From: Flavobacteriales bacterium UBA3364
GTDB lineage: Bacteria; Bacteroidota; Bacteroidia; Flavobacteriales_F; PHOS-HE28
Direction: 5' to 3'
NCBI GenBank assembly: GCA_002360495.1
Contig: DEQO01000066.1
Location: forward strand, 10,563 to 74,562
Length of the DNA: 64,000 nt
In this document: one piece after another, positions 1 to 64,000 of the stretch
Position numbering within the stretch: the first letter of the stretch is position 1
Layout of the letters: every line of letters begins with the position of its first letter
Notes under the pieces: model-generated
Told to the model about the DNA's origin: nothing
The model's database searches: none
What the model saw: only the letters and a program-made list of their open reading frames with translations
Made by a program: the position numbers and the translations under genes

Positions 1-123
1 CTGGAGTTCAGCGGACACCACCTCCTGTTCTAGGTCATCCGGTGTAACCGCCTGAAGTCCGAAAATCACCTCAACAGCAGGGGGATGGGCCAACGGCTTC
101 GGTGCTAATGAACGATCTGGCAT
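1..123 (-). CDS. partial ORF (5' end only, continues past left window edge), function unknown
   Basis: Minus-strand ATG at 123-121, open for 41 codons to position 1 (MPDRSLAPKPLAHPPAVEVIFGLQAVTPDD...). The PPAVEVIFGLQ start is reminiscent of TIGR04255-type N-termini, but 41 aa is too little to call. Confidence 0.25.
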   Translation of the reverse strand, partial: MPDRSLAPKPLAHPPAVEVIFGLQAVTPDDLEQEVVSAELQ

Positions 124-377
124 TGGGGAGAGCATCGCAAATGTAGAATGTCGGGGTGCTCCCATCTGGCACTTGGGTCTTACAACTTGTTAAGGTCCTC
201 TTGTCCAGAAGGAGAGCCCACGGCTGACAAGCATTTGTCATAGGGTGAATGCCACGCTATGCCCATGGGTTCTGTTCAAAAGATTGCCCGAGGAGCAGTC
301 CTCTCCTTTGGGCGAACGTCCCCGGTGGTTTCCTTTGCGTCAATGTCTACCTTGTCAATCACCGATCGCCGAGAAAC

Positions 378-821
378 ATGTCACAGCTAAGCAACAAGGA
401 CTGGTTGCTAATGGCGCTTGAGCATGGTCATAGACTCCAGCCAGTGCAGTTGCAGAAGAGCTTGTTTCTCCTCGGCAGGAATCTGTCCCCCGAGAAGTTA
501 CAGAACGACTCCTTCTACAAGTTCGAGGCGTATGACTATGGCCCCTTTTGTGGCGAGGTTTATAAAGATGCTGAAGCGCTTGAGGGGAATGGCATGATCG
601 CCATAATGCGACCACCGTTGGTGCGGTTCAACATCTACGAAATCACGGATTTGGGTACCGAGCACGCTCGTGCATTGCGGAAGTCGTTGGATGAGGCGAC
701 GACATCCTATTTGGATGCCGTCGTTGACTTTACGAAGAGTCTCTCGTTCACTGAACTGGTGAGCGCCATCTATAAGGCGTATCCTGAGATGCGCGAAAAG
801 AGTGTATTCCGCGAACCATGA
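378..821 (+). CDS. YwgA / Panacea(DUF4065)-like winged-helix protein, function unknown
   Basis: ORF 249..821; preferred start is ATG 378 (MSQLSNKDW...). LQKSLFLL ... FEAYDYGPFCGEVYKDAEALEGNGMIAI resembles the LQKLxYL ... F.AW.YGP..VY core of SocA/Panacea-YwgA type proteins. Its stop overlaps the next start (ATGA, 818-821). Confidence 0.6.
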   Translation: MSQLSNKDWLLMALEHGHRLQPVQLQKSLFLLGRNLSPEKLQNDSFYKFEAYDYGPFCGEVYKDAEALEGNGMIAIMRPPLVRFNIYEITDLGTEHARALRKSLDEATTSYLDAVVDFTKSLSFTELVSAIYKAYPEMREKSVFREP

Positions 822-1618
822 CCCTGATAGTTGGCATACTGTGCAAAGACGGCGTTGTGGTTGCGTCCGATAGTGCCGCCACTTTTGCGGCAACTGGGAG
901 GCCGACAATTGGTCAGCAGGCTATCCAGAAGATTATTCGTGTTAACGAGCATGTTCTGTTTGCCTCGACAGGTGCCGTGGGAATAGGGCAAGTGCTAGCT
1001 GACCATATGGCCACTTTGTGGAAAGCAAATCAGCTCGGAGGCCAACGAACTCCACCACAGGTGATGAATCACCTTGGTCAAGAGATTAACAAAGTCGTTT
1101 TTCCATACCTGCAGTCCGCCCAGATGCAGCATAAGCTAGTTGGAGAAGCCGGACAATCGCTGTGTAAGTCGTTAGTAGCAATGCCGGTAGGTCGGGAGGC
1201 ATGCTTGTTCAACTTCGACTTCAACGGCGCACCAGAACAGTCAACTAAGGACATACCGTTCATTGCCCTCGGTAGTGGACAGCCTATAGCTGACCCTTTC
1301 TTGGCTTTCCTGAAACGAGTGTTGTGGCCATCACGCGAACCAACACTTGCGGAGGGCCGACTCGCTGCAATATGGACGATAAACCATGTCACCAGGACCA
1401 ACCCAGGTGGTGTTGGTGGGAATATTCAACTCGCTACACTATCAAGTGTAGTAGGTGGTGAATTGGCCGTTCAAGTGGCAACACAAGAAGAGATCACTGA
1501 GCACCTACAGCGTGTTGATACGGCGGAGAAAGCACTAGTAAAGGAGCTTGAAGGTTCTCCGTCCAGCGCTGCTGCCACGGTACCGGTGCCACATGGCGCC
1601 AATGGCCCCAACAATTGA
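818..1618 (+). CDS. proteasome-beta / HslV-like N-terminal-nucleophile Thr peptidase homologue
   Basis: Starts MT-LIVGILCKDGVVVASDS. Thr follows the initiator Met directly, Asp lies 16 residues later, a Lys sits in QKIIRV and a GSG motif in FIALGSGQP. This is the Thr1/Asp17/Lys33/Ser129-type set of proteasome-fold peptidases. Confidence 0.75.
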   Translation: MTLIVGILCKDGVVVASDSAATFAATGRPTIGQQAIQKIIRVNEHVLFASTGAVGIGQVLADHMATLWKANQLGGQRTPPQVMNHLGQEINKVVFPYLQSAQMQHKLVGEAGQSLCKSLVAMPVGREACLFNFDFNGAPEQSTKDIPFIALGSGQPIADPFLAFLKRVLWPSREPTLAEGRLAAIWTINHVTRTNPGGVGGNIQLATLSSVVGGELAVQVATQEEITEHLQRVDTAEKALVKELEGSPSSAAATVPVPHGANGPNN

Positions 1619-1741
1619 ACTCTGTTGGCTTTTCGTTGTTCGCGTGAGCGATTGAAGCGGAAAGCCCGGAGCCGGTAATCCGGCGAGGACTTGCAGCGGA
1701 AAGCGCGACGGCGAGTCTTCGAGCCGGCACGCCCTAATGAC

Positions 1742-4627
1742 CTAAGCCTTCGCGACCACTTCGCCTTCCTTGCGCAAATGCGTTTTCCGCGCCTTGCGGA
1801 TGCGACACGTCACCACCTTGTACTCCGGGCACATCGCCAGTGAATCGCTCACACTGCTGGTGATCACGTTCAGCATGATCTCCGGGAAGTGGAAGGTGCT
1901 GGAGAGGATGCCCGGCTTCACCTCGTCGGTCACCTTCGCCTTGATGTCCACCTTGCCGCGGGGGCTTTCCACGCAGACCATGTCGCCATCGGCGATGCCG
2001 TTCTGCTGCGCGTCGAAGGGGTTGATGAGGAGCACGTCCTCGGTGAGGATCACCTCGTTGCCGGTGCGCCGCGTCATGGCGCCGCAGTTGTAGTGCTCCA
2101 GCTCGCGGTTGGTGGTGATGATGTAGGGGTAGTCCTTCTCGTTGGCGCGCACCTCGGGGCTCTTCTCCCACGCGTTGAAGTAGAAGTGGCCCAGCCCGCG
2201 CTTGAAGGTGTCGGTGTGCAGGATCTTGGTGTCGGTGCCATCGGGCTTCACGGGCCATTGCTTGCCGTTCTCGCCCAGCTCGTCCCACTTCACGCCGGCG
2301 AAGAAGGGCACGATGCGGCTTATCTCGCGCAGCACCCAATCGGGGTGGTAGTCGGTCTTCTCATTCCCGCTCTTCCTGCCGGTCTTGGCGGCGTAGCGCT
2401 CCATGATGTCGCAGGTGATCTGGCCGTCGCTCTTGGTGCCTTCGATGGGCTCCACCGCGGCGTTCACGCGCTGGATGCGGCGCTCGCCGTTGGTGAAGGT
2501 GCCGCTCTTCTCCAGGAAGCTGGCGCCGGGCAATACGACGTGGGCGAGCTTGGCGGTCTCGGTCATGAAGAGCTCCTGCACCACGAAGAGCTCGAGCTCG
2601 CCGAGGGCCTTGCGCACGTGCAAGGTGTTGGGGTCCGTCTGGCCCATGTCCTCGCCTACCACCCAGAAGGCCTTGAGGGTGCCTGCGAGCATGGCATCGT
2701 ACATCTGCGGGATCTTCTTGCCGATCACGCTGGGGATCTCGGTGCCGTAGAACTCGTTGTAGAGCTGCGCGTACTCCGGGTTGTCCACCGCGTAGTAGCC
2801 CGCGCCCTGGTGGGGCTGGCAGCCCATGTCGGCCGCGCCCTGCACGTTGTTCTGGCCGCGCAACGGGTTCACGCCCACGCCGCGCCGTCCGATGTTGCCG
2901 GTCATCATGGCGATGTCGGCGATCTGCATCACGGTGAAGGTGCCCTGGTAGTGCTCGGTGACGCCCAGGCCGTGGAAGCTCATGGCGGCGGGGCTCTTGG
3001 CGTAGGCCATCGCGGCCTCGCGCACCAGGTTGCGGTCCACACCCGTCTCGCGCTCCATGGCGGCGATGTCCACGGCGAGCAGCTCCTTCTTGAAGTCGGC
3101 GTAGCCCTCCGTGCGCGTGTCGATGAAGTCCTGCTTCACCAGCCCCTCGCTCACGATGTAGTACATGAACATGTTGAGCAGGGCCACGTTGGTGCCGGGC
3201 TTCAGCTGCAGGTGGTAGTTGGCGTAGCGGGCCAGCTCGGTGCGACGCGGGTCGATCACGATCAGCGTCTTCCCCTTCATCACCTGCTGCTTGATCTTGG
3301 CGCCGGTCACAGGGTGCGCGTCGGTGGGGTTGGCGCCGATCACCATGATGGTGTGCGTGTCGCGCAGGTCGTCGATGCTGTTGGTGGCCGCGCCAGTGCC
3401 AAACGTCTTCTGCATGCCCAGGGCCGTGGGGCTGTGGCACACGCGCGCGCAGCTGTCGATGTTGTTGGTGCCCACCTGCGCGCGGAAGAACTTCTGCAGG
3501 AGGTAGTTCTCCTCGTTGGGGCAGCGCGCGCTGCTCACGCCGCCGAGCGCGTCGGGACCATGCTTCTCGCGGATCTTCATGAAGCCGTCCACGATGAAGT
3601 CGTAGGCCTCGTCCCAGGTGGCGGGAACGAACTCGCCATTGCGCTTGATCAGCGGCGTGCGCAGCCGCTCCGGGTGATCGTAGAAGCGGAACGCGTAGCG
3701 GCCCTTGAGGCAGGTGTGGCCCTGGTTGGCCTCGGCGTCGTAAGGCGCGGTGATGCCCGCCACCTTGCCGTCCTTCACCTTCACTTCCAGGTTGCAGCCC
3801 ACACCGCAATACGTGCATACGGTGCGCACCACCTCTTCGGCCTTGGTCTCCTTGGCGCGGAACACGTCGGTGATGGCGCTGGTGGGGCAGGCCTGCGCAC
3901 AGGCGCCGCAGCTCACGCAATCGCTGTCGAAGAAGCTCTCGCCGGTACCCTTGGCGATCCAGCTATCGAAACCACGACCGGCCATGGTGAGCACCATCTC
4001 GCCCTGCACCTCGTCGCAAGCGCGCACGCAGCGGTAGCAGTTGATGCAGCTCTCCAGGTCGCTCACCATGTAAGGGTGGCTGGTGTCCTTCGCGAAGGCG
4101 CGATCCGTTCCCGCGGCATCCAGCGGGTGTGCGCCCTTGGGGTAGCGCACGCTGTCCAGGTCGAAGCCGATCTGTTGCACCACGTTGTAGAGCTCGTTGG
4201 CGCCGTGGTCCTCGGTCTTCAGCTTGTCCACCGGGTAGTTGGTGAGCACCAGCTCCACGATGTTCTTGCGCAGCCGCTCCATGCGGGGGCTGTTCACCGT
4301 GATGTATTGTCCTTTCGCCACCGGCGTATGGCAACTGGCCATCACCTTGCTGGGGCCATCCTGCTGCAGGGCGACTTCCACGGAGCACACGCGGCAGCTG
4401 CCGAAGGGCTCCAGGTTGGGCGCATCGCAAAGCGTGGGCACCGGGTTGGGCCCCATGTGGCGCTTGAGGAAAGCAAGCATGGTCTCGCCCTTGTTGATGG
4501 GGTAGGCCACGCCATCGATGTAAGCGACATCCACTTCCACGGCCGCCTTGTTCGAGGTAGTGGGGGCTGACTGCGTCTTGGCGACGGGGGCGGGGGAGCC
4601 GGAATGCTTGGCCTGTGGCTGGTTCAT
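1742..4627 (-). CDS. fdsA: formate dehydrogenase alpha subunit (NAD-dependent type: Fe-S N-terminus plus molybdopterin domain)
   Basis: ORF 1742..4735; start moved to ATG 4627 (MNQPQAKH). Has 2Fe-2S/4Fe-4S cysteine clusters (CRVCSVE, CINCYRCVRAC, CVSCGACAQACP), the CTYCGVGC motif, and the Mo-ligand region ARVCHSPT (Cys, not Sec). Confidence 0.9.
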   Translation of the reverse strand: MNQPQAKHSGSPAPVAKTQSAPTTSNKAAVEVDVAYIDGVAYPINKGETMLAFLKRHMGPNPVPTLCDAPNLEPFGSCRVCSVEVALQQDGPSKVMASCHTPVAKGQYITVNSPRMERLRKNIVELVLTNYPVDKLKTEDHGANELYNVVQQIGFDLDSVRYPKGAHPLDAAGTDRAFAKDTSHPYMVSDLESCINCYRCVRACDEVQGEMVLTMAGRGFDSWIAKGTGESFFDSDCVSCGACAQACPTSAITDVFRAKETKAEEVVRTVCTYCGVGCNLEVKVKDGKVAGITAPYDAEANQGHTCLKGRYAFRFYDHPERLRTPLIKRNGEFVPATWDEAYDFIVDGFMKIREKHGPDALGGVSSARCPNEENYLLQKFFRAQVGTNNIDSCARVCHSPTALGMQKTFGTGAATNSIDDLRDTHTIMVIGANPTDAHPVTGAKIKQQVMKGKTLIVIDPRRTELARYANYHLQLKPGTNVALLNMFMYYIVSEGLVKQDFIDTRTEGYADFKKELLAVDIAAMERETGVDRNLVREAAMAYAKSPAAMSFHGLGVTEHYQGTFTVMQIADIAMMTGNIGRRGVGVNPLRGQNNVQGAADMGCQPHQGAGYYAVDNPEYAQLYNEFYGTEIPSVIGKKIPQMYDAMLAGTLKAFWVVGEDMGQTDPNTLHVRKALGELELFVVQELFMTETAKLAHVVLPGASFLEKSGTFTNGERRIQRVNAAVEPIEGTKSDGQITCDIMERYAAKTGRKSGNEKTDYHPDWVLREISRIVPFFAGVKWDELGENGKQWPVKPDGTDTKILHTDTFKRGLGHFYFNAWEKSPEVRANEKDYPYIITTNRELEHYNCGAMTRRTGNEVILTEDVLLINPFDAQQNGIADGDMVCVESPRGKVDIKAKVTDEVKPGILSSTFHFPEIMLNVITSSVSDSLAMCPEYKVVTCRIRKARKTHLRKEGEVVAKA

Positions 4628-4798
4628 GCGATGGCGTGCTGGCCTGCGGAAGGCAGGAAGGACGAAGATAGTCGGCAGTGCTGCCCATGCCCTTGGCCCG
4701 GACAGCGCATTGGCCGAATGGCCGACATTCATCAATTTCGTTCCGTCTGTCCAAGGACGGCACTACCCACCACCAGCCCTGCCAGCAACGAAGCGAAG

Positions 4799-5347
4799 AT
4801 GAAACGCCCCATCGACCTCCACGCCATCGGCGAGCGCATACAGTTCAACGATGCCCGCGAGCGCACCAACGGCCGGCGCAGCGAAGCCACCCTCAGTCTC
4901 GGTCCCGGCAACAAGGGTCCCGGTGCGCACATGCACATCGGCCAGGAAGAAGGCTTCAAGGTGCTTAGCGGGAAATTGATCGTCACCATCGGGAAGAAGG
5001 AAGTCACCTTGGGACCCGGCGAGAGCGCGGTGATCCGTTCCGGCGAGGCGCACAACTTCCGCAATGCGAGCAGCACCGAGCGGGTGGAGGCCGAATTCTG
5101 GTACGAGCCCGCCCTCCACATCGAGTGGATGCTGCAATCGATGGGAGAGGATGCGATGGCGAGAGGTGGCGATTGGAAGAAAGCTCCCATCCTCACCGTC
5201 ATCCACGCCCTGTGGAAGATGCGGAAGGAGTACCGCTTGGCGGGCATGCCCTTCTGGCTCCAGGATGGGCTGTTCGGCACCTTCGCGTTTATTGCACGCC
5301 TCACAGGTGCGCACAAGCGGTGGCCGCTGCCGGAGGGGCTGCGGTGA
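4799..5347 (+). CDS. cupin domain protein
   Basis: ATG 4799 within ORF 4604..5347. Both cupin motifs are present (GPGAHMHIGQEEGFKVLSG and GPGESAVIRSGEAHNFRN). Confidence 0.75.
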   Translation: MKRPIDLHAIGERIQFNDARERTNGRRSEATLSLGPGNKGPGAHMHIGQEEGFKVLSGKLIVTIGKKEVTLGPGESAVIRSGEAHNFRNASSTERVEAEFWYEPALHIEWMLQSMGEDAMARGGDWKKAPILTVIHALWKMRKEYRLAGMPFWLQDGLFGTFAFIARLTGAHKRWPLPEGLR

Positions 5348-5439
5348 GGCCGGCTGCAAGTCGCATATCCTCGTTGCGTGTCGCAGCGGAAGGCGATTGC
5401 GATGAATACAGACCGCACCGCACAGACTACCTTGCTGCG

Positions 5440-5964
5440 ATGGGTCGGCTCCTTGTGTGCTTTTGCTGCATGGTGGCGTGCGGCAGCCTGGTCGCACAAC
5501 AGGACAGCTTGGCACTGCCCTATCCCCGTGGACATGTGGGTCACTTCTACCGCGATGAGATCACCTTGCTCGCCGGTTTCAACCAAGGGCGTTATGGTTT
5601 TGCTGAGCTAGGGGTAGGTCGTAGCGCGTATGGTGTGGTGCATCATCCGTTGGGCGTGGGCTATTTCGCCGGCGCCGAGCTGCGACCGGATCGGCCCGAA
5701 TTGATCGGATGGAAATTGGGTGGCTACATCACCTTTGGTGGCGAGATGGGCTTGCAGCTGATCCGTTATCAAGAAGGTGCTGCGGGCAGCACGGTGATCC
5801 GGCCGGAGTTGGGCATCGGGATCTGGAAGGCAAGGCTGGCCTATGCGTACAACATCAACCTCTCACCATCGCGCATCGACGGCATCAACACGCACATGGT
5901 GAGCATGAGCTATGCGTTGCGGATGTTCACGCTCTCAGCGCGTGATGACCGTTTTCCGAAGTAG
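5440..5964 (+). CDS. hypothetical secreted / outer-membrane protein
   Basis: ATG 5440 within ORF 5125..5964. Signal-like N-terminus MGRLLVCFCCMVACGSLVAQQ, followed by Gly/aromatic-rich alternating beta-strand-like sequence. Confidence 0.5.
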   Translation: MGRLLVCFCCMVACGSLVAQQDSLALPYPRGHVGHFYRDEITLLAGFNQGRYGFAELGVGRSAYGVVHHPLGVGYFAGAELRPDRPELIGWKLGGYITFGGEMGLQLIRYQEGAAGSTVIRPELGIGIWKARLAYAYNINLSPSRIDGINTHMVSMSYALRMFTLSARDDRFPK

Positions 5965-6005
5965 AGGTCGTGACGCTCACCGCCAGGATGGACGGGGGAA
6001 GGCCT

Positions 6006-7691
6006 TCAGCCTTTGAAATGCTCGTTCAGCTCCGGTCCGAAGTACTGCAACGCATTCTTCACTCCCAACGGCAATCCACCCCCCAGAGCGCACAGGCTGC
6101 CGATCTCCATCGTCTCCAACAGGTCGTTGAAGAGCGCGCGGTCGATCTTGACGTTCGCGGTGCGGGCGCGGTGTAGCAGTTCCTCGCCGCGCTTGCTGCC
6201 GATGCGGCAGGGGAAACACTTGCCGCAGCTCTCCACGGCTGTGAACTCGAACAGGTGCTCGAGGTATTCGACCATCGGGAAATCTTCGGGGATGCACAGC
6301 ACGCTGGCGTGTCCGAGGAGGAAGCCTTCCTTCTGAAACGTTTCGAAGTCGATGCTGAGTGAGTCGATCTTGTGCATGGGCACGATGCCGCCAAGGGGAC
6401 CGCCGATGTGTAACGCTTTCACCTTCTTCTTGAAGCCTTGCCCCAGCTCATCGATGACCTTGCTCAATGGAGTGCCGCACTCCACTTCATACAGGCCGGG
6501 CCGGTTGAAGGCGCTATCGAGCGAAACGAGTTTGGTGCCGTTGCTCTTCTCGGTGCCGAGCTTCGCGAAGGCCGCACCGCCGTGTTGCACAACCCAGGGC
6601 ACACAAGCCAGGGTCTCCACGTTGTTCACCACCGTAGGCCGGTTGAACAAGCCCTGTTGCGCAGGGTAGGGGGGACGCGTGCGCACCTCGCCACGCTTGC
6701 CCTCGATGCTGTTGAGCAATGCGGTCTCCTCACCGCACACGTATGCCCCGGCTGCCTTGATCACCTTGAAGCGGTAATTGAAACCGCTGCCCTTGATGTT
6801 CTTGCCGATCCAACCCTTCGCTTCGATGTCCGCTACGGCCCGTTTCACGATCTCCACCGCTTCGGGGTATTCTGCGCGGATGTAAAGGACACCGGTGTCA
6901 GCGCCTACACAATAGCCGGCGATCATCATGCCGAGCAATACCAGATGAGGCCGTTGTTCGAGCAGGTACCGATCGCTGAAGGCGGCGGGATCACCTTCGT
7001 CCGCATTGCACACAATGTACTTGCGCGGCGTTCCATTGCCGGTGGTGTCCTGTGCCTCGCGGCAGGCCTGCAACTTGAAGCCCATCGGGAAGCCTGCGCC
7101 TCCTCTTCCTCTGATGGTGGCGATCTTGATCTCGTTCAGTACATCCGCACTGTCGCTCTTCAGCACGCGCTCCCATAGTGCGTAGAACGCATCGAGCGAA
7201 GGCATCGGGGCGATGAGGATCGGGTCCTTCATCGACGTGCCGACATGATGCCGTCCGTTCGCGTCACCTTTCTTCTCCTTCACGATAGTGCCCAGCGTGT
7301 CGATGCTCGCGCCGCTGTAGTTCTTTCCACCCAGGTTGAAGGCGCCGTTCTCGTGACAGCGGCCGAGGCAGCACATATGCCCGATCTCCTCTTCCTTGAA
7401 GTGTTTCCTCAGTTCATGATGGACATGGTCCTGAGTTCCGGCCACGAGACAAGTGGATCCGTTGCACACGTAAGCCTTCTTGCCTTCGTTCTCGCGCCGC
7501 AGGAAGTCATAGAAGGAGGAGGTGCCGTAAGTGACGGCTTCACCCACCAGGAAGCTGTCAGCCACCTGCGTCAGATGATCTGCGGCGGGTGAACCTCCGT
7601 CGCGGTCGGATGCCATTTGCAGACGCTCCCACAGGGAGTCGTCCAATTCCTTGCCGTCGCGGCCGCTGAGCGATGAGATGTTCTTGGACAT
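6006..7691 (-). CDS. fdsB: formate dehydrogenase beta subunit (fused NuoE-like 2Fe-2S plus NuoF-like NAD/FMN/4Fe-4S)
   Basis: ORF 6006..7781; start moved to ATG 7691 (MSKNISS). NuoE-type cysteines (CNGSTC...CCLGRC), the NuoF motifs GRGGAGFPMGFK and NADEGDP, and C-terminal ESCGKCFPCR. Confidence 0.9.
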   Translation of the reverse strand: MSKNISSLSGRDGKELDDSLWERLQMASDRDGGSPAADHLTQVADSFLVGEAVTYGTSSFYDFLRRENEGKKAYVCNGSTCLVAGTQDHVHHELRKHFKEEEIGHMCCLGRCHENGAFNLGGKNYSGASIDTLGTIVKEKKGDANGRHHVGTSMKDPILIAPMPSLDAFYALWERVLKSDSADVLNEIKIATIRGRGGAGFPMGFKLQACREAQDTTGNGTPRKYIVCNADEGDPAAFSDRYLLEQRPHLVLLGMMIAGYCVGADTGVLYIRAEYPEAVEIVKRAVADIEAKGWIGKNIKGSGFNYRFKVIKAAGAYVCGEETALLNSIEGKRGEVRTRPPYPAQQGLFNRPTVVNNVETLACVPWVVQHGGAAFAKLGTEKSNGTKLVSLDSAFNRPGLYEVECGTPLSKVIDELGQGFKKKVKALHIGGPLGGIVPMHKIDSLSIDFETFQKEGFLLGHASVLCIPEDFPMVEYLEHLFEFTAVESCGKCFPCRIGSKRGEELLHRARTANVKIDRALFNDLLETMEIGSLCALGGGLPLGVKNALQYFGPELNEHFKG

Positions 7692-7819
7692 GGAGCCCCA
7701 AGGTAAGAACAGCTGGCGCCCACAGCGGCCATGTCCATTCGACGAACTGGATCGGCTTCGTATCTTCACGTCGCTTCGCATCGACCACCCGCCGTTTACG
7801 CGGCCCGAACCACTCTCCC

Positions 7820-8806
7820 ATGAAGAAGCTGCTCAAGGTCATTGGCCTCCTATTGCTGGTCATCGTCGTGCTCGCCGTCGGTGGCATCACCTATATCACA
7901 CAAGCCTTGCCGGACATCGATGTGCCGACCGACCTGAAGGTGGAGGCGACCCCGGAGCGATTGGAGCGGGGTGCCTACCTGGCGAACAGTGTTTGTGTAT
8001 GCATGGACTGCCATAGTACGCGGGATTGGGATACGTTCGCCGCACCACTGGTGGCGGGTACCTTGGGAAAAGGAGGGGAGCGTTTCGATGAGACCATGAA
8101 CTTCCCGGGGACCTTCTTCTCGAAGAACGTGACCCCCTTCGCGTTGAAGGATTGGAGCGACGGCGAGATCTACCGGGCGATCACGAGCGGCGTAAGCAAG
8201 GATGGGCATCCGTTCTTTCCCGTGATGCCGTACCCGAATTACAACAAGCTGGCGACGGAGGATGTGTACAGTATCATCGCTTATCTGCGATCGCTACCTC
8301 CGCAGGAGAACACGCCTCCGCCGAGCGAACCCGCGTTCCCCTTGAGCGTTATCCTGCACACCATTCCATCTCCAGCAGCTCCGATGGATCTTCCCGATCC
8401 TTCCGATGCCTTGGCGAACGGCGCATACCTGTTGAACGCAGCCGGCTGCGGTGAATGTCACACCAGGACCGAGAAGGGCAAGAAGGTGGGAGAACCGCTT
8501 GCGGGCGGGTTCGAGTTCAAATTCCCCAATGGAAGTGTATTGCGTTCGCCCAATATCACGCCCAGTGAGGATGGCGGTATCGGCCGCTGGACGAAGGAGC
8601 AGTTCATCCAACGCTTCAGGATCTACTCGGATAGCGCCTACGTGGCACCGAAGATCGATTGGGCGAGCGGTCAGATGCAGACAGTGATGCCGTGGATGAT
8701 GTACGCGGGCATGAGCGATGCCGATCTTGGTGCGATCTTCGATCACCTGATGACCGTCAAGCCTGTTGCAGGAACGATCGAGAAGTGGACGCCAGCGGGA
8801 TCCTGA
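7820..8806 (+). CDS. membrane-anchored dihaem c-type cytochrome
   Basis: ATG 7820 within ORF 7673..8806. N-terminal TM helix (MKKLLKVIGLLLLVIVVLAV) and two CxxCH motifs (CMDCH, CGECH). Confidence 0.8.
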   Translation: MKKLLKVIGLLLLVIVVLAVGGITYITQALPDIDVPTDLKVEATPERLERGAYLANSVCVCMDCHSTRDWDTFAAPLVAGTLGKGGERFDETMNFPGTFFSKNVTPFALKDWSDGEIYRAITSGVSKDGHPFFPVMPYPNYNKLATEDVYSIIAYLRSLPPQENTPPPSEPAFPLSVILHTIPSPAAPMDLPDPSDALANGAYLLNAAGCGECHTRTEKGKKVGEPLAGGFEFKFPNGSVLRSPNITPSEDGGIGRWTKEQFIQRFRIYSDSAYVAPKIDWASGQMQTVMPWMMYAGMSDADLGAIFDHLMTVKPVAGTIEKWTPAGS

Positions 8807-8810
8807 TCGG

Positions 8811-9230
8811 CTACTTCGGGAACACCTGGATGGTCACCTCCTTCTCCACCATGTCGTTGAAGGTGCCCACGTAGCGCGTGGAGCGCACGATATGGTTGTC
8901 GATCCAATGGTAGTTGCCACCACGCGGCTTGCCGAACAGGATGCCGTGGTGTTTGAAGCCGTGCTTGTTCAGCCAGGCCTCCGTCACTTCGCGATGCGCC
9001 TCGGTGCGTGAGGTGAAGAAGGTGATGATGTGGCCTTGGTCGTACCAGCGGTTGCACGTGTCCAATGCGTCGGGGAAGATCGCGGCATCCAACATCCGTT
9101 CGGGTTCCTCGTTGGGAATGTCCTCGCAGATCGTTCCGTCGATATCGATCAGGTAGTTCTTGATGCCATCAGGCAGGCCGGGACTTGCTTTTTTCCCATC
9201 CTGATAGAGGTCTTGTAAGGGTGTTGACAT
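8811..9230 (-). CDS. HAD-superfamily phosphatase/nucleotidase-like protein
   Basis: HAD motif I, LIDIDGTI, near the N-terminus; small 139-aa single-domain ORF. Confidence 0.7.
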   Translation of the reverse strand: MSTPLQDLYQDGKKASPGLPDGIKNYLIDIDGTICEDIPNEEPERMLDAAIFPDALDTCNRWYDQGHIITFFTSRTEAHREVTEAWLNKHGFKHHGILFGKPRGGNYHWIDNHIVRSTRYVGTFNDMVEKEVTIQVFPK

Positions 9231-9256
9231 GGGTCCGTCTTCCTATCAAAGGTAGT

Positions 9257-9442
9257 TCAACCTTCCTCGTCCGGGTCCATGGCCTTGCTGCGCTTCCGTT
9301 GCGCTCCGCGTTTCTTGTTCGGCACCACCTTGGGCCGGAACCTGCCATCGAGAGCGCCTTGTGCCTTCTGTTCTTCACGCTTCGCGCCGCGCTCCACTTG
9401 CAGGAGGTCCTTCTTCGGGTCGCGTTTCTTCTTCTTTGCCAT
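9257..9442 (-). CDS. possible small highly basic protein (61 aa)
   Basis: The ORF starts 6 nt after the yhhQ stop on the same strand (MAKKKKRDPKKDLL...). Composition only; no recognisable domain. Confidence 0.3.
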   Translation of the reverse strand: MAKKKKRDPKKDLLQVERGAKREEQKAQGALDGRFRPKVVPNKKRGAQRKRSKAMDPDEEG

Positions 9443-9448
9443 CGGTAC

Positions 9449-10237
9449 CTATTGCTCGTCCTTCCCGTGCAACGCGGCCAAGCGCATGGCATGGGCTCTT
9501 TCCTTGCCGAGGTAGCGCTCAACGCCTGTGTGTGCAAGGTAGACCAACGGAGTGGCCAGCAGTGCCACGAGCAACTTATAGCTGTAAGCCGTGATCACCA
9601 ACGCTGTGGCCAGCGGGAAAGACATGTCCTTGAAGATCCAAAAGGCCACGTAGGTCACTACCACGCTGTCGATCAATTGGCTTATCACCGTGCTCCCCGT
9701 GGCACGCAACCAGATCCGCTTATCGCCGGTAACGCGCTTGATGCGTCGGAAGATGAACGCATCGAGGAGTTGCCCGATCACGAACGCGAGGAGCGACCCG
9801 GCGATGATGTTCATGCCCTGGCCGAAGATGCTGGTGAATGCGGCTTGCATGTCGGGCACTCCCTGTAGCGTACTGCTGGTGGTCCACCATCCGAGATCGG
9901 GCGGCGTGTGGATGGCGAAGTACAGCACGCCGAACGCGAAGGTGATGAGCGCCGTGGTGAGCAAGGTGAGGAAGCGCACACCGCGCACGCCATAGTAATC
10001 GTTGATCACATCCGTCATGATGAAGACGATCGGCCAGGGTAACACACCCACGCTCAGTACGAACGAAAGGTGTTCTTGTCCCAACAAGGTGAAGTCCGCT
10101 TTCGTCAGTCCCAGCGCGGTCTCCAACTGGAACAGCTTCACGCCGATCATTTCCGCGATCAATGCGTTGGCCACGAAGAAGCCACCGAGGACCAGGAAGA
10201 GCCGGGTCGCTTTATCGCCCAGGATGGAATGCACCAT
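9449..10237 (-). CDS. yhhQ: queuosine-precursor transporter (YhhQ/VUT, DUF165 family)
   Basis: 262-aa polytopic membrane protein. The overall pattern (FLVLGGFFVANALIAEMIG..., IFGQGMNIIAGSLLAFVIGQLLD..FIF..IK) matches YhhQ-type transporters. Confidence 0.75.
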   Translation of the reverse strand: MVHSILGDKATRLFLVLGGFFVANALIAEMIGVKLFQLETALGLTKADFTLLGQEHLSFVLSVGVLPWPIVFIMTDVINDYYGVRGVRFLTLLTTALITFAFGVLYFAIHTPPDLGWWTTSSTLQGVPDMQAAFTSIFGQGMNIIAGSLLAFVIGQLLDAFIFRRIKRVTGDKRIWLRATGSTVISQLIDSVVVTYVAFWIFKDMSFPLATALVITAYSYKLLVALLATPLVYLAHTGVERYLGKERAHAMRLAALHGKDEQ

Positions 10238-10285
10238 GCCGGGAAATTACGGCGGGGAACGTTCTTGACGGACCGCTGATGCGCC

Positions 10286-11110
10286 CTATTGCGGACCGTT
10301 CCCGGATAGTGGAACGATCGGATCGCCGGTCCGAAGCGAACCGCTGTCGGGCCCCATCGCGTTCATCCCGAAATCCACTTTCACTTCACCTTCCGAACCT
10401 GCACGACGACGATAGGTCGCCAGTGTGCGGGTCGGTTCCTTGCTGCGCTCGCCGGTGAATTGGTCGGTGGTCGGGATCACACAACGGCCGCATGGTTTCA
10501 CCAATGTGAAAGGTGCCGGGCCGATGCTGATCTTCTTCCAGCCGTCCTCTTGGAAAGCGGAACCACCGCCGATCACGAGGTTCGGCCGGAACCGGTCCAT
10601 GGGGATCGCCTTGGCCATGCGACCGTTAAGGTCGTCGAGCGATGCTTGTGAGAGGATGAGGTAGGGGAAGCCGTCGCTCAAGGAGGTGATGCCCGTCGCA
10701 TAGCGCGTATCGACCGGCCGATGGGTACTATCGGGCATGAAGGCCAGCGAACAGGTCGCATCGAGCTTCTCCGCGAACCACGCCGAAACAGCGGCCGGGG
10801 AATGGACCACGTCGACCTCGTCGGAGAACACCCGGGCCCGTGATGTTGGCCCGTGGGCGGGCCCGAAGGTCAGATCGACGTGATCGCCATCGCGCACATC
10901 GGTGACGCGGAATCCGTTCTCGAGCGGTGAGCAATGCAAGCAGGCCATCACAGGCATTTCGCGTTGCGTGATGAACGTGCCGTTCGCATCCACCAGCATC
11001 CAGCGCCGGTCGTGTTCCAGCCCGCGGTCCGTCAAACGGGCGGTAGCCACTTGGAACCCTCCGAGCGACTTGATCGGGTACACATGTATCGAGGCCAGCG
11101 AAAGGCTCAT
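10286..11110 (-). CDS. MOSC domain protein (YcbX-like, without C-terminal ferredoxin domain)
   Basis: ORF 10286..11200; start moved to ATG 11110 (MSLSLASIHVYPIKSLGG, the classic MOSC N-terminal beta-barrel start). RFRPNLVI and KPCGRCVIPT motifs are present. The start overlaps the upstream stop (ATGA). Confidence 0.85.
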   Translation of the reverse strand: MSLSLASIHVYPIKSLGGFQVATARLTDRGLEHDRRWMLVDANGTFITQREMPVMACLHCSPLENGFRVTDVRDGDHVDLTFGPAHGPTSRARVFSDEVDVVHSPAAVSAWFAEKLDATCSLAFMPDSTHRPVDTRYATGITSLSDGFPYLILSQASLDDLNGRMAKAIPMDRFRPNLVIGGGSAFQEDGWKKISIGPAPFTLVKPCGRCVIPTTDQFTGERSKEPTRTLATYRRRAGSEGEVKVDFGMNAMGPDSGSLRTGDPIVPLSGNGPQ

Positions 11111-13125
11111 AGGCGGATCACGCGTTCCACGACGGACGAACCGTTCACGCGAAGGAGGATGTAGTACACCCCGGTGATCGGCGGTAGCGCAATACGCCAT
11201 CCAGCGCCCTCGCGCTCAACGCGAGCGTGGACGCTCCGGCCTCGTGCATCGAAGACCGAAGGCACGTCCATACGGAGCGCATCCTCAGCGGTGATACGGA
11301 TCCATCCGTCCAAGGAGGGGCTCGGATGGATGTGCACACGGTCCGCGACGGGTTCCTCCATACCGACCGGCCCAACGCTCAATGAATCGGCGGCCACGAG
11401 CGTAGGTGTACCATCGCTGGCGCCCAGCATTTCACGGAATGCGTCGATCTTCTCACTGGTGAAGTCGAACATGGAAGCGTTCCAGGCCGGCGGGATGGGT
11501 TGGTAGAAGATCCGTGCCTGGGCGTGCAACGACCCGTTGGCACCCGCGACCGGCACGTGGTAATGGACGACATCCGAACCACTGCCCTCCACACCATCGT
11601 TGTCGTGGTTGAAATCCGCATCCGTCAACGCCTCACCAGCGATGCGTGTGGTGTCGTAGCTGGGATGCGTTGTGCTGAAACCGAGCGGGACGAGCCTATT
11701 GTCCTTCAATGGCGACTTCGCGTACTCCAACACCGTTGTCGGATCACCGTTCACATCGCCCATCACGAGTTCGTAGATCTGCACTTGTTCGGGTGCACGG
11801 ATCACATCGTAGTGCGGTTCGGTCCCTGCATCATGTCCGATCACTTCGTAGCTGTCGTCGATACGGCCGCTCGCGAAGAGCGTGTCGCCCGCCGCATCCG
11901 TCACCACGAATTCGACGAATGCCCGTCGCGATGGATAGCCGCTCGGAAAGCGATGGCCGGCAAGGTTCTCCACATGCAACGAGTAGAATGCCGTATCCTC
12001 GGTCCTCTCCTCAAGTTCCAGATCGATATCCAATGTGCGTTCCGTCAGCATCGCCTTTGTGCGTGCGATGGTGCTGTCGAACTGCGCGCCCGTTGCCGGG
12101 ATGTGCAATTCCTGCCGGTTGGCCTTGAGGATCTCCAGCATATGCACGTTCGCTCCGGCGAGATGGTGTTTGCCGAAGGGTGTCTGGCCTTGGAGGAAGG
12201 CATATTCCGCAGCGAGGATCACAGGCCCTTCGATCCGCGGCAGGTGGCAGGTGTTGCACGTACCCCCTGTCGAACTGTACACGCTGTTCTTCCACTCGTG
12301 GTAGGTGGCCTGCTCCACGAAATGGTCACCGGTCAGGTTGCCATCGAGATCCAGGGTCTCGGTGATCAACGTGTGGCAGCCCGCACAGACCTTGCTGTTC
12401 ACGATATGGTCCGCGTAGCCGGGCGTGAAGCCGACGAAGTACTGCATGATCGCAGGATTGATCTGGTCATCCGCATACGGTCCGTAAACGTGCGCACTAT
12501 CGAACAGCAGGTCACCACTGAAGTTGTTCCCTGTTCCCTCCAGACCCTGCATGTGACAGGCCAGGCAACTCACCCCGTCCTTGGCCAGCGTACTCGTATC
12601 CAACATCGCCAGCGTGAACGGTGGATGTTCAGCAAGACGTTCCTCGTGGACGGCCAGGGGCGCATGACAGCTGAGGCACTTGTTGCTGATGGCATCGCCG
12701 TGCGACGGGTTCACGAGCACTTCGTGATCGAGCTTCGCGCGGAAGAACGGATCGCGCGAACTGTTCGCCATCAAGCTGCTGCGCCAATCGTCCACCACGT
12801 TCACGTCCTGCCCGGTCGCTGGATCGATGCTGGCCTCGAACAGGAGATCACGACCGTGACAGCCCGCACAACGCCCACTGGTCCAGAAATAGGCACTGCG
12901 CAGCACGGGTAGTGTATCGGCCGAGCGGAACAGCGCCAACGCCAGCCGACCGTGCGGTCCACGGACCGGCCGGTTCGCTTCGGTCCATGCCGCGAATAGC
13001 ATCACAAGACCGACCAGACCGGTGATCAGGAAGAGTTTGCGCGACCTCGGCAACAACACCACGCCCGAAAGGTAGCGGGACCTGCCCGTCCCTTGGGATC
13101 CCCGCCCTCCCAGGATGGGTGCCAT
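11107..13125 (-). CDS. pentahaem c-type cytochrome with T9SS C-terminal sorting domain
   Basis: Five CxxCH motifs (CAGCH, CLSCH, CLACH, CAGCH, CNTCH). N-terminal TM/signal (KLFLITGLVGLVMLFAAW). C-terminus VHIHPSPSLDGWIRI...GVYYILLRVNGSSVVERVIRL is typical of T9SS CTDs. The start may instead be the GTG near 13062. Confidence 0.85.
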   Translation of the reverse strand: MAPILGGRGSQGTGRSRYLSGVVLLPRSRKLFLITGLVGLVMLFAAWTEANRPVRGPHGRLALALFRSADTLPVLRSAYFWTSGRCAGCHGRDLLFEASIDPATGQDVNVVDDWRSSLMANSSRDPFFRAKLDHEVLVNPSHGDAISNKCLSCHAPLAVHEERLAEHPPFTLAMLDTSTLAKDGVSCLACHMQGLEGTGNNFSGDLLFDSAHVYGPYADDQINPAIMQYFVGFTPGYADHIVNSKVCAGCHTLITETLDLDGNLTGDHFVEQATYHEWKNSVYSSTGGTCNTCHLPRIEGPVILAAEYAFLQGQTPFGKHHLAGANVHMLEILKANRQELHIPATGAQFDSTIARTKAMLTERTLDIDLELEERTEDTAFYSLHVENLAGHRFPSGYPSRRAFVEFVVTDAAGDTLFASGRIDDSYEVIGHDAGTEPHYDVIRAPEQVQIYELVMGDVNGDPTTVLEYAKSPLKDNRLVPLGFSTTHPSYDTTRIAGEALTDADFNHDNDGVEGSGSDVVHYHVPVAGANGSLHAQARIFYQPIPPAWNASMFDFTSEKIDAFREMLGASDGTPTLVAADSLSVGPVGMEEPVADRVHIHPSPSLDGWIRITAEDALRMDVPSVFDARGRSVHARVEREGAGWRIALPPITGVYYILLRVNGSSVVERVIRL

Positions 13126-13311
13126 ACCATGAAGGCCGATCCCCGAAGAGCGGTCCGTGTCCTATTCCATAGGCCATGGAAAATGCCCCGGTGCCACACG
13201 CTGGGCGATGACAACGCGTTGTTCATGGACGGCCGCCCGAATGGGAAGCACGCTGTTCGGCGCGGTTACCTTCGCCCTTCGATCACCTTCGCCAGCAGGC
13301 AGGCTCCAACC

Positions 13312-14991
13312 ATGCTCGAACGCTTTTCCCATCATATCCTCCTTCTGGTCACCGGGTTCGCTTTCGGCCAGGTCGCTCGAGCACAAGGGGCAGAACCTTT
13401 CGTGGACCACTGGGATCCCGAGAGGAAGATCAAGCGCAGCGAAGGATTGATGGTCAACGGCCGCGAATGGGGCGAATGGAAATTCTACGACCGTCAAGGC
13501 CGGTTGACCGAACAAGCCGATTTCAGGAGCGGTGAACGCAACGGGCATGTCCGCATTTTCCACGACAATGGCAATGTGCAGCACGACGGCTGGTTCAAGT
13601 TCGGCAAGGAGGACAGCGTCCGCGTGAGCCGCTATCGCGATGGCGGCATCATGGAGCGGGGTAGTTATGTGCTCGGGAAGAAGACCGGAACCTGGTCCTA
13701 TTACTATCCCGACAGCCTGCCGATGCTCGTGGAGCACTGGAAGGACAGTACCATGACCGTCTCCGATGCATGGGACCAAGAGGGCAAACACATCCTGAAG
13801 GAAGGGAAGGGCCGCATGGAGACCTACTTCGCAAGCGGGTCCATTCTGGAGGAATGCGACTACGTGAACGGGTTGAAGGATGGGCCTTGCACAGAGTTCC
13901 ATCCTGCCGGGAACCCCAAGGCGCGGGGCGCGTACCATGCTGGACAGAAGCAAGGCCCGTGGGAGTATTGGTACTCCAACAGTAAGCTGGAAAAGAAGGA
14001 CGGTTTCGACAACGGAAAGCTTGACGGCCGCTACGAACTCTGGTTCCGCAGTGGACAGGTGAACGTGGAGGGCTGGCACAAGGCCGGTGAGAAAGACAGT
14101 GTTTGGACCTGGTATACCACCCTTGGCACGAAGGACCAGGAAGGGCCGTTCAAGGCAGGCCTGCGCCAGGGTGTCTGGAAGTACTGGTATCCCGGCACCG
14201 ATCCCCAAAAGGCTCCTCAGTTGAGTGCTACTGGCGCATTTGCTGCGGACAAGGAAGAAGGGGAATGGGTCTACTTCTACGAGGGTGGCCAATTCTGGAA
14301 GAAAGGCACCTACAAGCAAGGTGTGAAGGATGGCGCATGGACCACCTGGTATGAGAGTGGCCAGAAACTACAGGAAGGGCCCTACCTGAACGGGAAGGAA
14401 GAAGGTGAATGGCACAGCTGGTTTGAGAATGGCCAGCAGAAGACCATCGGCACCTTTGCTGAAGGCCATATGAACGGCCTATGGCGCGGCTTCTTCCCCG
14501 ATGGCCAGCCGGACTTCGAGGGCTATTACGCCAAGGATCTCAAGAACGGGGCATGGAAACTCTATACCGAAAGCCCTCCGGGCAAGGACATCGGTGGTCG
14601 CGTGAAGGAGGAGGGTAGTTATACCGAAGGCAAGAAGAGCGGCCGCTGGGTCACGTATAACATCAACGGCATCGCAGTGGCCGAAGGCAGTTATAGCGAT
14701 GGAACTCCGACCGGCCAGTGGACCTATTTCGATGATGCTGGCGTGAAACTGCGCGAACAAGGCCTCCTCAACGGCAACCCCGAAGGCCTATGCACCGTGT
14801 ACGACCAGCGCGGCCGCGTCATCCAGCAGATGAATTACCGAAACGGCCGCCTGCACGGCAAGATGACGGTCTACGACACCGACGGCAAAGCGGTGAAGAC
14901 CACCGAGTACGAGGATGGGTCGGTGAAGAAGGCGCTTCCACCGGCCGGAAAGGAGAAGCCGCGCGGTGGCGGGGTGCCGGGTGGGCGGTGA
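13312..14991 (+). CDS. MORN-variant (YwqK-like) repeat protein with signal peptide
   Basis: ATG 13312 within ORF 13093..14991. Many tandem G.W..Y/W...G.....G.Y..G...G.W repeats (e.g. GEWKFYDRQGRL, GTWSYYYPDS, GPWEYWYSNSKL). Confidence 0.8.
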   Translation: MLERFSHHILLLVTGFAFGQVARAQGAEPFVDHWDPERKIKRSEGLMVNGREWGEWKFYDRQGRLTEQADFRSGERNGHVRIFHDNGNVQHDGWFKFGKEDSVRVSRYRDGGIMERGSYVLGKKTGTWSYYYPDSLPMLVEHWKDSTMTVSDAWDQEGKHILKEGKGRMETYFASGSILEECDYVNGLKDGPCTEFHPAGNPKARGAYHAGQKQGPWEYWYSNSKLEKKDGFDNGKLDGRYELWFRSGQVNVEGWHKAGEKDSVWTWYTTLGTKDQEGPFKAGLRQGVWKYWYPGTDPQKAPQLSATGAFAADKEEGEWVYFYEGGQFWKKGTYKQGVKDGAWTTWYESGQKLQEGPYLNGKEEGEWHSWFENGQQKTIGTFAEGHMNGLWRGFFPDGQPDFEGYYAKDLKNGAWKLYTESPPGKDIGGRVKEEGSYTEGKKSGRWVTYNINGIAVAEGSYSDGTPTGQWTYFDDAGVKLREQGLLNGNPEGLCTVYDQRGRVIQQMNYRNGRLHGKMTVYDTDGKAVKTTEYEDGSVKKALPPAGKEKPRGGGVPGGR

Positions 14992-15109
14992 AGCCCCCAG
15001 CCCTGCTTTGCTATCAGCTGTCTTTACGGATGCTCGGAACATGGGGAGTTCCACATCGGCCATTCCCGCCTAAATGCTACATTTGCCCCCGTTAGCGGTT
15101 GAAGAGGAA

Positions 15110-15131
15110 GAGGGGACCGCCCCTCTTTTTT
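15110..15131 (+). terminator. putative rho-independent terminator
   Basis: GAGGGG-ACCG-CCCCTC hairpin immediately followed by TTTTTT; lies between the MORN gene and rimP. Confidence 0.5.
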
Positions 15132-15156
15132 ATTCTACGGCCGGCAGAAAGGCGAA

Positions 15157-15621
15157 ATGGTCACAGCGGACAACGTGCGGAACATCGTAGAGAAACACCT
15201 GGAGGGCACCACGCATTTCCTGGTGGCGGTGGAGGTGCGTCCCGGCGACAAGGTCGTGGTGGAGGTCGACAACGACCGGGCCATCACCCTGCAAGAGCTG
15301 GTGACGCTCAACAAAGCCGTGCGCGAGGACCTCGGCGAGGCAGCGGACGATTGCGAACTGCAGTTCAGCAGTCCTGGTATGGGCCGCCCCTTCAAGGTGG
15401 TTCGCCAGTACGCGAAACACACCGGCCGCTTGGTGCAGGTGGTCCTGGCCGATGGCCGCCTGCTGGAGGGCAAGTTGGAGCAGTTCGATGGCACCACCAT
15501 GGGCCTGCGCATCCAGCATCCCAGCAAAGTGAAGGGTCGGCTACCGAAACTCGACGACGACATCACCGTGATCCCCTTCGACCAGATCAAGTCAACACAA
15601 GCATCCATTACGTTCAATTGA
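15157..15621 (+). CDS. rimP: ribosome maturation factor RimP
   Basis: 154 aa, immediately upstream of nusA-infB (conserved operon). Sequence pattern VEVRPGDKVVVEVDND...SSPGMGRPFK is typical of RimP. Confidence 0.85.
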   Translation: MVTADNVRNIVEKHLEGTTHFLVAVEVRPGDKVVVEVDNDRAITLQELVTLNKAVREDLGEAADDCELQFSSPGMGRPFKVVRQYAKHTGRLVQVVLADGRLLEGKLEQFDGTTMGLRIQHPSKVKGRLPKLDDDITVIPFDQIKSTQASITFN

Positions 15622-15627
15622 CAGGGT

Positions 15628-16866
15628 ATGAGCACAGTCAACCTCATTGAATCCTTCGGGGAATTCAAGGACCTCAAGAACATCGACCGCGTCACCATGA
15701 TGGGCATCCTGGAGGATGTCTTCCGTGGTGTGATCAAGCGTCGTTTCGGGGAAGAAGCCAAAGTGGACATCATCATCAACCCGGACAAGGGCGATCTGGA
15801 GGTGTGGCTCAACCGGGTGATCGTGGAGGACGGCTTCAGCGAGGACGACAACCTGGACATCGAGCTAAGCGAGGCGCGCAAGATCGAGCCGGACTTCGAA
15901 GTGGGCGAGGAGGTGAGCCAGGAAGTGAAGATCGAGGACTTCGGCCGCCGCAACATCCTTTCCCTGAAACAGAACCTCCAGAGCCGCATCATGGAACTGG
16001 AGAAGGACCACCTCTACAACAAGTACAAGGAGCGGGTGGGCGAGATCATCACCGGTGAGGTGTACCAGATCTGGAAACGCGAGACATTGATCCTGGATGA
16101 CGAGGGCAACGAACTGATCATGCCCAAGGACCAGCAGATCAAGGTCGATTTCTTCAAGAAAGGCGACAACGTCCGCGCCGTGGTGTGGAAGGTGGAGATG
16201 CGCAACAACACGCCGGTCGTCATCCTCAGCCGTACTGCGCCGGAATTCCTGGAGAAGCTGTTCGAGCAGGAAGTGCCCGAAGTGGCCGATGGCCTCATCA
16301 CCATCAAGCGCATCGTGCGCGAACCCGGGGAGCGTGCGAAGGTCGCCGTGGAGAGCTACGATGACCGCATCGATCCGGTGGGCGCCTGCGTGGGTATGAA
16401 GGGATCGCGGATCCACGGGATCGTGCGCGAGTTGCGCAACGAGAACATCGACGTGATCAACTTCACGGCCAACGATGAACTGCTCATCCAGCGCGCGTTG
16501 AGCCCGGCGAAAGTGGGCAACATCAAGCTGGACCGCGAACACAAGCGCGCCGAGGTGTACATGAAGCCCGATCAGGTGGCGTTGGCCATCGGCAAAGGCG
16601 GTCACAACATCAAGCTGGCCGGAAAACTGACCGGGTTCGACATCGACGTGTACCGCGAGACCGACGAGGTGACGGATGACGTCAGCTTGGACGAATTCGG
16701 CGACGAGATCGATCAGTGGATCATCGACGAGTTCAAGAAGATCGGTTGCGACACCGCACGATCGGTGTTGGACATCGGCGCGGACGAATTGGTGAAACGC
16801 ACGGATCTGGAGGAAGAGACGATCCGCGAGGTGTTGCGTATTTTGAAACAGGAATTGGAGGCGTAA
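15628..16866 (+). CDS. nusA: transcription termination/antitermination factor NusA
   Basis: 412 aa with an S1-like region and KH regions (DPVGACVGMKGSRI, ALAIGKGGHNIKLA); rimP-nusA-infB order. Confidence 0.95.
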   Translation: MSTVNLIESFGEFKDLKNIDRVTMMGILEDVFRGVIKRRFGEEAKVDIIINPDKGDLEVWLNRVIVEDGFSEDDNLDIELSEARKIEPDFEVGEEVSQEVKIEDFGRRNILSLKQNLQSRIMELEKDHLYNKYKERVGEIITGEVYQIWKRETLILDDEGNELIMPKDQQIKVDFFKKGDNVRAVVWKVEMRNNTPVVILSRTAPEFLEKLFEQEVPEVADGLITIKRIVREPGERAKVAVESYDDRIDPVGACVGMKGSRIHGIVRELRNENIDVINFTANDELLIQRALSPAKVGNIKLDREHKRAEVYMKPDQVALAIGKGGHNIKLAGKLTGFDIDVYRETDEVTDDVSLDEFGDEIDQWIIDEFKKIGCDTARSVLDIGADELVKRTDLEEETIREVLRILKQELEA

Positions 16867-16944
16867 TGGGCGCCGCCCGTTGCGCTGGTGGCGATGCTTG
16901 CATCGCCTTGGATAGGGGAACGTAGGGACGACAAAAAAGGCTGT

Positions 16945-19617
16945 ATGAGCGAAACGACGGATAAGGGATTGCGACTGAGCAAGGTGGCCAGGGAGTTCAA
17001 CCAAGGGTTGCACACCGTGGTGGAGTTCCTCGAGAAGAAGGGACATAAGGTGGAGAGCAACCCCAACACCAAGATCGACGGGGCGCTCTACGAACTGCTG
17101 TTGCAGGAGTTCGGTACCGACAAGGCCATCAAGGAACAGAGCAAGGCGACCGTCCAGTTGCGCCAGGAGCGCGAGACCATCTCGCTCGTGACCGCAGCTC
17201 CTGCGAAGGAAGCGCCGAAGAAGAAGGCGGAGGACCCCGCACAAACACCACCTCCTGCCGCCGCCGCACCTGCGCCAGTGACGCCTGCCCCGGCGGAACC
17301 GGACGTCATCAAGGCAAAGGCCGAAAAGGTCGAAGGTCCCAAGACCTTGGGCAAGATCGATCTGGACGCGCCGAAGAAGGGCGCCAAGAAGGCGGCAAGG
17401 ACCGAAGCGGCTGCGCCAGCTGAAGTTCCGGCACCGGAGGTTCCGGCGACTCCGGCGGTCGGGCCTGATGCAGCGACTACGGAAGCTCCCGTGGAACCCG
17501 AGACGATCCGGGTGAACGTGCAGAAACTGGCCGGGTTGAAGACCCTGGGCAAGATCGACCTGCCCGTCGAGAAGGAGCGCAAGCCCGCCGAACGCGGAAC
17601 GGATGCGGATCGTGGTCGTCGCAAGCGCATCGTGAAACCGGGACCGGTCAATGTGGAGCGCACCGTCCAGCAGGAGCAGCGCAATGCACCTGCAACGGGT
17701 CGTCCGGGCGAACTCGATGAGAATGCGGTGAAGCGCAAGGTGAGCGAAACCCTCGCGCGCCTCACCGGAGGCAAGAGCAAGGGCGCCAAACTGCGTCGTG
17801 AAAAACGCGATCAGCGCGGACGGCGTTTCGAGGAAGAACAAGCCGCCAAGGAACTGGCCGGTATGACCCTCAAGGTCACCGAATTCGTGACCGCGAGCGA
17901 ACTGGCGAGCATGATGAGCGTACCGGTCACGGACATCATCAAGGCTTGCTTCGCCTTGGGTATGATGGTGAGCATCAACCAACGCCTCGATGCCGAGACC
18001 CTCGCAGTGATCGCTGAGGAATACGGGTTCAAGGTGGAGTTCGTCGGCGCCGAGGTACAATTGGACCTTCAGGAAGAGGCCGATGTGGAGGAGCGTATCG
18101 AACCGCGTCCGCCCATCGTCACCGTGATGGGCCACGTCGATCATGGCAAGACCTCGTTGCTGGACTACGTGCGCAAAGCCAACGTGATCGCCGGTGAAGC
18201 GGGCGGTATTACCCAGCACATCGGTGCCTACGGCGTACAACTGCCCAACGGCAAGCAGATCACCTTCCTGGACACTCCGGGTCACGAAGCGTTCACCGCC
18301 ATGCGTGCGCGCGGTGCCCAGGTCACCGACATCGCGATCATCGTGATCGCCGCGGACGACAGTGTGATGCCACAAACGCGTGAGGCCATCAACCACGCAC
18401 AAGCGGCGGGTGTCCCGATGGTCTTCGCCTTCAACAAGATCGACAAGCAAGGCGCCAACGCCGAGAAGATCCGCGAACAGCTCAGCCAGATGAACATCCT
18501 GGTCGAGGAATGGGGCGGCAAGTTCCAGACCCAGGAGATCAGCGCCAAGCAAGGAAAGGGCGTGGAGCAGCTGTTGGAAAAGGTCCTGCTCGAAGCCGAC
18601 ATGCTCGAGTTGAAGGCCGATCCGGGCAAACGTGCGCACGGAGTGGTGATCGAAAGCACCTTGGAACAAGGACGGGGTTATGTAACGACCCTCCTCGTGG
18701 ATGCCGGCACGTTGCGCAAAGGGGACATCATCCTTGCCGGCCAGTTCAGCGGTCGTGTGCGGAACATGTTCAATGAGCGTGGTCAGCAGGTCATGGAGGC
18801 CACACCGTCCACCCCGGTCTCCATCCTGGGCCTCGATGGGGCGCCTAACGCAGGTGACACCTTCCAGGTCTTCGAGGACGAACGCGATGCACGCACCATC
18901 GCCACGCGTCGCCAGCAGCTGCAGCGCGAACAGGGCATCCGCACGCACAAGCACATTACGCTGGACGAGATCGGTCGTCGTCTCGCCATCGGCGACTTCA
19001 AGGAACTGAACCTCATCGTGAAAGGCGACGTGGACGGTTCCGTGGAAGCGCTCACCGATTCCTTGCTGAAGCTCAGCACCGAAAGCATCAAGGTGAACGT
19101 GATCCACCGTGCGGTGGGTCCGATCGCCGAGAGCGACATCCTGCTCGCAACGGCTTCCAACGCCATCGTCATCGGTTTCCAAGTGCGACCCACTCCGGGT
19201 GCGCGCAAGCTGGCGGAGACAGAGGAGATCGACATCCGCCTGTACTCCATCATCTACGCGGCGATCGACGAGATCAAGCAGGCGATGGAAGGCATGCTCG
19301 CGCCGAAGGAAGTGGAGAAGATCACCGGTACCGCGGAAGTACGCGAGACCTTCCGCATCAGCAAGGTGGGTACCGTTGCCGGCTGCTACGTGCTCGATGG
19401 AAAGCTCGATCGCAAGAACAAGGTGCGCCTCATCCGCGATGGCATCGTGGTCTACACCGGCGATCTCGATACGCTGAAGCGTTTCAAGGACGACGTGAAG
19501 GAAGTATCACACGGTTACGAGTGCGGCCTCAACATCAAGAACTTCAACGACGTCAAAGTGGGCGACCACATCGAAGCCTTTGAGATGGTGGAGGTGAAGC
19601 GTACGCTGAACGATTGA
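16945..19617 (+). CDS. infB: translation initiation factor IF-2
   Basis: ORF 16888..19617; start taken at ATG 16945 ([18 protein letters not shown]). GTPase motifs [20 protein letters not shown] and NKID. Ala/Pro/Lys-rich N-terminal linker. Confidence 0.95.
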
Positions 19618-19653
19618 GGATCAGCAATTCGGAATTCCGAATTTCTAATCCTC
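19616..19653. terminator. bidirectional hairpin between convergent infB and SPOR gene
   Basis: Perfect 18-nt palindrome AATTCGGAATTCCGAATT (19626-19643) flanked by GAGGAT...ATCCTC. It spans both stop codons. Confidence 0.5.
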
Positions 19654-20106
19654 CAACCGCGGCATCTCGATCTCGTCCGGCACGATATAGCTGCCGGGGT
19701 AAAGCAGCTTCATGTCGCGAAGCAGATGCTCCGCTTCCAGACGTGTATAGAGGTCACCCACCCGCAGGCGGAAATTCGGGGCGAGCCAGCTCAAATAGGC
19801 CGGGATGTCCGGGTTCTTCTGCAGGAAAGCACGCTTGGTATCCTCGGCGGTCTTGCGGTCGCCCAGGAAGATCTGCACCCTGTAGCCTTTTTGGGGATGC
19901 TTGCGTTCACTATGATCCTTCAGAAGGGCCTCGATCCGGGGCGGAACCGTGATCTTGACATCACCAGTGCGGGAGAGCGCTGTATCACCAACGGGCGTAT
20001 CGACCGCAAGTTCAGCCCCGCTGGAAGAAAGGGGCACCGAGGTGCCTGTCTGGGCCGGGACCGGGATCACCAGGAACAACGAGAAGGCAACAAGGAGCGA
20101 ACGCAT
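19645..20106 (-). CDS. SPOR domain protein (peptidoglycan binding) with signal peptide
   Basis: ORF 19645..20286; start moved to ATG 20106 (MRSLLVAFSLFLVIPVPAQ). C-terminal GYRVQIFLGDRKTAEDTKRAF...RLRVGDLYTRLEAEHLL fits SPOR repeats. Confidence 0.7.
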   Translation of the reverse strand: MRSLLVAFSLFLVIPVPAQTGTSVPLSSSGAELAVDTPVGDTALSRTGDVKITVPPRIEALLKDHSERKHPQKGYRVQIFLGDRKTAEDTKRAFLQKNPDIPAYLSWLAPNFRLRVGDLYTRLEAEHLLRDMKLLYPGSYIVPDEIEMPRLED

Positions 20107-20328
20107 CGGTTTGGTGGGGGCCAAAAGTATGCCGTTCACAAAGTGCCACGGTCCATGTGCCAACGGATGAGGGACCCGTGCGATCGAGCCGACGTGCGAT
20201 ACCCCATCGGGCCTGCAACACCTTGGTGGACAATGTACTTCGTTGTGAATGTTATTTAGAATAGCTCTAAATAGTGACATCCCCATGGCAAGTCTTCAAC
20301 CGTGCAGCCCCACGATCGGTCCGCCGTG

Positions 20329-20336
20329 TATTTTTG
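20329..20336 (+). promoter_or_regulatory. candidate Bacteroidota -7 promoter box (TAnnTTTG) upstream of actA
   Basis: TATTTTTG is an exact match to the TAnnTTTG consensus and lies 34 nt upstream of the actA ATG. No convincing -33 element was seen. Confidence 0.3.
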
Positions 20337-20369
20337 CGGCCGGACAAACGGATGTAGGTCCCTCCTAAA

Positions 20370-21698
20370 ATGCTCGGAATGCCGCTTGTAGCAAGGATTT
20401 CAGAACGTTCCACCGGGCTCCTTCACGCAACCCTCGCACTCGTCCTTTTCCTGTTCTCGGCCGCAGCTCAGGCCCAACCTGCCGACGCGGCCTTGTATGC
20501 CCAGGGGGAAAAGCTCTTCAAGGGCAACTGCGCAAGCTGCCACAAGCCCGATAAGGACCTCACGGGTCCGGCCTTGAAGGGTGCCCGTGCCCGCTGGGAA
20601 GGGAAAGGCGACATCTATGCCTGGGTCAAGAACAGCACCGCATATCTCAAGACGGGCAACCCGTACGCCAACGAACTCTTCGCCAAGTGGAACAAGAGCG
20701 TAATGACCGCACAGGCGCTCCAGGATGCGGAGATCGATGCTGTGCTATACTACACGGACAACTATGCTCCGCCGGTCGGCCCCAAGCCACCTACGGATCC
20801 GAACCCGGAACCAGGGACATCCGTTAGCAATTGGCCATGGCTCGTTGTCATCGCACTCCTTTTGTTGATCGTTGGCATTTCGCTCAGTGGTGTCAAGAGG
20901 AGCCTGACCAACGCGGTCCTCGAAGCAGAAGGCAAGGAGCCCCTGCCGGACATGACCACCGGTCAGAAGATCCGCAATTGGGCTTGGCACAACAAGGCGT
21001 TCGCGAGCATCATCGGCCTGTTCATAGTGGTCTTCCTGACGCTGAAAGCGTGGGATGCGGCTTGGGTGGTCGGTGTCTATGGCGGTGATGAAGTGGAGCA
21101 CTACAAGCCGGAGCAGCCGATCAAGTTCAACCACACGCTGCATGCAGGCAAGGTGGACAAGGGCAACCTCGCGATCAACTGCCAGTATTGCCATAGCAGC
21201 GCGGAGAAGAGCAAGCACGCCGGGATCCCCAGCACCAATGTGTGCATGAACTGCCACCAAGCCGTGGCCGAAGGGCGTACCCCGGAGGGCACCAAGGAGA
21301 TCGCGAAGATCTACGCCGCTGTGGGCTGGGATGGCAAGGCATACACCGGCAAGCCGGAGCCTGTGAAGTGGGTGAAAGTGCACAACCTGCCCGATCACGC
21401 CTACTTCAACCACGCACAACACGTTGCCGTGGGCAAGTTGGAGTGCCAGGAGTGCCATGGCCCGATCGACGAGAAGATGGACGTCGCCGAGCAATGGGCG
21501 CCGCTCACCATGGGCTGGTGCATCAAGTGCCATGCCGAGAAGGATGTGAAGATGGCCGGCAACGGCTACTACGACGAGATCATGGCCCGCTTGGAGGAGA
21601 CCGACATGGGCCACCAGGAATTGAAGAAGTATCTGGAGGACGAGAAGATCAGTGTGAAGGAGCTTGGAGGCTGGGAATGCTCCAAGTGCCACTACTAA
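20370..21698 (+). CDS. actA: alternative complex III subunit ActA (multihaem cytochrome c with N-terminal monohaem domain)
   Basis: Six CxxCH motifs (CASCH, CQYCH, CMNCH, CQECH, CIKCH, CSKCH); first gene of the actABCDEF order. Confidence 0.85.
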   Translation: MLGMPLVARISERSTGLLHATLALVLFLFSAAAQAQPADAALYAQGEKLFKGNCASCHKPDKDLTGPALKGARARWEGKGDIYAWVKNSTAYLKTGNPYANELFAKWNKSVMTAQALQDAEIDAVLYYTDNYAPPVGPKPPTDPNPEPGTSVSNWPWLVVIALLLLIVGISLSGVKRSLTNAVLEAEGKEPLPDMTTGQKIRNWAWHNKAFASIIGLFIVVFLTLKAWDAAWVVGVYGGDEVEHYKPEQPIKFNHTLHAGKVDKGNLAINCQYCHSSAEKSKHAGIPSTNVCMNCHQAVAEGRTPEGTKEIAKIYAAVGWDGKAYTGKPEPVKWVKVHNLPDHAYFNHAQHVAVGKLECQECHGPIDEKMDVAEQWAPLTMGWCIKCHAEKDVKMAGNGYYDEIMARLEETDMGHQELKKYLEDEKISVKELGGWECSKCHY

Positions 21699-21714
21699 GA
21701 ACACCGCGCGCCGC

Positions 21715-24700
21715 ATGTCGAGCACGAAGCGATATTGGATGGATCTCGGGGACCTGCACCAGGAACCCGGAACGATCAAGGGCCGTGAGAACGAGTTCCG
21801 CCAGGACCTCGCGATCGATCAGGTCATCGGCGAAGCCTCTTTCGGCAACGCCAACACGGGCCGTCGTGATTTCCTGAAGTTCCTGGGCTTCGGCTTGGGC
21901 GCCGCCTCCCTCGCGGCCTGCGAAACACCGGTCATCAAGTCGATCCCTTATGTGACCAAGCCGGAAGACCTGGTCCCCGGTGTTGCCAACTGGTATGCCA
22001 GCACGTTCTACGACGGAGAGGACTATGCCAGCATCCTGGTGAAGACGCGCGAAGGCCGTCCCATCCACATCAAGGGCAACCCGCAATTCGGCATCAACCG
22101 CAACCCCGCACTGGCCAAAGGCAGCGTGAACGCGCGGATCAACAGTTCGATCCTTTCGTTGTACGACAACGAGCGGGTCAAGAGCCCGATGATGAAGGGC
22201 GCCGAGGGCATGACCGCCGCTACGTGGGCGGATGCCGACAAGGCCGTAGCAGCAGGGTTGGCCGCTGCTGCGGGCAAGCGCATCGTGATCCTCACGAACA
22301 CGGTGATCAGCCCCAGCACCAAGGCCGCGATCGCAGCGTTCCAAGCGAAATTCGGTCCCGGTCCCGCTACGGTCGATCCGGCCGCTACCGCACCGGCCGG
22401 TGGGGTTGGGCATATCCAGTACGACACGATCAGCTACAGCGGCGTTACCAACGCCAACCTGACCAGTTTCGGCAAGCGTGTATTCCCGAACTACGACCTG
22501 ACCAAGGCCGATGTCATCGTGAGCGTTGATGCGGACTTCCTGAGCAATTGGGGGAGCAGCACCGAGTACACCTGGCAATACGCCACGCGTCGGAACCCGG
22601 ATATGCCGATGAACCGGCACTTCCAGTTCGAGGCCCGCATGAGCATGAGCGGTGCCAACGCCGATGTGCGCGTCCCGTTGAAACCGAGCGAACTGCCGAA
22701 AGCGGTGATCGCCTTGCACGCACACATCAGCGGTTCGGGCGCCGGTGCCGATGCCGCCATGATGAAGGCGACCGAAGGCGCTGCCAAGGCGTTGATGGCC
22801 GCGAAAGGCCGCAGCCTGGTATTGGCGGGCAGCAACAACGAAGGCGTGCAGGTGCTGGTGAACAGCATCAACAGCATGCTGGGCAACTACGGTAGCACGA
22901 TCGATCTGTCGGGCACGGCCTTCAAGCAGGGTGACGATGCGGCCGTTGCGCAACTTGTGAAGGACATGAACGCAGGCGCAGTGGGCGCCCTGTTCATCGC
23001 TGGCGTAAATCCGGCTTACACGCTGCCGAACGCGGCGGAGTTCAAGGCCGGTCTGGCCAAGGTGCCGTTGACGGTGAGCTTCAGCGACCACGCTGACGAG
23101 ACCGCCAGTCTGTGCAAGTGGATCTGCCCGGACAGCCATGCGTTGGAGAGTTGGAACGATTTCAGCCCGAAGCCCGGCCACTACGCGCTGGCGCAACCTG
23201 CGATCCGCCCGTTGTTCAGCACCCGCCAATGGCCTGAGAGCCTGCTGGCGTGGAGCGGTTCGTCCACGAACTACCATGATCATGTAAAGGCCACCTGGCA
23301 GACGGCCATGGCCGCGATGGCCGCTTCCATGCCGTTCGAGGATACATGGAACATGGCCGTCCACAACGGTGTGCTGCAAGCCTATACACCGACCGCCGAG
23401 GTCGCCGTATTCGCGGGAGATGTTGCCGCCGCTACCGCCGCCGCGCAGAAGGCGGGCACGGGTGGTGGTGAATTCGAACTCGCCCTCTATACCACCGAAG
23501 CCATCGGCAACGGCCAGCACGCCAACAACCCGTGGTTGCAGGAGATGCCCGATCCGCTCACCAAGATCACGTGGGACAACTACGTGTGCATGAGCCCGAC
23601 GGATGTGGAGCGTCTTGGCCTGAACATGTACCTGGGCGAACAAGCCCCGGCCAGCATGGTCTCCGTGAAAGCGGGCGACCGTGAAGTGGTCCTTCCCGTG
23701 GTACCGACACCCGGCCAGAAGACCGGCACCATCGCTATTGCACTGGGTTACGGCCGCGGCGAGAACGGTGAGAAGGTCGGCCGCGCGGCATGTGTCACCG
23801 ATCATAACGGCGATTGGAAGCCTGTCGGCAGGAACGCTTATCCGTTCACCAGCCTCGTCAACGGTACGGTGAGCTACGACGTTCTGAACGTCAGCGTAAC
23901 GGCAACGGGCGAAACCTACCCGATGGCCATCACGCAGACGCACTTGACGGACATGGACCGTCACAGTGTGGTGAAGGAGACATCGATCGCCACCTACAAG
24001 GCCGGCGATAAGACCGTTTACAACCATCCGCACATGCTCGGCGTCCACGAGGACGTCAACGGCGACGGTGTCATCAACGCGCAGGACAAGAAGCCTGTGG
24101 CCGAGTTCGATCTCTGGGAGGAACATCCTGTGGAGAACGTCGGGCATCGTTGGGGCCTCAGCATCGACCTGAACGGCTGCATCGGTTGCGGAGCCTGCAT
24201 CACGGCGTGCAACAGCGAGAACAACATCGCCGTGGTGGGCAAGGACGAAGTGCGCCGGAGCCGCGAAATGCATTGGTTGCGCATCGACCGCTACTACAGT
24301 TCGGCCACCACCAAGGAGACCGCCAAGAAGGACGGTCTGGGTAAGATCGACATGTACCTCAAGATGGAGGTGCCCGAAGAGAGCCCGACCGTGATGTTCA
24401 TGCCTGTGATGTGCCAGCATTGCAACCACGCACCGTGCGAAACAGTGTGTCCGGTAGCCGCCACCACGCACAGCAACGAAGGCCTCAACCAGATGGCCTA
24501 CAACCGATGCATCGGCACACGGTACTGCTCCAACAACTGCCCGTACAAGGTCCGTCGCTTCAACTGGTTCAACTACGTGAGCGAGAAGTTCGGCGAAGTG
24601 AACCCGGCATGGGACGATCTCGGCCGCATGGTATTGAACCCTGATGGGACCGTTCGCGGTGACGGGGTGATCGAGAAGTGCAGCATGTGCGTGCAGAGCA

Positions 24701-24954
24701 TCCAGGCCGGTAAGCTGGCCGCCAAGAAGGCCGGCACTCCGGTGCAGGACGGAGCCATCGAGACCGCATGCAGTGCCGCCTGCGGAACAGGTGCCATCGT
24801 ATTCGGCGACCTGAACGACAAGAAGAGCATGGTGCGCGGCCTGTCCGACAGCGATCGCAGTTACCACATGCTGGAAGAGGTCGGTGTAAAGCCGAATGTG
24901 AATTACCTGGTGAAGGTGCGTAACACCGAAGAGGCCGCCGCACATCACGCTTAG
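21715..24954 (+). CDS. actB: alternative complex III subunit ActB (molybdopterin-oxidoreductase-like plus Fe-S domain)
   Basis: ORF 21664..24954; start at ATG 21715. Twin-arginine signal RRDFLKFLGFGLGAASLAAC and C-terminal ferredoxin clusters (CIGCGACITAC, CQHCNHAPCETVCP, CIGTRYCSNNCP). Confidence 0.9.
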   Translation: MSSTKRYWMDLGDLHQEPGTIKGRENEFRQDLAIDQVIGEASFGNANTGRRDFLKFLGFGLGAASLAACETPVIKSIPYVTKPEDLVPGVANWYASTFYDGEDYASILVKTREGRPIHIKGNPQFGINRNPALAKGSVNARINSSILSLYDNERVKSPMMKGAEGMTAATWADADKAVAAGLAAAAGKRIVILTNTVISPSTKAAIAAFQAKFGPGPATVDPAATAPAGGVGHIQYDTISYSGVTNANLTSFGKRVFPNYDLTKADVIVSVDADFLSNWGSSTEYTWQYATRRNPDMPMNRHFQFEARMSMSGANADVRVPLKPSELPKAVIALHAHISGSGAGADAAMMKATEGAAKALMAAKGRSLVLAGSNNEGVQVLVNSINSMLGNYGSTIDLSGTAFKQGDDAAVAQLVKDMNAGAVGALFIAGVNPAYTLPNAAEFKAGLAKVPLTVSFSDHADETASLCKWICPDSHALESWNDFSPKPGHYALAQPAIRPLFSTRQWPESLLAWSGSSTNYHDHVKATWQTAMAAMAASMPFEDTWNMAVHNGVLQAYTPTAEVAVFAGDVAAATAAAQKAGTGGGEFELALYTTEAIGNGQHANNPWLQEMPDPLTKITWDNYVCMSPTDVERLGLNMYLGEQAPASMVSVKAGDREVVLPVVPTPGQKTGTIAIALGYGRGENGEKVGRAACVTDHNGDWKPVGRNAYPFTSLVNGTVSYDVLNVSVTATGETYPMAITQTHLTDMDRHSVVKETSIATYKAGDKTVYNHPHMLGVHEDVNGDGVINAQDKKPVAEFDLWEEHPVENVGHRWGLSIDLNGCIGCGACITACNSENNIAVVGKDEVRRSREMHWLRIDRYYSSATTKETAKKDGLGKIDMYLKMEVPEESPTVMFMPVMCQHCNHAPCETVCPVAATTHSNEGLNQMAYNRCIGTRYCSNNCPYKVRRFNWFNYVSEKFGEVNPAWDDLGRMVLNPDGTVRGDGVIEKCSMCVQSIQAGKLAAKKAGTPVQDGAIETACSAACGTGAIVFGDLNDKKSMVRGLSDSDRSYHMLEEVGVKPNVNYLVKVRNTEEAAAHHA

Positions 24955-24974
24955 AGGATAACGAAGAGGACCCC

Positions 24975-26363
24975 ATGCACGCAGAAGCAGCGATCCGAGA
25001 ACCCCTTATCCTGGGCCATAGGACGTATCACGATATCACCAACGATATCGTCGGTCCGATCGAGAACAAGGCCCCGCGCGGCTGGTATGTGCTCATCACC
25101 ATCGCCGGCCTGATCGCCGCGTACGGTGTGGGCTGCATCATGTACCTCCTCAGCAAAGGGGTCGGTGTATGGGGATTGAACAAGACGGTGGACTGGGCCT
25201 GGGACATCACCAACTTCGTTTGGTGGGTGGGGATCGGTCACGCGGGTACGTTGATCAGCGCGGTGTTGCTCTTGTTCCGTCAGAAGTGGCGGATGGCGAT
25301 CAACCGTTCCGCGGAAGCGATGACCATCTTCGCCGTGATCATGGCGGGAACGTTCCCGCTGATCCACATGGGTCGTCTGTGGGTGGGCTACTGGGTGTTC
25401 CCGTTGCCCAACCAGTTCGGTTCGCTCTGGACCAACTTCAACAGCCCGCTGCTGTGGGACGTGTTCGCGATCTCGACCTACTTCTCCGTATCGCTGGTGT
25501 TCTGGTACATCGGCCTTATCCCGGACTTCGCCACCATCCGCGACCGCCTCACCAAGCCGGGCATGAAGCGCTTCTACAGCATCCTCAGTTTCGGCTGGAC
25601 CGGTAACGCGAAAGCCTGGACGCGTTTCGAGGAGGTGAGCTTGGTGCTCGCCGGTGTTGCGACCCCGCTGGTGTTCTCGGTGCACTCCGTCGTGAGCTTC
25701 GACTTCGCCACCTCGGTGATCCCCGGATGGCACACCACCATCTTCCCGCCCTACTTCGTGAGCGGTGCCGTGTTCAGCGGTTTCGCCATGGTACAGACGC
25801 TGTTGCTGGTGATGCGCAAGGTGATGCACCTCGAAGCGTACATCACCAAGAAGCACGTGGAGTACATGAACATCGTGATCATCGTCACGGGTTCCATCGT
25901 CGGTGTGGCCTATATCACCGAGTTGTTCATCAGCTGGTACAGCGGCGTCGAGTACGAGAGCTACGCCTTCATCAACCGCGCTACCGGTCCCTACTGGTGG
26001 GCATACTGGAGCATGATGACCTGCAACGTGATCAGCCCGCAGCTGTTCTGGTTCAAGAAGCTCCGGACCAACCTGGCCTTCACCTTCTTCATGAGCATCA
26101 TCGTGAACATCGGCATGTGGTTCGAGCGCTTCGTGATCATCGTGACCAGCCTGCACCGCGACTACATGCCCAGCAGCTGGACCATGTTCCACCCCACGTG
26201 GGTCGATGTAGGAACGTTCCTCGGAACGATCGGCATCTTCTTCACGCTGTACCTGCTCTTCGCGCGCTACTTCCCGGTGGTGGCGTTGAACGAGTTGAAG
26301 TCGATCCTGAAGACGAGCGGCGAGAGCTACAAGAAGGAAGCCGCTCACCATCACCACCATTGA
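24975..26363 (+). CDS. actC: alternative complex III subunit ActC (NrfD/PsrC-like quinol-interacting membrane subunit)
   Basis: 462-aa polytopic membrane protein directly after actB; NrfD-like pattern. Confidence 0.9.
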   Translation: MHAEAAIREPLILGHRTYHDITNDIVGPIENKAPRGWYVLITIAGLIAAYGVGCIMYLLSKGVGVWGLNKTVDWAWDITNFVWWVGIGHAGTLISAVLLLFRQKWRMAINRSAEAMTIFAVIMAGTFPLIHMGRLWVGYWVFPLPNQFGSLWTNFNSPLLWDVFAISTYFSVSLVFWYIGLIPDFATIRDRLTKPGMKRFYSILSFGWTGNAKAWTRFEEVSLVLAGVATPLVFSVHSVVSFDFATSVIPGWHTTIFPPYFVSGAVFSGFAMVQTLLLVMRKVMHLEAYITKKHVEYMNIVIIVTGSIVGVAYITELFISWYSGVEYESYAFINRATGPYWWAYWSMMTCNVISPQLFWFKKLRTNLAFTFFMSIIVNIGMWFERFVIIVTSLHRDYMPSSWTMFHPTWVDVGTFLGTIGIFFTLYLLFARYFPVVALNELKSILKTSGESYKKEAAHHHHH

Positions 26364-26368
26364 GCACC

Positions 26369-26902
26369 ATGGCGAACAAGGTCATCTACGCCGTTTACGA
26401 GGATCCCGAGCAGCTGAAGGACGGCGCGCGTAAGCTGGTGTCCAGCGGTGTGAAGGTGAAGGACGTGTACTCGCCCTTCCCGGTCCACGGTCTGGACCCG
26501 ATCATCGGCATCAAGCGCACACGCTTGGGGATCGCGGCCTTCATGTACGGCATCGGCGGTACGTCGCTGGCTGTGCTGGGCATCACCTATTTCATGATCT
26601 GGGATTGGCCGATGAACATCGGTGGCAAACCGAGCCAGGCGTTATACAAGAACATCCCGGCGTTCATCCCGGTGATCTTCGAGTTCACCGTGTTGTGCGC
26701 AGCGCATGGTATGGCGATCACCTACATGATCCGCAACAAGACCTTGCCCGGCATGCCGGCCCGCAACCCGGACCCGCGCACGACCGACGACAAGTTCATC
26801 ATCGAGGTACGCACTGCGGACAACCACGGCCACAGCGCCGAGACCATCACCAGCCTGCTGCGCACCACCCCGGTGTTCGAGATCAACGAACGCCAGTACT
26901 GA
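26369..26902 (+). CDS. actD: alternative complex III subunit ActD (DUF3341-like)
   Basis: ATG 26369 within ORF 25727..26902 (MANKVIYAVYEDPEQL...). Soluble N-domain plus two TM helices; position matches the operon order. Confidence 0.85.
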   Translation: MANKVIYAVYEDPEQLKDGARKLVSSGVKVKDVYSPFPVHGLDPIIGIKRTRLGIAAFMYGIGGTSLAVLGITYFMIWDWPMNIGGKPSQALYKNIPAFIPVIFEFTVLCAAHGMAITYMIRNKTLPGMPARNPDPRTTDDKFIIEVRTADNHGHSAETITSLLRTTPVFEINERQY

Positions 26903-26904
26903 CC

Positions 26905-27585
26905 ATGATCAAGAGCAAGCGTACCCAAACGGTCACGGTCGGCGCCCTTTCGCTGATGGTGTTGTCGATGGCCTCCTGCGGCGGCGATCCCAACAGCCCC
27001 GGCGTCGAGTACATGCCCGACATGTACCGCAGTCCGGCCGTGGAGGCCTATGTGGATTACGGCCAGGATCCTTATCATTTCAGCGAGGAGATCGCCCAGC
27101 GGCAACGGAACACCCAGAGCGCCAAGCTGCCACCGGCAGGCACGATCCCGTTCTCTGCGGATCCCGCGAAGGCACGGTTCAACATGCCCTATCCGTACCC
27201 GAACACCACGGACGGTTACGAAGCAGCCGGCCTCAACTTGAAGAGCCCGATCGCGATGACCGAGGCCACGGTCGAACAAGGCAAGGTGATCTACACCAAG
27301 TTCTGCATGCACTGCCACGGCGAGAAGGGCCAGGGCGATGGTGGCGTGGTGAAGAACGGCAACTATCCGACCCCGCCCGCTTACGACGGTGCGGCATTGA
27401 AAGGGCTTCCGGAAGGCAAGATCTTCCATAGCCTTATGTACGGGAAGAACCTGGCCATGGGCCCGCATGCCTCGCAGTTGGACAAGGAGGAGCGCTGGCT
27501 CGTGGTGCAATACGTGAAGTACTTGCAGAACGGAGGAAAGATGACCGCCGCTACATCGGACAGCACCACGACCGCAGCCCTTTGA
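26905..27585 (+). CDS. actE: alternative complex III subunit ActE (monohaem cytochrome c lipoprotein)
   Basis: ATG 26905 within ORF 26605..27585. Lipobox LSMASC and a single CMHCH haem motif. Confidence 0.85.
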   Translation: MIKSKRTQTVTVGALSLMVLSMASCGGDPNSPGVEYMPDMYRSPAVEAYVDYGQDPYHFSEEIAQRQRNTQSAKLPPAGTIPFSADPAKARFNMPYPYPNTTDGYEAAGLNLKSPIAMTEATVEQGKVIYTKFCMHCHGEKGQGDGGVVKNGNYPTPPAYDGAALKGLPEGKIFHSLMYGKNLAMGPHASQLDKEERWLVVQYVKYLQNGGKMTAATSDSTTTAAL

Positions 27586-27610
27586 TCGGCACGATAACGG
27601 AACCGCAGCG

Positions 27611-28876
27611 ATGAATTTCACCCTCAGCAATCGGGCACGCAGCATCACCCTCGGAACGATGATCCTGGGCGCACTGGCCACCGTGGCCGGTGTAATGGGC
27701 GATCACAGCGATCACCACCAGCACTCGTGGGCCAGCCTGCTCGTCAATGGCTTCTTCTTCTTCGGCATCTCCCTGGGTGCCCTGTTCTTCTTCGCGCTGC
27801 AGAACGCCACCGAAACGGCCTGGACCGTCCTGCTGAAACGCGTTTACGAAGGCATATACAGCTACCTCCCGATCGGTGCGGTGGTGATCGTGGTGATCAT
27901 GGCCGCAGGCAGCCTGCACATGCACCACCTCTACCACTGGATGGACCACACCCTCTACCACGAGTACATGGTTGGTGAGGGGCATGAGGCGGAGTACGTG
28001 GACGAAGCCGTTCAGGGCGCTGTCGCCAATCCGAACTACGATGCCCTGATCGCGAACAAGAAGGCCTACTTGAACCAGCCGTTCTTCTGGTTGCGCACGC
28101 TGCTGTATCTCGGGGTCTTCATCGGCTTCGCACGCTGGTTCCGCAAACAGAGTCTGCAGATGGACACGGAGACCGGTGAAAGCCTGGTGAAGCGGGTGCT
28201 CCTGAACTACCGTCGCAGCGCATTGTTCCTCGTGTTCTTCGCCGTGTTCAGCAGCACGCTGGCGTGGGACTGGATCATGAGCATCGACACACATTGGTTC
28301 AGCACCCTCTTCGGCTGGTACACCTTCGCCGGCATGTGGGTAAGCGCGATGATCACCGCTGTGATCCTGGTGCTCTACCTGAAGCGCAAAGGATACCTGC
28401 CACAGGTGAACAACAGCCATATCCAGGACATGGGCAAGTGGGTGTTCGCCGTGAGCTTTTTGTGGAGCTACCTCTACTTCAGCCAGTTCATGTTGATCTG
28501 GTACAGCAACATCCCCGAGGAGATCACCTATTTCCAGCAGCGGATCAACGAGCATCCCGTCCTGTTGTGGTCCGTGTTCTTCATCAACTTCGCCGTCCCC
28601 ATGGTGTTGCTCATGAGCCGCGACGCCAAGCGCAACCCACGTTTCTTGATCGGCGTGGGCACGGTGATCTTCATCGGCCACTGGCTGGATGTGAACATGA
28701 TGGTGATGCCCGGAAGCGTCGGCCATGACTTCCATGGTATCGGACTGTTGGAGATCGGGATGTTCCTGATGTTCCTCGGGCTCTTCCTCTACACCGTGCT
28801 GAACGCTTTGACCAAGGCGCCGCTCACCGTGGTGAACCACCCGTACCTGGAGGAAAGCGTACATCACCAGATCTGA
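27611..28876 (+). CDS. actF: alternative complex III subunit ActF (second NrfD-like membrane subunit)
   Basis: 421-aa polytopic membrane protein; last gene of the act cluster. Confidence 0.85.
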   Translation: MNFTLSNRARSITLGTMILGALATVAGVMGDHSDHHQHSWASLLVNGFFFFGISLGALFFFALQNATETAWTVLLKRVYEGIYSYLPIGAVVIVVIMAAGSLHMHHLYHWMDHTLYHEYMVGEGHEAEYVDEAVQGAVANPNYDALIANKKAYLNQPFFWLRTLLYLGVFIGFARWFRKQSLQMDTETGESLVKRVLLNYRRSALFLVFFAVFSSTLAWDWIMSIDTHWFSTLFGWYTFAGMWVSAMITAVILVLYLKRKGYLPQVNNSHIQDMGKWVFAVSFLWSYLYFSQFMLIWYSNIPEEITYFQQRINEHPVLLWSVFFINFAVPMVLLMSRDAKRNPRFLIGVGTVIFIGHWLDVNMMVMPGSVGHDFHGIGLLEIGMFLMFLGLFLYTVLNALTKAPLTVVNHPYLEESVHHQI

Positions 28877-28881
28877 TACAC

Positions 28882-29022
28882 ATGGAAGCCCTACTCCTTC
28901 TCTCGATCGCCACCGTTGGCGTTTGGACCACCATCCGGTTGGTGCAGGTGCGTAGGTTGACGCTGCGCTTCGAGCAGGTACGGCACCGGAACCTAGAACA
29001 AGACCGCCCTTTCAAGGGTTGA
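28882..29022 (+). CDS. possible 46-aa single-TM peptide between actF and ctaC (not in supplied ORF track)
   Basis: Hand translation from ATG 28882 gives MEALLLLSIATVGVWTTIRLVQVRRLTLRFEQVRHRNLEQDRPFKG, with stop TGA at 29020-29022. It fills the 161-nt gap and has a hydrophobic helix followed by a basic tail. Confidence 0.3.
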   Translation: MEALLLLSIATVGVWTTIRLVQVRRLTLRFEQVRHRNLEQDRPFKG

Positions 29023-29037
29023 TATACCGAGCGAACG

Positions 29038-30294
29038 ATGACGAAGTTGTTGATCCTGATCGTGGTGCTGCTGGGCATCCTCGCGGTGGCCCAGCTTGCC
29101 CGCGTCTACGAACTCACATCGCGCCTTCGGGGCAAACGGGAGGAGGAGATCTCGGACGGCGACAACCGCTTCAATGGCCGCATGCTGTGGCTGTTCGTAC
29201 CGGTGTATTTCGCCTTCTTCCTGTGGCTGGTGTTGGCCTACAAGGACAAGTTGCTCCCCGTTGCGGCCAGCGAGCACGGGGTCGAGACCGACTGGTTGTT
29301 GGATTTCAACTGGTGGATCCTGATCATCGTATTCGTCATCACGAACATCCTGCTGTTCTGGTTCGCCGGGAAATACCTTCACGACAAGAACAAGCGCGCT
29401 TTCTGGCAACCGCACAACAACAAATTGGAGCTTGCCTGGACGATCGCTCCAGCCGCGGTGCTGGCGGTGATCATCATTTACGGGCTTCAGAGCTGGGCAA
29501 AGATGACCAGCCCGGCCTCGCCGGATGCCGCCGTGGTGGAATTGTACGCCCGTCAGTTCGATTGGACGGCCCGTTACCCTGGCGCCGACGGTGGGCTGGG
29601 TGCTACGGACTTCCGCCTGATCAACGGCACGAACCCTCTTGGCATCGTCACGCAGGAGAGCATCAGCACACGCCTCGCCGAACTGGATGCGGAGATCCAT
29701 CGGACCGACAGCTTGTTGGAACATGGCATCCTGGCCCCGAGCAAGGCGGATGAACTCACGGAGTCCGTGGGACGCATGCGCCGCAACGCCACCCGCATCA
29801 TCAACCTGCGCACCTTGATGGAACAGGACATCGCTGAGAAGGGACAGGCCAGCGCTTACCTGCACGGAGCGGACGACATCGTGATCAAGGAGTTCCATCT
29901 CCCCGTGCGTCAGGAGGTGAAGTTGTTGATACGCAGCCAGGACGTGATCCATAGCGTCTACCTGCCTCACCTGCGCTCCCAGATGAACGCGGTGCCGGGT
30001 ATGACCACGACCATCAAGATGGTGCCGACGATCACCACGGACAGCATGCGTATGATCACGAAGAACGACGCCTTCGATTTCATCCTGCTTTGCAACAAGA
30101 TCTGTGGTGCCTCGCACTACAACATGCAGATGCCGTTGGTGGTCACCGACGCGAAGTCGCACGAAGCATGGATGACCAAGGCGATGGAAAAACCCTTCCA
30201 GGCGCCCCCGACCCCTGCTGCGCCTGCTGCATCTCCGGCGGATACGACCCAGGTCGCACCTGCCGTCGTAGCCCAGGCCCACACGACGAACTGA
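29038..30294 (+). CDS. ctaC: cytochrome c oxidase subunit II
   Basis: Two N-terminal TM helices and a CuA-type motif (DVIHSVYLP...CNKICGASHYNM); sits directly upstream of subunit I. Confidence 0.9.
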   Translation: MTKLLILIVVLLGILAVAQLARVYELTSRLRGKREEEISDGDNRFNGRMLWLFVPVYFAFFLWLVLAYKDKLLPVAASEHGVETDWLLDFNWWILIIVFVITNILLFWFAGKYLHDKNKRAFWQPHNNKLELAWTIAPAAVLAVIIIYGLQSWAKMTSPASPDAAVVELYARQFDWTARYPGADGGLGATDFRLINGTNPLGIVTQESISTRLAELDAEIHRTDSLLEHGILAPSKADELTESVGRMRRNATRIINLRTLMEQDIAEKGQASAYLHGADDIVIKEFHLPVRQEVKLLIRSQDVIHSVYLPHLRSQMNAVPGMTTTIKMVPTITTDSMRMITKNDAFDFILLCNKICGASHYNMQMPLVVTDAKSHEAWMTKAMEKPFQAPPTPAAPAASPADTTQVAPAVVAQAHTTN

Positions 30295-30314
30295 ACCGAT
30301 AGGAACTGACGACC

Positions 30315-32108
30315 ATGGGTGCCACGCACACAGCACACGCCGCCGGCCACGGGCACGAGGCGCACCACCACGAGGAGAGCTTCATCTCGAAGTACATCTT
30401 CTCGCAGGACCATAAGATGATCGGGAAGCAGTTCCTGGTCACCGCGATCTTCATGGCCTGGGTGGCGGTGATCATGTCCTTGATCTTCCGCCTGCAACTG
30501 GCTTGGCCAGGGGAGGGCTTTGCCTTCACGAATTTCTTCCTCGGGGAAAAGTGGGCACCGGGCGGCATCCTGGACCCGAACATGTATCTGGCACTGGTCA
30601 CTATCCACGGCACGATCATGGTGTTCTTCGTGCTGACGGGAGGCCTGTCCGGGACGTTCGCGAACATGCTGATCCCCTTGCAGCTCGGCGCCAGGGATAT
30701 GGCCTCGGGCTTCATCAACATGCTATCGTACTGGTTCTTCTTCCTCAGCAGCGTGACCATGCTGGCATCGCTCTTCGTGGAAGGTGGTCCTGCTTCGGCA
30801 GGCTGGACCGTGTATCCGCCCCTGAGCGCATTGCCAAAATCGATCCCCGGCTCTGGCACGGGAATGACCTTGTGGCTCGTGAGCATGGTGCTCTTCATCG
30901 CGAGTTCGTTGATGGGCGGCCTCAACTACGTGGTCACCATCCTCAACCTGCGGACCAAGGGCATGAAGATGACCCGCATGCCGCTGACCATCTGGGCGAT
31001 CTTCCTCACCGCCGTGTTGGGCATCCTCTCGTTCCCGGTGTTGCTCAGCGCTTCGTTGCTGCTGCTGCTGGATCGTTCCATGGGGACCAGCTTCTATCTC
31101 AGCGACATCCACATCGCTGGCGAATCACTGGACCATATGGGCGGCAGTCCCGTTCTTTTCCAGCACTTGTTCTGGTTCCTGGGGCATCCGGAGGTATATA
31201 TCGTGTTGTTGCCGGCACTGGGTATCACCTCTGAGATCATCTCCACCAATGCGCGCAAACCCATCTTCGGCTATCGCGCGATGATCGGTTCAATCCTCGC
31301 GATCGGCTTCCTGAGCTTCATCGTGTGGGGTCACCACATGTTCATCACCGGGATGAACCCGTTCCTGGGTAGTGTCTTCGTGTTCACCACACTGTTGATC
31401 GCGATCCCCTCGGCGGTGAAGGTGTTCAACTACATCACCACCCTTTGGCGTGGTAACATCGTGCTCACACCGGCCATGTTGTTCAGCATCGGCTTGGTCG
31501 CGACCTTCATCGCGGGTGGTCTCACCGGGATCATCCTGGCCGATAGCGCGCTTGATATCAATGTGCACGATACCTACTTCGTTGTCGCCCACTTCCACAT
31601 CGTAATGGGTATGAGCGCCATCTTCGGGATGTTCGCGGGTATTTACCACTGGTTCCCGAAGATGTACGGCAAGATGATGAATACGCGCCTGGGCTACGCG
31701 CACTTCTGGGTGACGTTCATCTGTGCCTTCGGCGTGTTCTTCCCCATGCACTTCATCGGCCTGGCCGGTGCTCCGCGCCGCTACTACAGCTATAGCGAGT
31801 TCCCCATGTTCGATGGTGTCGTGGACCTGAACATCCTGGTGACCATCTTCGCCATCATCGGCGCCCTGGCCCAGGTGATCTTCACGTACAACTTCTTCTA
31901 CAGCATCTACCGCGGTCCGAAAGCAGTGCAGAACCCTTGGCGGTCGAACACCTTGGAGTGGACCACACCGGTGGAGCACATGCACGGCAACTGGCCCGGT
32001 CCATTGCCTACGGTGTATCGCTGGCCGTACGATTACAGCAAACCGGGCAAGGCCGAGGATTGGGTCAGCCAGATCACCCCGTTGGAACACGACGAGGAGG
32101 AACACTAG
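30315..32108 (+). CDS. ctaD: cytochrome c oxidase subunit I
   Basis: 597 aa with haem-copper oxidase signatures (WFLGHPEVYIVLLPALG, HHMFITGMNP, DTYFVVAHFH). Confidence 0.95.
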   Translation: MGATHTAHAAGHGHEAHHHEESFISKYIFSQDHKMIGKQFLVTAIFMAWVAVIMSLIFRLQLAWPGEGFAFTNFFLGEKWAPGGILDPNMYLALVTIHGTIMVFFVLTGGLSGTFANMLIPLQLGARDMASGFINMLSYWFFFLSSVTMLASLFVEGGPASAGWTVYPPLSALPKSIPGSGTGMTLWLVSMVLFIASSLMGGLNYVVTILNLRTKGMKMTRMPLTIWAIFLTAVLGILSFPVLLSASLLLLLDRSMGTSFYLSDIHIAGESLDHMGGSPVLFQHLFWFLGHPEVYIVLLPALGITSEIISTNARKPIFGYRAMIGSILAIGFLSFIVWGHHMFITGMNPFLGSVFVFTTLLIAIPSAVKVFNYITTLWRGNIVLTPAMLFSIGLVATFIAGGLTGIILADSALDINVHDTYFVVAHFHIVMGMSAIFGMFAGIYHWFPKMYGKMMNTRLGYAHFWVTFICAFGVFFPMHFIGLAGAPRRYYSYSEFPMFDGVVDLNILVTIFAIIGALAQVIFTYNFFYSIYRGPKAVQNPWRSNTLEWTTPVEHMHGNWPGPLPTVYRWPYDYSKPGKAEDWVSQITPLEHDEEEH

Positions 32109-32124
32109 AGAAGATCGAACGCAA

Positions 32125-32154
32125 GGACAAGGCCCTCGAACGAGGGCCTTGTCC
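32125..32154 (+). terminator. strong hairpin downstream of ctaD
   Basis: Perfect 14-bp stem GGACAAGGCCCTCG-AA-CGAGGGCCTTGTCC, starting 17 nt after the ctaD stop. No U-tract follows. Confidence 0.5.
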
Positions 32155-32369
32155 GTTATGGCAATGAAGGTCGTGCGTAGGTGCCGCGTTACTTGCTCCT
32201 GTCCGACGTGACCATGTGCACCATGGACCGGATCGAGTGAGGTGGACGGCTTGAACTTGACAGGATCCAAGCAAGGTCAATGTGATCGTTGTTGTTGTTT
32301 TCATGGGGTCAAAGGGACCCATGACCCGGTTGTTCTGTTCGCATCTTTGATGCGGACATCTTCTTTTCC

Positions 32370-33005
32370 ATGCGCTCTATAGCGTTGATCCTGTTGTTCT
32401 GGCCGCTCACGAACGCGAACGCGCAGCTGTTGGACAGCATCGCCCTGTTCACCCAGGAGCCGCCGAAACCCACCTTCAGCCTCGATTCGCGCGGGAGTTT
32501 CATCAGCAACCAGAACGTTCGTTTGCTGGGGGTGAAGGTGGGATTGGAGCACGCTGGACGCGTACGCTATGGGATCGGGTACAGTTTCTTGGGCACACCT
32601 GTGGAACGTGAGGAACAAGTGCAGGAGGGAGGAGCCACCCGTACGGTGACCACGCGCATGCGACTGGGATACGTGACGCCCTTCTTTGCTTACACCTTCT
32701 ACCGCCGCGGACCGTGGGAAGTGAGCATCCCCGTACAAATAGGCATCGGCGGCGGCTCGGTTGTGTACGATGATCTTGAAGGCAGGCGGCAGAAACTGAA
32801 GAGTGCATTCGTCTTCCTCTACGAACCGGCCATGGTGGTACAGTACCGGTTCCTGGAATACTTCGCGGTGGGTGGAGGCCTCGGCTATCGACTGGTCTTC
32901 ACCAATGCCAGCTTGGATGAGCGACTGAACGCCCCGGTCTACATCATCGGGGTGCGGATCTTCTTCGGTGATGCGTACCGGGACTGGCAGGAAAGCGTGG
33001 AGTAA
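32370..33005 (+). CDS. hypothetical outer-membrane beta-barrel-like protein with signal peptide
   Basis: [19 protein letters not shown] signal, alternating beta-strand pattern, aromatic C-terminal region. A near-consensus CATCTTTG box lies 20 nt upstream. Confidence 0.55.
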
Positions 33006-33019
33006 TTTCGGGGCATCCC

Positions 33020-34045
33020 ATGGCAGAGGTCTTCGATCCCCGCAACGAGCAGCGCTCCGCATCCGACAAGGAATTGGAACAGACCCTGCGTCCCAAACAG
33101 TTCGGTGAGTTCGCCGGCCAGAAGGCCGTGACGGACAACCTGAAGGTCTTCGTGCAAGCAGCCAAACAGCGTGGTGAGGCCCTGGATCATGTCCTGCTGC
33201 ATGGCCCTCCCGGATTGGGCAAGACCACCTTGGCGAACATCATCGCCCAGGAGATGGGTGTCGGCTTCCGCGTCACCAGTGGACCCGTCCTGGACAAGCC
33301 GGCGGATCTCGCTGGTCTGCTCACCAACTTGGAGCCGCACGACGTCCTCTTCATCGATGAGATCCATCGACTTACGCCGGTGATCGAGGAGTACCTGTAC
33401 AGCGCGATGGAGGATTACCGCATCGACCTCGTGATCGATGCCGGACCGAACGCGCGCACGGTCCAGATCGCATTGAATCCGTTCACGCTCGTCGGCGCGA
33501 CCACCCGCAGCGGCTTGCTCACCGCTCCGTTGCGTGCCCGTTTCGGCATCAACAGCCGGTTGGACTACTACGATGCGATCACGCTTAAAGGGATCATCAA
33601 GCGCAGTGCCGGCTTGTTGGATGTTCCGATCGTTGAAGAGGCCGCGCACGAGATCTCGCGCAGGAGCCGGGGAACACCACGCATTGCCAACGCCTTGTTG
33701 CGTCGCGTCCGCGATTTCGCGCAGATCCAAGGTGATGGTACCATCGACTTGGCCATCGCACAACATGCGTTAAGGGCCTTGAATGTGGATGCACACGGCC
33801 TCGACGAAATGGACAACCGGATCCTCGGGGCCATCATCGATAAGTTCAACGGTGGGCCCGTGGGTTTGAACACCGTGGCCACCGCAGTGGGCGAGGAGGC
33901 GGGTACCATCGAAGAGGTGTACGAGCCCTTCCTGATCATGGAAGGTTACCTGCAACGCACCCCGCGTGGCCGACTGGCTACGGAGCGTGCTTACCGCCAC
34001 TTGGGGAAAGTGCAGAGCGTGAAGCCGGGAAGTCTGTTCGAATAG
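33020..34045 (+). CDS. ruvB: Holliday junction branch migration ATPase RuvB
   Basis: Walker [12 protein letters not shown], Walker [10 protein letters not shown], and the [18 protein letters not shown] motif. Confidence 0.95.
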
Positions 34046-34087
34046 GGTCACTACTCGAAGACCCGCATCTCCCCCTAGCTTCGCGCC

Positions 34088-36382
34088 ATGTCGCAGGCGA
34101 AGCGCAGCGTCCTGTTCTATTTGGTGACCATCGCGGTCTTCGGTGCCGCGATCTACGGGATCATGGTCAAGGGCGAGGCCTTGCGACCTGGCGTGGTCGA
34201 TCTGCTGCCGGTCGCGGAAACGCAAACCCCGGGGGCTACGGCGGTGGATGCTTTCCTGCACACGCTCGACAGCAACATGCACCACCCGTTGGCGGTGCTG
34301 ATCATACAGGTACTGGCCATCATTGCCGCTGCCCGTTCCTTCGCCTATCTCTTCAATAAACTGGGGCAGCCGTCGGTCCTGGGCGAGATCGTGGCGGGCA
34401 TCGTGCTGGGGCCCTCGGTCGTCGGCTATTGGTTCCCGGACGTTTTCCATTTCCTGTTTCCCGAGGGATCGCTGGTGAACCTGCAGTTCATGAGCCAGAT
34501 CGGCTTGATGCTCTTCATGTTCGTTGTGGGCATGGAACTGGATCTGAAGGTGCTCAGCAAGCGGGCGCAGGATGCGGTCGTGATCAGCCATGCGAGCATC
34601 GTTATACCGTACGCGCTCGGCGTAGGTCTGGCGTATTTCCTCTACCTCGATTTCGCGCCGCCCACGATCTCCTTCAGCTCTTTTGCACTGTTCATGGGGA
34701 TCGCCATGAGCATCACTGCATTTCCTGTGCTGGCACGCATCATCCAGGAGCGCGGCCTTTCGGGAACGCGCATCGGAACGGTCGCCATCGCCTGCGCTGC
34801 AGCCGATGATGTCACGGCCTGGTGCATCCTCGCCGCCGTTATTGCCATCGTGAAAGCGGGCTCAGCGGCAAGCGCGTTGTTCACCATCGGTGCGTCGTTG
34901 GCCTATGTGCTCTTGATGATCCGCGTGGTGCGGCCTTTCCTGGTGCGTTTGGGTGACATCCACAAGGACCGCGAGACCATCAGCCGGCCGATCGTGGCGC
35001 TGCTTTTCCTCGTCCTGTTCGGATCGGCCTACCTCACGGAGATGATCGGCATCCACGCGCTTTTCGGAGCGTTCCTGGCCGGGGCTATCATGCCGCCTGC
35101 GCTCAATTTCCGCAAGGTCTTGATCAACAAGATGGAGGATATCAGCCTGGTGCTGCTGCTGCCGCTGTTCTTCGTGTTCACCGGCCTTCGCACCCGCATC
35201 GGTCTGCTGGATAGCGTGGATCTTTGGTTGGTCTGTGGTGCGGTGGTGGGCGTTGCCGTATTGGGCAAATTCGGCGGCAGCGCACTTGCGGCGCGCTTCA
35301 CCGGGAATAGTTGGAAGGACAGTCTCTCCATCGGCGCCTTGATGAATACACGGGGGCTGATGGAACTGATCGTGCTCAACATCGGCTATGATCTCGGCGT
35401 GCTCAGCCCGAAGATCTTCGTGATGATGGTGTTGATGGCCTTGCTCACCACCTTTATGACGGGACCTGCGTTGGACCTGATCGCCCGCGTGTTCCGTTCG
35501 GAGGAAGGGACAGAAGTGGACGAGCCGCGCGTGCTCACCCCGGGTTGGCGTGTGCTCGTCTCTTTCGGCCAGCCGCAGAGCGGGAGCAAATTGTTGCGCT
35601 TGGCCGGTCAATTGGCACGGAGGGACCAAGGGGTATTGAACGTGACGGCCTTGCACCTCTCCACGAGCGAGGACCTCAACCCGATCGAACGTGCCGATGT
35701 GGAACGCGAGAGCTTCGAGCCGGTGAAGGAGGAAGCCAAGCGATTGGGACTTCCGTTGGAGACCGTGTACAAGGTCAGCAGCGACATCTCACGCGACATT
35801 GTGCAGGTGGCCAACAGTGGTGGTTACGACCTCATGCTGGTGGGCTCGGGCAAGCCGCTGTTGCGCGGGACGTTATTGGGCGATCTGCTGGGCTTCACTT
35901 CACGGGCGTTGGATCCCAGCAAGCTGATCGGATCGCTCACCGGGCAAACGTCGTTGCTTCCAGCGGACGATCAATTGGATGAGCGCGTGCGTCAGTTCAT
36001 CGAAGGGTCGCAGTGCAGCGTCGGTATATTCCTGGACAAGGGATTCACGACGGCGAAGGAGATCCTGCTCCCCATTTTCGCTCCGGGCGATCTCTTCCTG
36101 TTCAATTACGCCGAGCGTTTCATGCGCAACGTGGAAGCGAAGGTCACCGTGCTGGATGTCGCCGGGCTCACCGCTCGCGAGCCGTCCTTCCAGGCGGAAG
36201 CTGCACGCTTGTCCAACCTTGCACCTGATCGGTTGGTGATCCTGGACCGTCGTGTGATGGACAAGACCCTGTTGGACCGGCATGCCTTCCTGTTGATCGG
36301 CTACGCGAGTTGGACACGATTGGCGGAAAGCAGGAGCGTATGGCTGGCCAACGTTCCCAGCACCTTGATCGTGAAGCCATAA
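34088..36382 (+). CDS. cation:proton antiporter (CPA2/Kef-type) with long cytoplasmic C-terminal domain
   Basis: About 420-aa Na+/H+-exchanger-like membrane domain (GEIVAGIVLGPS, FLFMFVVGMELD, GALMNTRGLMELIVLNIG) followed by about 340 aa of soluble sequence. Confidence 0.85.
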   Translation: MSQAKRSVLFYLVTIAVFGAAIYGIMVKGEALRPGVVDLLPVAETQTPGATAVDAFLHTLDSNMHHPLAVLIIQVLAIIAAARSFAYLFNKLGQPSVLGEIVAGIVLGPSVVGYWFPDVFHFLFPEGSLVNLQFMSQIGLMLFMFVVGMELDLKVLSKRAQDAVVISHASIVIPYALGVGLAYFLYLDFAPPTISFSSFALFMGIAMSITAFPVLARIIQERGLSGTRIGTVAIACAAADDVTAWCILAAVIAIVKAGSAASALFTIGASLAYVLLMIRVVRPFLVRLGDIHKDRETISRPIVALLFLVLFGSAYLTEMIGIHALFGAFLAGAIMPPALNFRKVLINKMEDISLVLLLPLFFVFTGLRTRIGLLDSVDLWLVCGAVVGVAVLGKFGGSALAARFTGNSWKDSLSIGALMNTRGLMELIVLNIGYDLGVLSPKIFVMMVLMALLTTFMTGPALDLIARVFRSEEGTEVDEPRVLTPGWRVLVSFGQPQSGSKLLRLAGQLARRDQGVLNVTALHLSTSEDLNPIERADVERESFEPVKEEAKRLGLPLETVYKVSSDISRDIVQVANSGGYDLMLVGSGKPLLRGTLLGDLLGFTSRALDPSKLIGSLTGQTSLLPADDQLDERVRQFIEGSQCSVGIFLDKGFTTAKEILLPIFAPGDLFLFNYAERFMRNVEAKVTVLDVAGLTAREPSFQAEAARLSNLAPDRLVILDRRVMDKTLLDRHAFLLIGYASWTRLAESRSVWLANVPSTLIVKP

Positions 36383-36393
36383 GTGGAGCGACG

Positions 36394-37326
36394 ATGCTCT
36401 CCCCTCGCGAGAATTCCGAACGGATCAAGGCGAAGGCCCGTGAGCTGGGGTTCCTTGCCTGCGGTATAGCCCGTGCGGAATTCCTTGCAGAAGAAGCTCC
36501 GCGCTTGGAGCGCTGGTTGAAAGCCGGGAAGCACGGTGATATGGGTTACATGGCGAACCACTTCGACCTGCGGCTCGACCCGCGCAGGTTGGTCGACGGG
36601 GCGAAGAGCGTGATCAGCCTGGCCTACAACTATTACACCCCGCCGAAGCAGGAGGATCCCGAGGCACCGAAATTGAGCACGTATGCCTACGGCCGCGATT
36701 ATCATAAAGTGGTGAGGCGACGAATGGAACCGTTGATGGTCTTCATCACGGAACAGTTCGGTGATCTGGCGATGCGGGCTTTCGTGGACAGCGGTCCGGT
36801 ATTGGAGAAGGCATGGGCGCAACGCAGCGGAATTGGTTGGGTCGGCAAACACACCAACGTTATCCGGCAGGGAGCAGGTTCCTACTTCTTCCTGTGCGAG
36901 ATCATCATCGATCTTGAGCTGGAACCGGACCCCCCTGCCACGGACCACTGCGGTACCTGCCGGCGATGCATCGACGCGTGCCCCACCGATGCCATCACGC
37001 CGTACGGTGTGGATGGCAGCAAGTGCATCAGCTACTTCACCATCGAGTTGAAGAGCGCCATACCGGAGGGTATGTCAGGGCGGTTCAACAACTGGGCCTT
37101 TGGTTGCGATATCTGCCAACAGGTATGTCCTTGGAACCGGTTCAGTACACCGCACCAAGAGCCGGAATTCGGGCCGAAACCTGAACTCATGGCCCTGTCA
37201 AAGGACGATTGGCACGGCATGACCGAGGTGGTCTTCGAGAAACTCTTCCACAACAGCGCAGTGAAGCGCACGAAGTACGAAGGGCTAAAGCGCAACCTGC
37301 GTTTCCTGGATACCGGTGTTGAATAG
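36394..37326 (+). CDS. queG: epoxyqueuosine reductase QueG
   Basis: ATG 36394 within ORF 36310..37326. Motifs GIGWVGKHTNVI, CGTCRRCIDACPT and CDICQQVCPWN. Confidence 0.9.
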   Translation: MLSPRENSERIKAKARELGFLACGIARAEFLAEEAPRLERWLKAGKHGDMGYMANHFDLRLDPRRLVDGAKSVISLAYNYYTPPKQEDPEAPKLSTYAYGRDYHKVVRRRMEPLMVFITEQFGDLAMRAFVDSGPVLEKAWAQRSGIGWVGKHTNVIRQGAGSYFFLCEIIIDLELEPDPPATDHCGTCRRCIDACPTDAITPYGVDGSKCISYFTIELKSAIPEGMSGRFNNWAFGCDICQQVCPWNRFSTPHQEPEFGPKPELMALSKDDWHGMTEVVFEKLFHNSAVKRTKYEGLKRNLRFLDTGVE

Positions 37327-37389
37327 AGGGCGGTTCCCTGTTCTCCTTGGGAGAGGTCCGGGACGAGGCCACCTGAAGGGCCGGGAGGC

Positions 37390-37608
37390 CTAACTCCGCA
37401 TGGTCGTTTGGAACACGTCCATGATCAAGTCGCGGTACATGTGCCCAAAGGTCGCAAGACACCAGGCCTTCAGAACCAATTGATCGTGTTGGCCCACCCA
37501 ACGTCGGGCCTTGATGAGTTCCTTCTTGAACAGCCGTTGGTCGAAACTGACCTTTTGGAGAACTTGCTTACTGAACTCCATCATCTTCCTGCCTTGGTCC
37601 ATCATCAC
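37390..37608 (-). CDS. small hypothetical protein (72 aa)
   Basis: Isolated ORF in an otherwise empty gap with helical, non-repetitive sequence (MEFSKQVLQKVSFDQRLFKKELIKARRW...). The start could be an internal Met. Confidence 0.45.
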   Translation of the reverse strand: MMMDQGRKMMEFSKQVLQKVSFDQRLFKKELIKARRWVGQHDQLVLKAWCLATFGHMYRDLIMDVFQTTMRS

Positions 37609-37759
37609 GGTTCGGCTTTAGCGAGGTTGAAGATAATACACCCTGGAAGCGAAATGGGAAATATTCGTCGAAGGGTTTTCCACCGCTGAACACACGAGTG
37701 GACAACGATAACGGCACGTTCCCGGGATCGGTATCGCTGGTTCGCGCAAAAAGTTGTTG

Positions 37760-38629
37760 TCAGGGCTGGAAGGTGCGTTCCTCGGCCTGCATGACCTCGT
37801 AGCTGGCGGTATTGTACGCATAGGCCACCAAGGCACAATGGGCCGGGTCCCAAGCGGCGTTGACCGGGAAATCCGCATACGTGAGGGTGAGGGTATCCCC
37901 GGCAGCGGCGCTTCCTGTGATCAACGGTACGCCCCAGGTCCCATTCACCGTGGTGCGCAGGACATGGCGATGATCATAGTCCTGCACATCGGGGTCGGGG
38001 AGGGAAGGGTCGCTGTCGTACTGCCAGTCCACCACATGGTCCTCGATCAGGTAGATGGTCAGGTTGTGGTCCCCGTCCACCGGGTTCAGGACCGCCACTT
38101 TCACCTCGGCCGAAACGGTGTTCGCCGCGCTATTGTAGGTCAGTTCGCTGAACCAGATGTCCATGTCGGCCGGTTCGCCGATAATGTCCGCCACGGCGCT
38201 CCCCCAAGCGGCTTCTCCTTGCAGCAGGCTGTTGTTATAGACCCTTCGGCTCACTGCGCCGTTGGGCAGGAAAGCGACGTCCAAGGCGGACTCATAAGCA
38301 TCCCCGGCCTCGGTCCGGAAATCCGTGGAGTAACTGCCATCGGCGTTCGGGGGCGAAACGGGTGCGGCGAAGGTGCTGGTCATGTGTATCCCGACCATGA
38401 TGAGGTCCTCGCCATAGAGGTCCTGAAGCTGGAGACCGATCGCCGCAGCCCCAGGGCAATTGTTGCAACGGTGCCCGGTGAAATCCTCCAACAACACCTT
38501 GCGTGTGACCCCCTCGCCGGTGATCGGATCGCCGCCACCGTCCACGATGGGCGAGCTCACATAGTCACAACCGGACACCAAGGCGATCACGAGGAGGAGG
38601 GGGAGTGCTGTGGAACGACGGACGGTCAT
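37760..38629 (-). CDS. Omp28-related outer-membrane lipoprotein with CxxC motif
   Basis: ORF 37760..38881; start moved to ATG 38629 (MTVRRSTALPLLLVIALVSGC lipobox). The EDFTGHRCNNCPGA motif fits my recollection of the Omp28-like family. Confidence 0.65.
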   Translation of the reverse strand: MTVRRSTALPLLLVIALVSGCDYVSSPIVDGGGDPITGEGVTRKVLLEDFTGHRCNNCPGAAAIGLQLQDLYGEDLIMVGIHMTSTFAAPVSPPNADGSYSTDFRTEAGDAYESALDVAFLPNGAVSRRVYNNSLLQGEAAWGSAVADIIGEPADMDIWFSELTYNSAANTVSAEVKVAVLNPVDGDHNLTIYLIEDHVVDWQYDSDPSLPDPDVQDYDHRHVLRTTVNGTWGVPLITGSAAAGDTLTLTYADFPVNAAWDPAHCALVAYAYNTASYEVMQAEERTFQP

Positions 38630-38631
38630 GG

Positions 38632-40346
38632 CTAGAAGGTCGTAGTGATCGAAAGGCTCAACCCGTTCGAGGCCGGCACCGTGCGGCAAACGCCGCCGAC
38701 GCAGAAGATCCCGGCCCGCTGCCTTCCGTAGTTCATCTGGAACCGGGTACCGTTGCGGATGTATCCGACCGAGCCGATGGGGTAGTGCAAGCGCTCCGGG
38801 GTCACTTCGGTCTTGCCGTCCTGTAGGAAGGTATCGTCGAAGGTCACATAGTTGAACTGGTCCATCACGGCCACGAACCAATGCGGGCTGAAGGTGAACT
38901 CGGCCAACGCGGTGGCCCAGTTGCCGTGGTCCTGTTCGGTGCGCAGGTGCTGAAGCTCGAACCGCACCGAGTTCTTGTCGGTGAAGTTGTGAAGGCCTTC
39001 CAGGATGAAAATATCCGCATGGACCACGGGCTTCCCGGCTTTCCCCTGGATAACGTCGATGTCATAGACAAGGTTCAGGTAGGTGAAGGCCAGTTCCCAA
39101 GTGGTGCTCAATCGTTTCCGAACCTCGATGTTGATGTCCTGGAAGTACATCCGGTCCCCGGGACGGAAGAAGTTGGTGGAATATCCATACCGCCGGGTGG
39201 TGTCATCCGCTGCGCCCAGGTCCGTTGAGTCCAGGGAGTAAGCGTTGGAATAGTTCAGGGCGATCTTGGTCCCGTATTTCCCACCGAGTTTGGTGCCCTT
39301 CTTCCACTTGTAGAAGATCTCGCCCTGTGCCGCGACCTCCCCATTCGGTTGTGTGGCGTAGGGGTAGAGGGTGGCCGGCAGGTTGTAGGTGTGCTGCTTG
39401 GCCAGCGGCGGGAGGAAATTGATGTTCAGGTCGAACGGGGTGGGCGAAGCCCTGTCGCTCTGGTAGAACATGTTGTCGTAGGTGTGCGCCCCGACACTGA
39501 CCCCCAGGCCTTTCACCGAATAGGTCGCATTCGCCAGTAGGGCCTGTCCATTCTTATAGATGAAGTCGTTGCGGCCATTGGGATCGTTGATCTTGTAGGC
39601 ATACTCCGTGTAGAGGTTCCAACGGGGCGTGGTGTAGTTGGCTCGGACGGCCCAAGCACCCACGTTCTCCGGTAGTTCCAAGGCGGGGTCCCGATCTTCC
39701 TGGTACTTGCTCACGAAGCTGGCCCCGATGATCAGGTTGTTCGCGCTGGTCCAGCTGCTGTCCAGCAGTTCGCTCAGACTTACCTCGGCATCGGCACCGC
39801 GCACGATACCCACCCCTTTCGTCAGGCCGTTGTCGAACCCGAAACGTTGCCGTCCGATGAAACCCTTCAGGTAAATGCCGGGGTGCGCTTTGTACTTGAG
39901 CCGGATCCCGTCCATGGCATTGTCCACACCGAGGTAGCGCTCCTCGTAGCTGCGGAACACCATACCCTGGCCGAATTGCTCGAAGAAATTCCCCGCGGTC
40001 ACCTCCAGGTCGCTCACCTTGAATTTGATGTAGCGGTAGCCGACACCGGAGCCGTTGTACTGGACACCTGCCGGGTAGCCGGCTAATGCGGGTTCGTAGC
40101 TCTCGAAACGGCCGCCGGCTTCAAAGTTCCCGTAGGTATAGATCAGGTTGGCCCAGGCATTGGCTGCCAAGCGTTGCGGTGGTACCACCGCTCCGATGGT
40201 CGAATCCACGTTGTAGTACTGTGCATCCGTGCTGAAGTTGCCATGGAGTTGCCCACCCTCTTGGGCGTAGGCGTTCCCCAAAGCACTCAAGAACAGGGCG
40301 CACGTGGCACCACGCAACACGGTCGTTCGGCTCATCCGTGCAAATG

Positions 40347-40350
<4 letters not shown>
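38632..40350 (-). CDS. predicted outer-membrane beta-barrel (DUF6029-like)
   Basis: Signal peptide ...ALFLSALGNAYAQ, Tyr/Gly/Asn-rich alternating strands, C-terminal ...LSLSITTTF. Overlaps the tlpA-like stop by 4 nt and ends 2 nt before the Omp28-like start. Confidence 0.65.
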
Positions 40351-40844
<494 letters not shown>

Positions 40845-40870
40845 GGGTAGGTTTTTAGGGTGTCAAACGA

Positions 40871-40915
40871 AAGGTCAGCGACCGCTGGCAACTCGCGTGC
40901 CGGATCGCTGACCTT
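40871..40915 (-). terminator. hairpin downstream of the interrupted thioredoxin-like gene
   Basis: 11-bp perfect stem AAGGTCAGCGA ... TCGCTGACCTT with a 23-nt loop, between the 40945 gene end and the tlpA-like start. Confidence 0.35.
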
Positions 40916-40944
40916 CCGATAGACAGTCAAGTGAGGGACCTGAC

Positions 40945-42387
40945 TTAGTGGGTGATAGTCACTTTACGTGTGGCCGTCATGCCGTCCGCCAGCACGGTCA
41001 TGAAGTAGCTGCCTTCGGCGATATCGCTCAGGTCCAAAGCGGCCTGTTGAGCACCAGCTCCGAAGCTCCTGGAGTTCTGGTACACCACTTCGCCCAGCAT
41101 GTTCATCACGGAAATGTTCACCACGGCCGCACCGGGCAGATCAAGGTTCACGTTCAGGATGCCGTTCGTCGGATTGGGGAAGATGGACAGACCGTTCTCC
41201 AACACGTTCTCCTCGACGGATGCGGCAACAGAGGTCTTGAACGGTTCGACGTCGATGTCATCGAACGCCCCACCGGTAAGGATGTTCACACCGTTCGCTT
41301 TCAAGCGGAAGTAGCCCGTTCCGTAATCGCAGCAGATACCATCACCGACGGCGTCGTAGATCTCGAAACGATAGCATTCGTTATCGTTGAGTGTCCAGTC
41401 GTAGGTGTACACGGTAGCAGCGGTGTATGGGGTCGTAGGGTCCTGTGCAACGATATCTCCGGCCTCGTCGAACAACTTCCAAGTGGTTTCGTTGGGGTAG
41501 TTGTCCGTCTTCAGTTCCAGTTGGACCTCGATCTCAGGCATGATCGAATTGTCCCCTGTGATAGACCCATTCACGGCGTTGTTACTCGCCACATCGTCGG
41601 TGGCCAGGAGCGTGTACGTGATGTTGTTGCTGGCGGTCGTCGGTGTGAAGGTGGTGATGGTGACGGTCTCCAGTTCGTAGGTACCCAGGTTCCCGGTCCA
41701 GTTCGCTGTTCCGAGCACTTCTGTACCGCGCTTAGCCTCGATGGTTCCGCTGGTCAACGGGGTCGTTCCCGTATTCTGCAGGCGGATGCTCAAGTCCACG
41801 GGGGTTCCCAAGCAGATCACCGGGCTGTTGACGTTGGGCAGAACGGAACCATCCGTTGGCGAATCAGCCAGGTATTGGTTGCACCCCTGGCACGAGGTCC
41901 AGAGCGCGCTGGAACTCAACGGCCCCACTTCGGTGATCATGCGGTTGGGGCAAACGCGGTAGACCGTTGGGAAATAACCGATCTCCAATAGGTCGGCGAT
42001 ATCGCCATCATCAATGATGGGATAGGTCGTCCCCTCCACCCAGTCACCTTGGGTGTTGGCTCCGGAGCCGTTCAGGTTGGCCAGGGTCGTTTGAGGATCG
42101 CCCTCGATGAAGAACACCATGGCCTTGTTGTCCGCAGTACCCGGTCCGTGGGTATCGTACAAGGTGCGCAGTGCATGGGTCTCATGATAACTCCAGCACG
42201 GACCGCACCACGTGGCACTCACATCGATGAATACGGTGTATCCTTAGTCCAGATAGTCGTACAGCGTATGGGATTGGCCGTCCAGGTCGGTCCCGGTCCA
42301 GTTGGGACAGATCCGGTAGTCCGGCATTTGTGCGTTCGCGGCCGTAGCCAGTGCCAACGCAGAGGATAGGAGTAAGTTCTTTTTCAT
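40945..42387 (-). pseudogene. thioredoxin-like T9SS cargo protein interrupted by one in-frame TAA
   Basis: ORFs 42244..42516 and 40945..42222 are in the same frame. Read-through gives ...HTLYDYLD*GYTVFIDVSATWCGPCW..., i.e. a signal peptide (MKKNLLLSSALALATAANAQ), a Trx WCGPC motif, and a T9SS CTD (LSIFPNPTNGILNV...RKVTITH). Confidence 0.7.
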
Positions 42388-42574
42388 GCGGGGAGCAGGT
42401 GTGTTTGGTGTTCTGTGAGCGACCGCAGGCCGTTGTTGTCCATTGCGGGTGTCGAAAGTAGAGGCATGTACGACACGGCTTACAGCGGCTTGTCGACAGG
42501 ATTGGGATCCTATCATCCCTTATTGGGCAAGTCGAACAACACATTCGAGGGACGGACCTACTGAAGTTGGGATC

Positions 42575-42582
42575 TACCTTTG
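42575..42582 (+). promoter_or_regulatory. candidate Bacteroidota -7 promoter box (TAnnTTTG)
   Basis: TACCTTTG is an exact match to TAnnTTTG and lies 40 nt upstream of ATG 42623. Confidence 0.3.
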
Positions 42583-42622
42583 TCCAACCCCGAATAACCA
42601 GTAACGTCCAAGTACCTGAACT

Positions 42623-43378
42623 ATGGCATTACGCTACATTTTCCCCTTCGCTGTCCTTTCCGCCTTTACCAACGCCTCAGCCCAAGGTCTGGTGACCTTG
42701 ACCGATGAGGATGGGAACGTGGTCAACGGAACTGTGATCTTCGTATCGACCACGCCGGAGGAGATACGCGATACGGTCAGCTTGACCACCCTTGTGGTCG
42801 GAACGGAGGACCGCGACGTCATGATCCGGCGTTACGAGGTCTGGCCGGTGGAAGGATCGCGCAATATGTTCTGCTGGGGTGTTTGCTATTCCGCATCCAG
42901 TTCGGGCACCCATCCTGTTTGGGAGTCCCCGCATCCTGAAACGCTATCGCAGGGCCAGCCCTTCGATGGTTTCCATGCCTACTACGAACCGACGGGCATG
43001 TCCGGTACGGCCCGTTTCCGCTACGTGTGGTATGACAACAACGTACCCGATGCCCCTGACAGCAGCTGGGTGGACATCGACTTTGGTGGTGCCGTGGGGA
43101 TATCGGAGAAAGCCGGTCTTAATGCTGAGTTGAACGCCACACCGAACCCCTCTGCCGGGAACGAGATAGTGTTGAATTACACCTTGGCCGATCTAGGGCA
43201 GGGATCCGAGATCACCCTCTACAATGTCCTTGGTGAGAAGGTACGTCACCAGGCCCTTGCCAGCACACAAGGGCGTGTAACGATCGCGAGTGCTGATCTG
43301 CACAACGGCGTCTATTTCGCCAACATCGTTCGCAACGGCCGCATGGTCGCCACCCGCCGGGTGGTCATATCCCGCTAG
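42623..43378 (+). CDS. hypothetical T9SS cargo protein
   Basis: Signal peptide MALRYIFPFAVLSAFTNASAQ. C-terminal sorting domain ATPNPSAGNEIVLNYTL...GVYFANIVRNGRMVATRRVVISR. Confidence 0.7.
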   Translation: MALRYIFPFAVLSAFTNASAQGLVTLTDEDGNVVNGTVIFVSTTPEEIRDTVSLTTLVVGTEDRDVMIRRYEVWPVEGSRNMFCWGVCYSASSSGTHPVWESPHPETLSQGQPFDGFHAYYEPTGMSGTARFRYVWYDNNVPDAPDSSWVDIDFGGAVGISEKAGLNAELNATPNPSAGNEIVLNYTLADLGQGSEITLYNVLGEKVRHQALASTQGRVTIASADLHNGVYFANIVRNGRMVATRRVVISR

Positions 43379-44070
43379 TCCCGTTCATTCATCCAATCCA
43401 AAGCCAGCGAGGGTACTCCTTCGCTGGCTTTCGTCTTGATATGGGTCACTCCGTGCCGGCGGATCTCCACTTCGCCGGGGTCCACAAGCACGATGGGACA
43501 GCCCTGCCGGGCATAGTGGACCAGGCCGGCCGCCGGATAAACGGCCAATGAGGTCCCTACCACCAATAGGCGGTCCGCCCGGCTGACCAGTTCTGCGGCC
43601 TCGGGCAACAAGGGCACCTCTTCCCCGAACCAAACGATGTGCGGTCGGAGTTGGGATCCCAGTGGGCATAGTGCTCCCAAGGCCAGGGATGGTCCGTTGA
43701 TCCGTGTGACCAATGAGGGGTCGACGGTGCTACGCGCCTTCAGCACCTCCCCATGCAGATGGAGCACACGGCTGCTCCCGGCCCGCTCATGGAGGTCGTC
43801 GATATTCTGTGTGATCACATCGACATGGAAGCACCGTTCCAGTGTTGCAATGGCCCTGTGCGCCAGGTTGGGAACGGCCTGGATCACCTGGGCCCGGCGG
43901 AGGTCATAGAAATGCAGGACGGTAGCGGGATCCCGGTGCCATGCCTCCGGTGTGGCCACATCCTCCAAGCGGTACTCTTCCCACAACCCATCGCTGTCGC
44001 GGAAGGTGCGCAGGCCGCTTTCCGCGCTGATCCCGGCCCCGGTAAATACCACGATGCGTTGTCGTTCCAT
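43375..44070 (-). CDS. cobB: NAD-dependent protein deacylase (Sir2 family)
   Basis: ORF 43375..44112; start taken at ATG 44070 (MERQRIVVFTGAGISAESGLRTFR). Motifs QNIDDLHERAG and LHGE are present. Confidence 0.85.
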   Translation of the reverse strand: MERQRIVVFTGAGISAESGLRTFRDSDGLWEEYRLEDVATPEAWHRDPATVLHFYDLRRAQVIQAVPNLAHRAIATLERCFHVDVITQNIDDLHERAGSSRVLHLHGEVLKARSTVDPSLVTRINGPSLALGALCPLGSQLRPHIVWFGEEVPLLPEAAELVSRADRLLVVGTSLAVYPAAGLVHYARQGCPIVLVDPGEVEIRRHGVTHIKTKASEGVPSLALDWMNERD

Positions 44071-44252
44071 TCCGGTTCGCAGTTCGGGGAGCATGGGCCT
44101 CGTCCGCCGCACTCAAAGTAACCCATCAAAAGGATGGCTTCAGGAACGGTAGCTTCCGTTATTTTCGCGCCTCTTCGTTGGACCATACCCGCTGCGCATA
44201 GCACGACGTTACCCCCCTTTTTAGTACACAAGCCCGACGTGAAGGGGACAGG

Positions 44253-44861
44253 ATGATCGATAGCCTGAACGGTGAAGTATTGGATGTTGCGCAGGACCAT
44301 GTGACGGTCGATTGCCACGGTGTGGGCTATCTGGTACATGCCCCGGCCTCCACACTGGCGCAGCTTCCCCGGCAAGGCAGGGTGCGGTTGCACGTGCATT
44401 ATGCAGTCACCGTGGATGTGCGTTCGGGAAGCAGTGATCATCGCCTGTTCGGTTTCCTGCACCGGGACGACAGGCAGTTGTTCCGCCGGTTGATCGAGGT
44501 GCAGGGCGTGAGCGCCACCATCGGCATGGGGATCATGGGCGTTCGCACGGCACAGGAGATCCACACTGCGATCCTGACAGGCGATGAGTCCATGTTGAAA
44601 GGCGTGAAGGGGATCGGTCCCAAACTGGCACAGCGGATCATTGCCGACCTGCAGGGCAAACTGTCCGGTGTGCCATTGCCCAGCGGCGGGGTCGTGATGT
44701 CCCCGGGCAATACCCTCAAGACCGAGGCGTTATCGGCGTTGATCTCCCTGGGGGTGGATCGCATGAAGGCCGAACGCGCCTTGAACACCGTGCTCCAGGA
44801 TCGGTCGAGCGAACCGCCATCGGTGGAGGAATTGATCAAGTTGACCCTGAAGAACCTCTGA
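44253..44861 (+). CDS. ruvA: Holliday junction DNA helicase subunit RuvA
   Basis: MIDSLNGEV...VDCHGVGYLVH OB-fold start and helix-hairpin-helix GVKGIGPKLAQRI. Confidence 0.9.
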   Translation: MIDSLNGEVLDVAQDHVTVDCHGVGYLVHAPASTLAQLPRQGRVRLHVHYAVTVDVRSGSSDHRLFGFLHRDDRQLFRRLIEVQGVSATIGMGIMGVRTAQEIHTAILTGDESMLKGVKGIGPKLAQRIIADLQGKLSGVPLPSGGVVMSPGNTLKTEALSALISLGVDRMKAERALNTVLQDRSSEPPSVEELIKLTLKNL

Positions 44862-44877
44862 CCGTCCGACAACCTCA

Positions 44878-47800
44878 ATGACCTCGTACCTCATTCCGAA
44901 ACGCCTTTGGGGCATGCTGGGCAGGATCGTCCTGCTTGCGGTGATGGCCGGGGCGGCGGATGATGTGAAAGGGCGGGCTTTGCTGTACACGGCCCTGGTG
45001 ATGCAGGTGGATTCGCCGGAGGTGCAGCTCCAGTTCCCGCTCACCGATCCGCTTACACCGGGCGCACCGTCCACCGGGAACATCAACCTCGCCGATCCCG
45101 ATAACATCCGGAACGAAGTGATCTACGACCCGGTCACCGGTCAGTATATCATGCAGAGTTCCGTGGGCGGCTCCTTCGACTACCGGCCGCCCATGAGCCT
45201 GTCGTTGGACGAGTACCTGAACTACGACATGCAGCGCAGTATGGAGAACTACTGGCTGGACCGCGTGGAGGAGGACAGCCAGAGCGCGCAGAAGGAGTTG
45301 ATCCCTGCGATCAAGGTGCGCGGTGAGGCGTTCGACCGGATCTTCGGTGGGAACACCATCGACATCAAGCCGCGGGGCTCGGCGGAGGTCATCTTCGGCA
45401 TCAACATCAGCAAGACGGAGAACCCGCGGATCCCGATCAACCAGCGGCGCATCACCACGTTCAACTTCGACCAGCGGATCCAGTTGAACCTCGTGGGGAA
45501 TATCGGGGAGAAGCTGAAGATCAACACCAACTACAACACCCAGGCCACCTTCGATTTCGAGAACCAGGTGAAGTTGGACTACACCGGGTACGAGGACGAG
45601 ATCATCCAGAAGATCGAGGCCGGGAACGTGAGCCTTCCCTTGCGCGGCACGCTGATCCAGGGCAGCCAAAGCCTCTTCGGTTTGAAAACGGAACTGCGTT
45701 TCGGCCGGTTGACCGCCACCGCGATCTTCAGCCAGGAGAAGGGCCAGCGCCGCAACGTACAGTCGCAGGGCGGTGCACAGACCACCAACTTCGATATCAA
45801 GGCGGACGAATACGAAGCCAACAAGCACTACTTCCTGAACTACTTCTTCAGGGACCGGTACGATGCGGCCATGCGCACGCTGCCCACGGTGAACAGCGGT
45901 GCCCTCATCCAGCGGATCGAGGTGTGGGTGACCAACACCCGGCAGGACTTCCAGCAAACGCGGAACATCGTCGCTTTCACCGACCTCGGTGAGGATGCCA
46001 GTGCAGCGTCCATCGCGGCAGGACACATCAGCACCGGCCTACCGCCCGGGCTGGTGCAGGACGGGCCCGGCGACCGTGCCGACAATGCCGCGAACACCTT
46101 GTACCAGCAAGTAAGTACCAACACGGGCATCACCGGGTTCGAGAATTCCAGTGAGGCCTTGCAGCAGCTCGGGCTTGTGGCCTCGCGCCACTTCGAAAAG
46201 CTGGAAAGTGCGCGCTTGCTCACACCCAGCGAATACACCGTGAACCAGCGCCTCGGTTTCATCACCTTGAACCAGCAGCTGAACAACGATGAGGTGCTGG
46301 CCGTGGCCTATCAATACACGCTCGACGGCATCACCTACCAGGTGGGCCAATTCGCCCAGGACGGGGTGTTCACCGGGACCGATCCCGGAGGGGGCACCGG
46401 AACGCAGGAGCCGCAAGGCACCGAGGCATTGGTCCTGCGCCTGCTGAAGGCCACGATCACCAATCCACGGATCCCGCTCTGGGACCTGATGATGAAGAAC
46501 GTGTACTCGTTGGGCGCCTTCCAGGTGAACGAGGACAAGTTCCGCCTGGACCTGATCTACAACAACCCCGTTACAGGCGTCGATGTGAACTACATCCCCC
46601 TGGCGCCGCTGGACCAGATCCCGTTGATCCAGTCGTTGGGCATGGACCGGCTGGATCCGAACAATGCGCCGAACCCGGATGGTTGGTTCGACTTCATCGA
46701 CAATGCAGCCACCACCGGTGGCACGATCCAATCACAGAGCGGGCGTGTGTATTTCACCGTGCTGGAGCCCTTCGGCAGTTACCTGGACGCCCAACTTGTC
46801 GGGGTGCCCCCGGAGATCAAACGCACCATCGTCTACCAGCAGTTGTACGACAGCACCAAGGTCGCCGCGCAGAACATCCCGGAGCTGAACCGTTTCCGTT
46901 TGAAGGGCAGTTATCGTTCCGCGAGCAGTGATGTGATCTCGCTGAACTCCGTGAACATCCCGCAGGGTTCCGTGAGCGTTACCGCGGGTGGTGTGAAGTT
47001 GATCGAGAACCAGGACTACACCGTGGACTACAACCTGGGCCGTGTGCGGATCCTGAACCAGGGGATCCTGGAAAGCGGCACGCCGATCAATATCGCATTG
47101 GAGAGCAACTCGCTCTTCAGCATACAGACGAAGACACTGGCCGGGGCGCGGTTCGACTATAAGATCAACAAGGATTTCATCATCGGTGGTACGGTGATGA
47201 ACCTCTACGAACGACCGTTGACCCAGAAGGTGAACGTGGGGGAGGAGCCGATCCGGAACACGATGCTCGGGCTGGATGCGAACTGGCAGAGCAAGTCGCA
47301 ATGGCTCACGGACATGGTGGACAAACTGCCGTTCTATGCAACAAAGCAGGAGAGCAACGTGACCGCGAGCCTGGAGGCCGCGTACTTGATCCCCGGCCAC
47401 AGCCGCGCGATCGGGAATGCCGGCACCAGCTACATCGACGACTTCGAGGGCAGCGTTAGCGTGATCGACCTGCGTACACAAAGCCTCTGGTTCCACGCCG
47501 CCGTTCCGCAGGGGCAGTTCTCGCTTTTCCCCGAGGGCGAACTGGTGAACGATCTGGGCGCGGGCTTCCGCCGCGCGCGATTGTCGTGGTACGTGATCGA
47601 TCCGCTGTTCTTCCGCAACAACGAACTGACCCCCGCGAACATCAGCAACAGCACATCCATCCGGTCCGACAACCGGATGCGCGAGGTCCTGGAGCAGGAA
47701 GTGTTCCCCAACCGCCAGCTGGCTGCGGGCACCCCGACCAACATCCCGGTGTTGGACCTCACCTACTATCCGTCGGAACGCGGTCCGTACAACTACAACC

Positions 47801-50800
47801 CCGACCTGACGGACCAGGGTGATCTCTTCACACCGGAGAACAACTGGGCCGGTATCACGCGGCGCATCACCACAACGGATTTCGAGGCCAGCAACATCGA
47901 GACGATCCAGTTCTGGGTGATGGATCCGTTCTACAACGCGAGCAACAGTGCCGGGGAGCCGGCCACGAACGTGAACTCGGTCAACAGCACTGGTGGTGAC
48001 CTCTATATCAACCTGGGGAACATCAGCGAGGACATCCTGCGTGATGGGCGCAAGAGTTTTGAGAACGGTCTGCCCAATGCGCCAGATGATGTCTCCCAAG
48101 AAACGGACGAGACCGTCTGGGGTGTCGTGCCGACCACCCAGAGCGTGGTGAACGCCTTCGCCATTGCCCAAGGGGACAACAACAGCAACCGCTTCCAGGA
48201 TGTCGGGCAGGATGGCCTCGCGAGCCCGGCAACGGGGATCGCCGGAAGGGACGAGTCCGTTTTCTTCGCGGATTACCTGAACACCCTGAACCCCGGCGCG
48301 CGCAACCGGTGGCAGACGGACCCCTCCAACGACGATTACCACTTCTTCCGCGGCTCTGATTATGATGCCGACGGTTTGGACGTGCTGGAGCGCTACAAAC
48401 GGTTCAACGATCCGGAGGGCAACAGCATCACCGACGAGGATGCGCAGGAGAATTACCCCACACAACAGACCACCCTGCCTACCACGGAAGACATCAACCA
48501 GGACCAGAACCTTTCAGAGAACGAGAGCTATTGGCAATACAAGATCCCATTGAAACCTGCGGACATGGTCGTGGGCCGGGGTTTCATCACCGACCGGATC
48601 CTGGGCACGGCCAATACGCCCGAAGGTCCCAAGCAAGTGTACTGGTACCAGTTCAAGGTACCGGTGAAACAACCCACCGATGTGATCAATGGGATCCAGG
48701 ATTTCCGCAGCATCCGGTTCCTGCGGATGTTCATGCACGGCTGGCAGCAGGAGGCCACGCTACGCTTCGCACGCTTCGAGTTCGTCCGCGGCGAATGGCG
48801 GAAGTACTTGCAGACCTTGCAGACCCCGGGCGAGGTGATCCCTGGCGACCCCGACCCAACACTGTTCGAGATCGCCGCGGTGAACATCGAGGAGAACGGC
48901 AACCGAACGCCCATCAACTATGTGCTGCCGCCCAACATCAACCAGGAGATCGATGTGGCCAGTGCGAACCTGCGTAACCTGAACGAACAATCGCTGCAGT
49001 TGCGGGTATGCAACCTGCCCGATGGGGATGCGCGTGCCGGCTTCCGCAATGTGCAGTTCGATATCCGCAGCTACAAGAAGCTGCGCATGTACATCCACGC
49101 CGAGTCGCGTGACGCCAACTTCCCGATCGAGTACGGTGATGCCACCGTGTTCGTGCGGTTGGGCAATGACCTCGATCAGAACTACTACGAATACGAGGTG
49201 CCAGTGGTGCCTTCGCAGTTCTTCAACCGCGACCCGTTCAGTGTCTGGCCCGAGGCGAACAACATGATCATCGAGTTCGCCAAACTGAACGACCTGAAGA
49301 TCCAACGTGACCAGTCGGGCGCTTCGCGCACGGATCGTTATGCCGGCAGCGATGGCGACCGCCGTGTGTTCGTGAAGGGGAACCCGAACCTGAGCCAGAT
49401 GCGTTCGATCATGATCGGTGTTCGCAACCCGAAGAAGGAGGGTGACGAGGCCAATCCATGGAAGCAGGACGACGGCCTGCCGAAGTGCCTTGAGGTGTGG
49501 GTGAACGAACTACGCTTGACCGATTTCGACCAGAGCGGTGGCTGGGCTACACTGGGGCGTGTGAACGCGCAACTGGCCGACCTGGGGAACGTGAGCGTGG
49601 CCGGTAATTACAGCACGCCCTTCTGGGGCAGCATCGACAAGCGGGTAAGCGAGCGCCAGCGCGAAACGAAGTACGGCGTGGACGTGAGCGCCAACCTGGA
49701 GATGGGCAAATTCCTACCGGAGGCCAGCCAGGTGAAAGTGCCGCTGTACATCGGGTATACCGAGCAGATCAGCGATCCGCAGTTCGATCCCTTGAACCCG
49801 GACATCCTGTTCACCGATGCGACCCGAACGCTATCCAAGGATGAGCGAAAGGAACGCAAGAAGCTCACCCAGACCTACACACGGAGACGGAGCATCAACC
49901 TCACCAACGTACGCAAGGAGCGGGAACAGGGTAGCAAGGAGCAGTTCTTCGATGTGGAGAACCTGAGCTTCAACTATGCCTATGGTGACCAGGAGTACCG
50001 CGACGTGAACACGGCCTACGAGAACACCCGCACGTACCGGGGTTCGATCGCGTACGTGCACAACCCGAAGCCCCGCCCGATCGAACCTTTCGCGGACGTG
50101 GGCTTCGTGAGCAAGAGCAAATGGCTGAAGCTGGTGAAGGATTTCAACGTGAACATGGGCTTCAAGCAGATAACCATGCGCACGGCCGTCGACCGGAGCT
50201 ATCTGGAACGCCTGGTCCGCCCCAACCCGGACATCGAGACCCTGCCACCGACCCCCACCTACAACAAGCACTTCAACTGGAACAGCCAGTACGGCTTCCG
50301 GTACGACATCACCAAGTCGTTGAAGGTGGATTTCAATGCGAACAACATGGCCTTCATCGGGGAGACCCCGGGCCGTGTGAACGCCAAGTCCGGGAACGAT
50401 TATGACCTGTGGAAGGATAGCGTTCTGACAAGTATCAGGAACTGGGGAGAACCATCGCACTACGATCACACGATCGGCATCACCTACACACTGCCGCTGG
50501 ACAAATTCCCGCTCACCGACTGGCTTACGGTGAACACGGGGTATACCGCAGGATATCAGTGGGACCGCGCGCCACTGACGCAGGATTCATTGGGTGCGGT
50601 GATCCAGAACTCCCAGAACATCTCGGTGAACGGTCAGCTGAACTTCGTCAACCTCTACAACAAGTCGAAGTTCCTGAAGAAGGTGAACGACAAAGGCAAA
50701 GGGCGACCGGCGAAAGCGGGCGGCGGCAAGACGAGTGTGGCCAAACCGGACTCCACGGCGAAGCAACCGAAAGGCGAGCCGTTCAACATCCTCGAAGCCT

Positions 50801-52158
50801 TCGCCCGCGTTATCATGATCGTGCGCACCGGCACCGTGACCTACAGCCAGACATCAGGTATCCTGCTGCCGGGCTACTCAAGGGCGACCAACATCATCGG
50901 GATGGACAACTTCGGGGCTCCGGGCTTCGGGTTCATCACGGGTCAGCAGAACCACGACCTCAGTGGCGACATCGTGCGCGACTTCGCGACCAGCGCCTCG
51001 CAGCGTGGATGGCTGGTCACCACACCGTCGATCTTCAATCCGTACACGAACGCGCGGAACGAGACCTTCAATGCGCGGCTCAGTTTGGAACCGTTCAGGG
51101 GCATGCGCATCGAACTGATGGCCAACCGGACCAAGGCCGACAACAACAGTTCCTTCTTCCGCTACAACAACGAGGAACAGCGGTATGTCAACGACAGTCC
51201 ACGGGATGCGGGAAGCTTCAGCGTTAGCATGCTGAACTGGCGCACCACTTTCTCCAAGGACGACAAGAACTTCGTGAACCAGGTCTTCCAGAACCTGCTG
51301 GACAACCGCACGGTCATCAGTTCCCGCCTGGGGGCCGCAGCCGGTCTGGCGTTGGATCCGGGCACGGGCTATGTCCAAGGGTACGGCCCAACGAACCAGG
51401 ATGTCGTCATACCATCTTTCCTGGCCGCCTACACCGGCAAGAGCGCGGAGAACGTGAAGCTGGACCCCCTCACCTTGGTGCCCGCACCGAACTGGGATGT
51501 GACGTACGACGGCCTCACCAAGATCGCCATGTTCGAGAAGATGTTCCGCACCTTCACGGTGAAGAACAGCTACCGCTCCACGTTCAACGTCTCCAGCTAC
51601 CAGACCAACCTCCTCTACACGGAAGGAGCAGGGGTGACGGACGATGCGGGCAACTTCATCCCGGAACGCCAGATCGCCGTGGTCACGATCCAGGAAGTGA
51701 TGCGTCCGCTGCTGGGCTTCGACGCCACCTTGAAGAACAGCCTGCTGGCGAAGTTCGAATACAACAGGGACCGCAACCTCAGCCTCAGCCTCACGAACAA
51801 CCAGGTCACCGAAGTGCGCGGCAAGGAATATGTCGTGGGTACAGGCTATCGGTTGAAGGATGTGAAATTCCCCTTCGCGATCGGCGGCAATACCCCGAAG
51901 AGCGATCTGAACCTGAGGGTCGATCTGAGCCTTCGCGACAACGCCACGGTCATCCGCAAGATCCAGGAGGAGCAGAACCAGGTCACGGCCGGGCAGAACA
52001 TCATCTCCATAAAGACCTCCGCGGATTACGTGGTCAACCAGCGGCTCAACGTCCGGGCCTTCTATGAACGCGTGATCAATACCCCGGTGATCTCCACCTC
52101 CTTCCCCTCGGCCAACACCAACGCGGGGATCAGCCTGCGGTTCACGTTGGCGCAGTAG
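44878..52158 (+). CDS. sprA: T9SS translocon / gliding-motility protein SprA
   Basis: Single 2426-aa ORF with an N-terminal signal/TM and beta-rich, Asn/Tyr/Gly-rich sequence throughout. Its size and its position between ruvA and gcvH match SprA of Bacteroidota. Confidence 0.9.
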   Translation: MTSYLIPKRLWGMLGRIVLLAVMAGAADDVKGRALLYTALVMQVDSPEVQLQFPLTDPLTPGAPSTGNINLADPDNIRNEVIYDPVTGQYIMQSSVGGSFDYRPPMSLSLDEYLNYDMQRSMENYWLDRVEEDSQSAQKELIPAIKVRGEAFDRIFGGNTIDIKPRGSAEVIFGINISKTENPRIPINQRRITTFNFDQRIQLNLVGNIGEKLKINTNYNTQATFDFENQVKLDYTGYEDEIIQKIEAGNVSLPLRGTLIQGSQSLFGLKTELRFGRLTATAIFSQEKGQRRNVQSQGGAQTTNFDIKADEYEANKHYFLNYFFRDRYDAAMRTLPTVNSGALIQRIEVWVTNTRQDFQQTRNIVAFTDLGEDASAASIAAGHISTGLPPGLVQDGPGDRADNAANTLYQQVSTNTGITGFENSSEALQQLGLVASRHFEKLESARLLTPSEYTVNQRLGFITLNQQLNNDEVLAVAYQYTLDGITYQVGQFAQDGVFTGTDPGGGTGTQEPQGTEALVLRLLKATITNPRIPLWDLMMKNVYSLGAFQVNEDKFRLDLIYNNPVTGVDVNYIPLAPLDQIPLIQSLGMDRLDPNNAPNPDGWFDFIDNAATTGGTIQSQSGRVYFTVLEPFGSYLDAQLVGVPPEIKRTIVYQQLYDSTKVAAQNIPELNRFRLKGSYRSASSDVISLNSVNIPQGSVSVTAGGVKLIENQDYTVDYNLGRVRILNQGILESGTPINIALESNSLFSIQTKTLAGARFDYKINKDFIIGGTVMNLYERPLTQKVNVGEEPIRNTMLGLDANWQSKSQWLTDMVDKLPFYATKQESNVTASLEAAYLIPGHSRAIGNAGTSYIDDFEGSVSVIDLRTQSLWFHAAVPQGQFSLFPEGELVNDLGAGFRRARLSWYVIDPLFFRNNELTPANISNSTSIRSDNRMREVLEQEVFPNRQLAAGTPTNIPVLDLTYYPSERGPYNYNPDLTDQGDLFTPENNWAGITRRITTTDFEASNIETIQFWVMDPFYNASNSAGEPATNVNSVNSTGGDLYINLGNISEDILRDGRKSFENGLPNAPDDVSQETDETVWGVVPTTQSVVNAFAIAQGDNNSNRFQDVGQDGLASPATGIAGRDESVFFADYLNTLNPGARNRWQTDPSNDDYHFFRGSDYDADGLDVLERYKRFNDPEGNSITDEDAQENYPTQQTTLPTTEDINQDQNLSENESYWQYKIPLKPADMVVGRGFITDRILGTANTPEGPKQVYWYQFKVPVKQPTDVINGIQDFRSIRFLRMFMHGWQQEATLRFARFEFVRGEWRKYLQTLQTPGEVIPGDPDPTLFEIAAVNIEENGNRTPINYVLPPNINQEIDVASANLRNLNEQSLQLRVCNLPDGDARAGFRNVQFDIRSYKKLRMYIHAESRDANFPIEYGDATVFVRLGNDLDQNYYEYEVPVVPSQFFNRDPFSVWPEANNMIIEFAKLNDLKIQRDQSGASRTDRYAGSDGDRRVFVKGNPNLSQMRSIMIGVRNPKKEGDEANPWKQDDGLPKCLEVWVNELRLTDFDQSGGWATLGRVNAQLADLGNVSVAGNYSTPFWGSIDKRVSERQRETKYGVDVSANLEMGKFLPEASQVKVPLYIGYTEQISDPQFDPLNPDILFTDATRTLSKDERKERKKLTQTYTRRRSINLTNVRKEREQGSKEQFFDVENLSFNYAYGDQEYRDVNTAYENTRTYRGSIAYVHNPKPRPIEPFADVGFVSKSKWLKLVKDFNVNMGFKQITMRTAVDRSYLERLVRPNPDIETLPPTPTYNKHFNWNSQYGFRYDITKSLKVDFNANNMAFIGETPGRVNAKSGNDYDLWKDSVLTSIRNWGEPSHYDHTIGITYTLPLDKFPLTDWLTVNTGYTAGYQWDRAPLTQDSLGAVIQNSQNISVNGQLNFVNLYNKSKFLKKVNDKGKGRPAKAGGGKTSVAKPDSTAKQPKGEPFNILEAFARVIMIVRTGTVTYSQTSGILLPGYSRATNIIGMDNFGAPGFGFITGQQNHDLSGDIVRDFATSASQRGWLVTTPSIFNPYTNARNETFNARLSLEPFRGMRIELMANRTKADNNSSFFRYNNEEQRYVNDSPRDAGSFSVSMLNWRTTFSKDDKNFVNQVFQNLLDNRTVISSRLGAAAGLALDPGTGYVQGYGPTNQDVVIPSFLAAYTGKSAENVKLDPLTLVPAPNWDVTYDGLTKIAMFEKMFRTFTVKNSYRSTFNVSSYQTNLLYTEGAGVTDDAGNFIPERQIAVVTIQEVMRPLLGFDATLKNSLLAKFEYNRDRNLSLSLTNNQVTEVRGKEYVVGTGYRLKDVKFPFAIGGNTPKSDLNLRVDLSLRDNATVIRKIQEEQNQVTAGQNIISIKTSADYVVNQRLNVRAFYERVINTPVISTSFPSANTNAGISLRFTLAQ

Positions 52159-52278
52159 CCTCGTCGAAATTCCCAGGAGCAGGTCTTTGGCCATTGCCCC
52201 TGCCTCTGCGCCTTCCCTGTCCCCATACCGTTGCACCCCTTACTTTCGCCACCAGATCAATCACGCTCTCAACAGACC

Positions 52279-52659
52279 ATGAACATCCCGGCCGAACTGC
52301 GCTACACGAAGGACCATGAATGGGTCCGCATCGAAGGCAATACCGCCACCATCGGCATCACCGATTTCGCGCAGGGCGAATTGGGTGACATCGTCTTCAT
52401 CGACATCGGCAGCGAAGGCCAGGAACTGGCACATGAGGCGGTGTTCGGTACCGTGGAAGCGGTGAAGACCGTGAGCGATCTGTTCATGCCCGTGAGCGGA
52501 ACGGTCAGCACGGTGAACCCTGGCCTGGCCGATGATCCCGCCTCGGTGAACACCGATCCCTACGGCAAAGGCTGGATGGTGAAAGTGCGCATGAGCAACC
52601 CTGCCGAAGTGGATGCCCTGCTCACCGCCGACCAGTACAAGGCGCTCGTCGGGGCCTGA
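52279..52659 (+). CDS. gcvH: glycine cleavage system protein H
   Basis: ATG 52279 within ORF 52231..52659. [11 protein letters not shown] start and lipoyl-lysine motif VEAVKTVSD. Confidence 0.95.
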
Positions 52660-53063
52660 TGTCCATTTTACAACGGTCCATGCGGCCGGCGCTCGCTTGG
52701 GCGTTGTTGATCGCATTCCTGTGTCTTACGCCCGGCAAGGCCTTGCCCCAATGGCAATGGGCCGATCTGTTGCGTGTGGACAAACTGGTGCATATGGGGA
52801 TGTTCGCCGTGCTCACCGTGTTGCTGGCGCGGGGCTTGCGGGACCGGTCGGCGAACACGCGGCCCCTGCCGAGGCTCTTGTTGATGGCTGGTGCCCTCTC
52901 GGTGGCGTATGGTGCCAGCATGGAAGTGCTGCAGGAGATCCCCGGTTTGAACCGGCGAGGTGATATCATCGACCTCATTGCCAACACGGTCGGTGCGGTG
53001 GCCGGTGCGTATTGGCTTCGCTGGAGATTGAAGCGGAACGCCGCTGCGACCACGGTTGCATAG
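52659..53063 (+). CDS. VanZ-family membrane protein
   Basis: 134 aa with four hydrophobic segments and the DKLVHMGMFAVL motif. The start overlaps the gcvH stop by 1 nt. Confidence 0.7.
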   Translation: MSILQRSMRPALAWALLIAFLCLTPGKALPQWQWADLLRVDKLVHMGMFAVLTVLLARGLRDRSANTRPLPRLLLMAGALSVAYGASMEVLQEIPGLNRRGDIIDLIANTVGAVAGAYWLRWRLKRNAAATTVA

Positions 53064-53168
53064 CCCCGGTCCAAGGGCCCGTCAGCGGCTTTGCCCTTGC
53101 GGATCAGAAGACGCTCGCTTCAATACCTTTACGGATCACCGTCGTTTTGGAGCGATGGGGAACACCGC

Positions 53169-54101
53169 ATGGCTACCAAGACATTGACCGTCCGCCGTAC
53201 GGCGGGCATGCCCGACCCGCGCACCACGCCGACCATCGACCAGGTCGGCATCGAAGAGCGCGTGGCCCGCATCAAAACGCGCAGCATCAAGAAGGAGACC
53301 AAGGTGCAGGGCATGAAGCTCGCGCTGAGCATGATCGATCTCACGACGCTTGAAGGTGCCGATACACCGAGCAAGGTGAGGCAGCTTTGCTACAAGGCCA
53401 TGCATCCGCATGATGCACTGCCGGGGCTTCCGAATTGCGCCGCCATCTGCGTTTATCCTTCACTGGTGAAAGTGGCGAAGAAGGCGCTCGGCGATAGCGG
53501 TGTGAAAGTGGCCAGTGTTTCAACGGCCTTTCCGAGTGGACAAGCGCCGCGCAACGTGAAGATCACGGACACCAGGTTCGCCGTGAACGAAGGCGCCGAC
53601 GAGATCGACATGGTGATCAGTCGTGGTCACTTCCACAGCGGCGACTACAACTTCGTTTACGACGAGATCGCCGCCATCAAGGAAGCGTGCGGCGATGCAC
53701 GGTTGAAAGTGATCCTCGAGACAGGCGAGCTCGGCACCTACGACAAGGTGCGTCTCGCCAGTGACATCGCCATTGCAGCCGGCGCCGACTTCATCAAGAC
53801 CAGCACGGGCAAGATCAATCCGGCGGCAACCATGGAAGTGACGCTCGTGATGTTGCACGCCATCCGCGACCACTACCTGAAGACCGGGCAGATGATCGCG
53901 ATGAAGCCCGCCGGTGGCATCCGCAAAAGCAAGGAGGCGCTGCACTACCTGATGATGGTGAAAGAGGAGCTCGGCCCCGAATGGCTGAGCAACCACTGGT
54001 TCCGTTTCGGCGCGAGCAGTCTGGCCAACGACATCCTGATGCAATTGCAGAAGGAAGCCGACGGGCACTACCAGAGCGCGGACTATTTCAGCCTCGACTG
54101 A
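53169..54101 (+). CDS. deoC: deoxyribose-phosphate aldolase (long form)
   Basis: ATG 53169 within ORF 53091..54101. Motifs IDLTTLEGADT, EIDMVISRG, DFIKTSTGK (Schiff-base Lys) and MKPAGGIR. Confidence 0.9.
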   Translation: MATKTLTVRRTAGMPDPRTTPTIDQVGIEERVARIKTRSIKKETKVQGMKLALSMIDLTTLEGADTPSKVRQLCYKAMHPHDALPGLPNCAAICVYPSLVKVAKKALGDSGVKVASVSTAFPSGQAPRNVKITDTRFAVNEGADEIDMVISRGHFHSGDYNFVYDEIAAIKEACGDARLKVILETGELGTYDKVRLASDIAIAAGADFIKTSTGKINPAATMEVTLVMLHAIRDHYLKTGQMIAMKPAGGIRKSKEALHYLMMVKEELGPEWLSNHWFRFGASSLANDILMQLQKEADGHYQSADYFSLD

Positions 54102-54423
54102 GCTTGATCGGCGCAACCCTTCTCATCGAGCGCCTCATCGAAACGACGCTGTATCGAATTTGCTGCTTCATCCCATTGCATTCGATCTACTGGCAGACTT
54201 GGGCTTGAGCTCCCAGCCGTCCATCAAGATCATCACCCTGCCCACCCAAGGCACCGCTTCGCTGGTCGCGGTGATGGATCAACACGGGACTAGGAACATG
54301 ATGGTCACCTGCTTTGGAGGGTGCCATTGAGATGCGGTGTGCACAACTTGCGTGAAGAAATACGGTGTTCACCGTACACGTGCATATATCGGATCTCCGC
54401 ATCTTCGCACAAGCACAAGCAAC

Positions 54424-55881
54424 ATGAACCACATTACCCGCAGTCTTTTTCTTATCGGCACCACTCTGGCGATCTCCATCACTGGTGCGCAGACCCCCAC
54501 TCATCAGCACGTTCAGCACAACACCGTGGGCAGTTCGCAGAGCGAGGTGAACGGCGTGGCGCACGACAGCCAGGGCAACATGATCGTGTGCGGTGGCCGA
54601 ATGGATGCCCTCGACTTCGGCGGCACGGCCCATGAGGCGGGCACGGGTGGGATCTTCGTTGCGAAGTTCGGTCCGGGCGGCTCCGAGATCTGGAGCAAGA
54701 TCGCCGGTTCGGCTGAGACCATGGGCAACCACAAAGCCATGTCCGTTGCTGTGGACGGCAGTGACAACGTCTATGTGGCCGGCTGGCTCTTCGTGGCCCA
54801 GGCAGCCACCTTCGATGGTACCACATTGCCTGCAGGCAGTCTGGGATTCGTAGCCAAGTATTCAGCATCCGGCACCCTGACCTGGGTGAAGGAGTTCTCT
54901 GCGAACGTGAACGCTATAGCGGTGGACGGCAACGGAGTTCCTTTCATCAACCTGGGCGATCAAACGATCCTGAAATTGGACCCGGCGAATGGCAGCGAAA
55001 CGGCCAGCGGCGCGGGCGGCGGCGACCTGATGAACGTGCTCTACCACAACATCGTGGTGGACGGTTCGAACAATATCATCGCCCAATGGGGCAACAAGAT
55101 CCGGAAGTACGACAACGCACTGAACGAGATCTGGAGCACGCCGTTGGTCAAGGCCTTCGGCGCCGAGTCATTCCGCATCAGTGTGGACAACAACGGCCTG
55201 GTCTGGGCATCGTTCTATGCGGTGTTCGGAACTGTGACCTTGGCGGGCACTGACTACACCACGTTCCCCAACGGTTACATCTATCACCTGGATGGTGCTG
55301 ATGGAGGCGTGATGGGCTGCGTGGTGCTCACGCCCGGCGGCACCGCCAGCAAGCCCCAGGAAGTGATCAACGACGGCAGTTCCAACCTCTACGTGAGCGG
55401 CACGTTCGCCTTCAATGCGCCCTATATCGTGAAGGTGGATCCGTCGTTCACGACGATCTGGAGCGTGCCGACCTTCAACGTGGAGGATATGGACGTGCAA
55501 GGCCTCGATTGCCTGCTTATCGGTGGGAGTCACGCAGCCGACATCACTCTTGATGGCACGACCTACACGCGGCCGAACGGCTCGGGCCAGGACAATGCGA
55601 TGGCAGCGTACCTGTGCGCTGGAGGTGTTGGCATGGATGAGCAGGGTGCGGTGGATGTGACCGTATTTCCGAATCCAACAGATGGTCTCATCGCCCTTCA
55701 GATCCCCGCGCAAGCGATCGGATCCAACTATCAGGTGGTTGACCTTACTGGATCCGAAGCATTGACCGGGCGGGTAACGGGTCGGTCGATGGACCTCGAC
55801 CTGTCATCGTTGGCGGGTGGCTGCTATGTGCTTAAGATCGTGGGGGCAGGCATTGCACCGGTCCGGGTGGTGAAGCAGTAG
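54424..55881 (+). CDS. SBBP/beta-propeller-repeat T9SS cargo protein
   Basis: ATG 54424 within ORF 54337..55881. Signal peptide, repeated ..VAVDGSDNVYVAG.. / ..IAVDGNGVPFIN.. units, and CTD VTVFPNPTDGLIALQI...GCYVLKIVGAGIAPVRVVKQ. Confidence 0.75.
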   Translation: MNHITRSLFLIGTTLAISITGAQTPTHQHVQHNTVGSSQSEVNGVAHDSQGNMIVCGGRMDALDFGGTAHEAGTGGIFVAKFGPGGSEIWSKIAGSAETMGNHKAMSVAVDGSDNVYVAGWLFVAQAATFDGTTLPAGSLGFVAKYSASGTLTWVKEFSANVNAIAVDGNGVPFINLGDQTILKLDPANGSETASGAGGGDLMNVLYHNIVVDGSNNIIAQWGNKIRKYDNALNEIWSTPLVKAFGAESFRISVDNNGLVWASFYAVFGTVTLAGTDYTTFPNGYIYHLDGADGGVMGCVVLTPGGTASKPQEVINDGSSNLYVSGTFAFNAPYIVKVDPSFTTIWSVPTFNVEDMDVQGLDCLLIGGSHAADITLDGTTYTRPNGSGQDNAMAAYLCAGGVGMDEQGAVDVTVFPNPTDGLIALQIPAQAIGSNYQVVDLTGSEALTGRVTGRSMDLDLSSLAGGCYVLKIVGAGIAPVRVVKQ

Positions 55882-55966
55882 GCGGCCAGGCGTGATCTTG
55901 GATCAATGCGCCCCCCGATCACCACATGATGTGCACCAACGCATCCAATAGGCCGAGGCGATCTGC

Positions 55967-56068
55967 TTCCGCTTCGGCGCCAGCAGCCTTGCCAACGACA
56001 TCCTGATGCAGTTGCAGAAGGAAGCCGACGGCCACTACCAGAGCGCGGACTATTTCAGCCTCGACTGA
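55967..56068 (+). pseudogene. orphan second copy of the last 33 codons plus stop of deoC
   Basis: 102 nt aligning base-for-base with 54000-54101 (6 mismatches). It encodes the identical FRFGASSLANDILMQLQKEADGHYQSADYFSLD* but has a stop codon 6 codons upstream and no deoC body. Confidence 0.85.
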
Positions 56069-56078
56069 CGCATCGATC

Positions 56079-56570
56079 ATGACCGACCTCCGACCCCTTT
56101 TCGTGAAGATGGCCCTGGACGCATGGGGCAGGGAAGTGAGCGCCACGAGCACCCTGCTCGGGAAGCTGTCCGATGACCAGGTGATGAAGGAGGTGTCACC
56201 GGGCAGGAACCGCGGCATCTACCTCCTCGGCCACCTCACCGCCGAGCACGACCAGATGCTTGCATTGCTGCGCTTCCAGGAGGTGATGCATCCGGAGCTC
56301 AAGCCGGTGTTCATCGACGCACCTGACCGCGCGGTCGCCGCGCTGCCTTCCATGCACCAGCTCCGCGAGCAGTGGACGACGGTGAACGACACGTTATTGG
56401 ATCACGCGAAGCGCCTGCCACCGGAGGAATGGTTCACGCGCCATGCGAACATCTCTGCAGATGACTTTCCGAAGGAGCCGCACCGCAACCGGCTGAACGT
56501 TCTGCTGAGCCGCACGAACCACCTGGCCTACCACCGCGGGCAGCTGGTATTGCTGGCGGAGAAGGGATAG
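56079..56570 (+). CDS. DinB-superfamily protein
   Basis: 163 aa, four-helix-bundle-like, with His positions typical of DinB/YfiT (LLGHLTAEHD ... NHLAYHRGQL). Confidence 0.8.
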   Translation: MTDLRPLFVKMALDAWGREVSATSTLLGKLSDDQVMKEVSPGRNRGIYLLGHLTAEHDQMLALLRFQEVMHPELKPVFIDAPDRAVAALPSMHQLREQWTTVNDTLLDHAKRLPPEEWFTRHANISADDFPKEPHRNRLNVLLSRTNHLAYHRGQLVLLAEKG

Positions 56571-56596
56571 GCCGGGAGACACCCGATCTTCGCCGG

Positions 56597-57277
56597 ATGG
56601 ATCACTCGCATTCCCCGAAGTTCGTCGCCTACCGGCCGGCACGCGTGGACGCTGCCGAGATGCGTGACCGTGCGAAGCGATTCCACGAGTTGCTCGCCGG
56701 CCGCCGGAGTGTCCGGCATTTCAGTGAAGAGCCCGTTCCGATCGAGGTCATCGAACACCTGGTCCGAACGGCCGGCACGGCGCCAAGCGGTGCGCACAAG
56801 CAGCCCTGGACCTTTTGCGTGGTAACGGACCCTGCGTTGAAGCACGCCATCCGCAAAGCCGCGGAAGAGGAGGAGCGTGCGAGCTACGAAGGTCGCATGC
56901 CGCCTGAATGGCTGGAGGATCTGGCACCACTCGGCACGGACTGGCACAAGGAGTTCCTGGACATCGCCCCGTGCCTGATCGTGGTGTTCAAGCGCGCCTA
57001 TGAAGTGATGCCCGATGGTTCGAAGCGCAAGAACTACTATGTGGAGGAGAGCGTTGGCATAGCCAGTGGTTTCCTCCTTGCGGCCGCCCGGAACGCGGGA
57101 CTCGTCACGCTCACGCACACGCCCAGCCCCATGAATTTCCTGGCCCGAATCCTGCAACGGCCGGAGAACGAGCGGGCCTTTCTGTTGATCCCGGTCGGTT
57201 ACCCCGCGGCTGATTGCGAGGTGCCGGACCTGCAGCGCAAGGCCCTTGATCAGGTCATGGTGCGGTACGGAAGCTGA
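56597..57277 (+). CDS. iodotyrosine-deiodinase-like flavin nitroreductase
   Basis: RRSVRHFS FMN-binding start. The block EEEERASYEGRMPPEWLEDLAPLGTDWHKEFLDIAPCLIVVFK and the end LLIPVGYPAADCEVPDLQRKALDQVMV closely follow the IYD-subfamily pattern as I recall it. Confidence 0.8.
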   Translation: MDHSHSPKFVAYRPARVDAAEMRDRAKRFHELLAGRRSVRHFSEEPVPIEVIEHLVRTAGTAPSGAHKQPWTFCVVTDPALKHAIRKAAEEEERASYEGRMPPEWLEDLAPLGTDWHKEFLDIAPCLIVVFKRAYEVMPDGSKRKNYYVEESVGIASGFLLAAARNAGLVTLTHTPSPMNFLARILQRPENERAFLLIPVGYPAADCEVPDLQRKALDQVMVRYGS

Positions 57278-57352
57278 ACCCGTACCGCCTGTTGCCCGGC
57301 CCTCTGCCTTCGCACATCGCGTCATCGCCATTCTGGCTTCGGCGTGTGATAG

Positions 57353-57764
57353 ATGACAACCAAGAAGAAGCGGCCCTCGATCGGACCCTCGCACCCGCCT
57401 CGGGTCCAAGGACCATGTCCGCACCTCACCGCTTTTTACCAGCTCTATCGATCGCAAGCGGGTGAAGCCGAGTTCCGGTAAGTACTTCGGTACGATCAAC
57501 CCCGCAAACGAGCATGAGCTCGCGTGCATCGCCAACGCGAATGAAGCCGATGTGGGTGCCGCATCCGTGATGGCGCTTGGATCGGGGTGCGATCCGGACA
57601 GGCGTGCCTCATCCAAGGACTCAGCGGCTAGCTGGTATTGCGTGGGCACACGGTTGCAGGCCAAGGACCTACCAGGACGCATCGTGTTGTTCACACTCCA
57701 ACCCGTTCTCCGATGTGTATGCGAGGGGCCATCGCTCCGCACCCTGAAACACACCTTCAAATGA
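57353..57764 (+). pseudogene. aldehyde dehydrogenase 5' remnant, copy A (multiple frameshifts)
   Basis: ATG ACA ACC AAG AAG AAG..., then across frames ALDRTLAPASGSKDHVRTSPLFTSSIDRKRVKPSSGKYFGTINPANEHELACIANANEADV. This is the ALDH N-terminal signature, and no catalytic domain follows. Confidence 0.75.
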
Positions 57765-58975
57765 GAACATATTCCGCTTTCAGCGCACTTATCCTGGCAT
57801 CCGGCCTTGCCGCCCAATGGAGCCAGATGAACACCGGTCTCGCCACGCTCGATCACGGCGCTGCCATACATGGCGCAACGCCGAACTACATCTTCGCCAG
57901 GGCTTACAACGTGCTGTACCGGAGTGATGACCATGGTGGAACATGGACCTCGGTGCCCAGCCCGAGCACGTGGGGGCCTTCGGATGTGGGCTACTATTAC
58001 AATGATCGTTATGTGGTGGGAACGAGCGCGATCGGGACCTGCCTCCACTACTCGGACAACGAAGGCAATTCCTGGTCACCCGCCACCGGGGGGCCAACGG
58101 CAACAGCGGTGCGGGGTTTCTTCGAGTATGGTGAGGCGTTGTACGCTTACACGGACCAGCAGGGCATCTATCGCACCCTGGACGGTGCAGCGTGGACCGC
58201 GGTGAACAGTGGCCTTACTTCCCTGGACGTGGTGGGCATGGCGGCGGTGGGGCCATACTTCGTAGCAGCGACGAATGGTGGTGGTGTGTTCCGCACCATC
58301 AACGCAAGTTCCTGGACGCAGGCGACCGGCATTGGCAGTGCTGACCTGGATGGTGAACATGTCTGGCAGATGGGCGGCAACGTGCACTATTCCGCACAAG
58401 GGGGTGTAACGTACCGTAGCACCGACATCGGCCTGACGTTCACCGAATGGACGGCGCCGGCGTTCTTCGGCGTCGGGCTGGAGGAAGTGAAGCGCTTCGG
58501 CAGCAACAACCTGTACATGGAAACGCGTCATTTCGCAGGTGGTGAACGGGACAGCCTTTATCGTTCCACGAACAACGGTGGGGCCTGGACCAACATCACC
58601 GGTAACCTCGATGCCGCCGACCTTCGCGGGAGCGGCATCTTCGAGTACGATGGCTATGTGTTCATCGCGTACACCATGGGTTCCCTAGAGGGGATCTACC
58701 GCTATACGCTTTCCACAGGGATCGCCGATGCGGAACGCCTCGAGGCGGTGACGGTCTTTCCGAATCCCACCAGCGACAACGTCATGATCAAGCTGCCTTT
58801 CGTGCATGGTGCGGAGCGTTACACACTTCATGATGCGTTGGGTGCGCAGATCAGTGCTGGCACTGTTACATCGACCGCGATGCAGCTCGACCTCTCCGGT
58901 GTAGGACCCGGTTGCTACCTGCTGCGTTGGGACGATGCACTGCTCGCTCCGGTGCGCCTGGTGAAACAGCGCTGA
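57761..58975 (+). CDS. BNR/sortilin-like beta-propeller T9SS cargo protein (paralogue 1)
   Basis: ATG 57761 within ORF 57638..58975. Signal peptide, repeated S.D.G.(T/S)W motifs (RSDDHGGTWTSV, SDNEGNSWSPA, STNNGGAWTNI) and CTD VTVFPNPTSDNVMIKL...LLRWDDALLAPVRLVKQR. Confidence 0.8.
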   Translation: MRTYSAFSALILASGLAAQWSQMNTGLATLDHGAAIHGATPNYIFARAYNVLYRSDDHGGTWTSVPSPSTWGPSDVGYYYNDRYVVGTSAIGTCLHYSDNEGNSWSPATGGPTATAVRGFFEYGEALYAYTDQQGIYRTLDGAAWTAVNSGLTSLDVVGMAAVGPYFVAATNGGGVFRTINASSWTQATGIGSADLDGEHVWQMGGNVHYSAQGGVTYRSTDIGLTFTEWTAPAFFGVGLEEVKRFGSNNLYMETRHFAGGERDSLYRSTNNGGAWTNITGNLDAADLRGSGIFEYDGYVFIAYTMGSLEGIYRYTLSTGIADAERLEAVTVFPNPTSDNVMIKLPFVHGAERYTLHDALGAQISAGTVTSTAMQLDLSGVGPGCYLLRWDDALLAPVRLVKQR

Positions 58976-58995
58976 GCACGAAGGCCAGGACCAGG

Positions 58996-59032
58996 AATGA
59001 CAACGGCGGGGTGGGCCCCCGCCGTTGTCATT
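58996..59032. terminator. bidirectional terminator hairpin between convergent genes
   Basis: Perfect 16-bp stem AATGACAACGGCGGGG-TGGGC-CCCCGCCGTTGTCATT. Confidence 0.6.
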
Positions 59033-59045
59033 GGTAAGTGTTCGT

Positions 59046-59612
59046 TCACTTCTTCGCTTGATCCCCGGCACCGCCCATCATGCCCAACTGCTCCATCATC
59101 TTCATCTCCTCCATGTAGCCCCAGTGCTCCACGATCTTCCCGTTCTCGAACCGGAGGATGTCCACGCAGTTCACGTCGACGGACGCATTGGTGGCCGGCA
59201 TGCCTTCGCCCATCGCGCCGGTGTTCTTTCCCTTCCAACGGTAATGCAGGATCACACGGTCGCCTTCAGCGGTCAAATGCAGGTCCTCCGCTTTGTTCTC
59301 GGAAAAGGCCGCGCTGGACATGGCGATCATGTCTTTCAGTTTCTGCACGCCGGTGCTGGTAACGCCCGGCATGGACATATGGGTCGTGAAGCTCTCGGCC
59401 ACGACCGCGTCAAGGCCATCGGTCTTTCCGGTCCACCAGGCGTCGAGGAAGCCTTGGGCGGCCTGCTTCATTTGATCCGCGGTGGCCTTGTTGGCGCTGT
59501 CGGCTGTGAGCATGGCCTGGTGGTCGGCCATCATCTTGTCATGCTCCGGATGGGAGCCGCCGCAAGCGACGAGCATCGCCAGCGGGAAAGCGAGGAAAAG
59601 GTGTTTGGTCAT
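59046..59612 (-). CDS. SnoaL-like (ester cyclase family) lipoprotein
   Basis: ORF 59046..59678; start moved to ATG 59612 (MTKHLFLAFPLAMLVACGG lipobox). C-terminal DVNCVDILRFENGKIVEHWGYM is typical of the SnoaL-like fold. Confidence 0.65.
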   Translation of the reverse strand: MTKHLFLAFPLAMLVACGGSHPEHDKMMADHQAMLTADSANKATADQMKQAAQGFLDAWWTGKTDGLDAVVAESFTTHMSMPGVTSTGVQKLKDMIAMSSAAFSENKAEDLHLTAEGDRVILHYRWKGKNTGAMGEGMPATNASVDVNCVDILRFENGKIVEHWGYMEEMKMMEQLGMMGGAGDQAKK

Positions 59613-59726
59613 GGGGTTGGGGATCGGTGAAAGTGGCTCGAAGATATTGGTCCGGCCGATGCTATTGGGCGACCGCACCAGCGAGCGGCACGCCGACTTC
59701 GGTTAAATTTCCCGAAAGCCCTCGCC

Positions 59727-60179
59727 ATGCCTGCCGGTCCCTACCATTGGTTCCTCAACACCCTCGTGCGCGTACATGTCTCGTGCGATGAGGGCGCCGA
59801 CCACGTCTCCTACATCGAGCACCATGTGCGCAAGGGGGAGTCACCGCCGCTGCACATCCACGAGCGGGAGGACGAGATCTTCCACCTGATCGCGGGCGAA
59901 TTCACTTTCCGGCAAGGCGATACCGACGTGAGGAAAGGACCGGGCGATGTGATCTTCATTCCCAAGGGCACGCCGCACACCTTCTGCTGCGATTCAGCGA
60001 CCGGGCACTTCTTCAGCATCACCACCGGGCGCGACTTCGAGCTTTTCCTTCGCGCCATGTGGCGGCCGGCCGAGCGTGCTGAGTTGCCCACTCCTGTCGC
60101 GCCATCGCCTGCGAACATTGAAGCGTTGGGCAGGGCAGCAGCGGAGCATCACATGCCGGTGGTTGGGCCGCCGCTGTAA
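59727..60179 (+). CDS. cupin domain protein
   Basis: Cupin motifs PPLHIHEREDEIFHLIAGE and GDVIFIPKGTPHTF. Confidence 0.75.
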   Translation: MPAGPYHWFLNTLVRVHVSCDEGADHVSYIEHHVRKGESPPLHIHEREDEIFHLIAGEFTFRQGDTDVRKGPGDVIFIPKGTPHTFCCDSATGHFFSITTGRDFELFLRAMWRPAERAELPTPVAPSPANIEALGRAAAEHHMPVVGPPL

Positions 60180-60208
60180 GTCTCTTCACCTCCCGCTATC
60201 TTGGACCC

Positions 60209-60286
60209 ATGGCCAAAAAGAACGCGATCGATTGGGCCTTGGACTCTGCACCGGAATCGAAGGACCACATCCGCAACAACGGATGA
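60209..60286 (+). pseudogene. aldehyde dehydrogenase 5' remnant, copy B (25 codons)
   Basis: MAKKNAIDWALDSAPESKDHIRNNG* aligns with copy D's MAKKQTLDWTLAPAPESTDYVKINA. It shares the upstream GCTATCTT.GAC.C context, and its TGA overlaps the next ATG. Confidence 0.6.
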
Positions 60287-60779
60287 TATGGCCATTCAGC
60301 TTTGCCACTCAGCAAACCATCATCTGGATCGGCTTCTACCTGGCGTTCGCTTCATGGACTGTGCTGGCTATCCTTCTCTTGAGGCACCTCATCAAGAAGA
60401 CTGGCCCCGCTTCAAGATCACCCTGCTCTACGCGTTGAACAGCCTCAGCTTACTGTTCGCTTACGGAATGATCCTAGCGCTGGCGTTGATCGTTGTTACG
60501 CCTATTGAGGATACACGGGAACACTCCATCGACATCATATGGAACGAGGCCAACCGCTACTTCGCTGACCATTTGCAGTTCGCGGTCATCGCCCTTCTTT
60601 GCTATGTGGTGCTTGACCTGGCGTACATGAAGTACCTCGTGCGTCGATGTGTGACCCGCCATACGCTCATCCTGTTCGTTGCAAATGCAGTGGTGCTCTT
60701 TTCGGCGGTGTACCTATCAGTCGGTTCCTACTACACGGGCATGCTCCAAGAGATAGACCGGTACTTCCTTGGGCGGTGA
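60283..60779 (+). pseudogene. small polytopic membrane protein, apparently frameshifted in a C4 run near 60405-60408
   Basis: The frame of ATG 60283 gives MIWPFSFATQQTIIWIGFYLAFASWTVLAILLLRHLIKKTGP (TM-like), then stops at 60438. The adjacent frame continues RFKITLLYALNSLSLLFAYGMILALALIVV... (TM-like) to 60779. Confidence 0.45.
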
Positions 60780-60812
60780 TGACAAGACCCGTCCCTTCTA
60801 CCTTCGCTCACG

Positions 60813-61048
60813 ATGGCAACCAAGAAGTAAGCCCTCGACCGACAACTCACCCCTGCCCCCGGGTCCCAGGCCTTGTTCACATCTCACCACATCACAGGCT
60901 CTTCATCAACGGCAAGTAGGTGGAGCCCAAGAGCAGGAAGTACTTCGGCACGATCGACCTGGTCAATGACAGGATGATGGTGTGCGCGAACACGTCCTCA
61001 CGCCCGCGGTCCGGTGAACGAGCTCTCCACAATGCTTATCATCGCTGA
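60813..61048 (+). pseudogene. aldehyde dehydrogenase 5' remnant, copy C (two nonsense codons and a frameshift)
   Basis: MATKK*ALDRQLTPAPGS..., then a frameshift, then LFINGK*VEPKSRKYFGTIDLVNDRMMVCANTSS. There is a TAA at codon 6 and a TAG where Trp of LFINGKW is expected. Confidence 0.75.
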
Positions 61049-61061
61049 AATTCCGATCCGC

Positions 61062-62297
61062 ATGTCCATGCTGCTACGTTCGTTGATCCTCGTTCCGACC
61101 GTTTGCGCGCTCTACACGCAGGCCCAATGGACACAGGTCAATTCGGGCATCACCGACCTGGCCCAAGGTGCCACTGTGCTGGGAGCCACGAACGACCATT
61201 TGATCGCCAGGGCCGGATGGAACATGTACCGCAGTTCGAATGATGGCGATACGTGGTCGTCGATCCAGCCTCCCGTCGCCTTCAATAGCACCGAGTGCGG
61301 CTATTTCCGAGCGGGACGCTATTTCGCTGGAATGAGCGCGTCCGGCGATTGCATCTACTTCACGAACGACAATGGCGGCACATGGAACCCGGTGACCGGG
61401 GCACCGACAGCCACGGTCGTCAGGGGATTCCACGAGTTGGGCACCGGGCTGTACGCGTACACCTCCAACTTGGGCATCTACCGATCCTTGAACAACGGCG
61501 ATTCTTGGCAGGCCGTGAATGTGGGCCTCTCCAACCTCAACGTCTTCTCGATGGGCTCCAGCGGTACGCACCTGTTCGCTTGCACCATCGGTGATGGCGT
61601 CTTCGTTAGTACCGATGCCGGTGCGAGCTGGTCACCCTCCAATGCTGGGATCGCCAAGGGCGACCTGAACGGAGAGCATGTGTGGAGAATGGGAAACGAG
61701 ATGTACTACACGGCGCAGGGTGGTGGCAAATACCGGAGCACGGATCTCGGCGCCAACTGGTCGGTCTGGGCATGGCCTTCGTTGTTCGGCGTCGGTCTGC
61801 TCGAAGTGGAACGCTTCGGTGGCAACCTCTATATCGAAACACGCCACTTCACCGGTGCATATCGCGATAGCGTGTACACCTCGACGGATGAAGGTCAGGG
61901 CTGGACCAACATCACGGGGAACCTCGACGCGGCGGACCTCAATGGTTCTGGATTGGTCGAGTTGAACGGCTATCTCTTTCTCGGATACAACGTGATCTCC
62001 CCCGGGGAAGGCATCTATCGCCGCGGTATCGCAACGGGCATCGACGACCTCATCCCCGCAGCGGAACAGTTACCCGCTGTCTATCCGAACCCGGCGCATG
62101 ACCTGTTGACGCTACAGGCATCGTTGCAGCATGGTCCAATGAAGTACGCACTGGTGGACATTGCCGGGGCAGTAGTGCTGAACGGGTCGATGACAAGTGC
62201 CACGGAGGTCTGCGATGTCTCTGCCCTTGCGCCAGGTGCTTATTTGCTCCAGTGGAATGATGGAATGGTTCCGCCGGTCCGCATCATCAAGCAGTAA
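61062..62297 (+). CDS. BNR/sortilin-like beta-propeller T9SS cargo protein (paralogue 2)
   Basis: ATG 61062 within ORF 61014..62297. Colinear with 57761..58975 along its whole length (e.g. GEHVWRMGNEMYYTAQGG vs GEHVWQMGGNVHYSAQGG; WTNITGNLDAADL is identical). CTD is AVYPNPAHDLLTLQ...LLQWNDGMVPPVRIIKQ. Confidence 0.8.
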   Translation: MSMLLRSLILVPTVCALYTQAQWTQVNSGITDLAQGATVLGATNDHLIARAGWNMYRSSNDGDTWSSIQPPVAFNSTECGYFRAGRYFAGMSASGDCIYFTNDNGGTWNPVTGAPTATVVRGFHELGTGLYAYTSNLGIYRSLNNGDSWQAVNVGLSNLNVFSMGSSGTHLFACTIGDGVFVSTDAGASWSPSNAGIAKGDLNGEHVWRMGNEMYYTAQGGGKYRSTDLGANWSVWAWPSLFGVGLLEVERFGGNLYIETRHFTGAYRDSVYTSTDEGQGWTNITGNLDAADLNGSGLVELNGYLFLGYNVISPGEGIYRRGIATGIDDLIPAAEQLPAVYPNPAHDLLTLQASLQHGPMKYALVDIAGAVVLNGSMTSATEVCDVSALAPGAYLLQWNDGMVPPVRIIKQ

Positions 62298-62360
62298 CGG
62301 AAGGGGGTAGAGCGTCAGCGCTCCGCGCTTCTGCGCGTGTGCCTTGGCTATCTTCGACAC

Positions 62361-62549
62361 ATGGCCAAGAAACAAACCCTCGACTGGACCCTCGCCCCCG
62401 CCCCCGAGTCCACCGACTACGTCAAGATCAACGCCCAATACAAGCTCTTCATCAACGGCAAGTGGCAGAAACCCAATAGAGGACAACGGGCGGGGATCAT
62501 CAAGTGGACCGGCGCCATGATTCCCCCACTGGATGCCGACCACTGCTGA
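62361..62549 (+). pseudogene. aldehyde dehydrogenase 5' remnant, copy D (best preserved)
   Basis: MAKKQTLDWTLAPAPESTDYVKINAQYKLFINGKWQKP is intact for about 38 codons, then loses ALDH similarity and stops at 62549. No ALDH body follows. Confidence 0.8.
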
Positions 62550-62562
62550 TTGTCCTTGATCC

Positions 62563-64000
62563 ATGCGCCGGTCGCAGCTAACCCCATTCCTGCAATTTGT
62601 TCCGAGGTTCGGCCTTATGGCGCTGTTGTGGTCACTGATCTTCGATCTATCCGTCCTCGCCCAATACCCGGCCATTCCGCTGGATATCGACTCCCAGCGG
62701 GTAATGCTGAGGACCACGGAGAACGATACCGCACGCTGCCTTTTGCATATCAGTCTTTGCGTTGACCTGCGTTATTCCGATCCGGAAGAGGCGCTCGATC
62801 ATGGCTACAAGGCTATCGAAGCCTGCCGGGCCGTCCGTATTCCCCGGCTCCATTCGGTGGCACTAACGAACACGGGGGTCTGCCTGAAGAACGCGGGCAA
62901 ATACGCCGAAGGGCTCGACCTGTTCCAGCAGGCCTACCATCTACAGGATTCGCTGGGGCTGAAGGATAAGGTGCTGGGTACGCTGCGCAGCATGGGTAGC
63001 CTGCACTACATGCAGGGCAAGTATGACCGCGCCTTGGAAACGGCGCAGTTGGCCAGGAAGGTGTTGGACACGCTGGACCTGCCCGAGCACCGTGCCGGTG
63101 TGGACAACTCCTTCGGAGATGCGTACCGCGGGCTGGGCATCCTGGACTCCTCCATTCACTATTACACGGAGGGAATGAAGGAGGCCGAAGCCAATGGCCT
63201 CGCCTTGGAATACGGTGTGGCCGTGAACGGTCTTGGCTTGACCTACTTCGACCGCAAGGACTACCGCAATTCGGCACTTTACTACGAACGCTCATTGGAG
63301 TTGGCGCGCCAACTGGGTCGGCCGGATGCGGAAGCAGCCTCGTTGCTCAATGCGGGATCGGCCTATGGCATGTTGGGCGGGCATGCCAAGGGAGTGGACT
63401 ACCTCACCCGTGCATTGAAGATGGGCGAGGAACAGAAGGACCTCTACTTGCAATACGAGTGTTTGAAGTCCCTGGCGGAACTGGATGGCAGGGTGGGCGC
63501 GCACAAGAGCGGCTTTGAGCATCTCCAACGCATGCACTTCGTGGCCGATTCCATCAAAGCGATCGAGAACCGGAAGCTCACCGCCGAGTTCGAGGTGCGG
63601 TTCGATACCGAGCGGAAGGAGAAGGAGATCGAAGTGCTCGGGCTGGAGAAACATGTCCAGGCCGAAGCGCTCGACAAAGAGCGACTGCGCCGTAACGTGC
63701 TTATCGGAGGTCTGTTGGCCGTGCTTGTCTTCGCGGTCGTCGTCTTCCTCCAGCGCAACCGCATCCGAAAGGAGAAGCAGCGCAGCGAGGAGTTGCTCCT
63801 GAACATCCTGCCGGAGGAAACGGCCGAGGAACTCAAGGCGAAGGGTTCTGCCGAAGCCAAGCTCTTCGACGAGGTCACCGTGCTCTTCACCGACTTCAAG
63901 GACTTCACCCAGGTGGCCGAGACCATGACGCCACAGGCGCTCGTGGCCGAGATCCATCATTGCTTCAAGGCTTTCGATACCATCATGGAGAAGAACGGCA
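62563..64000 (+). CDS. TPR-repeat, single-TM class III adenylate/guanylate cyclase (3' end beyond window)
   Basis: Not in the ORF track because no stop is reached. Hand translation from ATG 62563 is open to 64000: TPR-like repeats (GKYAEGLDLFQQAY..., GKYDRALETAQLA..., YRNSALYYERSLELA...), a coiled coil, a TM (VLIGGLLAVLVFAVVVFL), then LLLNILPEETAEELKAKG...VTVLFTDFKDFT. The start could be ATG 62617. Confidence 0.85.
   Translation, partial: MRRSQLTPFLQFVPRFGLMALLWSLIFDLSVLAQYPAIPLDIDSQRVMLRTTENDTARCLLHISLCVDLRYSDPEEALDHGYKAIEACRAVRIPRLHSVALTNTGVCLKNAGKYAEGLDLFQQAYHLQDSLGLKDKVLGTLRSMGSLHYMQGKYDRALETAQLARKVLDTLDLPEHRAGVDNSFGDAYRGLGILDSSIHYYTEGMKEAEANGLALEYGVAVNGLGLTYFDRKDYRNSALYYERSLELARQLGRPDAEAASLLNAGSAYGMLGGHAKGVDYLTRALKMGEEQKDLYLQYECLKSLAELDGRVGAHKSGFEHLQRMHFVADSIKAIENRKLTAEFEVRFDTERKEKEIEVLGLEKHVQAEALDKERLRRNVLIGGLLAVLVFAVVVFLQRNRIRKEKQRSEELLLNILPEETAEELKAKGSAEAKLFDEVTVLFTDFKDFTQVAETMTPQALVAEIHHCFKAFDTIMEKNG

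Follow-up and report, generated by a model that had tools for sequence, protein, structure and literature searches.

The closest described counterparts of the locus analysed here are the PanA-PanT systems (Kurata et al. 2022, PMC8832971; Ernits et al. 2023, PMC10440598), in which a small upstream protein with a Panacea core, containing an LQK..F helix and a strand with a Gly-Pro-hydrophobic motif, is tightly coupled to a larger downstream enzyme, and which are sporadic, mobile and often located beside defence genes. The locus shares these features, but is distinct in that its small protein (hereafter the partner) scores under the Pfam threshold for Panacea and has a winged-helix insert as well as an NSVF tail, and in that the downstream protein is a proteasome-fold peptidase whose toxicity is only inferred. 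Partner swapping, whereby the same antitoxin family is combined with different toxins, is a hallmark of Panacea antitoxins. The locus also resembles DarTG, since the best solved-structure match of the partner is 7yk3, probably the toxin-binding C-terminal part of DarG; however, this similarity is weak and restricted to one domain, and the pair has neither a macrodomain nor a DarT-like ADP-ribosyltransferase. As in the type VI system SocAB of Caulobacter, a Panacea-type protein is tied to a self-compartmentalising protease, but SocA delivers its toxin to the housekeeping ClpXP, whereas here the protease is a dedicated neighbour and no SocB-like gene is present.

The peptidase shares the Ntn-hydrolase proteasome fold and the catalytic residues with the 20S beta subunit, HslV, Anbu and BPH. 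In contrast to all of these, its gene is accessory rather than core. It differs further from the 20S by the absence of an alpha subunit gene and of a beta propeptide, from HslVU by the absence of an adjacent HslU and by a sequence that is not of the HslV type, and from Anbu by the absence of ATP-grasp, transglutaminase or alpha-E neighbours. The peptidase also resembles the stand-alone proteasome homologs of bacteria that Fuchs, Alva and Lupas surveyed (2021, PMC8665760), which likewise have no propeptide, retain Thr1, Asp17, Lys33 and Gly47, resemble archaeal alpha and beta subunits, bear a long C-terminal helix and have a wide but patchy distribution. Apart from HslV and the 20S of actinobacteria, no proteasome relative of bacteria has, to our knowledge, been assigned a function, and this main survey of bacterial proteasome homologs found no informative gene context (PMC8665760).

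We find no description of the pair in the two Panacea surveys (PMC8832971, PMC10440598), in the proteasome-homolog survey (PMC8665760) or in the full-text literature searched, and a proteasome-fold peptidase is absent from both Panacea surveys and from the supplements examined. The preliminary description of this DNA, made from sequence alone, had known of no described module with this pairing and had called the two genes a candidate novel system; the first statement holds within the literature searched, and "candidate" remains the right strength, as the function is unproven.

Results

A two-gene module at the edge of a low-GC patch

The window, that is, the whole stretch of 64,000 nucleotides analysed, contains at its left end two overlapping genes within a patch of atypical composition:

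1..1650, no strand: lower-GC patch (~52%), from composition profiles, extending left past the window to about contig position 9000
378..821, + strand: partner gene, encoding a 147-aa Panacea-like winged-helix protein (open reading frame, family matches, AF2 model)
818..821, + strand: ATGA overlap of the partner stop and the peptidase start (translational coupling), seen in the sequence
818..1618, + strand: peptidase gene, encoding a 266-aa propeptide-less proteasome-beta-like threonine peptidase (Pfam, AF2, Foldseek)
1630..1714, + strand: repeated RNA motif resembling Flavo-1, located between the pair and fdsA (Rfam RF01705, 33.9 bits, E 7e-5, under the gathering score of 42)

The composition profile gives a GC content of 0.515-0.535 across positions 1-1600, compared with 0.60-0.675 from 1600 onward; for the pair itself the value is 52%, and for its flanks 60-65%. 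Because the window begins 10,562 bases into the contig, the left part of the island is missing from it. Thus, the preliminary claims of a 147-aa and a 266-aa frame joined by an ATGA overlap, of a lower-GC patch and of an island cut off on the left all hold, the first of them exactly. The partner start at 378 is backed by the homolog alignment, where KDW is conserved; the gene caller of the source collection began the partner at Met12, yielding 136 aa. Five more partial copies of the Flavo-1-like motif are found elsewhere in the genome, and the motif belongs to the host rather than to the module and marks the right border of the low-GC patch. Upstream of the pair, the window contains one weak 17-nt direct repeat (304-320 and 331-347). 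A sigma-70 scan was uninformative, and the host promoters are probably of other types.

The downstream gene encodes a proteasome-fold threonine peptidase

The peptidase matches Pfam Proteasome (PF00227) with 41.7 bits, above the gathering threshold of 22.4. Its AF2 model (pLDDT 90.7) retrieves 20S subunits in Foldseek at E 1e-13, with target-normalised TM scores of 0.74-0.82 to beta subunits, and position 2 of its profile aligns with the mature Thr1 of catalytic beta subunits. The following elements are discernible:

821..823, + strand: Thr2, the predicted N-terminal nucleophile once Met1 is removed; Thr follows the start codon in 54/54 full-length homologs
869..871, + strand: Asp18 (Asp17 in proteasome numbering), 16 residues after Thr2; invariant in 63/63
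929..931, + strand: Lys38 in QKIIRV (Lys33 in proteasome numbering); invariant in 63/63 and aligned with the conserved Lys of archaeal beta subunits
1271..1279, + strand: Gly152-Ser153-Gly154 (Gly128-Ser129-Gly130 in proteasome numbering); G152 in 63/63, S153 in 57/63, G154 in 62/63
1484..1618, + strand: long C-terminal helix (residues 223-245, DSSP on the model) followed by a variable Pro-rich tail (pLDDT 56-68)

In addition, Gly52 occupies the oxyanion-hole position, and both Gly52 and Gly55 are invariant among the 63 homologs. The Thr count rests on the 54 full-length sequences, the starts of the other nine having been mis-called at an internal Met. Since they are conserved across 63 homologs, the catalytic residues are a family-wide property and not a chance occurrence. 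Methionine aminopeptidase is known to act on a Met that precedes Thr, from which removal of Met1 is inferred for this peptidase. The C-terminal tails of the homologs are likewise variable and Pro-rich. We conclude that the protein is a proteasome-fold threonine peptidase with conserved catalytic residues and no propeptide; that it acts as a peptidase and assembles into rings is inferred from sequence and model. The catalytic set proposed beforehand (Thr after Met, Asp 16 residues later, Lys in QKIIRV, and GSG) is therefore upheld, with Thr and Lys retained in the alignment.

Within the proteasome family, the NCBIfam matches are to archaeal alpha and beta subunits and not to HslV, HslV-type similarity being limited to a weak match with a phage group named "HslV family", and no Anbu, BPH or HslV chain appears among the best 60 PDB profile matches (to E ~0.02). 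The source genome contains no second proteasome-like gene, only this single one with Thr directly after Met. We consider it likely that the peptidase belongs to the "WPH" group, which is widespread, resembles alpha and beta subunits and has a predicted C-terminal coiled-coil helix (PMC8665760), although this assignment rests on shared features and not on direct sequence comparison with the representative WP_040339656.1.

The partner is remotely related to Panacea proteins

The partner contains LQKSLFLL (residues 25-32), F..AYDYGPF (49-57) and VY (61-62), together with two motifs that are conserved in its family:

540..548, + strand: Gly55-Pro56-Phe57, corresponding to the "GPV" signature of Panacea, with no change at G55 or P56 among 73 homologs
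801..809, + strand: Ser142-Val143-Phe144, near-C-terminal "NSVF" motif (KSVF here); S142 and F144 are invariant

In the AF2 model (pLDDT 95.7), GPF lies in a strand (55-57) beside the central helix (22-35), and the Panacea GPV motif is described as a beta strand next to the central helix (PMC8832971). Pfam SocA_Panacea (PF13274) matches the partner with E 0.0096 and 17.3 bits, below the gathering threshold of 25.7, and matches 25/73 family members at E<0.01, the best at 9.3e-5. Stronger matches are obtained with NCBIfam SocA (5e-6) and PADLOC PDC-M19A (1.2e-10), and an hhalign comparison with seven true PF13274 domains from related genomes gives E 9.3e-5 and a probability of 59% over 105 columns, with the motifs in register.

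The best solved structure found by Foldseek with the partner model is the DarTG complex 7yk3 (E 1.7e-3, TM 0.58), where the matched chains are, judging from their length, taken to be the toxin-binding C-terminal part of DarG. The DarG models of NCBIfam and PADLOC match the partner over DarG positions ~177-283. The structural matches that follow are winged-helix regulators of the MarR/PadR type, and Pfam PadR and RTP are matched by 10 and 8 partner family members, respectively. A profile search of the partner against PDB sequences gave no significant match. In the source annotations, partner relatives are named "YwgA" or "phage-associated protein". As inferred from sequence and model, the partner is thus likely a winged-helix protein remotely homologous to Panacea, divergent and under the Pfam threshold. 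In this form the initial assignment to SocA/Panacea/YwgA-like proteins holds: the motifs are in place and profile matches exist (some sub-threshold).

The NSVF motif is found in 52/54 paired loci, mostly two residues before the end, with a distance to the C-terminus of 1 to 8 residues, and 5/150 partner representatives have 50-70 residues beyond it, among them one with NSRF and one with NSVK. We considered the C-terminal tail of the partner as a plug of the active site. Because the distance from NSVF to the end varies and 5/150 carry the long extensions, a motif of the HbYX type that docks strictly by the terminus is unlikely, while inhibition by an internal segment stays possible.

The two genes form a near-obligate pair

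The pairing survey comprised 66 distinct related loci, limited to those with enough upstream DNA. Both genes are intact in 59 of them, and in 59/59 the partner lies no more than 28 nt upstream of the peptidase; in a set of 54 related pairs, 11 have a spacing of -4 and 2 of -1, and the others are 2-28 nt apart. An intact peptidase without a partner gene was not encountered in the 66 loci, and the three partner-less peptidase copies all lack the N-terminal catalytic part. The evolutionary distances of partner and peptidase correlate (r 0.51), a value reached in 0/2000 permutations. The two genes are therefore a near-obligate pair that is inherited together. Co-occurrence had been set beforehand as a test that could refute a two-gene system, and the candidate passes it, with the genes adjacent in every intact locus.

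No third gene recurs across the related loci. Partner swapping was not seen, every close partner homolog examined being located with this peptidase; more distant partner relatives are fused to a different domain (PDC-M19A type). Relatives carry the source taxon labels Geothrix, Gemmatimonadaceae, Burkholderiales, Propionivibrio and Omnitrophica. Upstream palindromes are not in excess (5.6 versus 5.3 nt in shuffles), giving no hint of autoregulation. Decayed copies comprise two with an intact peptidase and a damaged partner and one with an intact partner and a frameshifted peptidase; as a test of toxin-antitoxin behaviour, decay asymmetry was set aside, the cases being too few and mixed to show a clear asymmetry.

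The pair is sporadic and recurs beside defence genes

The peptidase is present in 1/61 related genomes and 0/36 congeners, and the partner in 1/401 genomes of the phylum. The GC content of the pair is below that of its flanks in 21/24 loci, and in one case the pair forms a clean two-gene insertion between pyrG and kdsA. Integrases, a reverse transcriptase or IS fragments lie near the pair in some loci, and some loci are in mobile or prophage-like DNA. The pair is thus accessory, sporadic and compositionally foreign, and appears to move horizontally. The idea that it is phage-borne was dropped, because no relatives were found in viral contigs.

In the source genome the pair adjoins PDC-S36 (2e-91) and an HNH nuclease. 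A DNA search defines the site as a variable spot, occupied in a congener by an XhoI-type restriction-modification system instead; left-flank synteny judged by a T9SS protease yielded only paralog noise. Elsewhere, the pair lies inside or beside type I restriction-modification operons, or has a primase-polymerase and a TPR-TIR protein as neighbours. Restriction-modification families recur most often among the 122 nearest neighbours, where BrxL, Abi_2 and AlwI are each seen once. The pair is thus recurrently located beside restriction-modification and other defence genes, an observation that is descriptive and has no matched background. Several pair loci lie among housekeeping genes.

Neither HslU/AAA+ nor alpha subunit, ATP-grasp or transglutaminase genes are found beside the pair, here or in the related loci examined, and Anbu-type ATP-grasp, transglutaminase-like and alpha-E genes are absent from the annotated contexts and from the 25 commonest of 105 neighbour families. 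The context is thus, as the preliminary description had stated for this locus, not of the HslVU, 20S or Anbu type.

Discussion

Our best reading, which we hold to be about as likely as not, is that the pair is a toxin-antitoxin or abortive-infection module whose effector is the peptidase; toxicity, partner binding and defence are all inferred, and there are no experimental or transcript data. In its favour are the tight coupling of the two genes, the conserved catalytic residues of the peptidase, the antitoxin-like features of the partner, the pairing without a third gene, the accessory and mobile distribution, and the defence genes in the neighbourhood. In this model, the partner would bind the peptidase and hold it inactive, either by blocking the active site or by preventing the self-assembly that proteasome-type subunits need for activity. 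Loss, degradation or diversion of the partner, for example upon phage infection or loss of the element, would leave the peptidase active, and the freed enzyme would cleave cellular or viral proteins, leading to growth arrest or aborted infection. A bolder version, which at present we lean slightly against, is that a proteasome-fold peptidase serves as the effector of a widespread mobile conflict module, where a Panacea/DarG-like partner silences it and perhaps doubles as the sensor of the trigger. Several points count against the toxin-antitoxin reading. We know of no toxin from the proteasome family, and little in vitro activity is reported for Anbu and BPH, which are likewise stand-alone homologs (2017 papers). 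The partner is under the Pfam Panacea threshold, partner swapping is lacking, decayed copies give no clear asymmetry, upstream palindromes are not in excess, the association with defence genes is only descriptive, and several loci have a housekeeping-gene setting.

The alternative that survives best, and remains possible by analogy to SocA, is that the partner is an adaptor, which would recruit substrates to the peptidase or activate it without inhibiting it, so that specific and perhaps foreign proteins are degraded by a dedicated system and the host is not poisoned. SocA, which founded the Panacea family, works as a proteolytic adaptor that delivers SocB to ClpXP (PMC8832971), obligate co-occurrence and co-evolution fit an adaptor as well as an inhibitor, and proteasome-type enzymes normally need a partner for substrate choice, with no AAA+ gene present nearby. 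However, most tested Panacea antitoxins bind their toxin directly without requiring a protease (PMC8832971), the solved structure closest to the partner is probably that of an antitoxin domain which binds a toxin, and the adaptor model does not account for the loss of the catalytic N-terminus in each of the three copies without a partner.

Less well supported is a regulatory switch, in which the winged-helix partner would be a DNA-binding repressor and the peptidase its cleaving enzyme, similar to ImmR/ImmA, controlling transcription of either the pair itself or the surrounding mobile element. The MarR/PadR-type structural matches, the PadR and RTP matches within the partner family and the occurrence of some loci in mobile or prophage-like DNA would be consistent with such a switch. 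We nevertheless consider it unlikely, because there is no conserved regulated or third gene and no enrichment of upstream palindromes, and because the surrounding elements vary by locus, with the insertion between pyrG and kdsA consisting of the two bare genes. Finally, a housekeeping role in protein quality control, in which the small gene would encode an assembly or stability factor for an orphan proteasome homolog, would suit the fold and catalytic residues of a general protease and the few loci among core metabolic genes, but is very unlikely given the rarity of the peptidase (1/61 related genomes) and partner (1/401 in the phylum), the atypical GC content, the variable and defence-gene-rich neighbourhoods and the existence of pseudogenised copies.

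The function of one orphan group of bacterial proteasome homologs becomes directly testable through a near-obligate partner of antitoxin ancestry, a mobile and sporadic distribution, and neighbours from defence islands. Should the partner prove to be an adaptor, a stand-alone bacterial proteasome homolog would for the first time have a dedicated protein that selects its substrates. If the peptidase is indeed the effector, it would represent a new enzyme class among the toxins paired with Panacea-type antitoxins and a new proteolytic mechanism in bacterial immunity; conflict systems would then for the first time include one based on an enzyme of the proteasome family, and an orphan group of bacterial proteasome homologs would gain a biological role.

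The gene pair and its inheritance

The preliminary description had claimed two overlapping ORFs with a partner core and a Thr/Asp/Lys/GSG catalytic set, lying in a patch of lower GC than fdsA whose left part is cut by the window edge. All of this holds in the ORF listing, translation and composition:

378-821, + strand: partner gene (P0001), 147 aa
818-1618, + strand: peptidase gene (P0002), 266 aa

The ORFs overlap through an ATGA. The partner carries the motifs LQKSLFLL and F.AYDYGPF...VY, and the peptidase begins Met-Thr, followed by Asp18, Lys38 within QKIIRV, Gly52 and Gly-Ser-Gly at 152-154. The GC content is ~0.52 across window positions 1-1600, compared with 0.60-0.675 beyond, in fdsA; the window covers 10563-74562 of contig C83, which continues leftward (L007).

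In the first three contexts found, a homologous gene of 144-146 aa (44-51% identity to P0001) lies directly upstream of the peptidase. Scanning metagenomes with the peptidase alignment yielded 80 loci, each searched with HMMs of both families; 66 of the 73 distinct loci had enough upstream sequence, and an intact peptidase without a partner gene was never encountered, so that the check on co-occurrence came out in favour of the pair.

State of the two genes at the 66 loci
Both genes intact, partner immediately ahead of the peptidase: 59
Both genes damaged: 2 (L013, L016)
Peptidase lacking the catalytic N-terminus, partner missing: 3 (L036, L066, L085)
Intact peptidase with a partner bearing a frameshift or internal deletion: 2 (L068, L096)
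Intact peptidase, partner gene missing: 0

The spacing in 54 pairs is -4 at 11 loci, -1 at two and 2-4 nt at 23, with a maximum of 28 nt. Pairwise distances of partner and peptidase are correlated (r 0.51, reached by none of 2000 permutations), and distant partner homologs (~40% identity), taken as the starting point, lead again to a peptidase gene. At one prophage-like locus the peptidase is frameshifted and the partner intact. No recurrent third gene was found, the commonest neighbour family being HsdM (6 of 73 loci). At L036, the place of the partner gene and peptidase codons 1-7 is taken by an AT-rich segment (880-960) that contains a repeated GTAAAATACTAA unit and resembles the end of an inserted element.

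A stand-alone proteasome-beta-like peptidase

P0002 matches the Pfam Proteasome family with 41.7 bits (threshold 22.4) and, with scores far under their cut-offs, the NCBIfam models for the archaeal beta subunit (2.8e-10) and alpha subunit (6e-6); it has no PADLOC match. Homologs number 418 and are ~260 aa long. Within an alignment of 63, Asp18, Lys38, Gly52 and Gly55 never vary, 57 sequences have Ser153, and Thr directly follows the start codon in all 54 with a full N-terminus; the nine beginning at an internal Met probably reflect mis-called starts. The confident AlphaFold2 model (pLDDT 90.7, pTM 0.87) comprises a proteasome sandwich and, towards the C-terminus, a long helix (223-245) followed by a Pro-rich tail that is disordered. 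Foldseek against the PDB retrieves 20S subunits of Mycobacterium, Rhodococcus and Thermoplasma (E ~1e-13), and the family profile lies nearest to archaeal beta subunits among PDB sequences (2.9e-8), with profile position 2 aligned to the mature Thr1 and no Anbu, BPH or HslV chain among the 60 best matches. On the basis of these residues, fold and matches, P0002 is a stand-alone proteasome-beta-like peptidase without a propeptide and lies outside the HslV, Anbu, BPH and 20S systems; that it is active is inferred from sequence and model. Among the 22 groups of proteasome homologs newly described by Fuchs, Alva and Lupas (2021; PMC8665760), the widespread WPH group, with likeness to both alpha and beta subunits and a C-terminal coiled-coil helix, may correspond to this family, the agreement being in described traits only.

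A divergent Panacea-like partner

P0001 matches Pfam SocA_Panacea only weakly and below threshold (E 0.0096), NCBIfam SocA (5e-6) and DarG (0.0024), PADLOC PDC-M19A (1.2e-10) and DarG, and phrog_14939. SocA_Panacea is matched by 25 of 73 partner homologs at E<0.01, others matching PadR, RTP or further winged-helix families. In the very confident model (pLDDT 95.7), Gly55-Pro56-Phe57 forms a beta strand flanking helix 22-35, in agreement with the published Panacea core, where the GPV signature adjoins the central helix (PMC8832971). When the partner profile is compared by hhalign with seven bona fide PF13274 domains taken from related genomes (probability 59%, E 9.3e-5, 105 columns), LQKSLFLL falls over LNKLLFYAD and YGPF over MGPV.

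Among solved structures, P0001 is closest to the DarTG toxin-antitoxin complex 7yk3 (E 1.7e-3, TM 0.58), with MarR/PadR regulators next. Since it is the C-terminal part of DarG over which the DarG models match P0001, and the matched chains have 187-188 residues, we infer that the match is likely to be the toxin-binding domain of DarG. Among predicted viral structures, uncharacterised Sulfolobus virus proteins rank top and a phage 'SocA-like Panacea' protein eighth. At E<=1e-30, a profile search of 1.84 billion representatives returned 404 clusters, and at E<=1e-10 it returned 1624; the family is thus large. P0001 is best named a divergent Panacea-like winged-helix protein.

Distribution and genomic neighbours

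Of 61 related genomes, one has the peptidase, which is absent from all 36 congeners; the true partner occurs in one of the 401 genomes that sample the phylum. No relatives were found in the viral contigs searched. At 21 of 24 long loci the pair has a lower GC than its flanks, the hosts ranging from 28 to 68% GC. Pairs at other loci adjoin the following:

L008, L104, L102: type I R-M operons (pair inside or adjoining)
L103: TPR-TIR protein and primase-polymerase
L010: integrases, reverse transcriptase and Fic
L016: IS fragment
L105:6480-7825: pair cleanly inserted between pyrG (CTP synthase) and kdsA

The clean insertion at L105 indicates that the two genes alone are able to move. Of the 122 nearest neighbours at 33 loci, HsdS (4), HsdM (3), ResIII, Eco57I, HNH and DUF5131 (2 each) are the families that recur most; BrxL, Abi_2, AlwI and a DDE transposase appear once each, alongside housekeeping genes, a tally that is descriptive only, without a matched background.

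The phylum sample also gave 11 weak partner matches, to proteins of ~300 aa. The one read (L107:1486-2385, + strand) encodes 299 aa, a Panacea-like N-domain fused to a further C-terminal domain that we take to be DUF488-like, as recognised by eye, and is followed by a conserved-looking gene of 273 aa; the ten others (L108-L117) are open frames of ~300 aa, one of 104 aa. Given the strong PDC-M19A match of the partner, these proteins, of which only L107 was read, are likely of PDC-M19A type, a distinct system using a related domain.

The variable stretch beside fdsA

In the source genome, the pair shares a variable stretch to the left of fdsA with a PDC-S36 homolog, an HNH nuclease and a divergent three-gene operon; the congener G009 has different cargo at this spot:

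L007:6094-6927, + strand: full-length homolog of PDC-S36, a PADLOC defence candidate (E 2e-91), on contig C83 and 3.6 kb to the left of the window
L007:7523-8524, + strand: HNH_2 endonuclease (Pfam 5.6e-12; PADLOC 'HNH' 6.8e-18)
Window 1-165 into L007:8909-10727, - strand: operon headed by a TIGR04255-family ('sporadically distributed') protein (E 5e-22)
Window 1630-1714, + strand: Flavo-1-like RNA motif (Rfam RF01705, 33.9 bits, E 7e-5, under the gathering score of 42)
L018:9179-11604 (G009), variable stretch beside fdsA: XhoI-type restriction enzyme and Eco57I/TaqI_C-type methyltransferase

The PDC-S36 homolog bears a NOV_C/DUF3883 domain, and a 90% identical copy at a different place in G009 (C1:10541-11392) indicates that it is itself mobile. 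The HNH_2 gene is preceded by an overlapping 201-aa ORF without a family match, conceivably forming another small defence-type pair of the same island. The divergent partial ORF of the preliminary description is where the gene for the TIGR04255-family protein (268 aa) has its 5' end, the first of three overlapping genes (the others, 173 and 172 aa, match no family), none of which recurs beside the pair at other loci. Nearer fdsA, at the position of the pair, G009 carries a 1528-aa CARDB/fn3/M23 protein. For accessory and defence cargo, the stretch is a hot spot.

The segment at L007:8644-8878 (235 nt, non-coding or with a short ORF) is 92% identical at the syntenic spot in G009, and two congeners carry its last 100 nt at other places too; it could frame the variable cargo as a repeat or a site of recombination. 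The Flavo-1-like motif lies between the peptidase and fdsA stops, and the genome has five more partial copies (77-93% identity) on other contigs, which mark it as a dispersed host repeat.

Proposed function

The reading as a candidate two-gene system stands to the limit of sequence evidence, function being inferred only. Of the readings considered, the one with most support, at about even odds, makes the pair a toxin-antitoxin or abortive-infection cassette whose partner would bind and inhibit the peptidase; binding, inhibition, trigger and target are all inferred. This reading rests on the antitoxin ancestry of the partner, its upstream position in overlapping genes, the strict co-inheritance of the two proteins, the absence of the catalytic N-terminus from every partner-less peptidase, the sporadic and compositionally foreign nature of the pair, and the adjoining defence and mobile genes.

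The conserved NSVF motif in the partner tail was considered as an active-site plug; it lies at variable distance from the C-terminus, with long extensions after it in some relatives, and a strictly terminal docking motif is therefore unlikely.

Among the alternatives, an adaptor model, in which the partner acts like SocA, remains possible. A regulatory switch like ImmR/ImmA is improbable, and housekeeping proteolysis can be all but dismissed.

The toxin-antitoxin or abortive-infection reading has no precedent with a proteasome-type toxin in the Panacea survey or the NetFlax network (text and supplementary material examined). Full-text searches combining proteasome-like proteins or homologs with anti-phage, toxin-antitoxin, Panacea or PDC-M19 returned nothing relevant, and no description of the module as a pair was found in the literature searched. 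The module is best classed with the Panacea-type two-gene systems, among which the peptidase, its effector role being inferred, would represent a new kind of effector.

Follow-up and report, generated by a model that had tools for sequence, protein, structure and literature searches.

A probably recombinase-free hotspot of gene gain between deoC and ALDH in uncultured Flavobacteriales, marked by displaced gene ends

We describe here a gene-gain hotspot that lies between deoC (deoxyribose-phosphate aldolase) and an aldehyde dehydrogenase gene (ALDH) in a clade of uncultured Flavobacteriales and that appears to operate free of a recombinase. The most recent insertion can be read in the window, by which we mean the whole 64,000-nt stretch of DNA analyzed; a segment carrying a T9SS cargo gene is placed there between an intact deoC and a second, displaced copy of the deoC 3' end. 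This arrangement is probably the product of additive integration, namely one homologous crossover in a conserved gene end together with one illegitimate junction.

The intact deoC (53169..54101, plus strand) scored 187.7 bits with TIGR00126 (cut-off, 117.3) and also matched PF01791; it forms the left-hand anchor of the hotspot, and its product is 84-96% identical in amino acids to those of 29 related Flavobacteriales MAGs. Its last 33 codons plus stop (copy A; 54000..54101, plus strand) are repeated at 55967..56068 on the same strand (copy B), and the pairwise alignment of 54000-54101 with 55967-56068 has 102 columns and no gaps. The two copies differ at six sites (repeat positions 6, 15, 21, 24, 45, and 66), every one of which is a synonymous difference at the third codon position, and both are translated to FRFGASSLANDILMQLQKEADGHYQSADYFSLD*. 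An earlier sequence-only reading of the window had reported this gap-free duplicate and its six synonymous differences, and our re-alignment matched it exactly. The copies are in direct orientation by both the alignment and a repeat scan, and the longest identical block common to them is 36 nt (54066-54101 / 56033-56068). Copy B is a displaced tail remnant of deoC: it has no start codon, is matched by a deoC-tail profile with an E value of 7e-25, which is far above chance, and is preceded six codons upstream by an in-frame TAG (55949-55951), while its stop codon (56068) is followed after 10 nt by the ATG of the next gene (56079); the stop upstream and the 10-nt spacing had both been noted previously. 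The claim that similarity to deoC is absent before 55967 holds in substance, but the edge of the match lies at ~55963; namely, the repeat finder carried the match 4 nt further, to 53996/55963 (CTGg vs CTGc; 106 nt, 93%), and no deoC similarity was seen upstream of ~55963 when the window sequence was read directly. The CTG at 55963-55965 is the same as that at 53996-53998 in deoC and may represent microhomology at the junction 55966/55967.

The inserted segment begins with a non-coding leader of 322 nt (54102..54423, plus strand), in which no open reading frame with coding-like GC3 was found, in agreement with the ~320 nt of non-coding DNA described before. Then follow a T9SS cargo gene of 485 aa (54424..55881, plus strand), described as an SBBP-like beta-propeller with a type A C-terminal sorting domain, and a 3' flank (55882..55966, plus strand) that ends at the illegitimate junction 55966/55967. 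The sorting domain was barely over threshold (PF18962, 27.6 vs 27; TIGR04183, 25.6 vs 23), and the gene can be kept as a T9SS cargo gene; the SBBP match, however, was below threshold, and that part of the earlier description did not stand. Homologues of this cargo gene are 54-69% identical and occur in varied genomic contexts. The closest one (69% aa, 77% nt) is located on L088, 82 nt 3' of a deoC tail, a donor-like arrangement that agrees with the proposed horizontal arrival from a relative. When the non-coding flanks of the insert were aligned to L088, no usable homology was obtained and the donor breakpoint was not located; neither flank (322 and 85 nt) had a match in the relatives by blastx or blastn. 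An Rfam search of 53800-56300 gave no match, and neither did a promoter/terminator scan (sigma-70-like promoters included) or a search for TAnnTTTG 5' of the cargo gene.

Had copy B been free to decay, differences that are all synonymous would be improbable, which argues that the copies diverged within functional deoC genes. In a codon-aware test on the 33 codons, six synonymous differences out of six had P = 5e-5 to 4e-4 if all changes are neutral and P = 5e-4 to 6e-3 if the tail was duplicated in place and constraint acted on the intact copy alone. The pattern is that of a young scar between two functional alleles and supports the earlier proposal that the copies separated in different lineages, each within a working deoC; it is likely that the segment 54102-55966 (1,865 bp) was acquired from a related Flavobacteriales lineage. 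When the six sites were polarized with 26 relatives, both alleles were common at most sites, and resident and donor alleles are not assignable to copies A and B from the available relatives. In protein look-ups, the exact deoC protein of the window was present only in SRR1168486, and no conspecific genome with an empty site or a donor arrangement was found, the next-best DinB being 76% identical.

The neighborhood of deoC in other genomes places the insertion in a longer history. In more distant Bacteroidota, which served as an outgroup, ALDH directly follows deoC in 51/51 loci (gap, 32-2886 nt; median, 181). Within the close clade, ALDH is found 46 nt after deoC in one relative (L005), and seven other relatives have a deoC-ALDH gap of 1.6-4.8 kb; across the Flavobacteriales clade of the window the gap ranges over 0-4.8 kb, and the genes in it are almost entirely non-shared. 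The interval thus combines what is expected of a hotspot, namely conserved flanking genes that are adjacent in relatives and a high gene turnover between them. The sequence-only reading had taken deoC-dinB as the original junction. These genes are indeed contiguous in L012, and deoC-dinB would be the immediate precursor of the present arrangement, but the older junction is deoC-ALDH. In L012, moreover, dinB has the intact deoC on its 5' side and a decayed deoC tail on its 3' side; it is itself an earlier insert. Tail remnants were not found just 5' of dinB in L001, L008, and L015, and in two further relatives (L091-L094) T9SS cargo genes adjoin dinB with no remnants.

The rest of the window's island consists of genes interspersed with 5' heads of ALDH. 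Copy B is followed by two genes of older island content, both assigned by family match: a DinB_2 gene (56079-56570, plus strand) and a nitroreductase gene (56597-57277, plus strand). The former, together with the above-cut-off TIGR00126 match of deoC, bears out the gene identities given earlier. The first ALDH head (57351..57574, plus strand; nhmmer E = 6.8e-39) matches the intact ALDH of L021 with 75% nucleotide identity over 219 nt, and it precedes a second T9SS cargo gene with BNR/Sortilin-like and sorting domains (57713..58975, plus strand; family match), a SnoaL-like gene on the minus strand (59046-59612), and a cupin gene on the plus strand (59727-60179), the latter two also inside the island. 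The second head (60207..60291, plus strand; nhmmer E = 8.7e-9) is decayed, with an in-frame stop in tblastn, and the third (60799..60984, plus strand; nhmmer E = 7.6e-28) also has in-frame stops. A third T9SS cargo gene (61032..62297, plus strand), which is a paralogue of the second (repeat family D2), is followed by the fourth head (62360..62482, plus strand; nhmmer E = 1.7e-25); ~39 codons are intact in this head before the similarity stops, and a stop codon is present at 62547-62549.

Such gene-end remnants recur in the clade. Altogether, 18 were found in 9 of the 30 genomes: six deoC 3' tails by the tail-profile search (window, L003 x2, L010, L012, and L018) and 12 ALDH 5' heads by nhmmer (window x4, L006 x2, L010, L012 x2, L014, L015, and L017). 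Neither kind was found in the 51 outgroup loci. All 18 are on the strand of the intact genes, which is what a single crossover requires. Each remnant has one fixed edge and one event-specific, variable edge; the deoC tails all end at the stop codon and start ~52, 102, 103, 115, 154, and 190 nt before it, and the ALDH heads all begin near the start codon and end ~55 to 215 nt into the gene. The tail starts at -102, -103, and -115 fall within ~13 nt, a mild clustering that purely random breakpoints do not predict. Identity to the intact gene end declines from 97% to 54%, and some remnants contain in-frame stops; the remnants are therefore non-functional and decaying. Third-position differences are in excess in the tail remnants, and that of L010 has two synonymous and one non-synonymous difference. 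Between the intact deoC and the tail remnants, T9SS cargo is found in the window, L003 (x2), L010, and L018 (x2), and DinB in L012. In L003, the remnant nearer to deoC is 78% and the farther one 87% identical, an order opposite to simple accretion with the youngest insert next to the gene. A shared ancestral cassette was examined for L010 and L018, the cargo genes of which are homologous (~70% nt); their remnant edges differ (-103 vs -154). Second ALDH-profile matches in L037 and L061 were not accepted as remnants: they are on the minus strand upstream of deoC, cover internal profile positions 212-298, and were read as paralogous ALDH genes.

No recombinase was found when all eight genes of the window's island and 17 genes from the relatives' islands, which include every gene between an intact deoC and a tail remnant, were scanned one by one, and the absence of a recombinase noted earlier thus extends to the equivalent inserts of relatives. 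Batch scans of 116 downstream proteins and 44 window proteins listed no integrase or transposase among the best 25 families, a depth at which a weak single recombinase match outside the individually scanned genes could escape. Neither a fixed crossover core nor conserved element ends were present, the boundaries varying over ~140 nt (tails) and ~160 nt (heads), and the junction-adjacent sequences of the cassettes are not related to one another. When both strands of each copy were folded as DNA, no attC-type hairpin was seen (z from -0.22 to +0.41 vs shuffled controls), and the repeat scan detected no terminal inverted repeats of the insert. Accordingly, three kinds of element were rejected: a target-site duplication of a transposon or IS (the repeat is 102 nt at 94%, and neither terminal inverted repeats nor a transposase were found), integron gene cassettes (no attC-type fold in either copy and no integrase found), and an integrase-borne element with attB at a gene 3' end (no integrase found in or near the insert and no common repeat boundary).

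For the additive integration that we favor, the incoming DNA would have consisted of the last ~100 nt of a foreign deoC and its downstream sequence. One homologous, RecA-type crossover in the conserved tail, most likely within the 36-nt identical block (54066-54101 / 56033-56068), would have joined this DNA to the resident deoC, and its other end would correspond to the illegitimate junction 55966/55967. The anchor has been duplicated and not lost, which would be most simply explained if a circularized fragment of ~2 kb, closed at the junction 55966/55967, had entered the chromosome by a single (Campbell-type) crossover; an integration bridging two sister chromosomes would be an equivalent route. 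From the precedent in PMC3240628, we infer RecA and a circular or interchromatid intermediate, and the DNA entry route and the donor are likewise putative. As a result, deoC would have remained intact (copy A), with an old or hybrid tail (copy B) displaced downstream beside dinB; with a circle, both copies would be donor/resident hybrids, and the junction-side part of copy B would be donor DNA. Repeated events from both sides of the once-tight deoC-ALDH junction would then have built an island of modules of one to three genes, largely T9SS cargo genes, divided by decaying deoC tails and ALDH heads. An anchor of 102 nt at 94% with a longest block of 36 nt is a poor substrate for RecA, so that such events should be rare. 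The crossover in deoC plus an illegitimate junction, already proposed from the window itself, fits the 18 scars in 9/30 genomes with their one fixed and one variable edge.

The next-best explanation, which we regard as unlikely, dispenses with the circle: in homology-facilitated illegitimate recombination (HFIR) of linear DNA over two sister chromosomes, one end would pair with the deoC tail and the other would join illegitimately upstream on the other chromatid. This predicts the same end architecture as the circle and is not separable from it by sequence alone. Interchromatid integration after transformation is known to produce duplications in S. pneumoniae (PMC3784515), and HFIR is the mechanism proposed for displaced-module arrays in the T6SS of V. 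cholerae and in Rhs loci (PMC5361080). In a direct assay in E. coli, however, duplications arose from circular single crossovers and true HFIR was much rarer (PMC3240628); furthermore, dimer resolution and a replicating target are needed.

Considerably less probable is a site-specific cassette system, in which a recombinase encoded elsewhere would act on sites in the deoC 3' end and the ALDH 5' end and insert small circular cassettes with a replacement gene end, comparable to integrative islands at tRNA or gene 3' ends or to integrons. Tandem modules each bounded by the same gene end (two tails in L003, four heads in the window), the start of three tail remnants within ~13 nt, and the strong skew of the cargo to one class, T9SS substrates, would suit such a system. 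On the other hand, neither the island nor the relatives' cassettes yielded an integrase or transposase, listed families included; the inner edges vary from 52 to ~190 nt (tails) and from 55 to 215 nt (heads); the cassette-end sequences are unrelated; DNA folding of the tail is ordinary on either strand (z between -0.2 and +0.4); a second gene end, unrelated to the first, would also be needed as a site; and the cargo genes are oriented either way relative to the repeat. We thus hold out little expectation of an undescribed trans-acting, integron-like system that shuffles T9SS-cargo genes on small circles in these Flavobacteriales, but if there were one, the T9SS bias, the tandem arrays, and the -102/-103/-115 edges would be designed features and not by-products, and the secreted-protein repertoire would be under integron-like shuffling.

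An in-place origin is very hard to credit; here the deoC tail would have been duplicated locally in this genome, the copies would have diverged, and an unrelated insertion would have come to lie between them, all without horizontal transfer. Both copies share the ending SLD*, which is present in only some relatives; nonetheless, six synonymous differences out of six would be improbable (P = 5e-4 to 6e-3), the identity of copies A and B (96/102) is no higher than that of either with the tails of other species (up to 95/102), and 18 equivalent remnants of two genes in nine genomes with differing neighbors would be left unexplained. An assembly artefact joining two co-occurring strains via the conserved deoC tail is just as implausible: all three assemblies derive from a single read set (SRR1168486), the k=31 Logan contig is interrupted within the 36-nt block of identity, and no conspecific genome from another sample was found in protein look-ups, but 55966/55967 joins non-deoC sequence to mid-tail, for which a de Bruijn assembler needs real reads, a k=127 contig spans both copies with their longest shared block of 36 nt, decayed remnants with stops (54-87% identity), which assembly could not generate, occur in independent MAGs of other samples, and a strain switch inside the tail would still leave the scar real in one strain. 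Indeed, two contigs of sample SRR1168486, the ENA megahit k127 contig and the NCBI MAG contig DAORHW010000001.1, have the same arrangement, and the Logan contig corresponds to window 54072-56062 with both ends within the identical block, a behavior expected of a real repeat.

Returning to additive integration, the evidence that housekeeping recombination drives hotspots free of mobile elements has been mostly statistical. Individual insertions are readable here, and the divergence in the youngest is still purely synonymous, which places its origin in two separate functional alleles. In this uncultured clade of activated-sludge Flavobacteriales, the locus offers a natural series of ~18 events that differ in age, from which the shortest or most diverged workable anchor could be measured. 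It also allows one to ask whether one-sided-homology integration is a general route in Bacteroidota to diversity of the T9SS-secreted repertoire, and "gene-end echoes" might serve as genome-wide search markers of recombinase-free gene gain.

Integrase islands at the 3' ends of tRNA and other genes carry a replacement 3' end, leave the displaced end as a direct repeat, and form tandem arrays. The deoC-ALDH island resembles them in its intact target gene, its displaced end as a direct repeat, and its accumulating arrays, but differs in that no integrase and no fixed crossover core were found, the modules are of one to three genes, and the 5' end of another gene is used just as well. In the "minimal mobile elements" of Neisseria, variable genes between two conserved genes are exchanged by housekeeping recombination in the flanks. 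The term itself occurs in PMC3787668 and PMC1797815, and hotspots without mobile elements are known to diversify via recombination in the core genes that flank them (Oliveira et al. 2017, PMC5635113). These systems and the present locus have in common differing genes between two conserved genes and no mobility genes; the models for those systems invoke double homologous recombination, which is scarless, whereas one illegitimate joint here leaves duplicated gene ends, and single additive events can therefore be read directly.

HFIR goes back to de Vries and Wackernagel 2002 and Prudhomme et al. 2002, as cited in PMC5361080, and is described in PMC3240628. It shares with our locus one homologous anchor, one illegitimate joint, and the gain of relatives' DNA without mobile-element functions; with a linear fragment, however, it is expected to delete recipient DNA between the joints (PMC3240628), whereas the anchor is duplicated here. 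As in the orphan modules of Rhs, CDI, and T6SS loci, new modules enter beside a conserved anchor and older ones are pushed outward, leaving strings of fragments with no integrase, and HFIR has been proposed for those arrays (PMC5361080). Their anchor is the conserved part of a toxin gene and their cargo consists of toxin tips and immunity genes; in contrast, the anchors here are the deoC 3' and ALDH 5' ends of housekeeping genes, with two-sided accretion. The island behaves in the manner of these arrays but does not belong among them, its cargo being T9SS substrates, DinB, nitroreductase, SnoaL, and cupin.

In the lacZ conjugation assay in E. coli, most integrations of DNA with one-sided homology came about when the molecule had been shortened and circularized and then recombined in a single crossover, which duplicated the homologous end (109-950 bp); from true HFIR, a deletion of recipient DNA is expected (PMC3240628). 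That assay used a laboratory plasmid, and the circular intermediate is putative in uncultured Flavobacteriales, where natural events with diverged donors (94% anchor) have converged on one recurrent chromosomal hotspot. In both cases, nevertheless, the insert is flanked by a direct duplication (109-950 bp there, 52 to ~215 nt here), the duplication has one arbitrary edge, integration proceeds without a site-specific recombinase, and the target gene is kept intact. The deoC-ALDH locus is a clean natural example of a known process and does not call for a new mechanism.

The 3′ end of the intact deoC (53169-54101, TIGR00126) is indeed duplicated in the window. In the pairwise alignment, copy A (54000-54101, within deoC) and the displaced copy B (55967-56068) shared 102 gap-free columns with six mismatches at repeat positions 6, 15, 21, 24, 45, and 66, every one at a third codon position and synonymous, and both copies were translated to FRFGASSLANDILMQLQKEADGHYQSADYFSLD followed by the stop codon. 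The repeat described in the sequence-only reading, i.e., a gap-free 102-nt duplicate with six synonymous third-position differences, is thus real. The repeat finder added 4 nt upstream (CTGg at 53996 vs. CTGc at 55963). An in-frame TAG (55949-55951), at which the similarity to deoC ends, was read six codons ahead of copy B as previously noted, and so was the 10-nt spacer between copy B and the ATG of the DinB_2 gene (56079-56570); a nitroreductase gene (56597-57277) and a second T9SS cargo gene (57713-58975) are found further downstream. The identical arrangement was present in DAORHW010000001.1 (GCA_035438145.1; activated-sludge run SRR1168486) and again in an independent k=127 megahit contig. 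Also, a k=31 Logan contig equals window 54072-56062 and breaks inside a 36-nt block identical between the copies, which is the behaviour of a true repeat in such an assembly.

Between the copies lies a single gene (54424-55881, 485 aa), which had been described as an SBBP-repeat T9SS cargo gene. In its product, a T9SS sorting domain of type A narrowly passed the threshold, in support of the cargo assignment, but the similarity to the SBBP propeller was sub-threshold only. Searches of the insert for Rfam families and promoter-like sites gave no match, and the tail DNA showed no secondary structure beyond shuffled controls. The gene for SprA, the 2426-aa T9SS translocon protein, is located at 44878-52158, 1 kb upstream of the deoC-ALDH (aldehyde dehydrogenase) interval, and is followed by gcvH and vanZ; the proximity of this gene to a T9SS cargo-rich island may be a coincidence.

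The exclusively synonymous divergence is informative on the history of the two copies. Random substitutions in the tail sequence are synonymous in only 19-27% of cases, and six synonymous changes out of six would thus be obtained with P = 5e-5 to 4e-4 if both copies were drifting and with P = 5e-4 to 6e-3 if the tail had been duplicated in place with selection on the intact copy only. These low probabilities argue that the copies diverged while each was part of a working deoC, as had been proposed. Copies A and B are identical at 96/102 positions, and either copy matches the tails of other species at up to 95/102; because the tail is so strongly conserved, the former identity is barely above the latter, and polarisation of the six sites with outgroups carries no information. 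Judged from these identities, the donor need not be conspecific, and protein look-ups gave no conspecific genome outside this sample. The inserted gene is a member of a ~480-aa protein family that is common in the clade (54-69% identity) and occurs in different contexts in different genomes. Its closest member (69% aa, 77% nt) starts 82 nt after a deoC tail in L088, a short contig from another sample (L-numbers denote loci of relatives), showing that the donor-type arrangement of deoC followed by cargo exists in relatives.

We then examined the deoC locus in one genome per species by a scan with the deoC protein, which gave 80 loci: 51 from more distant Bacteroidota, labelled mainly as Chitinophagaceae, and 29 from close Flavobacteriales MAGs. 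ALDH starts 32-2886 nt past deoC (median, 181 nt) in 51/51 distant loci. Among the close MAGs in which ALDH lay inside the sequence examined, the gap is 46 nt in L005 and 1.6-4.8 kb in seven others, and the genes in the gap are nearly all different between genomes. The tight spacing outside the clade and the variable gap inside it indicate that deoC-ALDH is an old junction that has become a hotspot in this clade. Within the clade, T9SS sorting domains were found in 20/116 proteins from genes downstream of deoC. Consistent with the earlier remark that no recombinase is present, neither a recombinase nor a transposase was detected in any individually scanned island gene or among the families listed in the batch scans of the 116 downstream proteins and of the window proteins. 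The upstream flank of deoC is also variable, since vanZ is adjacent to deoC in the window, L002, L005, and L011 and is separated from it by ~3 kb in L006, L007, L012, L017-L021, L023, L026, and L028.

Scars comparable to copy B recur in the clade. A nucleotide profile of tails detected extra deoC tails 3′ of the intact gene in the window, L003 (two), L010, L012, and L018, and a profile of ALDH starts detected extra ALDH heads in the window (four), L006 (two), L010, L012 (two), L014, L015, and L017; in total, 18 fragments were found in 9/30 genomes, and the 51 outgroup loci had none. All 18 share the strand of the intact genes. The tails share a fixed end, namely the stop codon, and start ~52, 102, 103, 115, 154, or 190 nt before it, and the heads start around the start codon and end ~55 to 215 nt into the gene. 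Compared with the intact gene end, their identity ranges from 97% (L010) and 94% (window) down to 54%, and in-frame stops in older fragments mark them as decaying, non-functional leftovers. Third-position differences are in excess in the tail remnants, which fits synonymous divergence before insertion and neutral decay after it. Module sequences next to the junctions are unrelated between modules, and the cargo genes occur in either orientation. In the window, the ALDH heads (57351-57574, 60207-60291, 60799-60984, and 62360-62482; direct orientation, “...YKLFINGKW...”, some with in-frame stops) separate modules of 1-3 genes, including two paralogous BNR/Sortilin-type T9SS cargo genes. The window lacks an intact ALDH; directly 3′ of the last head, at the expected place of ALDH, a long ORF (62602-64000, plus strand) with TPR repeats and a transmembrane segment runs off the window end, and its C-terminal part, judged by eye, is apparently class III adenylate/guanylate cyclase-like.

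T9SS cargo occupies the space between the intact deoC and the tail remnants in the window, L003, L010, and L018 (two FG-GAP genes in the last). In L003 (8925-12393), two single-gene cargo modules follow one another on the minus strand, and a deoC tail remnant comes after each of them. Homologous FG-GAP cargo genes (~70% nt) directly follow deoC in L010 (8951-11526) and L018 (8962-11606), and the tail remnants there differ in edge (-103 vs. -154) and identity, and hence age (97% vs. 81%); either a single ancient insertion with later remodelling or separate insertions of related cargo could account for this. In L012, the intervening gene is dinB, whose stop codon is overlapped by a decayed tail (9415-9466). 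The proposal that deoC-dinB was the original junction therefore holds for the state immediately before the event, given that the two genes are contiguous in L012, but dinB is itself an older insert. A seemingly still weaker tail trace is seen in the same place in L001 (~11085-11140), and perhaps a faint one after dinB in the window (56571-56596). The last 3-4 DinB residues differ between genomes exactly after ...GQLVLL, as if a junction had truncated the gene.

The scar is a directly repeated conserved gene end with one edge at the natural limit of homology, the other at an arbitrary position, and no recombinase; an anatomy of this kind would result from one homologous crossover combined with one illegitimate joint. 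The route suggested in the sequence-only reading, with the illegitimate junction at 55966/55967, is supported by this anatomy and by its recurrence, and that reading is hence both supported and extended. A linear fragment replacing the DNA between two joints would delete, not duplicate, recipient sequence, which favours a circle. Furthermore, when Amarir-Bouhram et al. assayed DNA with one-sided homology in E. coli, most integrations came from single crossovers of circular molecules that had been shortened, with duplication of 109-950 bp of the homologous end, and true homology-facilitated illegitimate recombination (HFIR) was much rarer (PMC3240628). By analogy with that outcome, we favour a circularised ~2-kb fragment as the intermediate. 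The circle would have consisted of a deoC tail, the leader, the cargo gene, and its flank, closed at 55966/55967, and its crossover with the resident tail would most probably have fallen within the identical 36 nt; both copies would then be hybrids, with the first 66 nt of copy B being donor DNA. Speculatively, recombination between the two tails could release the cassette with a tail as a circle that might enter any related genome.

Some observations fit the single crossover of a circle poorly: for RecA, the anchor is both short and imperfect, three tail edges cluster within ~13 nt, and the remnant nearer deoC in L003 is more diverged than the farther one (78% vs. 87%). Integration bridging sister chromosomes would give the same product and has precedent (PMC3784515), but is the less probable route. 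A site-specific cassette system acting in trans would be compatible with such clustered edges but is improbable, given tail starts spread from ~52 to 190 nt before the stop codon. DprA is a widespread protein that loads RecA onto incoming single strands, and two relatives have a gene of the DprA family (DNA_processg_A) within a few kb 3′ of deoC (probably L023 10002-11111 and L028 10113-11222, assuming that a 369-aa family common to both loci is DprA); this location may be without meaning.

Among known systems, an integrase island, an integron, and a transposon were each rejected, their defining features having been tested and not found. The process at deoC works like one-sided-homology integration, whether by HFIR or by single crossover. 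It also works like the Rhs, CDI, and T6SS displacement arrays, where HFIR is the proposed mechanism (PMC5361080). By definition, the locus further qualifies as a transfer hotspot that lacks mobile elements and has core genes on both sides (PMC5635113). The deoC-ALDH interval thus represents no new kind of system but a known process, of which it is a new and unusually legible natural example.

Follow-up and report, generated by a model that had tools for sequence, protein, structure and literature searches.

The deoC–ALDH Interval

The window is the whole 64 kb of Flavobacteriales DNA analysed here. Near its right end, downstream of deoC, lie four partial copies (stubs A to D) of an aldehyde dehydrogenase (ALDH) gene, each corresponding roughly to its first 80-230 bases at the 5′ end. 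The features of the interval are listed below in window coordinates, with positions within ALDH counted from its ATG.

53169..54101, + strand: deoC (deoxyribose-phosphate aldolase), left core gene of the hotspot (Pfam DeoC, E 2.6e-23; gene call L001 3443-4375)
54424..55881, + strand: T9SS-sorted cargo gene, 485 aa (Por_Secre_tail), between deoC and the displaced deoC 3′ end
55962..56077, + strand: deoC 3′ remnant, directly 5′ of DinB (nhmmer deoC 3′ profile, E 3.3e-33; direct repeat; three-way alignment with L180)
56079..57277, + strand: DinB_2 and nitroreductase (IYD-like) genes (Pfam; synteny)
57347..57574, + strand: stub A, ALDH -8..+215, several frameshifts, degenerate putative promoter box at -48 (nhmmer, E 4e-40; tblastn)
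57761..58975, + strand: propeller 1 (BNR/Sortilin-like, T9SS tail; Pfam), cargo behind stub A
59046-59612, - strand: SnoaL-like gene (Pfam), cargo between propeller 1 and stub B
59727-60179, + strand: cupin gene (Pfam), cargo between propeller 1 and stub B
60184..60287, + strand: stub B, ALDH -24..+79, 25 codons in frame, putative promoter box TATCTTGG at -12 (nhmmer, E 1.3e-9; tblastn)
60354..60779, + strand: small membrane-protein cargo, 141 aa as called, alternative start 60288 (gene call; no match in a Pfam search)
60801..61061, + strand: stub C, ALDH -14..~+230, stop at codon 6, frameshifts, chimeric by segment identities (nhmmer 60801-60984, model -14..+170, E 1.5e-27; tblastn)
61062..62297, + strand: propeller 2, T9SS cargo (Pfam)
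62339..62482, + strand: stub D, ALDH -22..+122, reading frame intact, putative promoter box TATCTTCG at -12 (nhmmer, E 9e-30; tblastn; three-way alignment)
62617..64000, + strand: TPR-adenylate/guanylate cyclase cargo, 599 aa, ending at window-equivalent 64416 (Pfam TPR_12, Guanylate_cyc; gene table)
window-equivalent 64476-65930, outside the window: intact ALDH, preceded by a 59-nt 'long-type' upstream region (gene table and translation of L001)

The DinB_2 and nitroreductase genes are older residents of the interval and lie directly after deoC in two relatives, L180 and L174.

Identity of the ALDH Stubs

A DNA profile of nine intact ALDH 5′ ends from the clade, searched against the 64-kb window with nhmmer, matched only A, B, C and D (E 4e-40 to 1e-9); the next-best match had an E value of 0.014. 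Same-strand DNA matches join the copies to each other: A with C (70.6% over 153 nt, E 5e-11), C with D (70.8% over 120 nt, E 4e-9), A with D (78.7% over 47 nt, E 1e-4), and B with D (88% over 25 nt, E 2e-3). With the intact ALDH as query, tblastn aligned residues 1-42 to D (74% identity, E 9e-16), residues 17-69 to A (E 6e-13), residues 13-77 to C (E 4.5e-7), and residues 1-27 to B (E 6e-5). DNA alignment, profile, and translated search thus bear out the reading of the four segments as ALDH 5′ ends in the initial annotation.

Where is the gene to which these ends belong? The initial annotation saw no ALDH body in the window and predicted an intact gene of the type MAKK..LDW.. downstream of position 64000. 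The source contig indeed encodes an intact 484-aa ALDH (MAKAKKVDWQLAPAPES...) 476 nt beyond the window end, directly after the TPR-cyclase gene, and its product starts MAKAKKVDW. Other details require revision. The next gene had been placed 0-14 nt past each stub, but the distances are about 187 nt for A, 0-66 for B, 23 for C, and 80-134 for D. The differences between B and D had been called mostly conservative, yet across 25 codons 8 are synonymous and 12 non-synonymous. Two intact ALDH alleles differ in their first 40 codons as much as B and D do (28/120 nt); divergence therefore cannot date the stubs or reveal their source, and the argument from B and D for separate functional alleles is weak. 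Progressive decay is at best a loose description: stops and frameshifts are present in A and C and absent from B and D.

Could the short reading frames, instead of being scars, encode functional leader peptides or small proteins that regulate the genes behind them? Stub D, an uninterrupted ORF of 62 codons, is called as a gene, and the stubs stand directly 5′ of genes and retain a promoter-like box. However, A and C are interrupted, an Rfam search gave no match, and among genomes the lengths (24 to ~145 codons), frames, and lesions vary, so that the stubs do not behave as conserved stand-alone genes; even orthologous stubs differ in their 5′ halves. A coding or regulatory role for the peptides is thus highly improbable.

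All genomes compared are MAGs or metagenome contigs, and repeats of the ALDH 5′ end might have led assemblers to join unrelated contigs. The array is identical in three assemblies produced by different assemblers, although these share one run, SRR1168486. At just 66-84% identity, the copies differ too much for an assembler to confuse them, and parts of the array recur in other samples: the junctions of A with propeller 1, B with the membrane-protein gene, and C with propeller 2 are found in independent samples and MAGs. An assembly artefact is extremely improbable.

The sequence TAYCTTYG lies within 70 nt 5′ of the ATG, exactly in 21/34 copies and with at most one mismatch in 30/34, compared with control values of 0.7% and 6.7%, respectively. 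We take this box to resemble the Bacteroidota -7 consensus TAnnTTTG, and on that resemblance it is a putative promoter. The left homology edge 5′ of every copy is nearly constant and falls a few bases from the box. The stubs probably persist because the cargo draws its promoter and start region from them.

Empty Sites and Recurrence in Related Genomes

The ancestral state is an ALDH gene immediately after deoC. The two genes directly adjoin in 62/80 distant genomes (the first 80 fetched), and no ALDH stub was found in 160 distant loci, where about 1.0 Mb of upstream DNA was searched. In the source contig, deoC and ALDH are 10.4 kb apart. Among 12 close relatives forming the clade, nine have the interval with differing cargo, and 22 stubs were counted altogether (21 profile matches and one tblastn match). 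According to the gene tables, 18/22 stubs have a same-strand gene at most 190 nt downstream.

The comparison across relatives proposed in the initial annotation revealed presence/absence polymorphism of individual cassettes. In L180, a near-identical relative, the sites of two window cassettes are empty. For the unit of stub D and the TPR-cyclase, the empty site is exact: propeller 2 is followed by an identical 64-nt spacer and then by the intact ALDH, whose start occupies the position of stub D in the three-way alignment. L180 also lacks both the T9SS gene (54424..55881) and the deoC 3′ duplicate, and there deoC adjoins DinB. Elsewhere the two genomes share blocks. Stub A has an ortholog in L180 within a block that is 98% identical and includes propeller 1 (P0177 of L180, also 98%), an orthologous B-like stub lies at 14624-14719, and the cupin slot holds another insert. 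A second empty/occupied pair is formed by L088 and L089, in which a HEAT-repeat gene was inserted at +108.

The restored ALDH of the window contig has a 59-nt upstream region of the 'long' type, whereas the region upstream of stub D is of the 'short' type. The new 5′ end therefore arrived with the cargo, in agreement with the earlier proposal that each insertion brings a replacement promoter and 5′ end. This observation bears on the possibility that the array grew without foreign DNA, by local tandem duplication of an ALDH 5′ end plus a neighbouring gene followed by divergence. Stubs A and C each precede one of two paralogous propeller genes (48% aa identity) and both encode R9, G16, and G45, where 120 intact homologues have W in 117, E in 119, and D in 96 (never G). 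However, the restored upstream region is unlike that of stub D, so the newest copy did not arise by local duplication. The cargo varies in every genome and is mostly unrelated across a stub. The 5′ half of stub C fits the stub of another L180 slot rather than stub A (72%), and orthologues of propellers 1 and 2 elsewhere (98% and 90%) point to an old split. Local duplication is already contradicted for stub D and the T9SS insertion, and is very unlikely for the array as a whole.

A fifth scar of the same kind, absent from the initial annotation, involves the other core gene. The deoC 3′ remnant consists of the last ~106 nt of deoC with its stop codon, plus a 10-nt spacer, and forms with deoC a 106-nt direct repeat (53996-54101 and 55963-56068, 93% identity) that flanks the T9SS gene. 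It mirrors the ALDH stubs in geometry. Two deoC 3′ remnants, found in different genomes and next to different cargo, have start points no more than about 2-4 nt apart.

Recombination among Stubs

To the interpretation in the initial annotation can be added that stubs recombine among themselves. Segment identities show stub C to be chimeric, matching one L180 stub before and another after a breakpoint near +120: up to about 60932 it is 94% identical to stub 3 of L180, and from 60933 to the ATG of propeller 2 it is 98% identical to the C-like stub. In L174, a 92% identical block comprising the 3′ half of stub C and propeller 2 begins at 60933, while the 5′ half differs. The 3′ half of stub C and propeller 2, which is 90-92% identical in L173-L178 and L180, are linked in three genomes, and several stubs in three genomes have a 2-nt deletion in common. 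Turnover extends to the intact genes: within the clade, the first 120 nt of ALDH are 69-82% identical compared with 85-98% for the remainder, and mosaic N-termini occur across the 120 intact homologues.

Stub ends range from +70 to +395 and group at about +70-88, +105-122, and +164-215. Orthologous stubs counted in several genomes account for part of this grouping.

Is a Site-Specific Recombinase Involved?

As stated in the initial annotation, the 64 kb contain neither integrase nor transposase, and searches of the window ORFs agree. Across 12 genomes, DNA within ~10 kb of the locus yielded no integrase or recombinase gene apart from an IS3 transposase downstream in L084. No tRNA and no shared inverted repeats were found, and the cassette ends had no attC-like repeats.

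A recombinase encoded elsewhere might nevertheless act in trans, using the ALDH 5′ end and deoC 3′ end as attachment sites and inserting or excising small cassettes with a matching site, as for integrons and Xer-dependent modules. Direct repeats of the target-gene end flank every unit, and the gene is restored after insertion. The cassettes are compact, mostly single genes co-oriented with ALDH, and carry no recombinase of their own. The near-constant left edge at the promoter box, the boundary common to the two deoC remnants, and the clustered stub ends also speak for such an enzyme. Against it are the missing recombinase gene in the window and around the 12 loci, the lack of attC-like inverted repeats, and the repeated counting behind part of the clusters. 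Moreover, with stub ends spread from +70 to +395, a single crossover core is lacking; the crossover mapped in stub C, at ~+120, lies beyond the ends of the shortest stubs (+70-79). We regard this alternative as unlikely.

Proposed Homology-Anchored Insertion and Displacement

The initial interpretation, serial insertion or replacement anchored in the ALDH 5′ end, is supported overall. The explanation that we favour, with moderate confidence, is homology-anchored insertion with displacement and later shuffling by stub–stub recombination. One resident ALDH gene would have been hit at its start again and again, and the four segments would be the scars. An incoming block, comprising one or more cargo genes, a short promoter region, and a fresh ALDH 5′ end, would land in the first 70-400 nt of the resident gene. 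ALDH would remain intact, and the old promoter box, start codon, and first codons would be displaced upstream, where they now precede the cargo.

As to the enzymology and the route of DNA entry, we infer that joining would be performed by the general cellular recombination machinery and not by a cassette-borne recombinase. One junction would be a homologous crossover within the well-conserved ALDH body; the other would be a non-homologous or short-homology join within the poorly conserved first ~120 nt. The latter may arise by homology-facilitated illegitimate recombination or, equivalently, when a circle with an ALDH 5′ fragment integrates by a single crossover. In a stub–cargo–ALDH unit, the stub and the gene would serve as portable homology arms, allowing units to pass between relatives and stubs to recombine mutually. 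The deoC 3′ end would undergo the same process in mirror image.

Both routes suggested initially, homology-facilitated illegitimate recombination and accretion of integrase-less cassettes, may fit the present data. The fixed left edges and matching deoC remnant starts would also fit a trans-acting site-specific enzyme or inherited old stubs. Cargo begins 0-190 nt past the stub end, and partial upstream donor genes were not seen; these close starts count against homology-anchored insertion, because random donor ends would not predict them unless selection or deletion tidied the junctions.

Comparison with Known Systems

Homology-facilitated illegitimate recombination is known from laboratory transformation experiments, in which recipient DNA is usually deleted. 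It was described by de Vries and Wackernagel 2002 and Prudhomme et al. 2002, as cited in PMC2884548. Here too a conserved gene would provide a one-sided anchor, the other end would be joined without homology, and no dedicated recombinase would be required. By contrast, the non-homologous joint would fall inside the diverged 5′ end of the anchor gene itself, giving duplication and displacement, and the process recurs in natural genomes and affects both flanking genes.

Integrative islands are also known in the 5′ end of dusA. In the tRNA-flanked islands, or tycheposons, of Prochlorococcus, integrative elements accrete in tandem at gene-end attachment sites (bioRxiv 10.1101/2020.12.28.424599). 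Alike are the successive same-site insertions that drive older units away from the target gene, the partial copy of the gene end bounding each unit, the restoration of the target by incoming DNA, and the degenerate partial copies scattered in the island. However, the ALDH array targets a protein-coding gene at its 5′ end, including the putative promoter, most units consist of one gene of 0.5-2 kb, an integrase, whole or fragmentary, was not seen in 12 loci, and the partial copies end at +70 to +395 with a crossover inside the repeat at ~+120.

Integron arrays likewise stack compact, co-oriented, mostly promoterless-looking single-gene cassettes beside a promoter. IntI and attC sites were not found here, and each cassette has its own copy of the putative target promoter and start instead of one shared Pc. 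The rhs and cdiA toxin genes form C-terminal displacement arrays with 'orphan' modules. There, as here, one end of a conserved gene is replaced, and the displaced end stays adjacent with a conserved piece that can later recombine with the main gene. The geometry in the ALDH array is the mirror image, with 5′ ends displaced upstream; the displaced piece is itself functionless, toxin/immunity logic is absent, and the payload is an unrelated gene between copies.

Among the horizontal-transfer hotspots described by Oliveira et al. 2017 (PMC5635113) are core-gene intervals in which accessory and defence genes turn over fast and mobile-element genes are often absent, and the exchange is thought there to use homologous recombination in the flanks. 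The deoC–ALDH interval is similarly a single interval between conserved genes with rapidly changing accessory and defence genes. To our knowledge, the 2017 study reports no series of stubs derived from the ends of the flanking genes. Stubs of this kind would log individual insertion events and would also act as internal recombination arms.

ALDH gene-start stubs in the window

The initial annotation had claimed that four same-strand segments of the window are decayed copies of the 5' end of an aldehyde dehydrogenase (ALDH) gene, left by repeated insertion. The four segments, here called stubs A to D, are borne out by self-comparison of the window, by nhmmer and by tblastn. In the self-comparison, same-strand alignments join stubs A and C (70.6% identity over 153 nt, E 5e-11), C and D (70.8% over 120 nt, E 4e-9), A and D (E 1e-4) and B and D (25 nt around the start codon, E 2e-3). 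A DNA profile of nine intact ALDH 5' ends from related genomes, run against the 64 kb with nhmmer, matches exactly four places, and the next best match has an E value of 0.014.

ALDH features of the array (stubs A to D on the same strand; + and - positions are relative to the ALDH ATG)
57347-57574, stub A, -8 to +215, nhmmer E 4e-40
60184-60287, stub B, -24 to +79, nhmmer E 1.3e-9
60801-60984, stub C, -14 to +170, nhmmer E 1.5e-27
62339-62482, stub D, -22 to +122, nhmmer E 9e-30
64476-65930 (window-equivalent, outside the window), intact ALDH, gene table and Pfam Aldedh

With the neighbouring intact ALDH as tblastn query, the N-terminus is matched by all four stubs (E 9e-16 to 6e-5). Both searches thus give significant N-terminal similarity of stubs A-D to bona fide ALDH (Pfam PF00171); coverage reaches at most about 77 of 484 codons, and the complete catalytic domain is absent. 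Stop codons and frameshifts are present in A and C, and there are none in B and D. The profile search found no extra decayed stubs between deoC, the core gene on the left, and stub A.

The neighbours, too, are those that had been named: two T9SS propellers of the BNR/Sortilin-like kind, with 48% identity between them, stand behind A (propeller 1) and C (propeller 2), a small membrane protein behind B and a TPR-cyclase behind D. Other neighbours are DinB_2, nitroreductase, SnoaL-like and cupin genes. Propeller 1 and the SnoaL gene converge, and the DNA between them has an inverted repeat (58996-59032; perfect 16-bp arms, 5-nt loop) that is probably a bidirectional terminator.

Where is the intact gene? 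It had been predicted downstream of position 64000, and it is present there on contig DAORHW010000001.1 of the activated-sludge MAG GCA_035438145.1, on which the cupin protein was found and of which 14,274 nt match the window without a difference. The 484-aa ALDH begins MAKAKKVDWQLAPAPESKDHVKINAQYELFINGKWQKPKSGKYFDTINPANE, 59 nt past the TPR-cyclase stop. The array sequence is identical in three assemblies, all of one and the same run. The stub copies are too unlike one another, and the support from independent samples too direct, for the array to be an assembly artefact. The ENA assembly of that run departs from the MAG at 31 positions, only in its last 150 nt (L002 15092-15241), which looks like a contig-end error rather than a strain variant.

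A variable interval between two core genes

Across phyla, ALDH identity is 70-79%. Of the first 80 genomes fetched, 62 have deoC directly 5' of ALDH, at a distance of 15 to about 900 nt, which is the ancestral order of the two genes. A second ALDH paralogue of about 30% identity usually lies 3' of ALDH. No upstream N-terminal ALDH stub was found in 80 distant genomes and 80 metagenome loci (about 1.0 Mb of upstream DNA). Extra-long tblastn matches at distant loci were considered as stubs and rejected, as they represent the conserved second paralogue directly downstream. The matches listed in the metagenome scan were all at or below 79% identity; close relatives were obtained through exact-protein look-ups.

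In the window, 10.4 kb separate the end of deoC (54101) from ALDH. Among the close relatives, Flavobacteriales MAGs whose ALDH is 88-96% identical, the content of this interval differs genome by genome and includes toxin-antitoxin pairs, T9SS cargo, HEAT, PIN, DUF5122, amidohydrolase, SseB, PorP and peptidase genes.

The other side of ALDH varies as well. The window locus (L001) lacks the second paralogue within 4.2 kb 3' of ALDH (16205-20453; window-equivalent 65931-70179), and in clade relatives it is 4-7 kb away, beyond variable defence and toxin-antitoxin genes. The paralogue is displaced by variable genes in the clade; therefore, the 3' side of ALDH is a second variable junction. Other fragmentary or broken ALDH sequences were seen at three relatives' loci. 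In L086, 8.6 kb downstream of the intact ALDH, a 3' fragment (20044-21042, aa 152-484) has been called as a gene of 340 aa; it is 96.7% identical to the window's ALDH. L090 has an internal 70-nt fragment 7.4 kb downstream (18883-18953). In L179 (GCA_016716605.1, 12464-13923), a frameshift near codon 150 interrupts ALDH, which has no gene call there; this may reflect a pseudogene or a long-read assembly error.

Stubs in related genomes

Stubs are present in nine of the 12 distinct clade genomes, 21 detected by the profile and one by tblastn only, with 3' ends from +70 to +395.

Stubs per locus
L180: 5
L001 (window): 4
L174: 3
L086: 3
L184: 2
L183: 2
L089: 1
L090: 1
L179: 1
L084, L085 and L088: 0 each

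The feature is real and recurrent, and the initial interpretation of the array was correct. According to the gene tables, a same-strand gene follows within 190 nt in 18 of 22 cases. One stub of L086 (4723-4938) forms an in-frame fusion with a 379-aa ORF (4723-5862) that is otherwise unrelated; the stub covers ALDH aa 1-64 with an eight-residue insertion, TRSTGSGE, that also occurs in an intact homologue (P0071). The idea that the stubs are functional small ORFs is contradicted by their frameshifts and non-conserved reading frames. Annotators should be warned that the short 'genes' of 42-100 aa among these gene calls are relics of gene starts.

Empty and occupied sites

Single events can be read from L180 (GCA_016787685.1), whose flanks are 98-99% identical to the window. 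Stub A, propeller 1, SnoaL, stub B, the membrane gene, stub C and propeller 2 are common to both. The 64-nt spacer behind propeller 2 recurs in L180 with 3 mismatches; in L180 it contains the box TATCTTCG and leads into intact ALDH. At the position of that ALDH start the window has stub D, which matches ALDH to +122, and then the cyclase cassette. The ALDH behind the cyclase has a 59-nt upstream region different from that of stub D; therefore, the new gene start came with the cargo and is not a local copy.

The second event lies at the other end of the interval and was absent from the initial account. In L180, DinB directly follows deoC. In the window, a T9SS gene stands between intact deoC and a 106-nt deoC 3' remnant (55962-56077) that adjoins DinB, repeats 53996-54101 and is 93% identical to the intact end. 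Its geometry mirrors that of the ALDH stubs. A second such remnant lies behind the amidohydrolase gene of L084 (2766-2884). The left boundaries of the two remnants agree within about 2-4 nt, and both carry a T-to-C change (TTCCGCTTCGG) that is not in the three intact deoC genes compared. Related genomes had been proposed as a comparison for presence or absence of each cassette, and L180 indeed lacks both the cyclase and the T9SS insertion.

L088 and L089 form a third empty/occupied pair. Here, a HEAT-repeat gene is inserted at +108; the old upstream neighbour is still joined to the stub, and the restored ALDH has a new short upstream region. Direct repeats of the target gene's end bound each unit, and the target gene is restored. 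In each event, the resident ALDH received cargo, a new putative promoter and a new 5' end within its first 70-400 nt, and its old start was pushed upstream; a mirror-image process operated at the deoC 3' end.

Local tandem duplication of a segment is contradicted for stub D and the T9SS insertion: the restored ALDH has an upstream region unlike that of stub D, and the cargo genes, by Pfam, are unrelated except for the two propellers. Duplication of a whole unit, [A-propeller-B] giving [C-propeller-D], was likewise rejected, since B and D do not pair as sisters, stub D stands where ALDH ancestrally began, and the 5' half of C corresponds to an L180 stub from another slot.

Recombination between stubs

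Stub C is a composite. From +23 to +120 it is 94% identical to stub 3 of L180, which occupies a different slot of that array, as against only 70% to the L180 stub that precedes propeller 2. With this second L180 stub it shares 98% identity between +121 and the start codon of propeller 2. In L174, the same 3' half and propeller 2 (92% identical from 60933) are attached to another 5' half. The breakpoint falls just past CTCTTCATCAACGGCAAGTGG, the best-conserved stretch of the region, within which stubs of three genomes have a 2-nt deletion in common. The stubs recombine with one another. On a larger scale, the stretch that begins in stub B, contains propeller 2 and ends in D (60213-62475) is only 90% identical to L180 14650-16909, with flanking blocks at 98-99%, as if it had been exchanged with a more distant lineage.

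Can the stubs be dated? In intact clade ALDH genes the first 120 nt (L001 14750-14870) are 69-82% identical and the remainder 85-98%. Over their first 28 or so residues, 120 intact homologues are mosaics put together from a few variant blocks, those of the MATK(T)KK and MAKKK types. Dating by divergence fails because the first 120 nt diverge as much between intact alleles as between stub and gene. A first reading of A and C as sisters of one dead stub, on the basis of R9, G16 and G45 in both, was given up. Gene conversion and shared allele ancestry are equally possible sources of these residues, because C is chimeric and an L174 orthologue keeps D45.

A promoter-like box

Homology between the copies begins only a few bases 5' of a box, TAYCTTYG. 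Within 70 nt upstream of the ATG it is exact in 21 of 34 copies and has at most one mismatch in 30 of 34; at random positions in the same loci the frequencies are 0.7% and 6.7%. The longer 9-nt form CTAYCTTYG occurs five times in the window, with 0.76 expected. Upstream regions of the short type have it starting at -12 to -14, those of the long type mostly at -36 to -52; examples lie at 60798-60806 and 62348-62356 in the window and at L001 14714-14721. The box resembles TAnnTTTG, the -7 element of Bacteroidota. If the short-type box is such a promoter element, transcripts would be leaderless or nearly so.

How might cassettes have entered?

The right side of each insert runs into ALDH, which from +121 is 88-97% identical to the relative's. 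Most probably, one junction formed by a homologous crossover in the conserved ALDH body and the other by a non-homologous or short-homology join within the diverged first 120 nt or so. Once formed, a stub-cargo-gene unit would bring its own homology arms and could spread by ordinary double crossover, or by loop-out and re-entry as a circle. One-sided homologous recombination and a single crossover with a circle give topologically the same product. A donor sequence was sought for the insertion junctions and none was found for any; TPR-cyclase orthologues in L183 and L184 have different junctions.

Is a recombinase involved? Pfam revealed no integrase or transposase domain among the window ORFs scanned, and the Pfam tables of the 12 loci contain no integrase or recombinase save an IS3 transposase downstream in L084. 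Searches for attachment sites found no tRNA gene and no match to known RNA families in Rfam, a repeat search found no inverted repeats common to the cassette ends, and the stubs end at no single site. These observations argue against a recombinase carried by the cassettes or encoded nearby. A recombinase acting in trans on the ALDH 5' and deoC 3' ends is an unlikely explanation, and some features do fit it: the left homology edge is nearly fixed, the two deoC remnants combine different cargo with the same boundary and derived base, cargo starts very near the stub end, and stub ends cluster (partly through orthology). Its core could lie near the start codon, within the -14 to +70 common to all copies; the stub C crossover is at about +120.

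A broader proposal, which should be regarded as doubtful, casts the start of a conserved housekeeping-type gene, its promoter together with the first codons, as a platform on which single-gene cassettes dock without a recombinase and are expressed. These cassettes would carry a replacement start and travel between related Flavobacteriales. Insertion would proceed by the host's own recombination, and each cassette would gain the displaced promoter. This function would be integron-like and built only on homology to the deoC 3' and ALDH 5' ends.

Relation to known systems and significance

The stub array does not form a class of its own but varies on known kinds. In tRNA islands and tycheposons, older elements are pushed inward as newer ones arrive, and past events are marked by partial copies of the tRNA (10.1101/2020.12.28.424599). 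The topology, tandem accretion at gene-end attachment sites, is the same; however, stub arrays lack integrases, and their target is the promoter-like region and 5' end of a protein gene. Homology-facilitated illegitimate recombination, like the stub arrays, requires only a one-sided anchor, and in rhs/cdiA end displacement, too, the displaced gene end stays beside the gene. Integrons likewise stack compact co-oriented cassettes, but IntI and attC, which are theirs, were found in stub arrays neither by Pfam scans nor by the repeat search. The stub interval also belongs among the transfer hotspots flanked by core genes (PMC5635113). Serial gene-start stubs of this kind were not found described in the literature, of which coverage was partial, and this is a weak sign of novelty.

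Gene-gain hotspots without mobile-element genes are common in bacterial genomes, and the route by which genes enter them is mostly inferred and seldom seen. Here, each insertion left a scar that can be read from the sequence, and near-identical relatives provide matching empty sites, so that individual events can be retraced nucleotide by nucleotide. Should no recombinase take part, nature would here offer evidence that homology on one side suffices to build arrays of accessory and defence genes, in which displaced gene starts would serve newcomers as promoters and later exchanges as homology arms.
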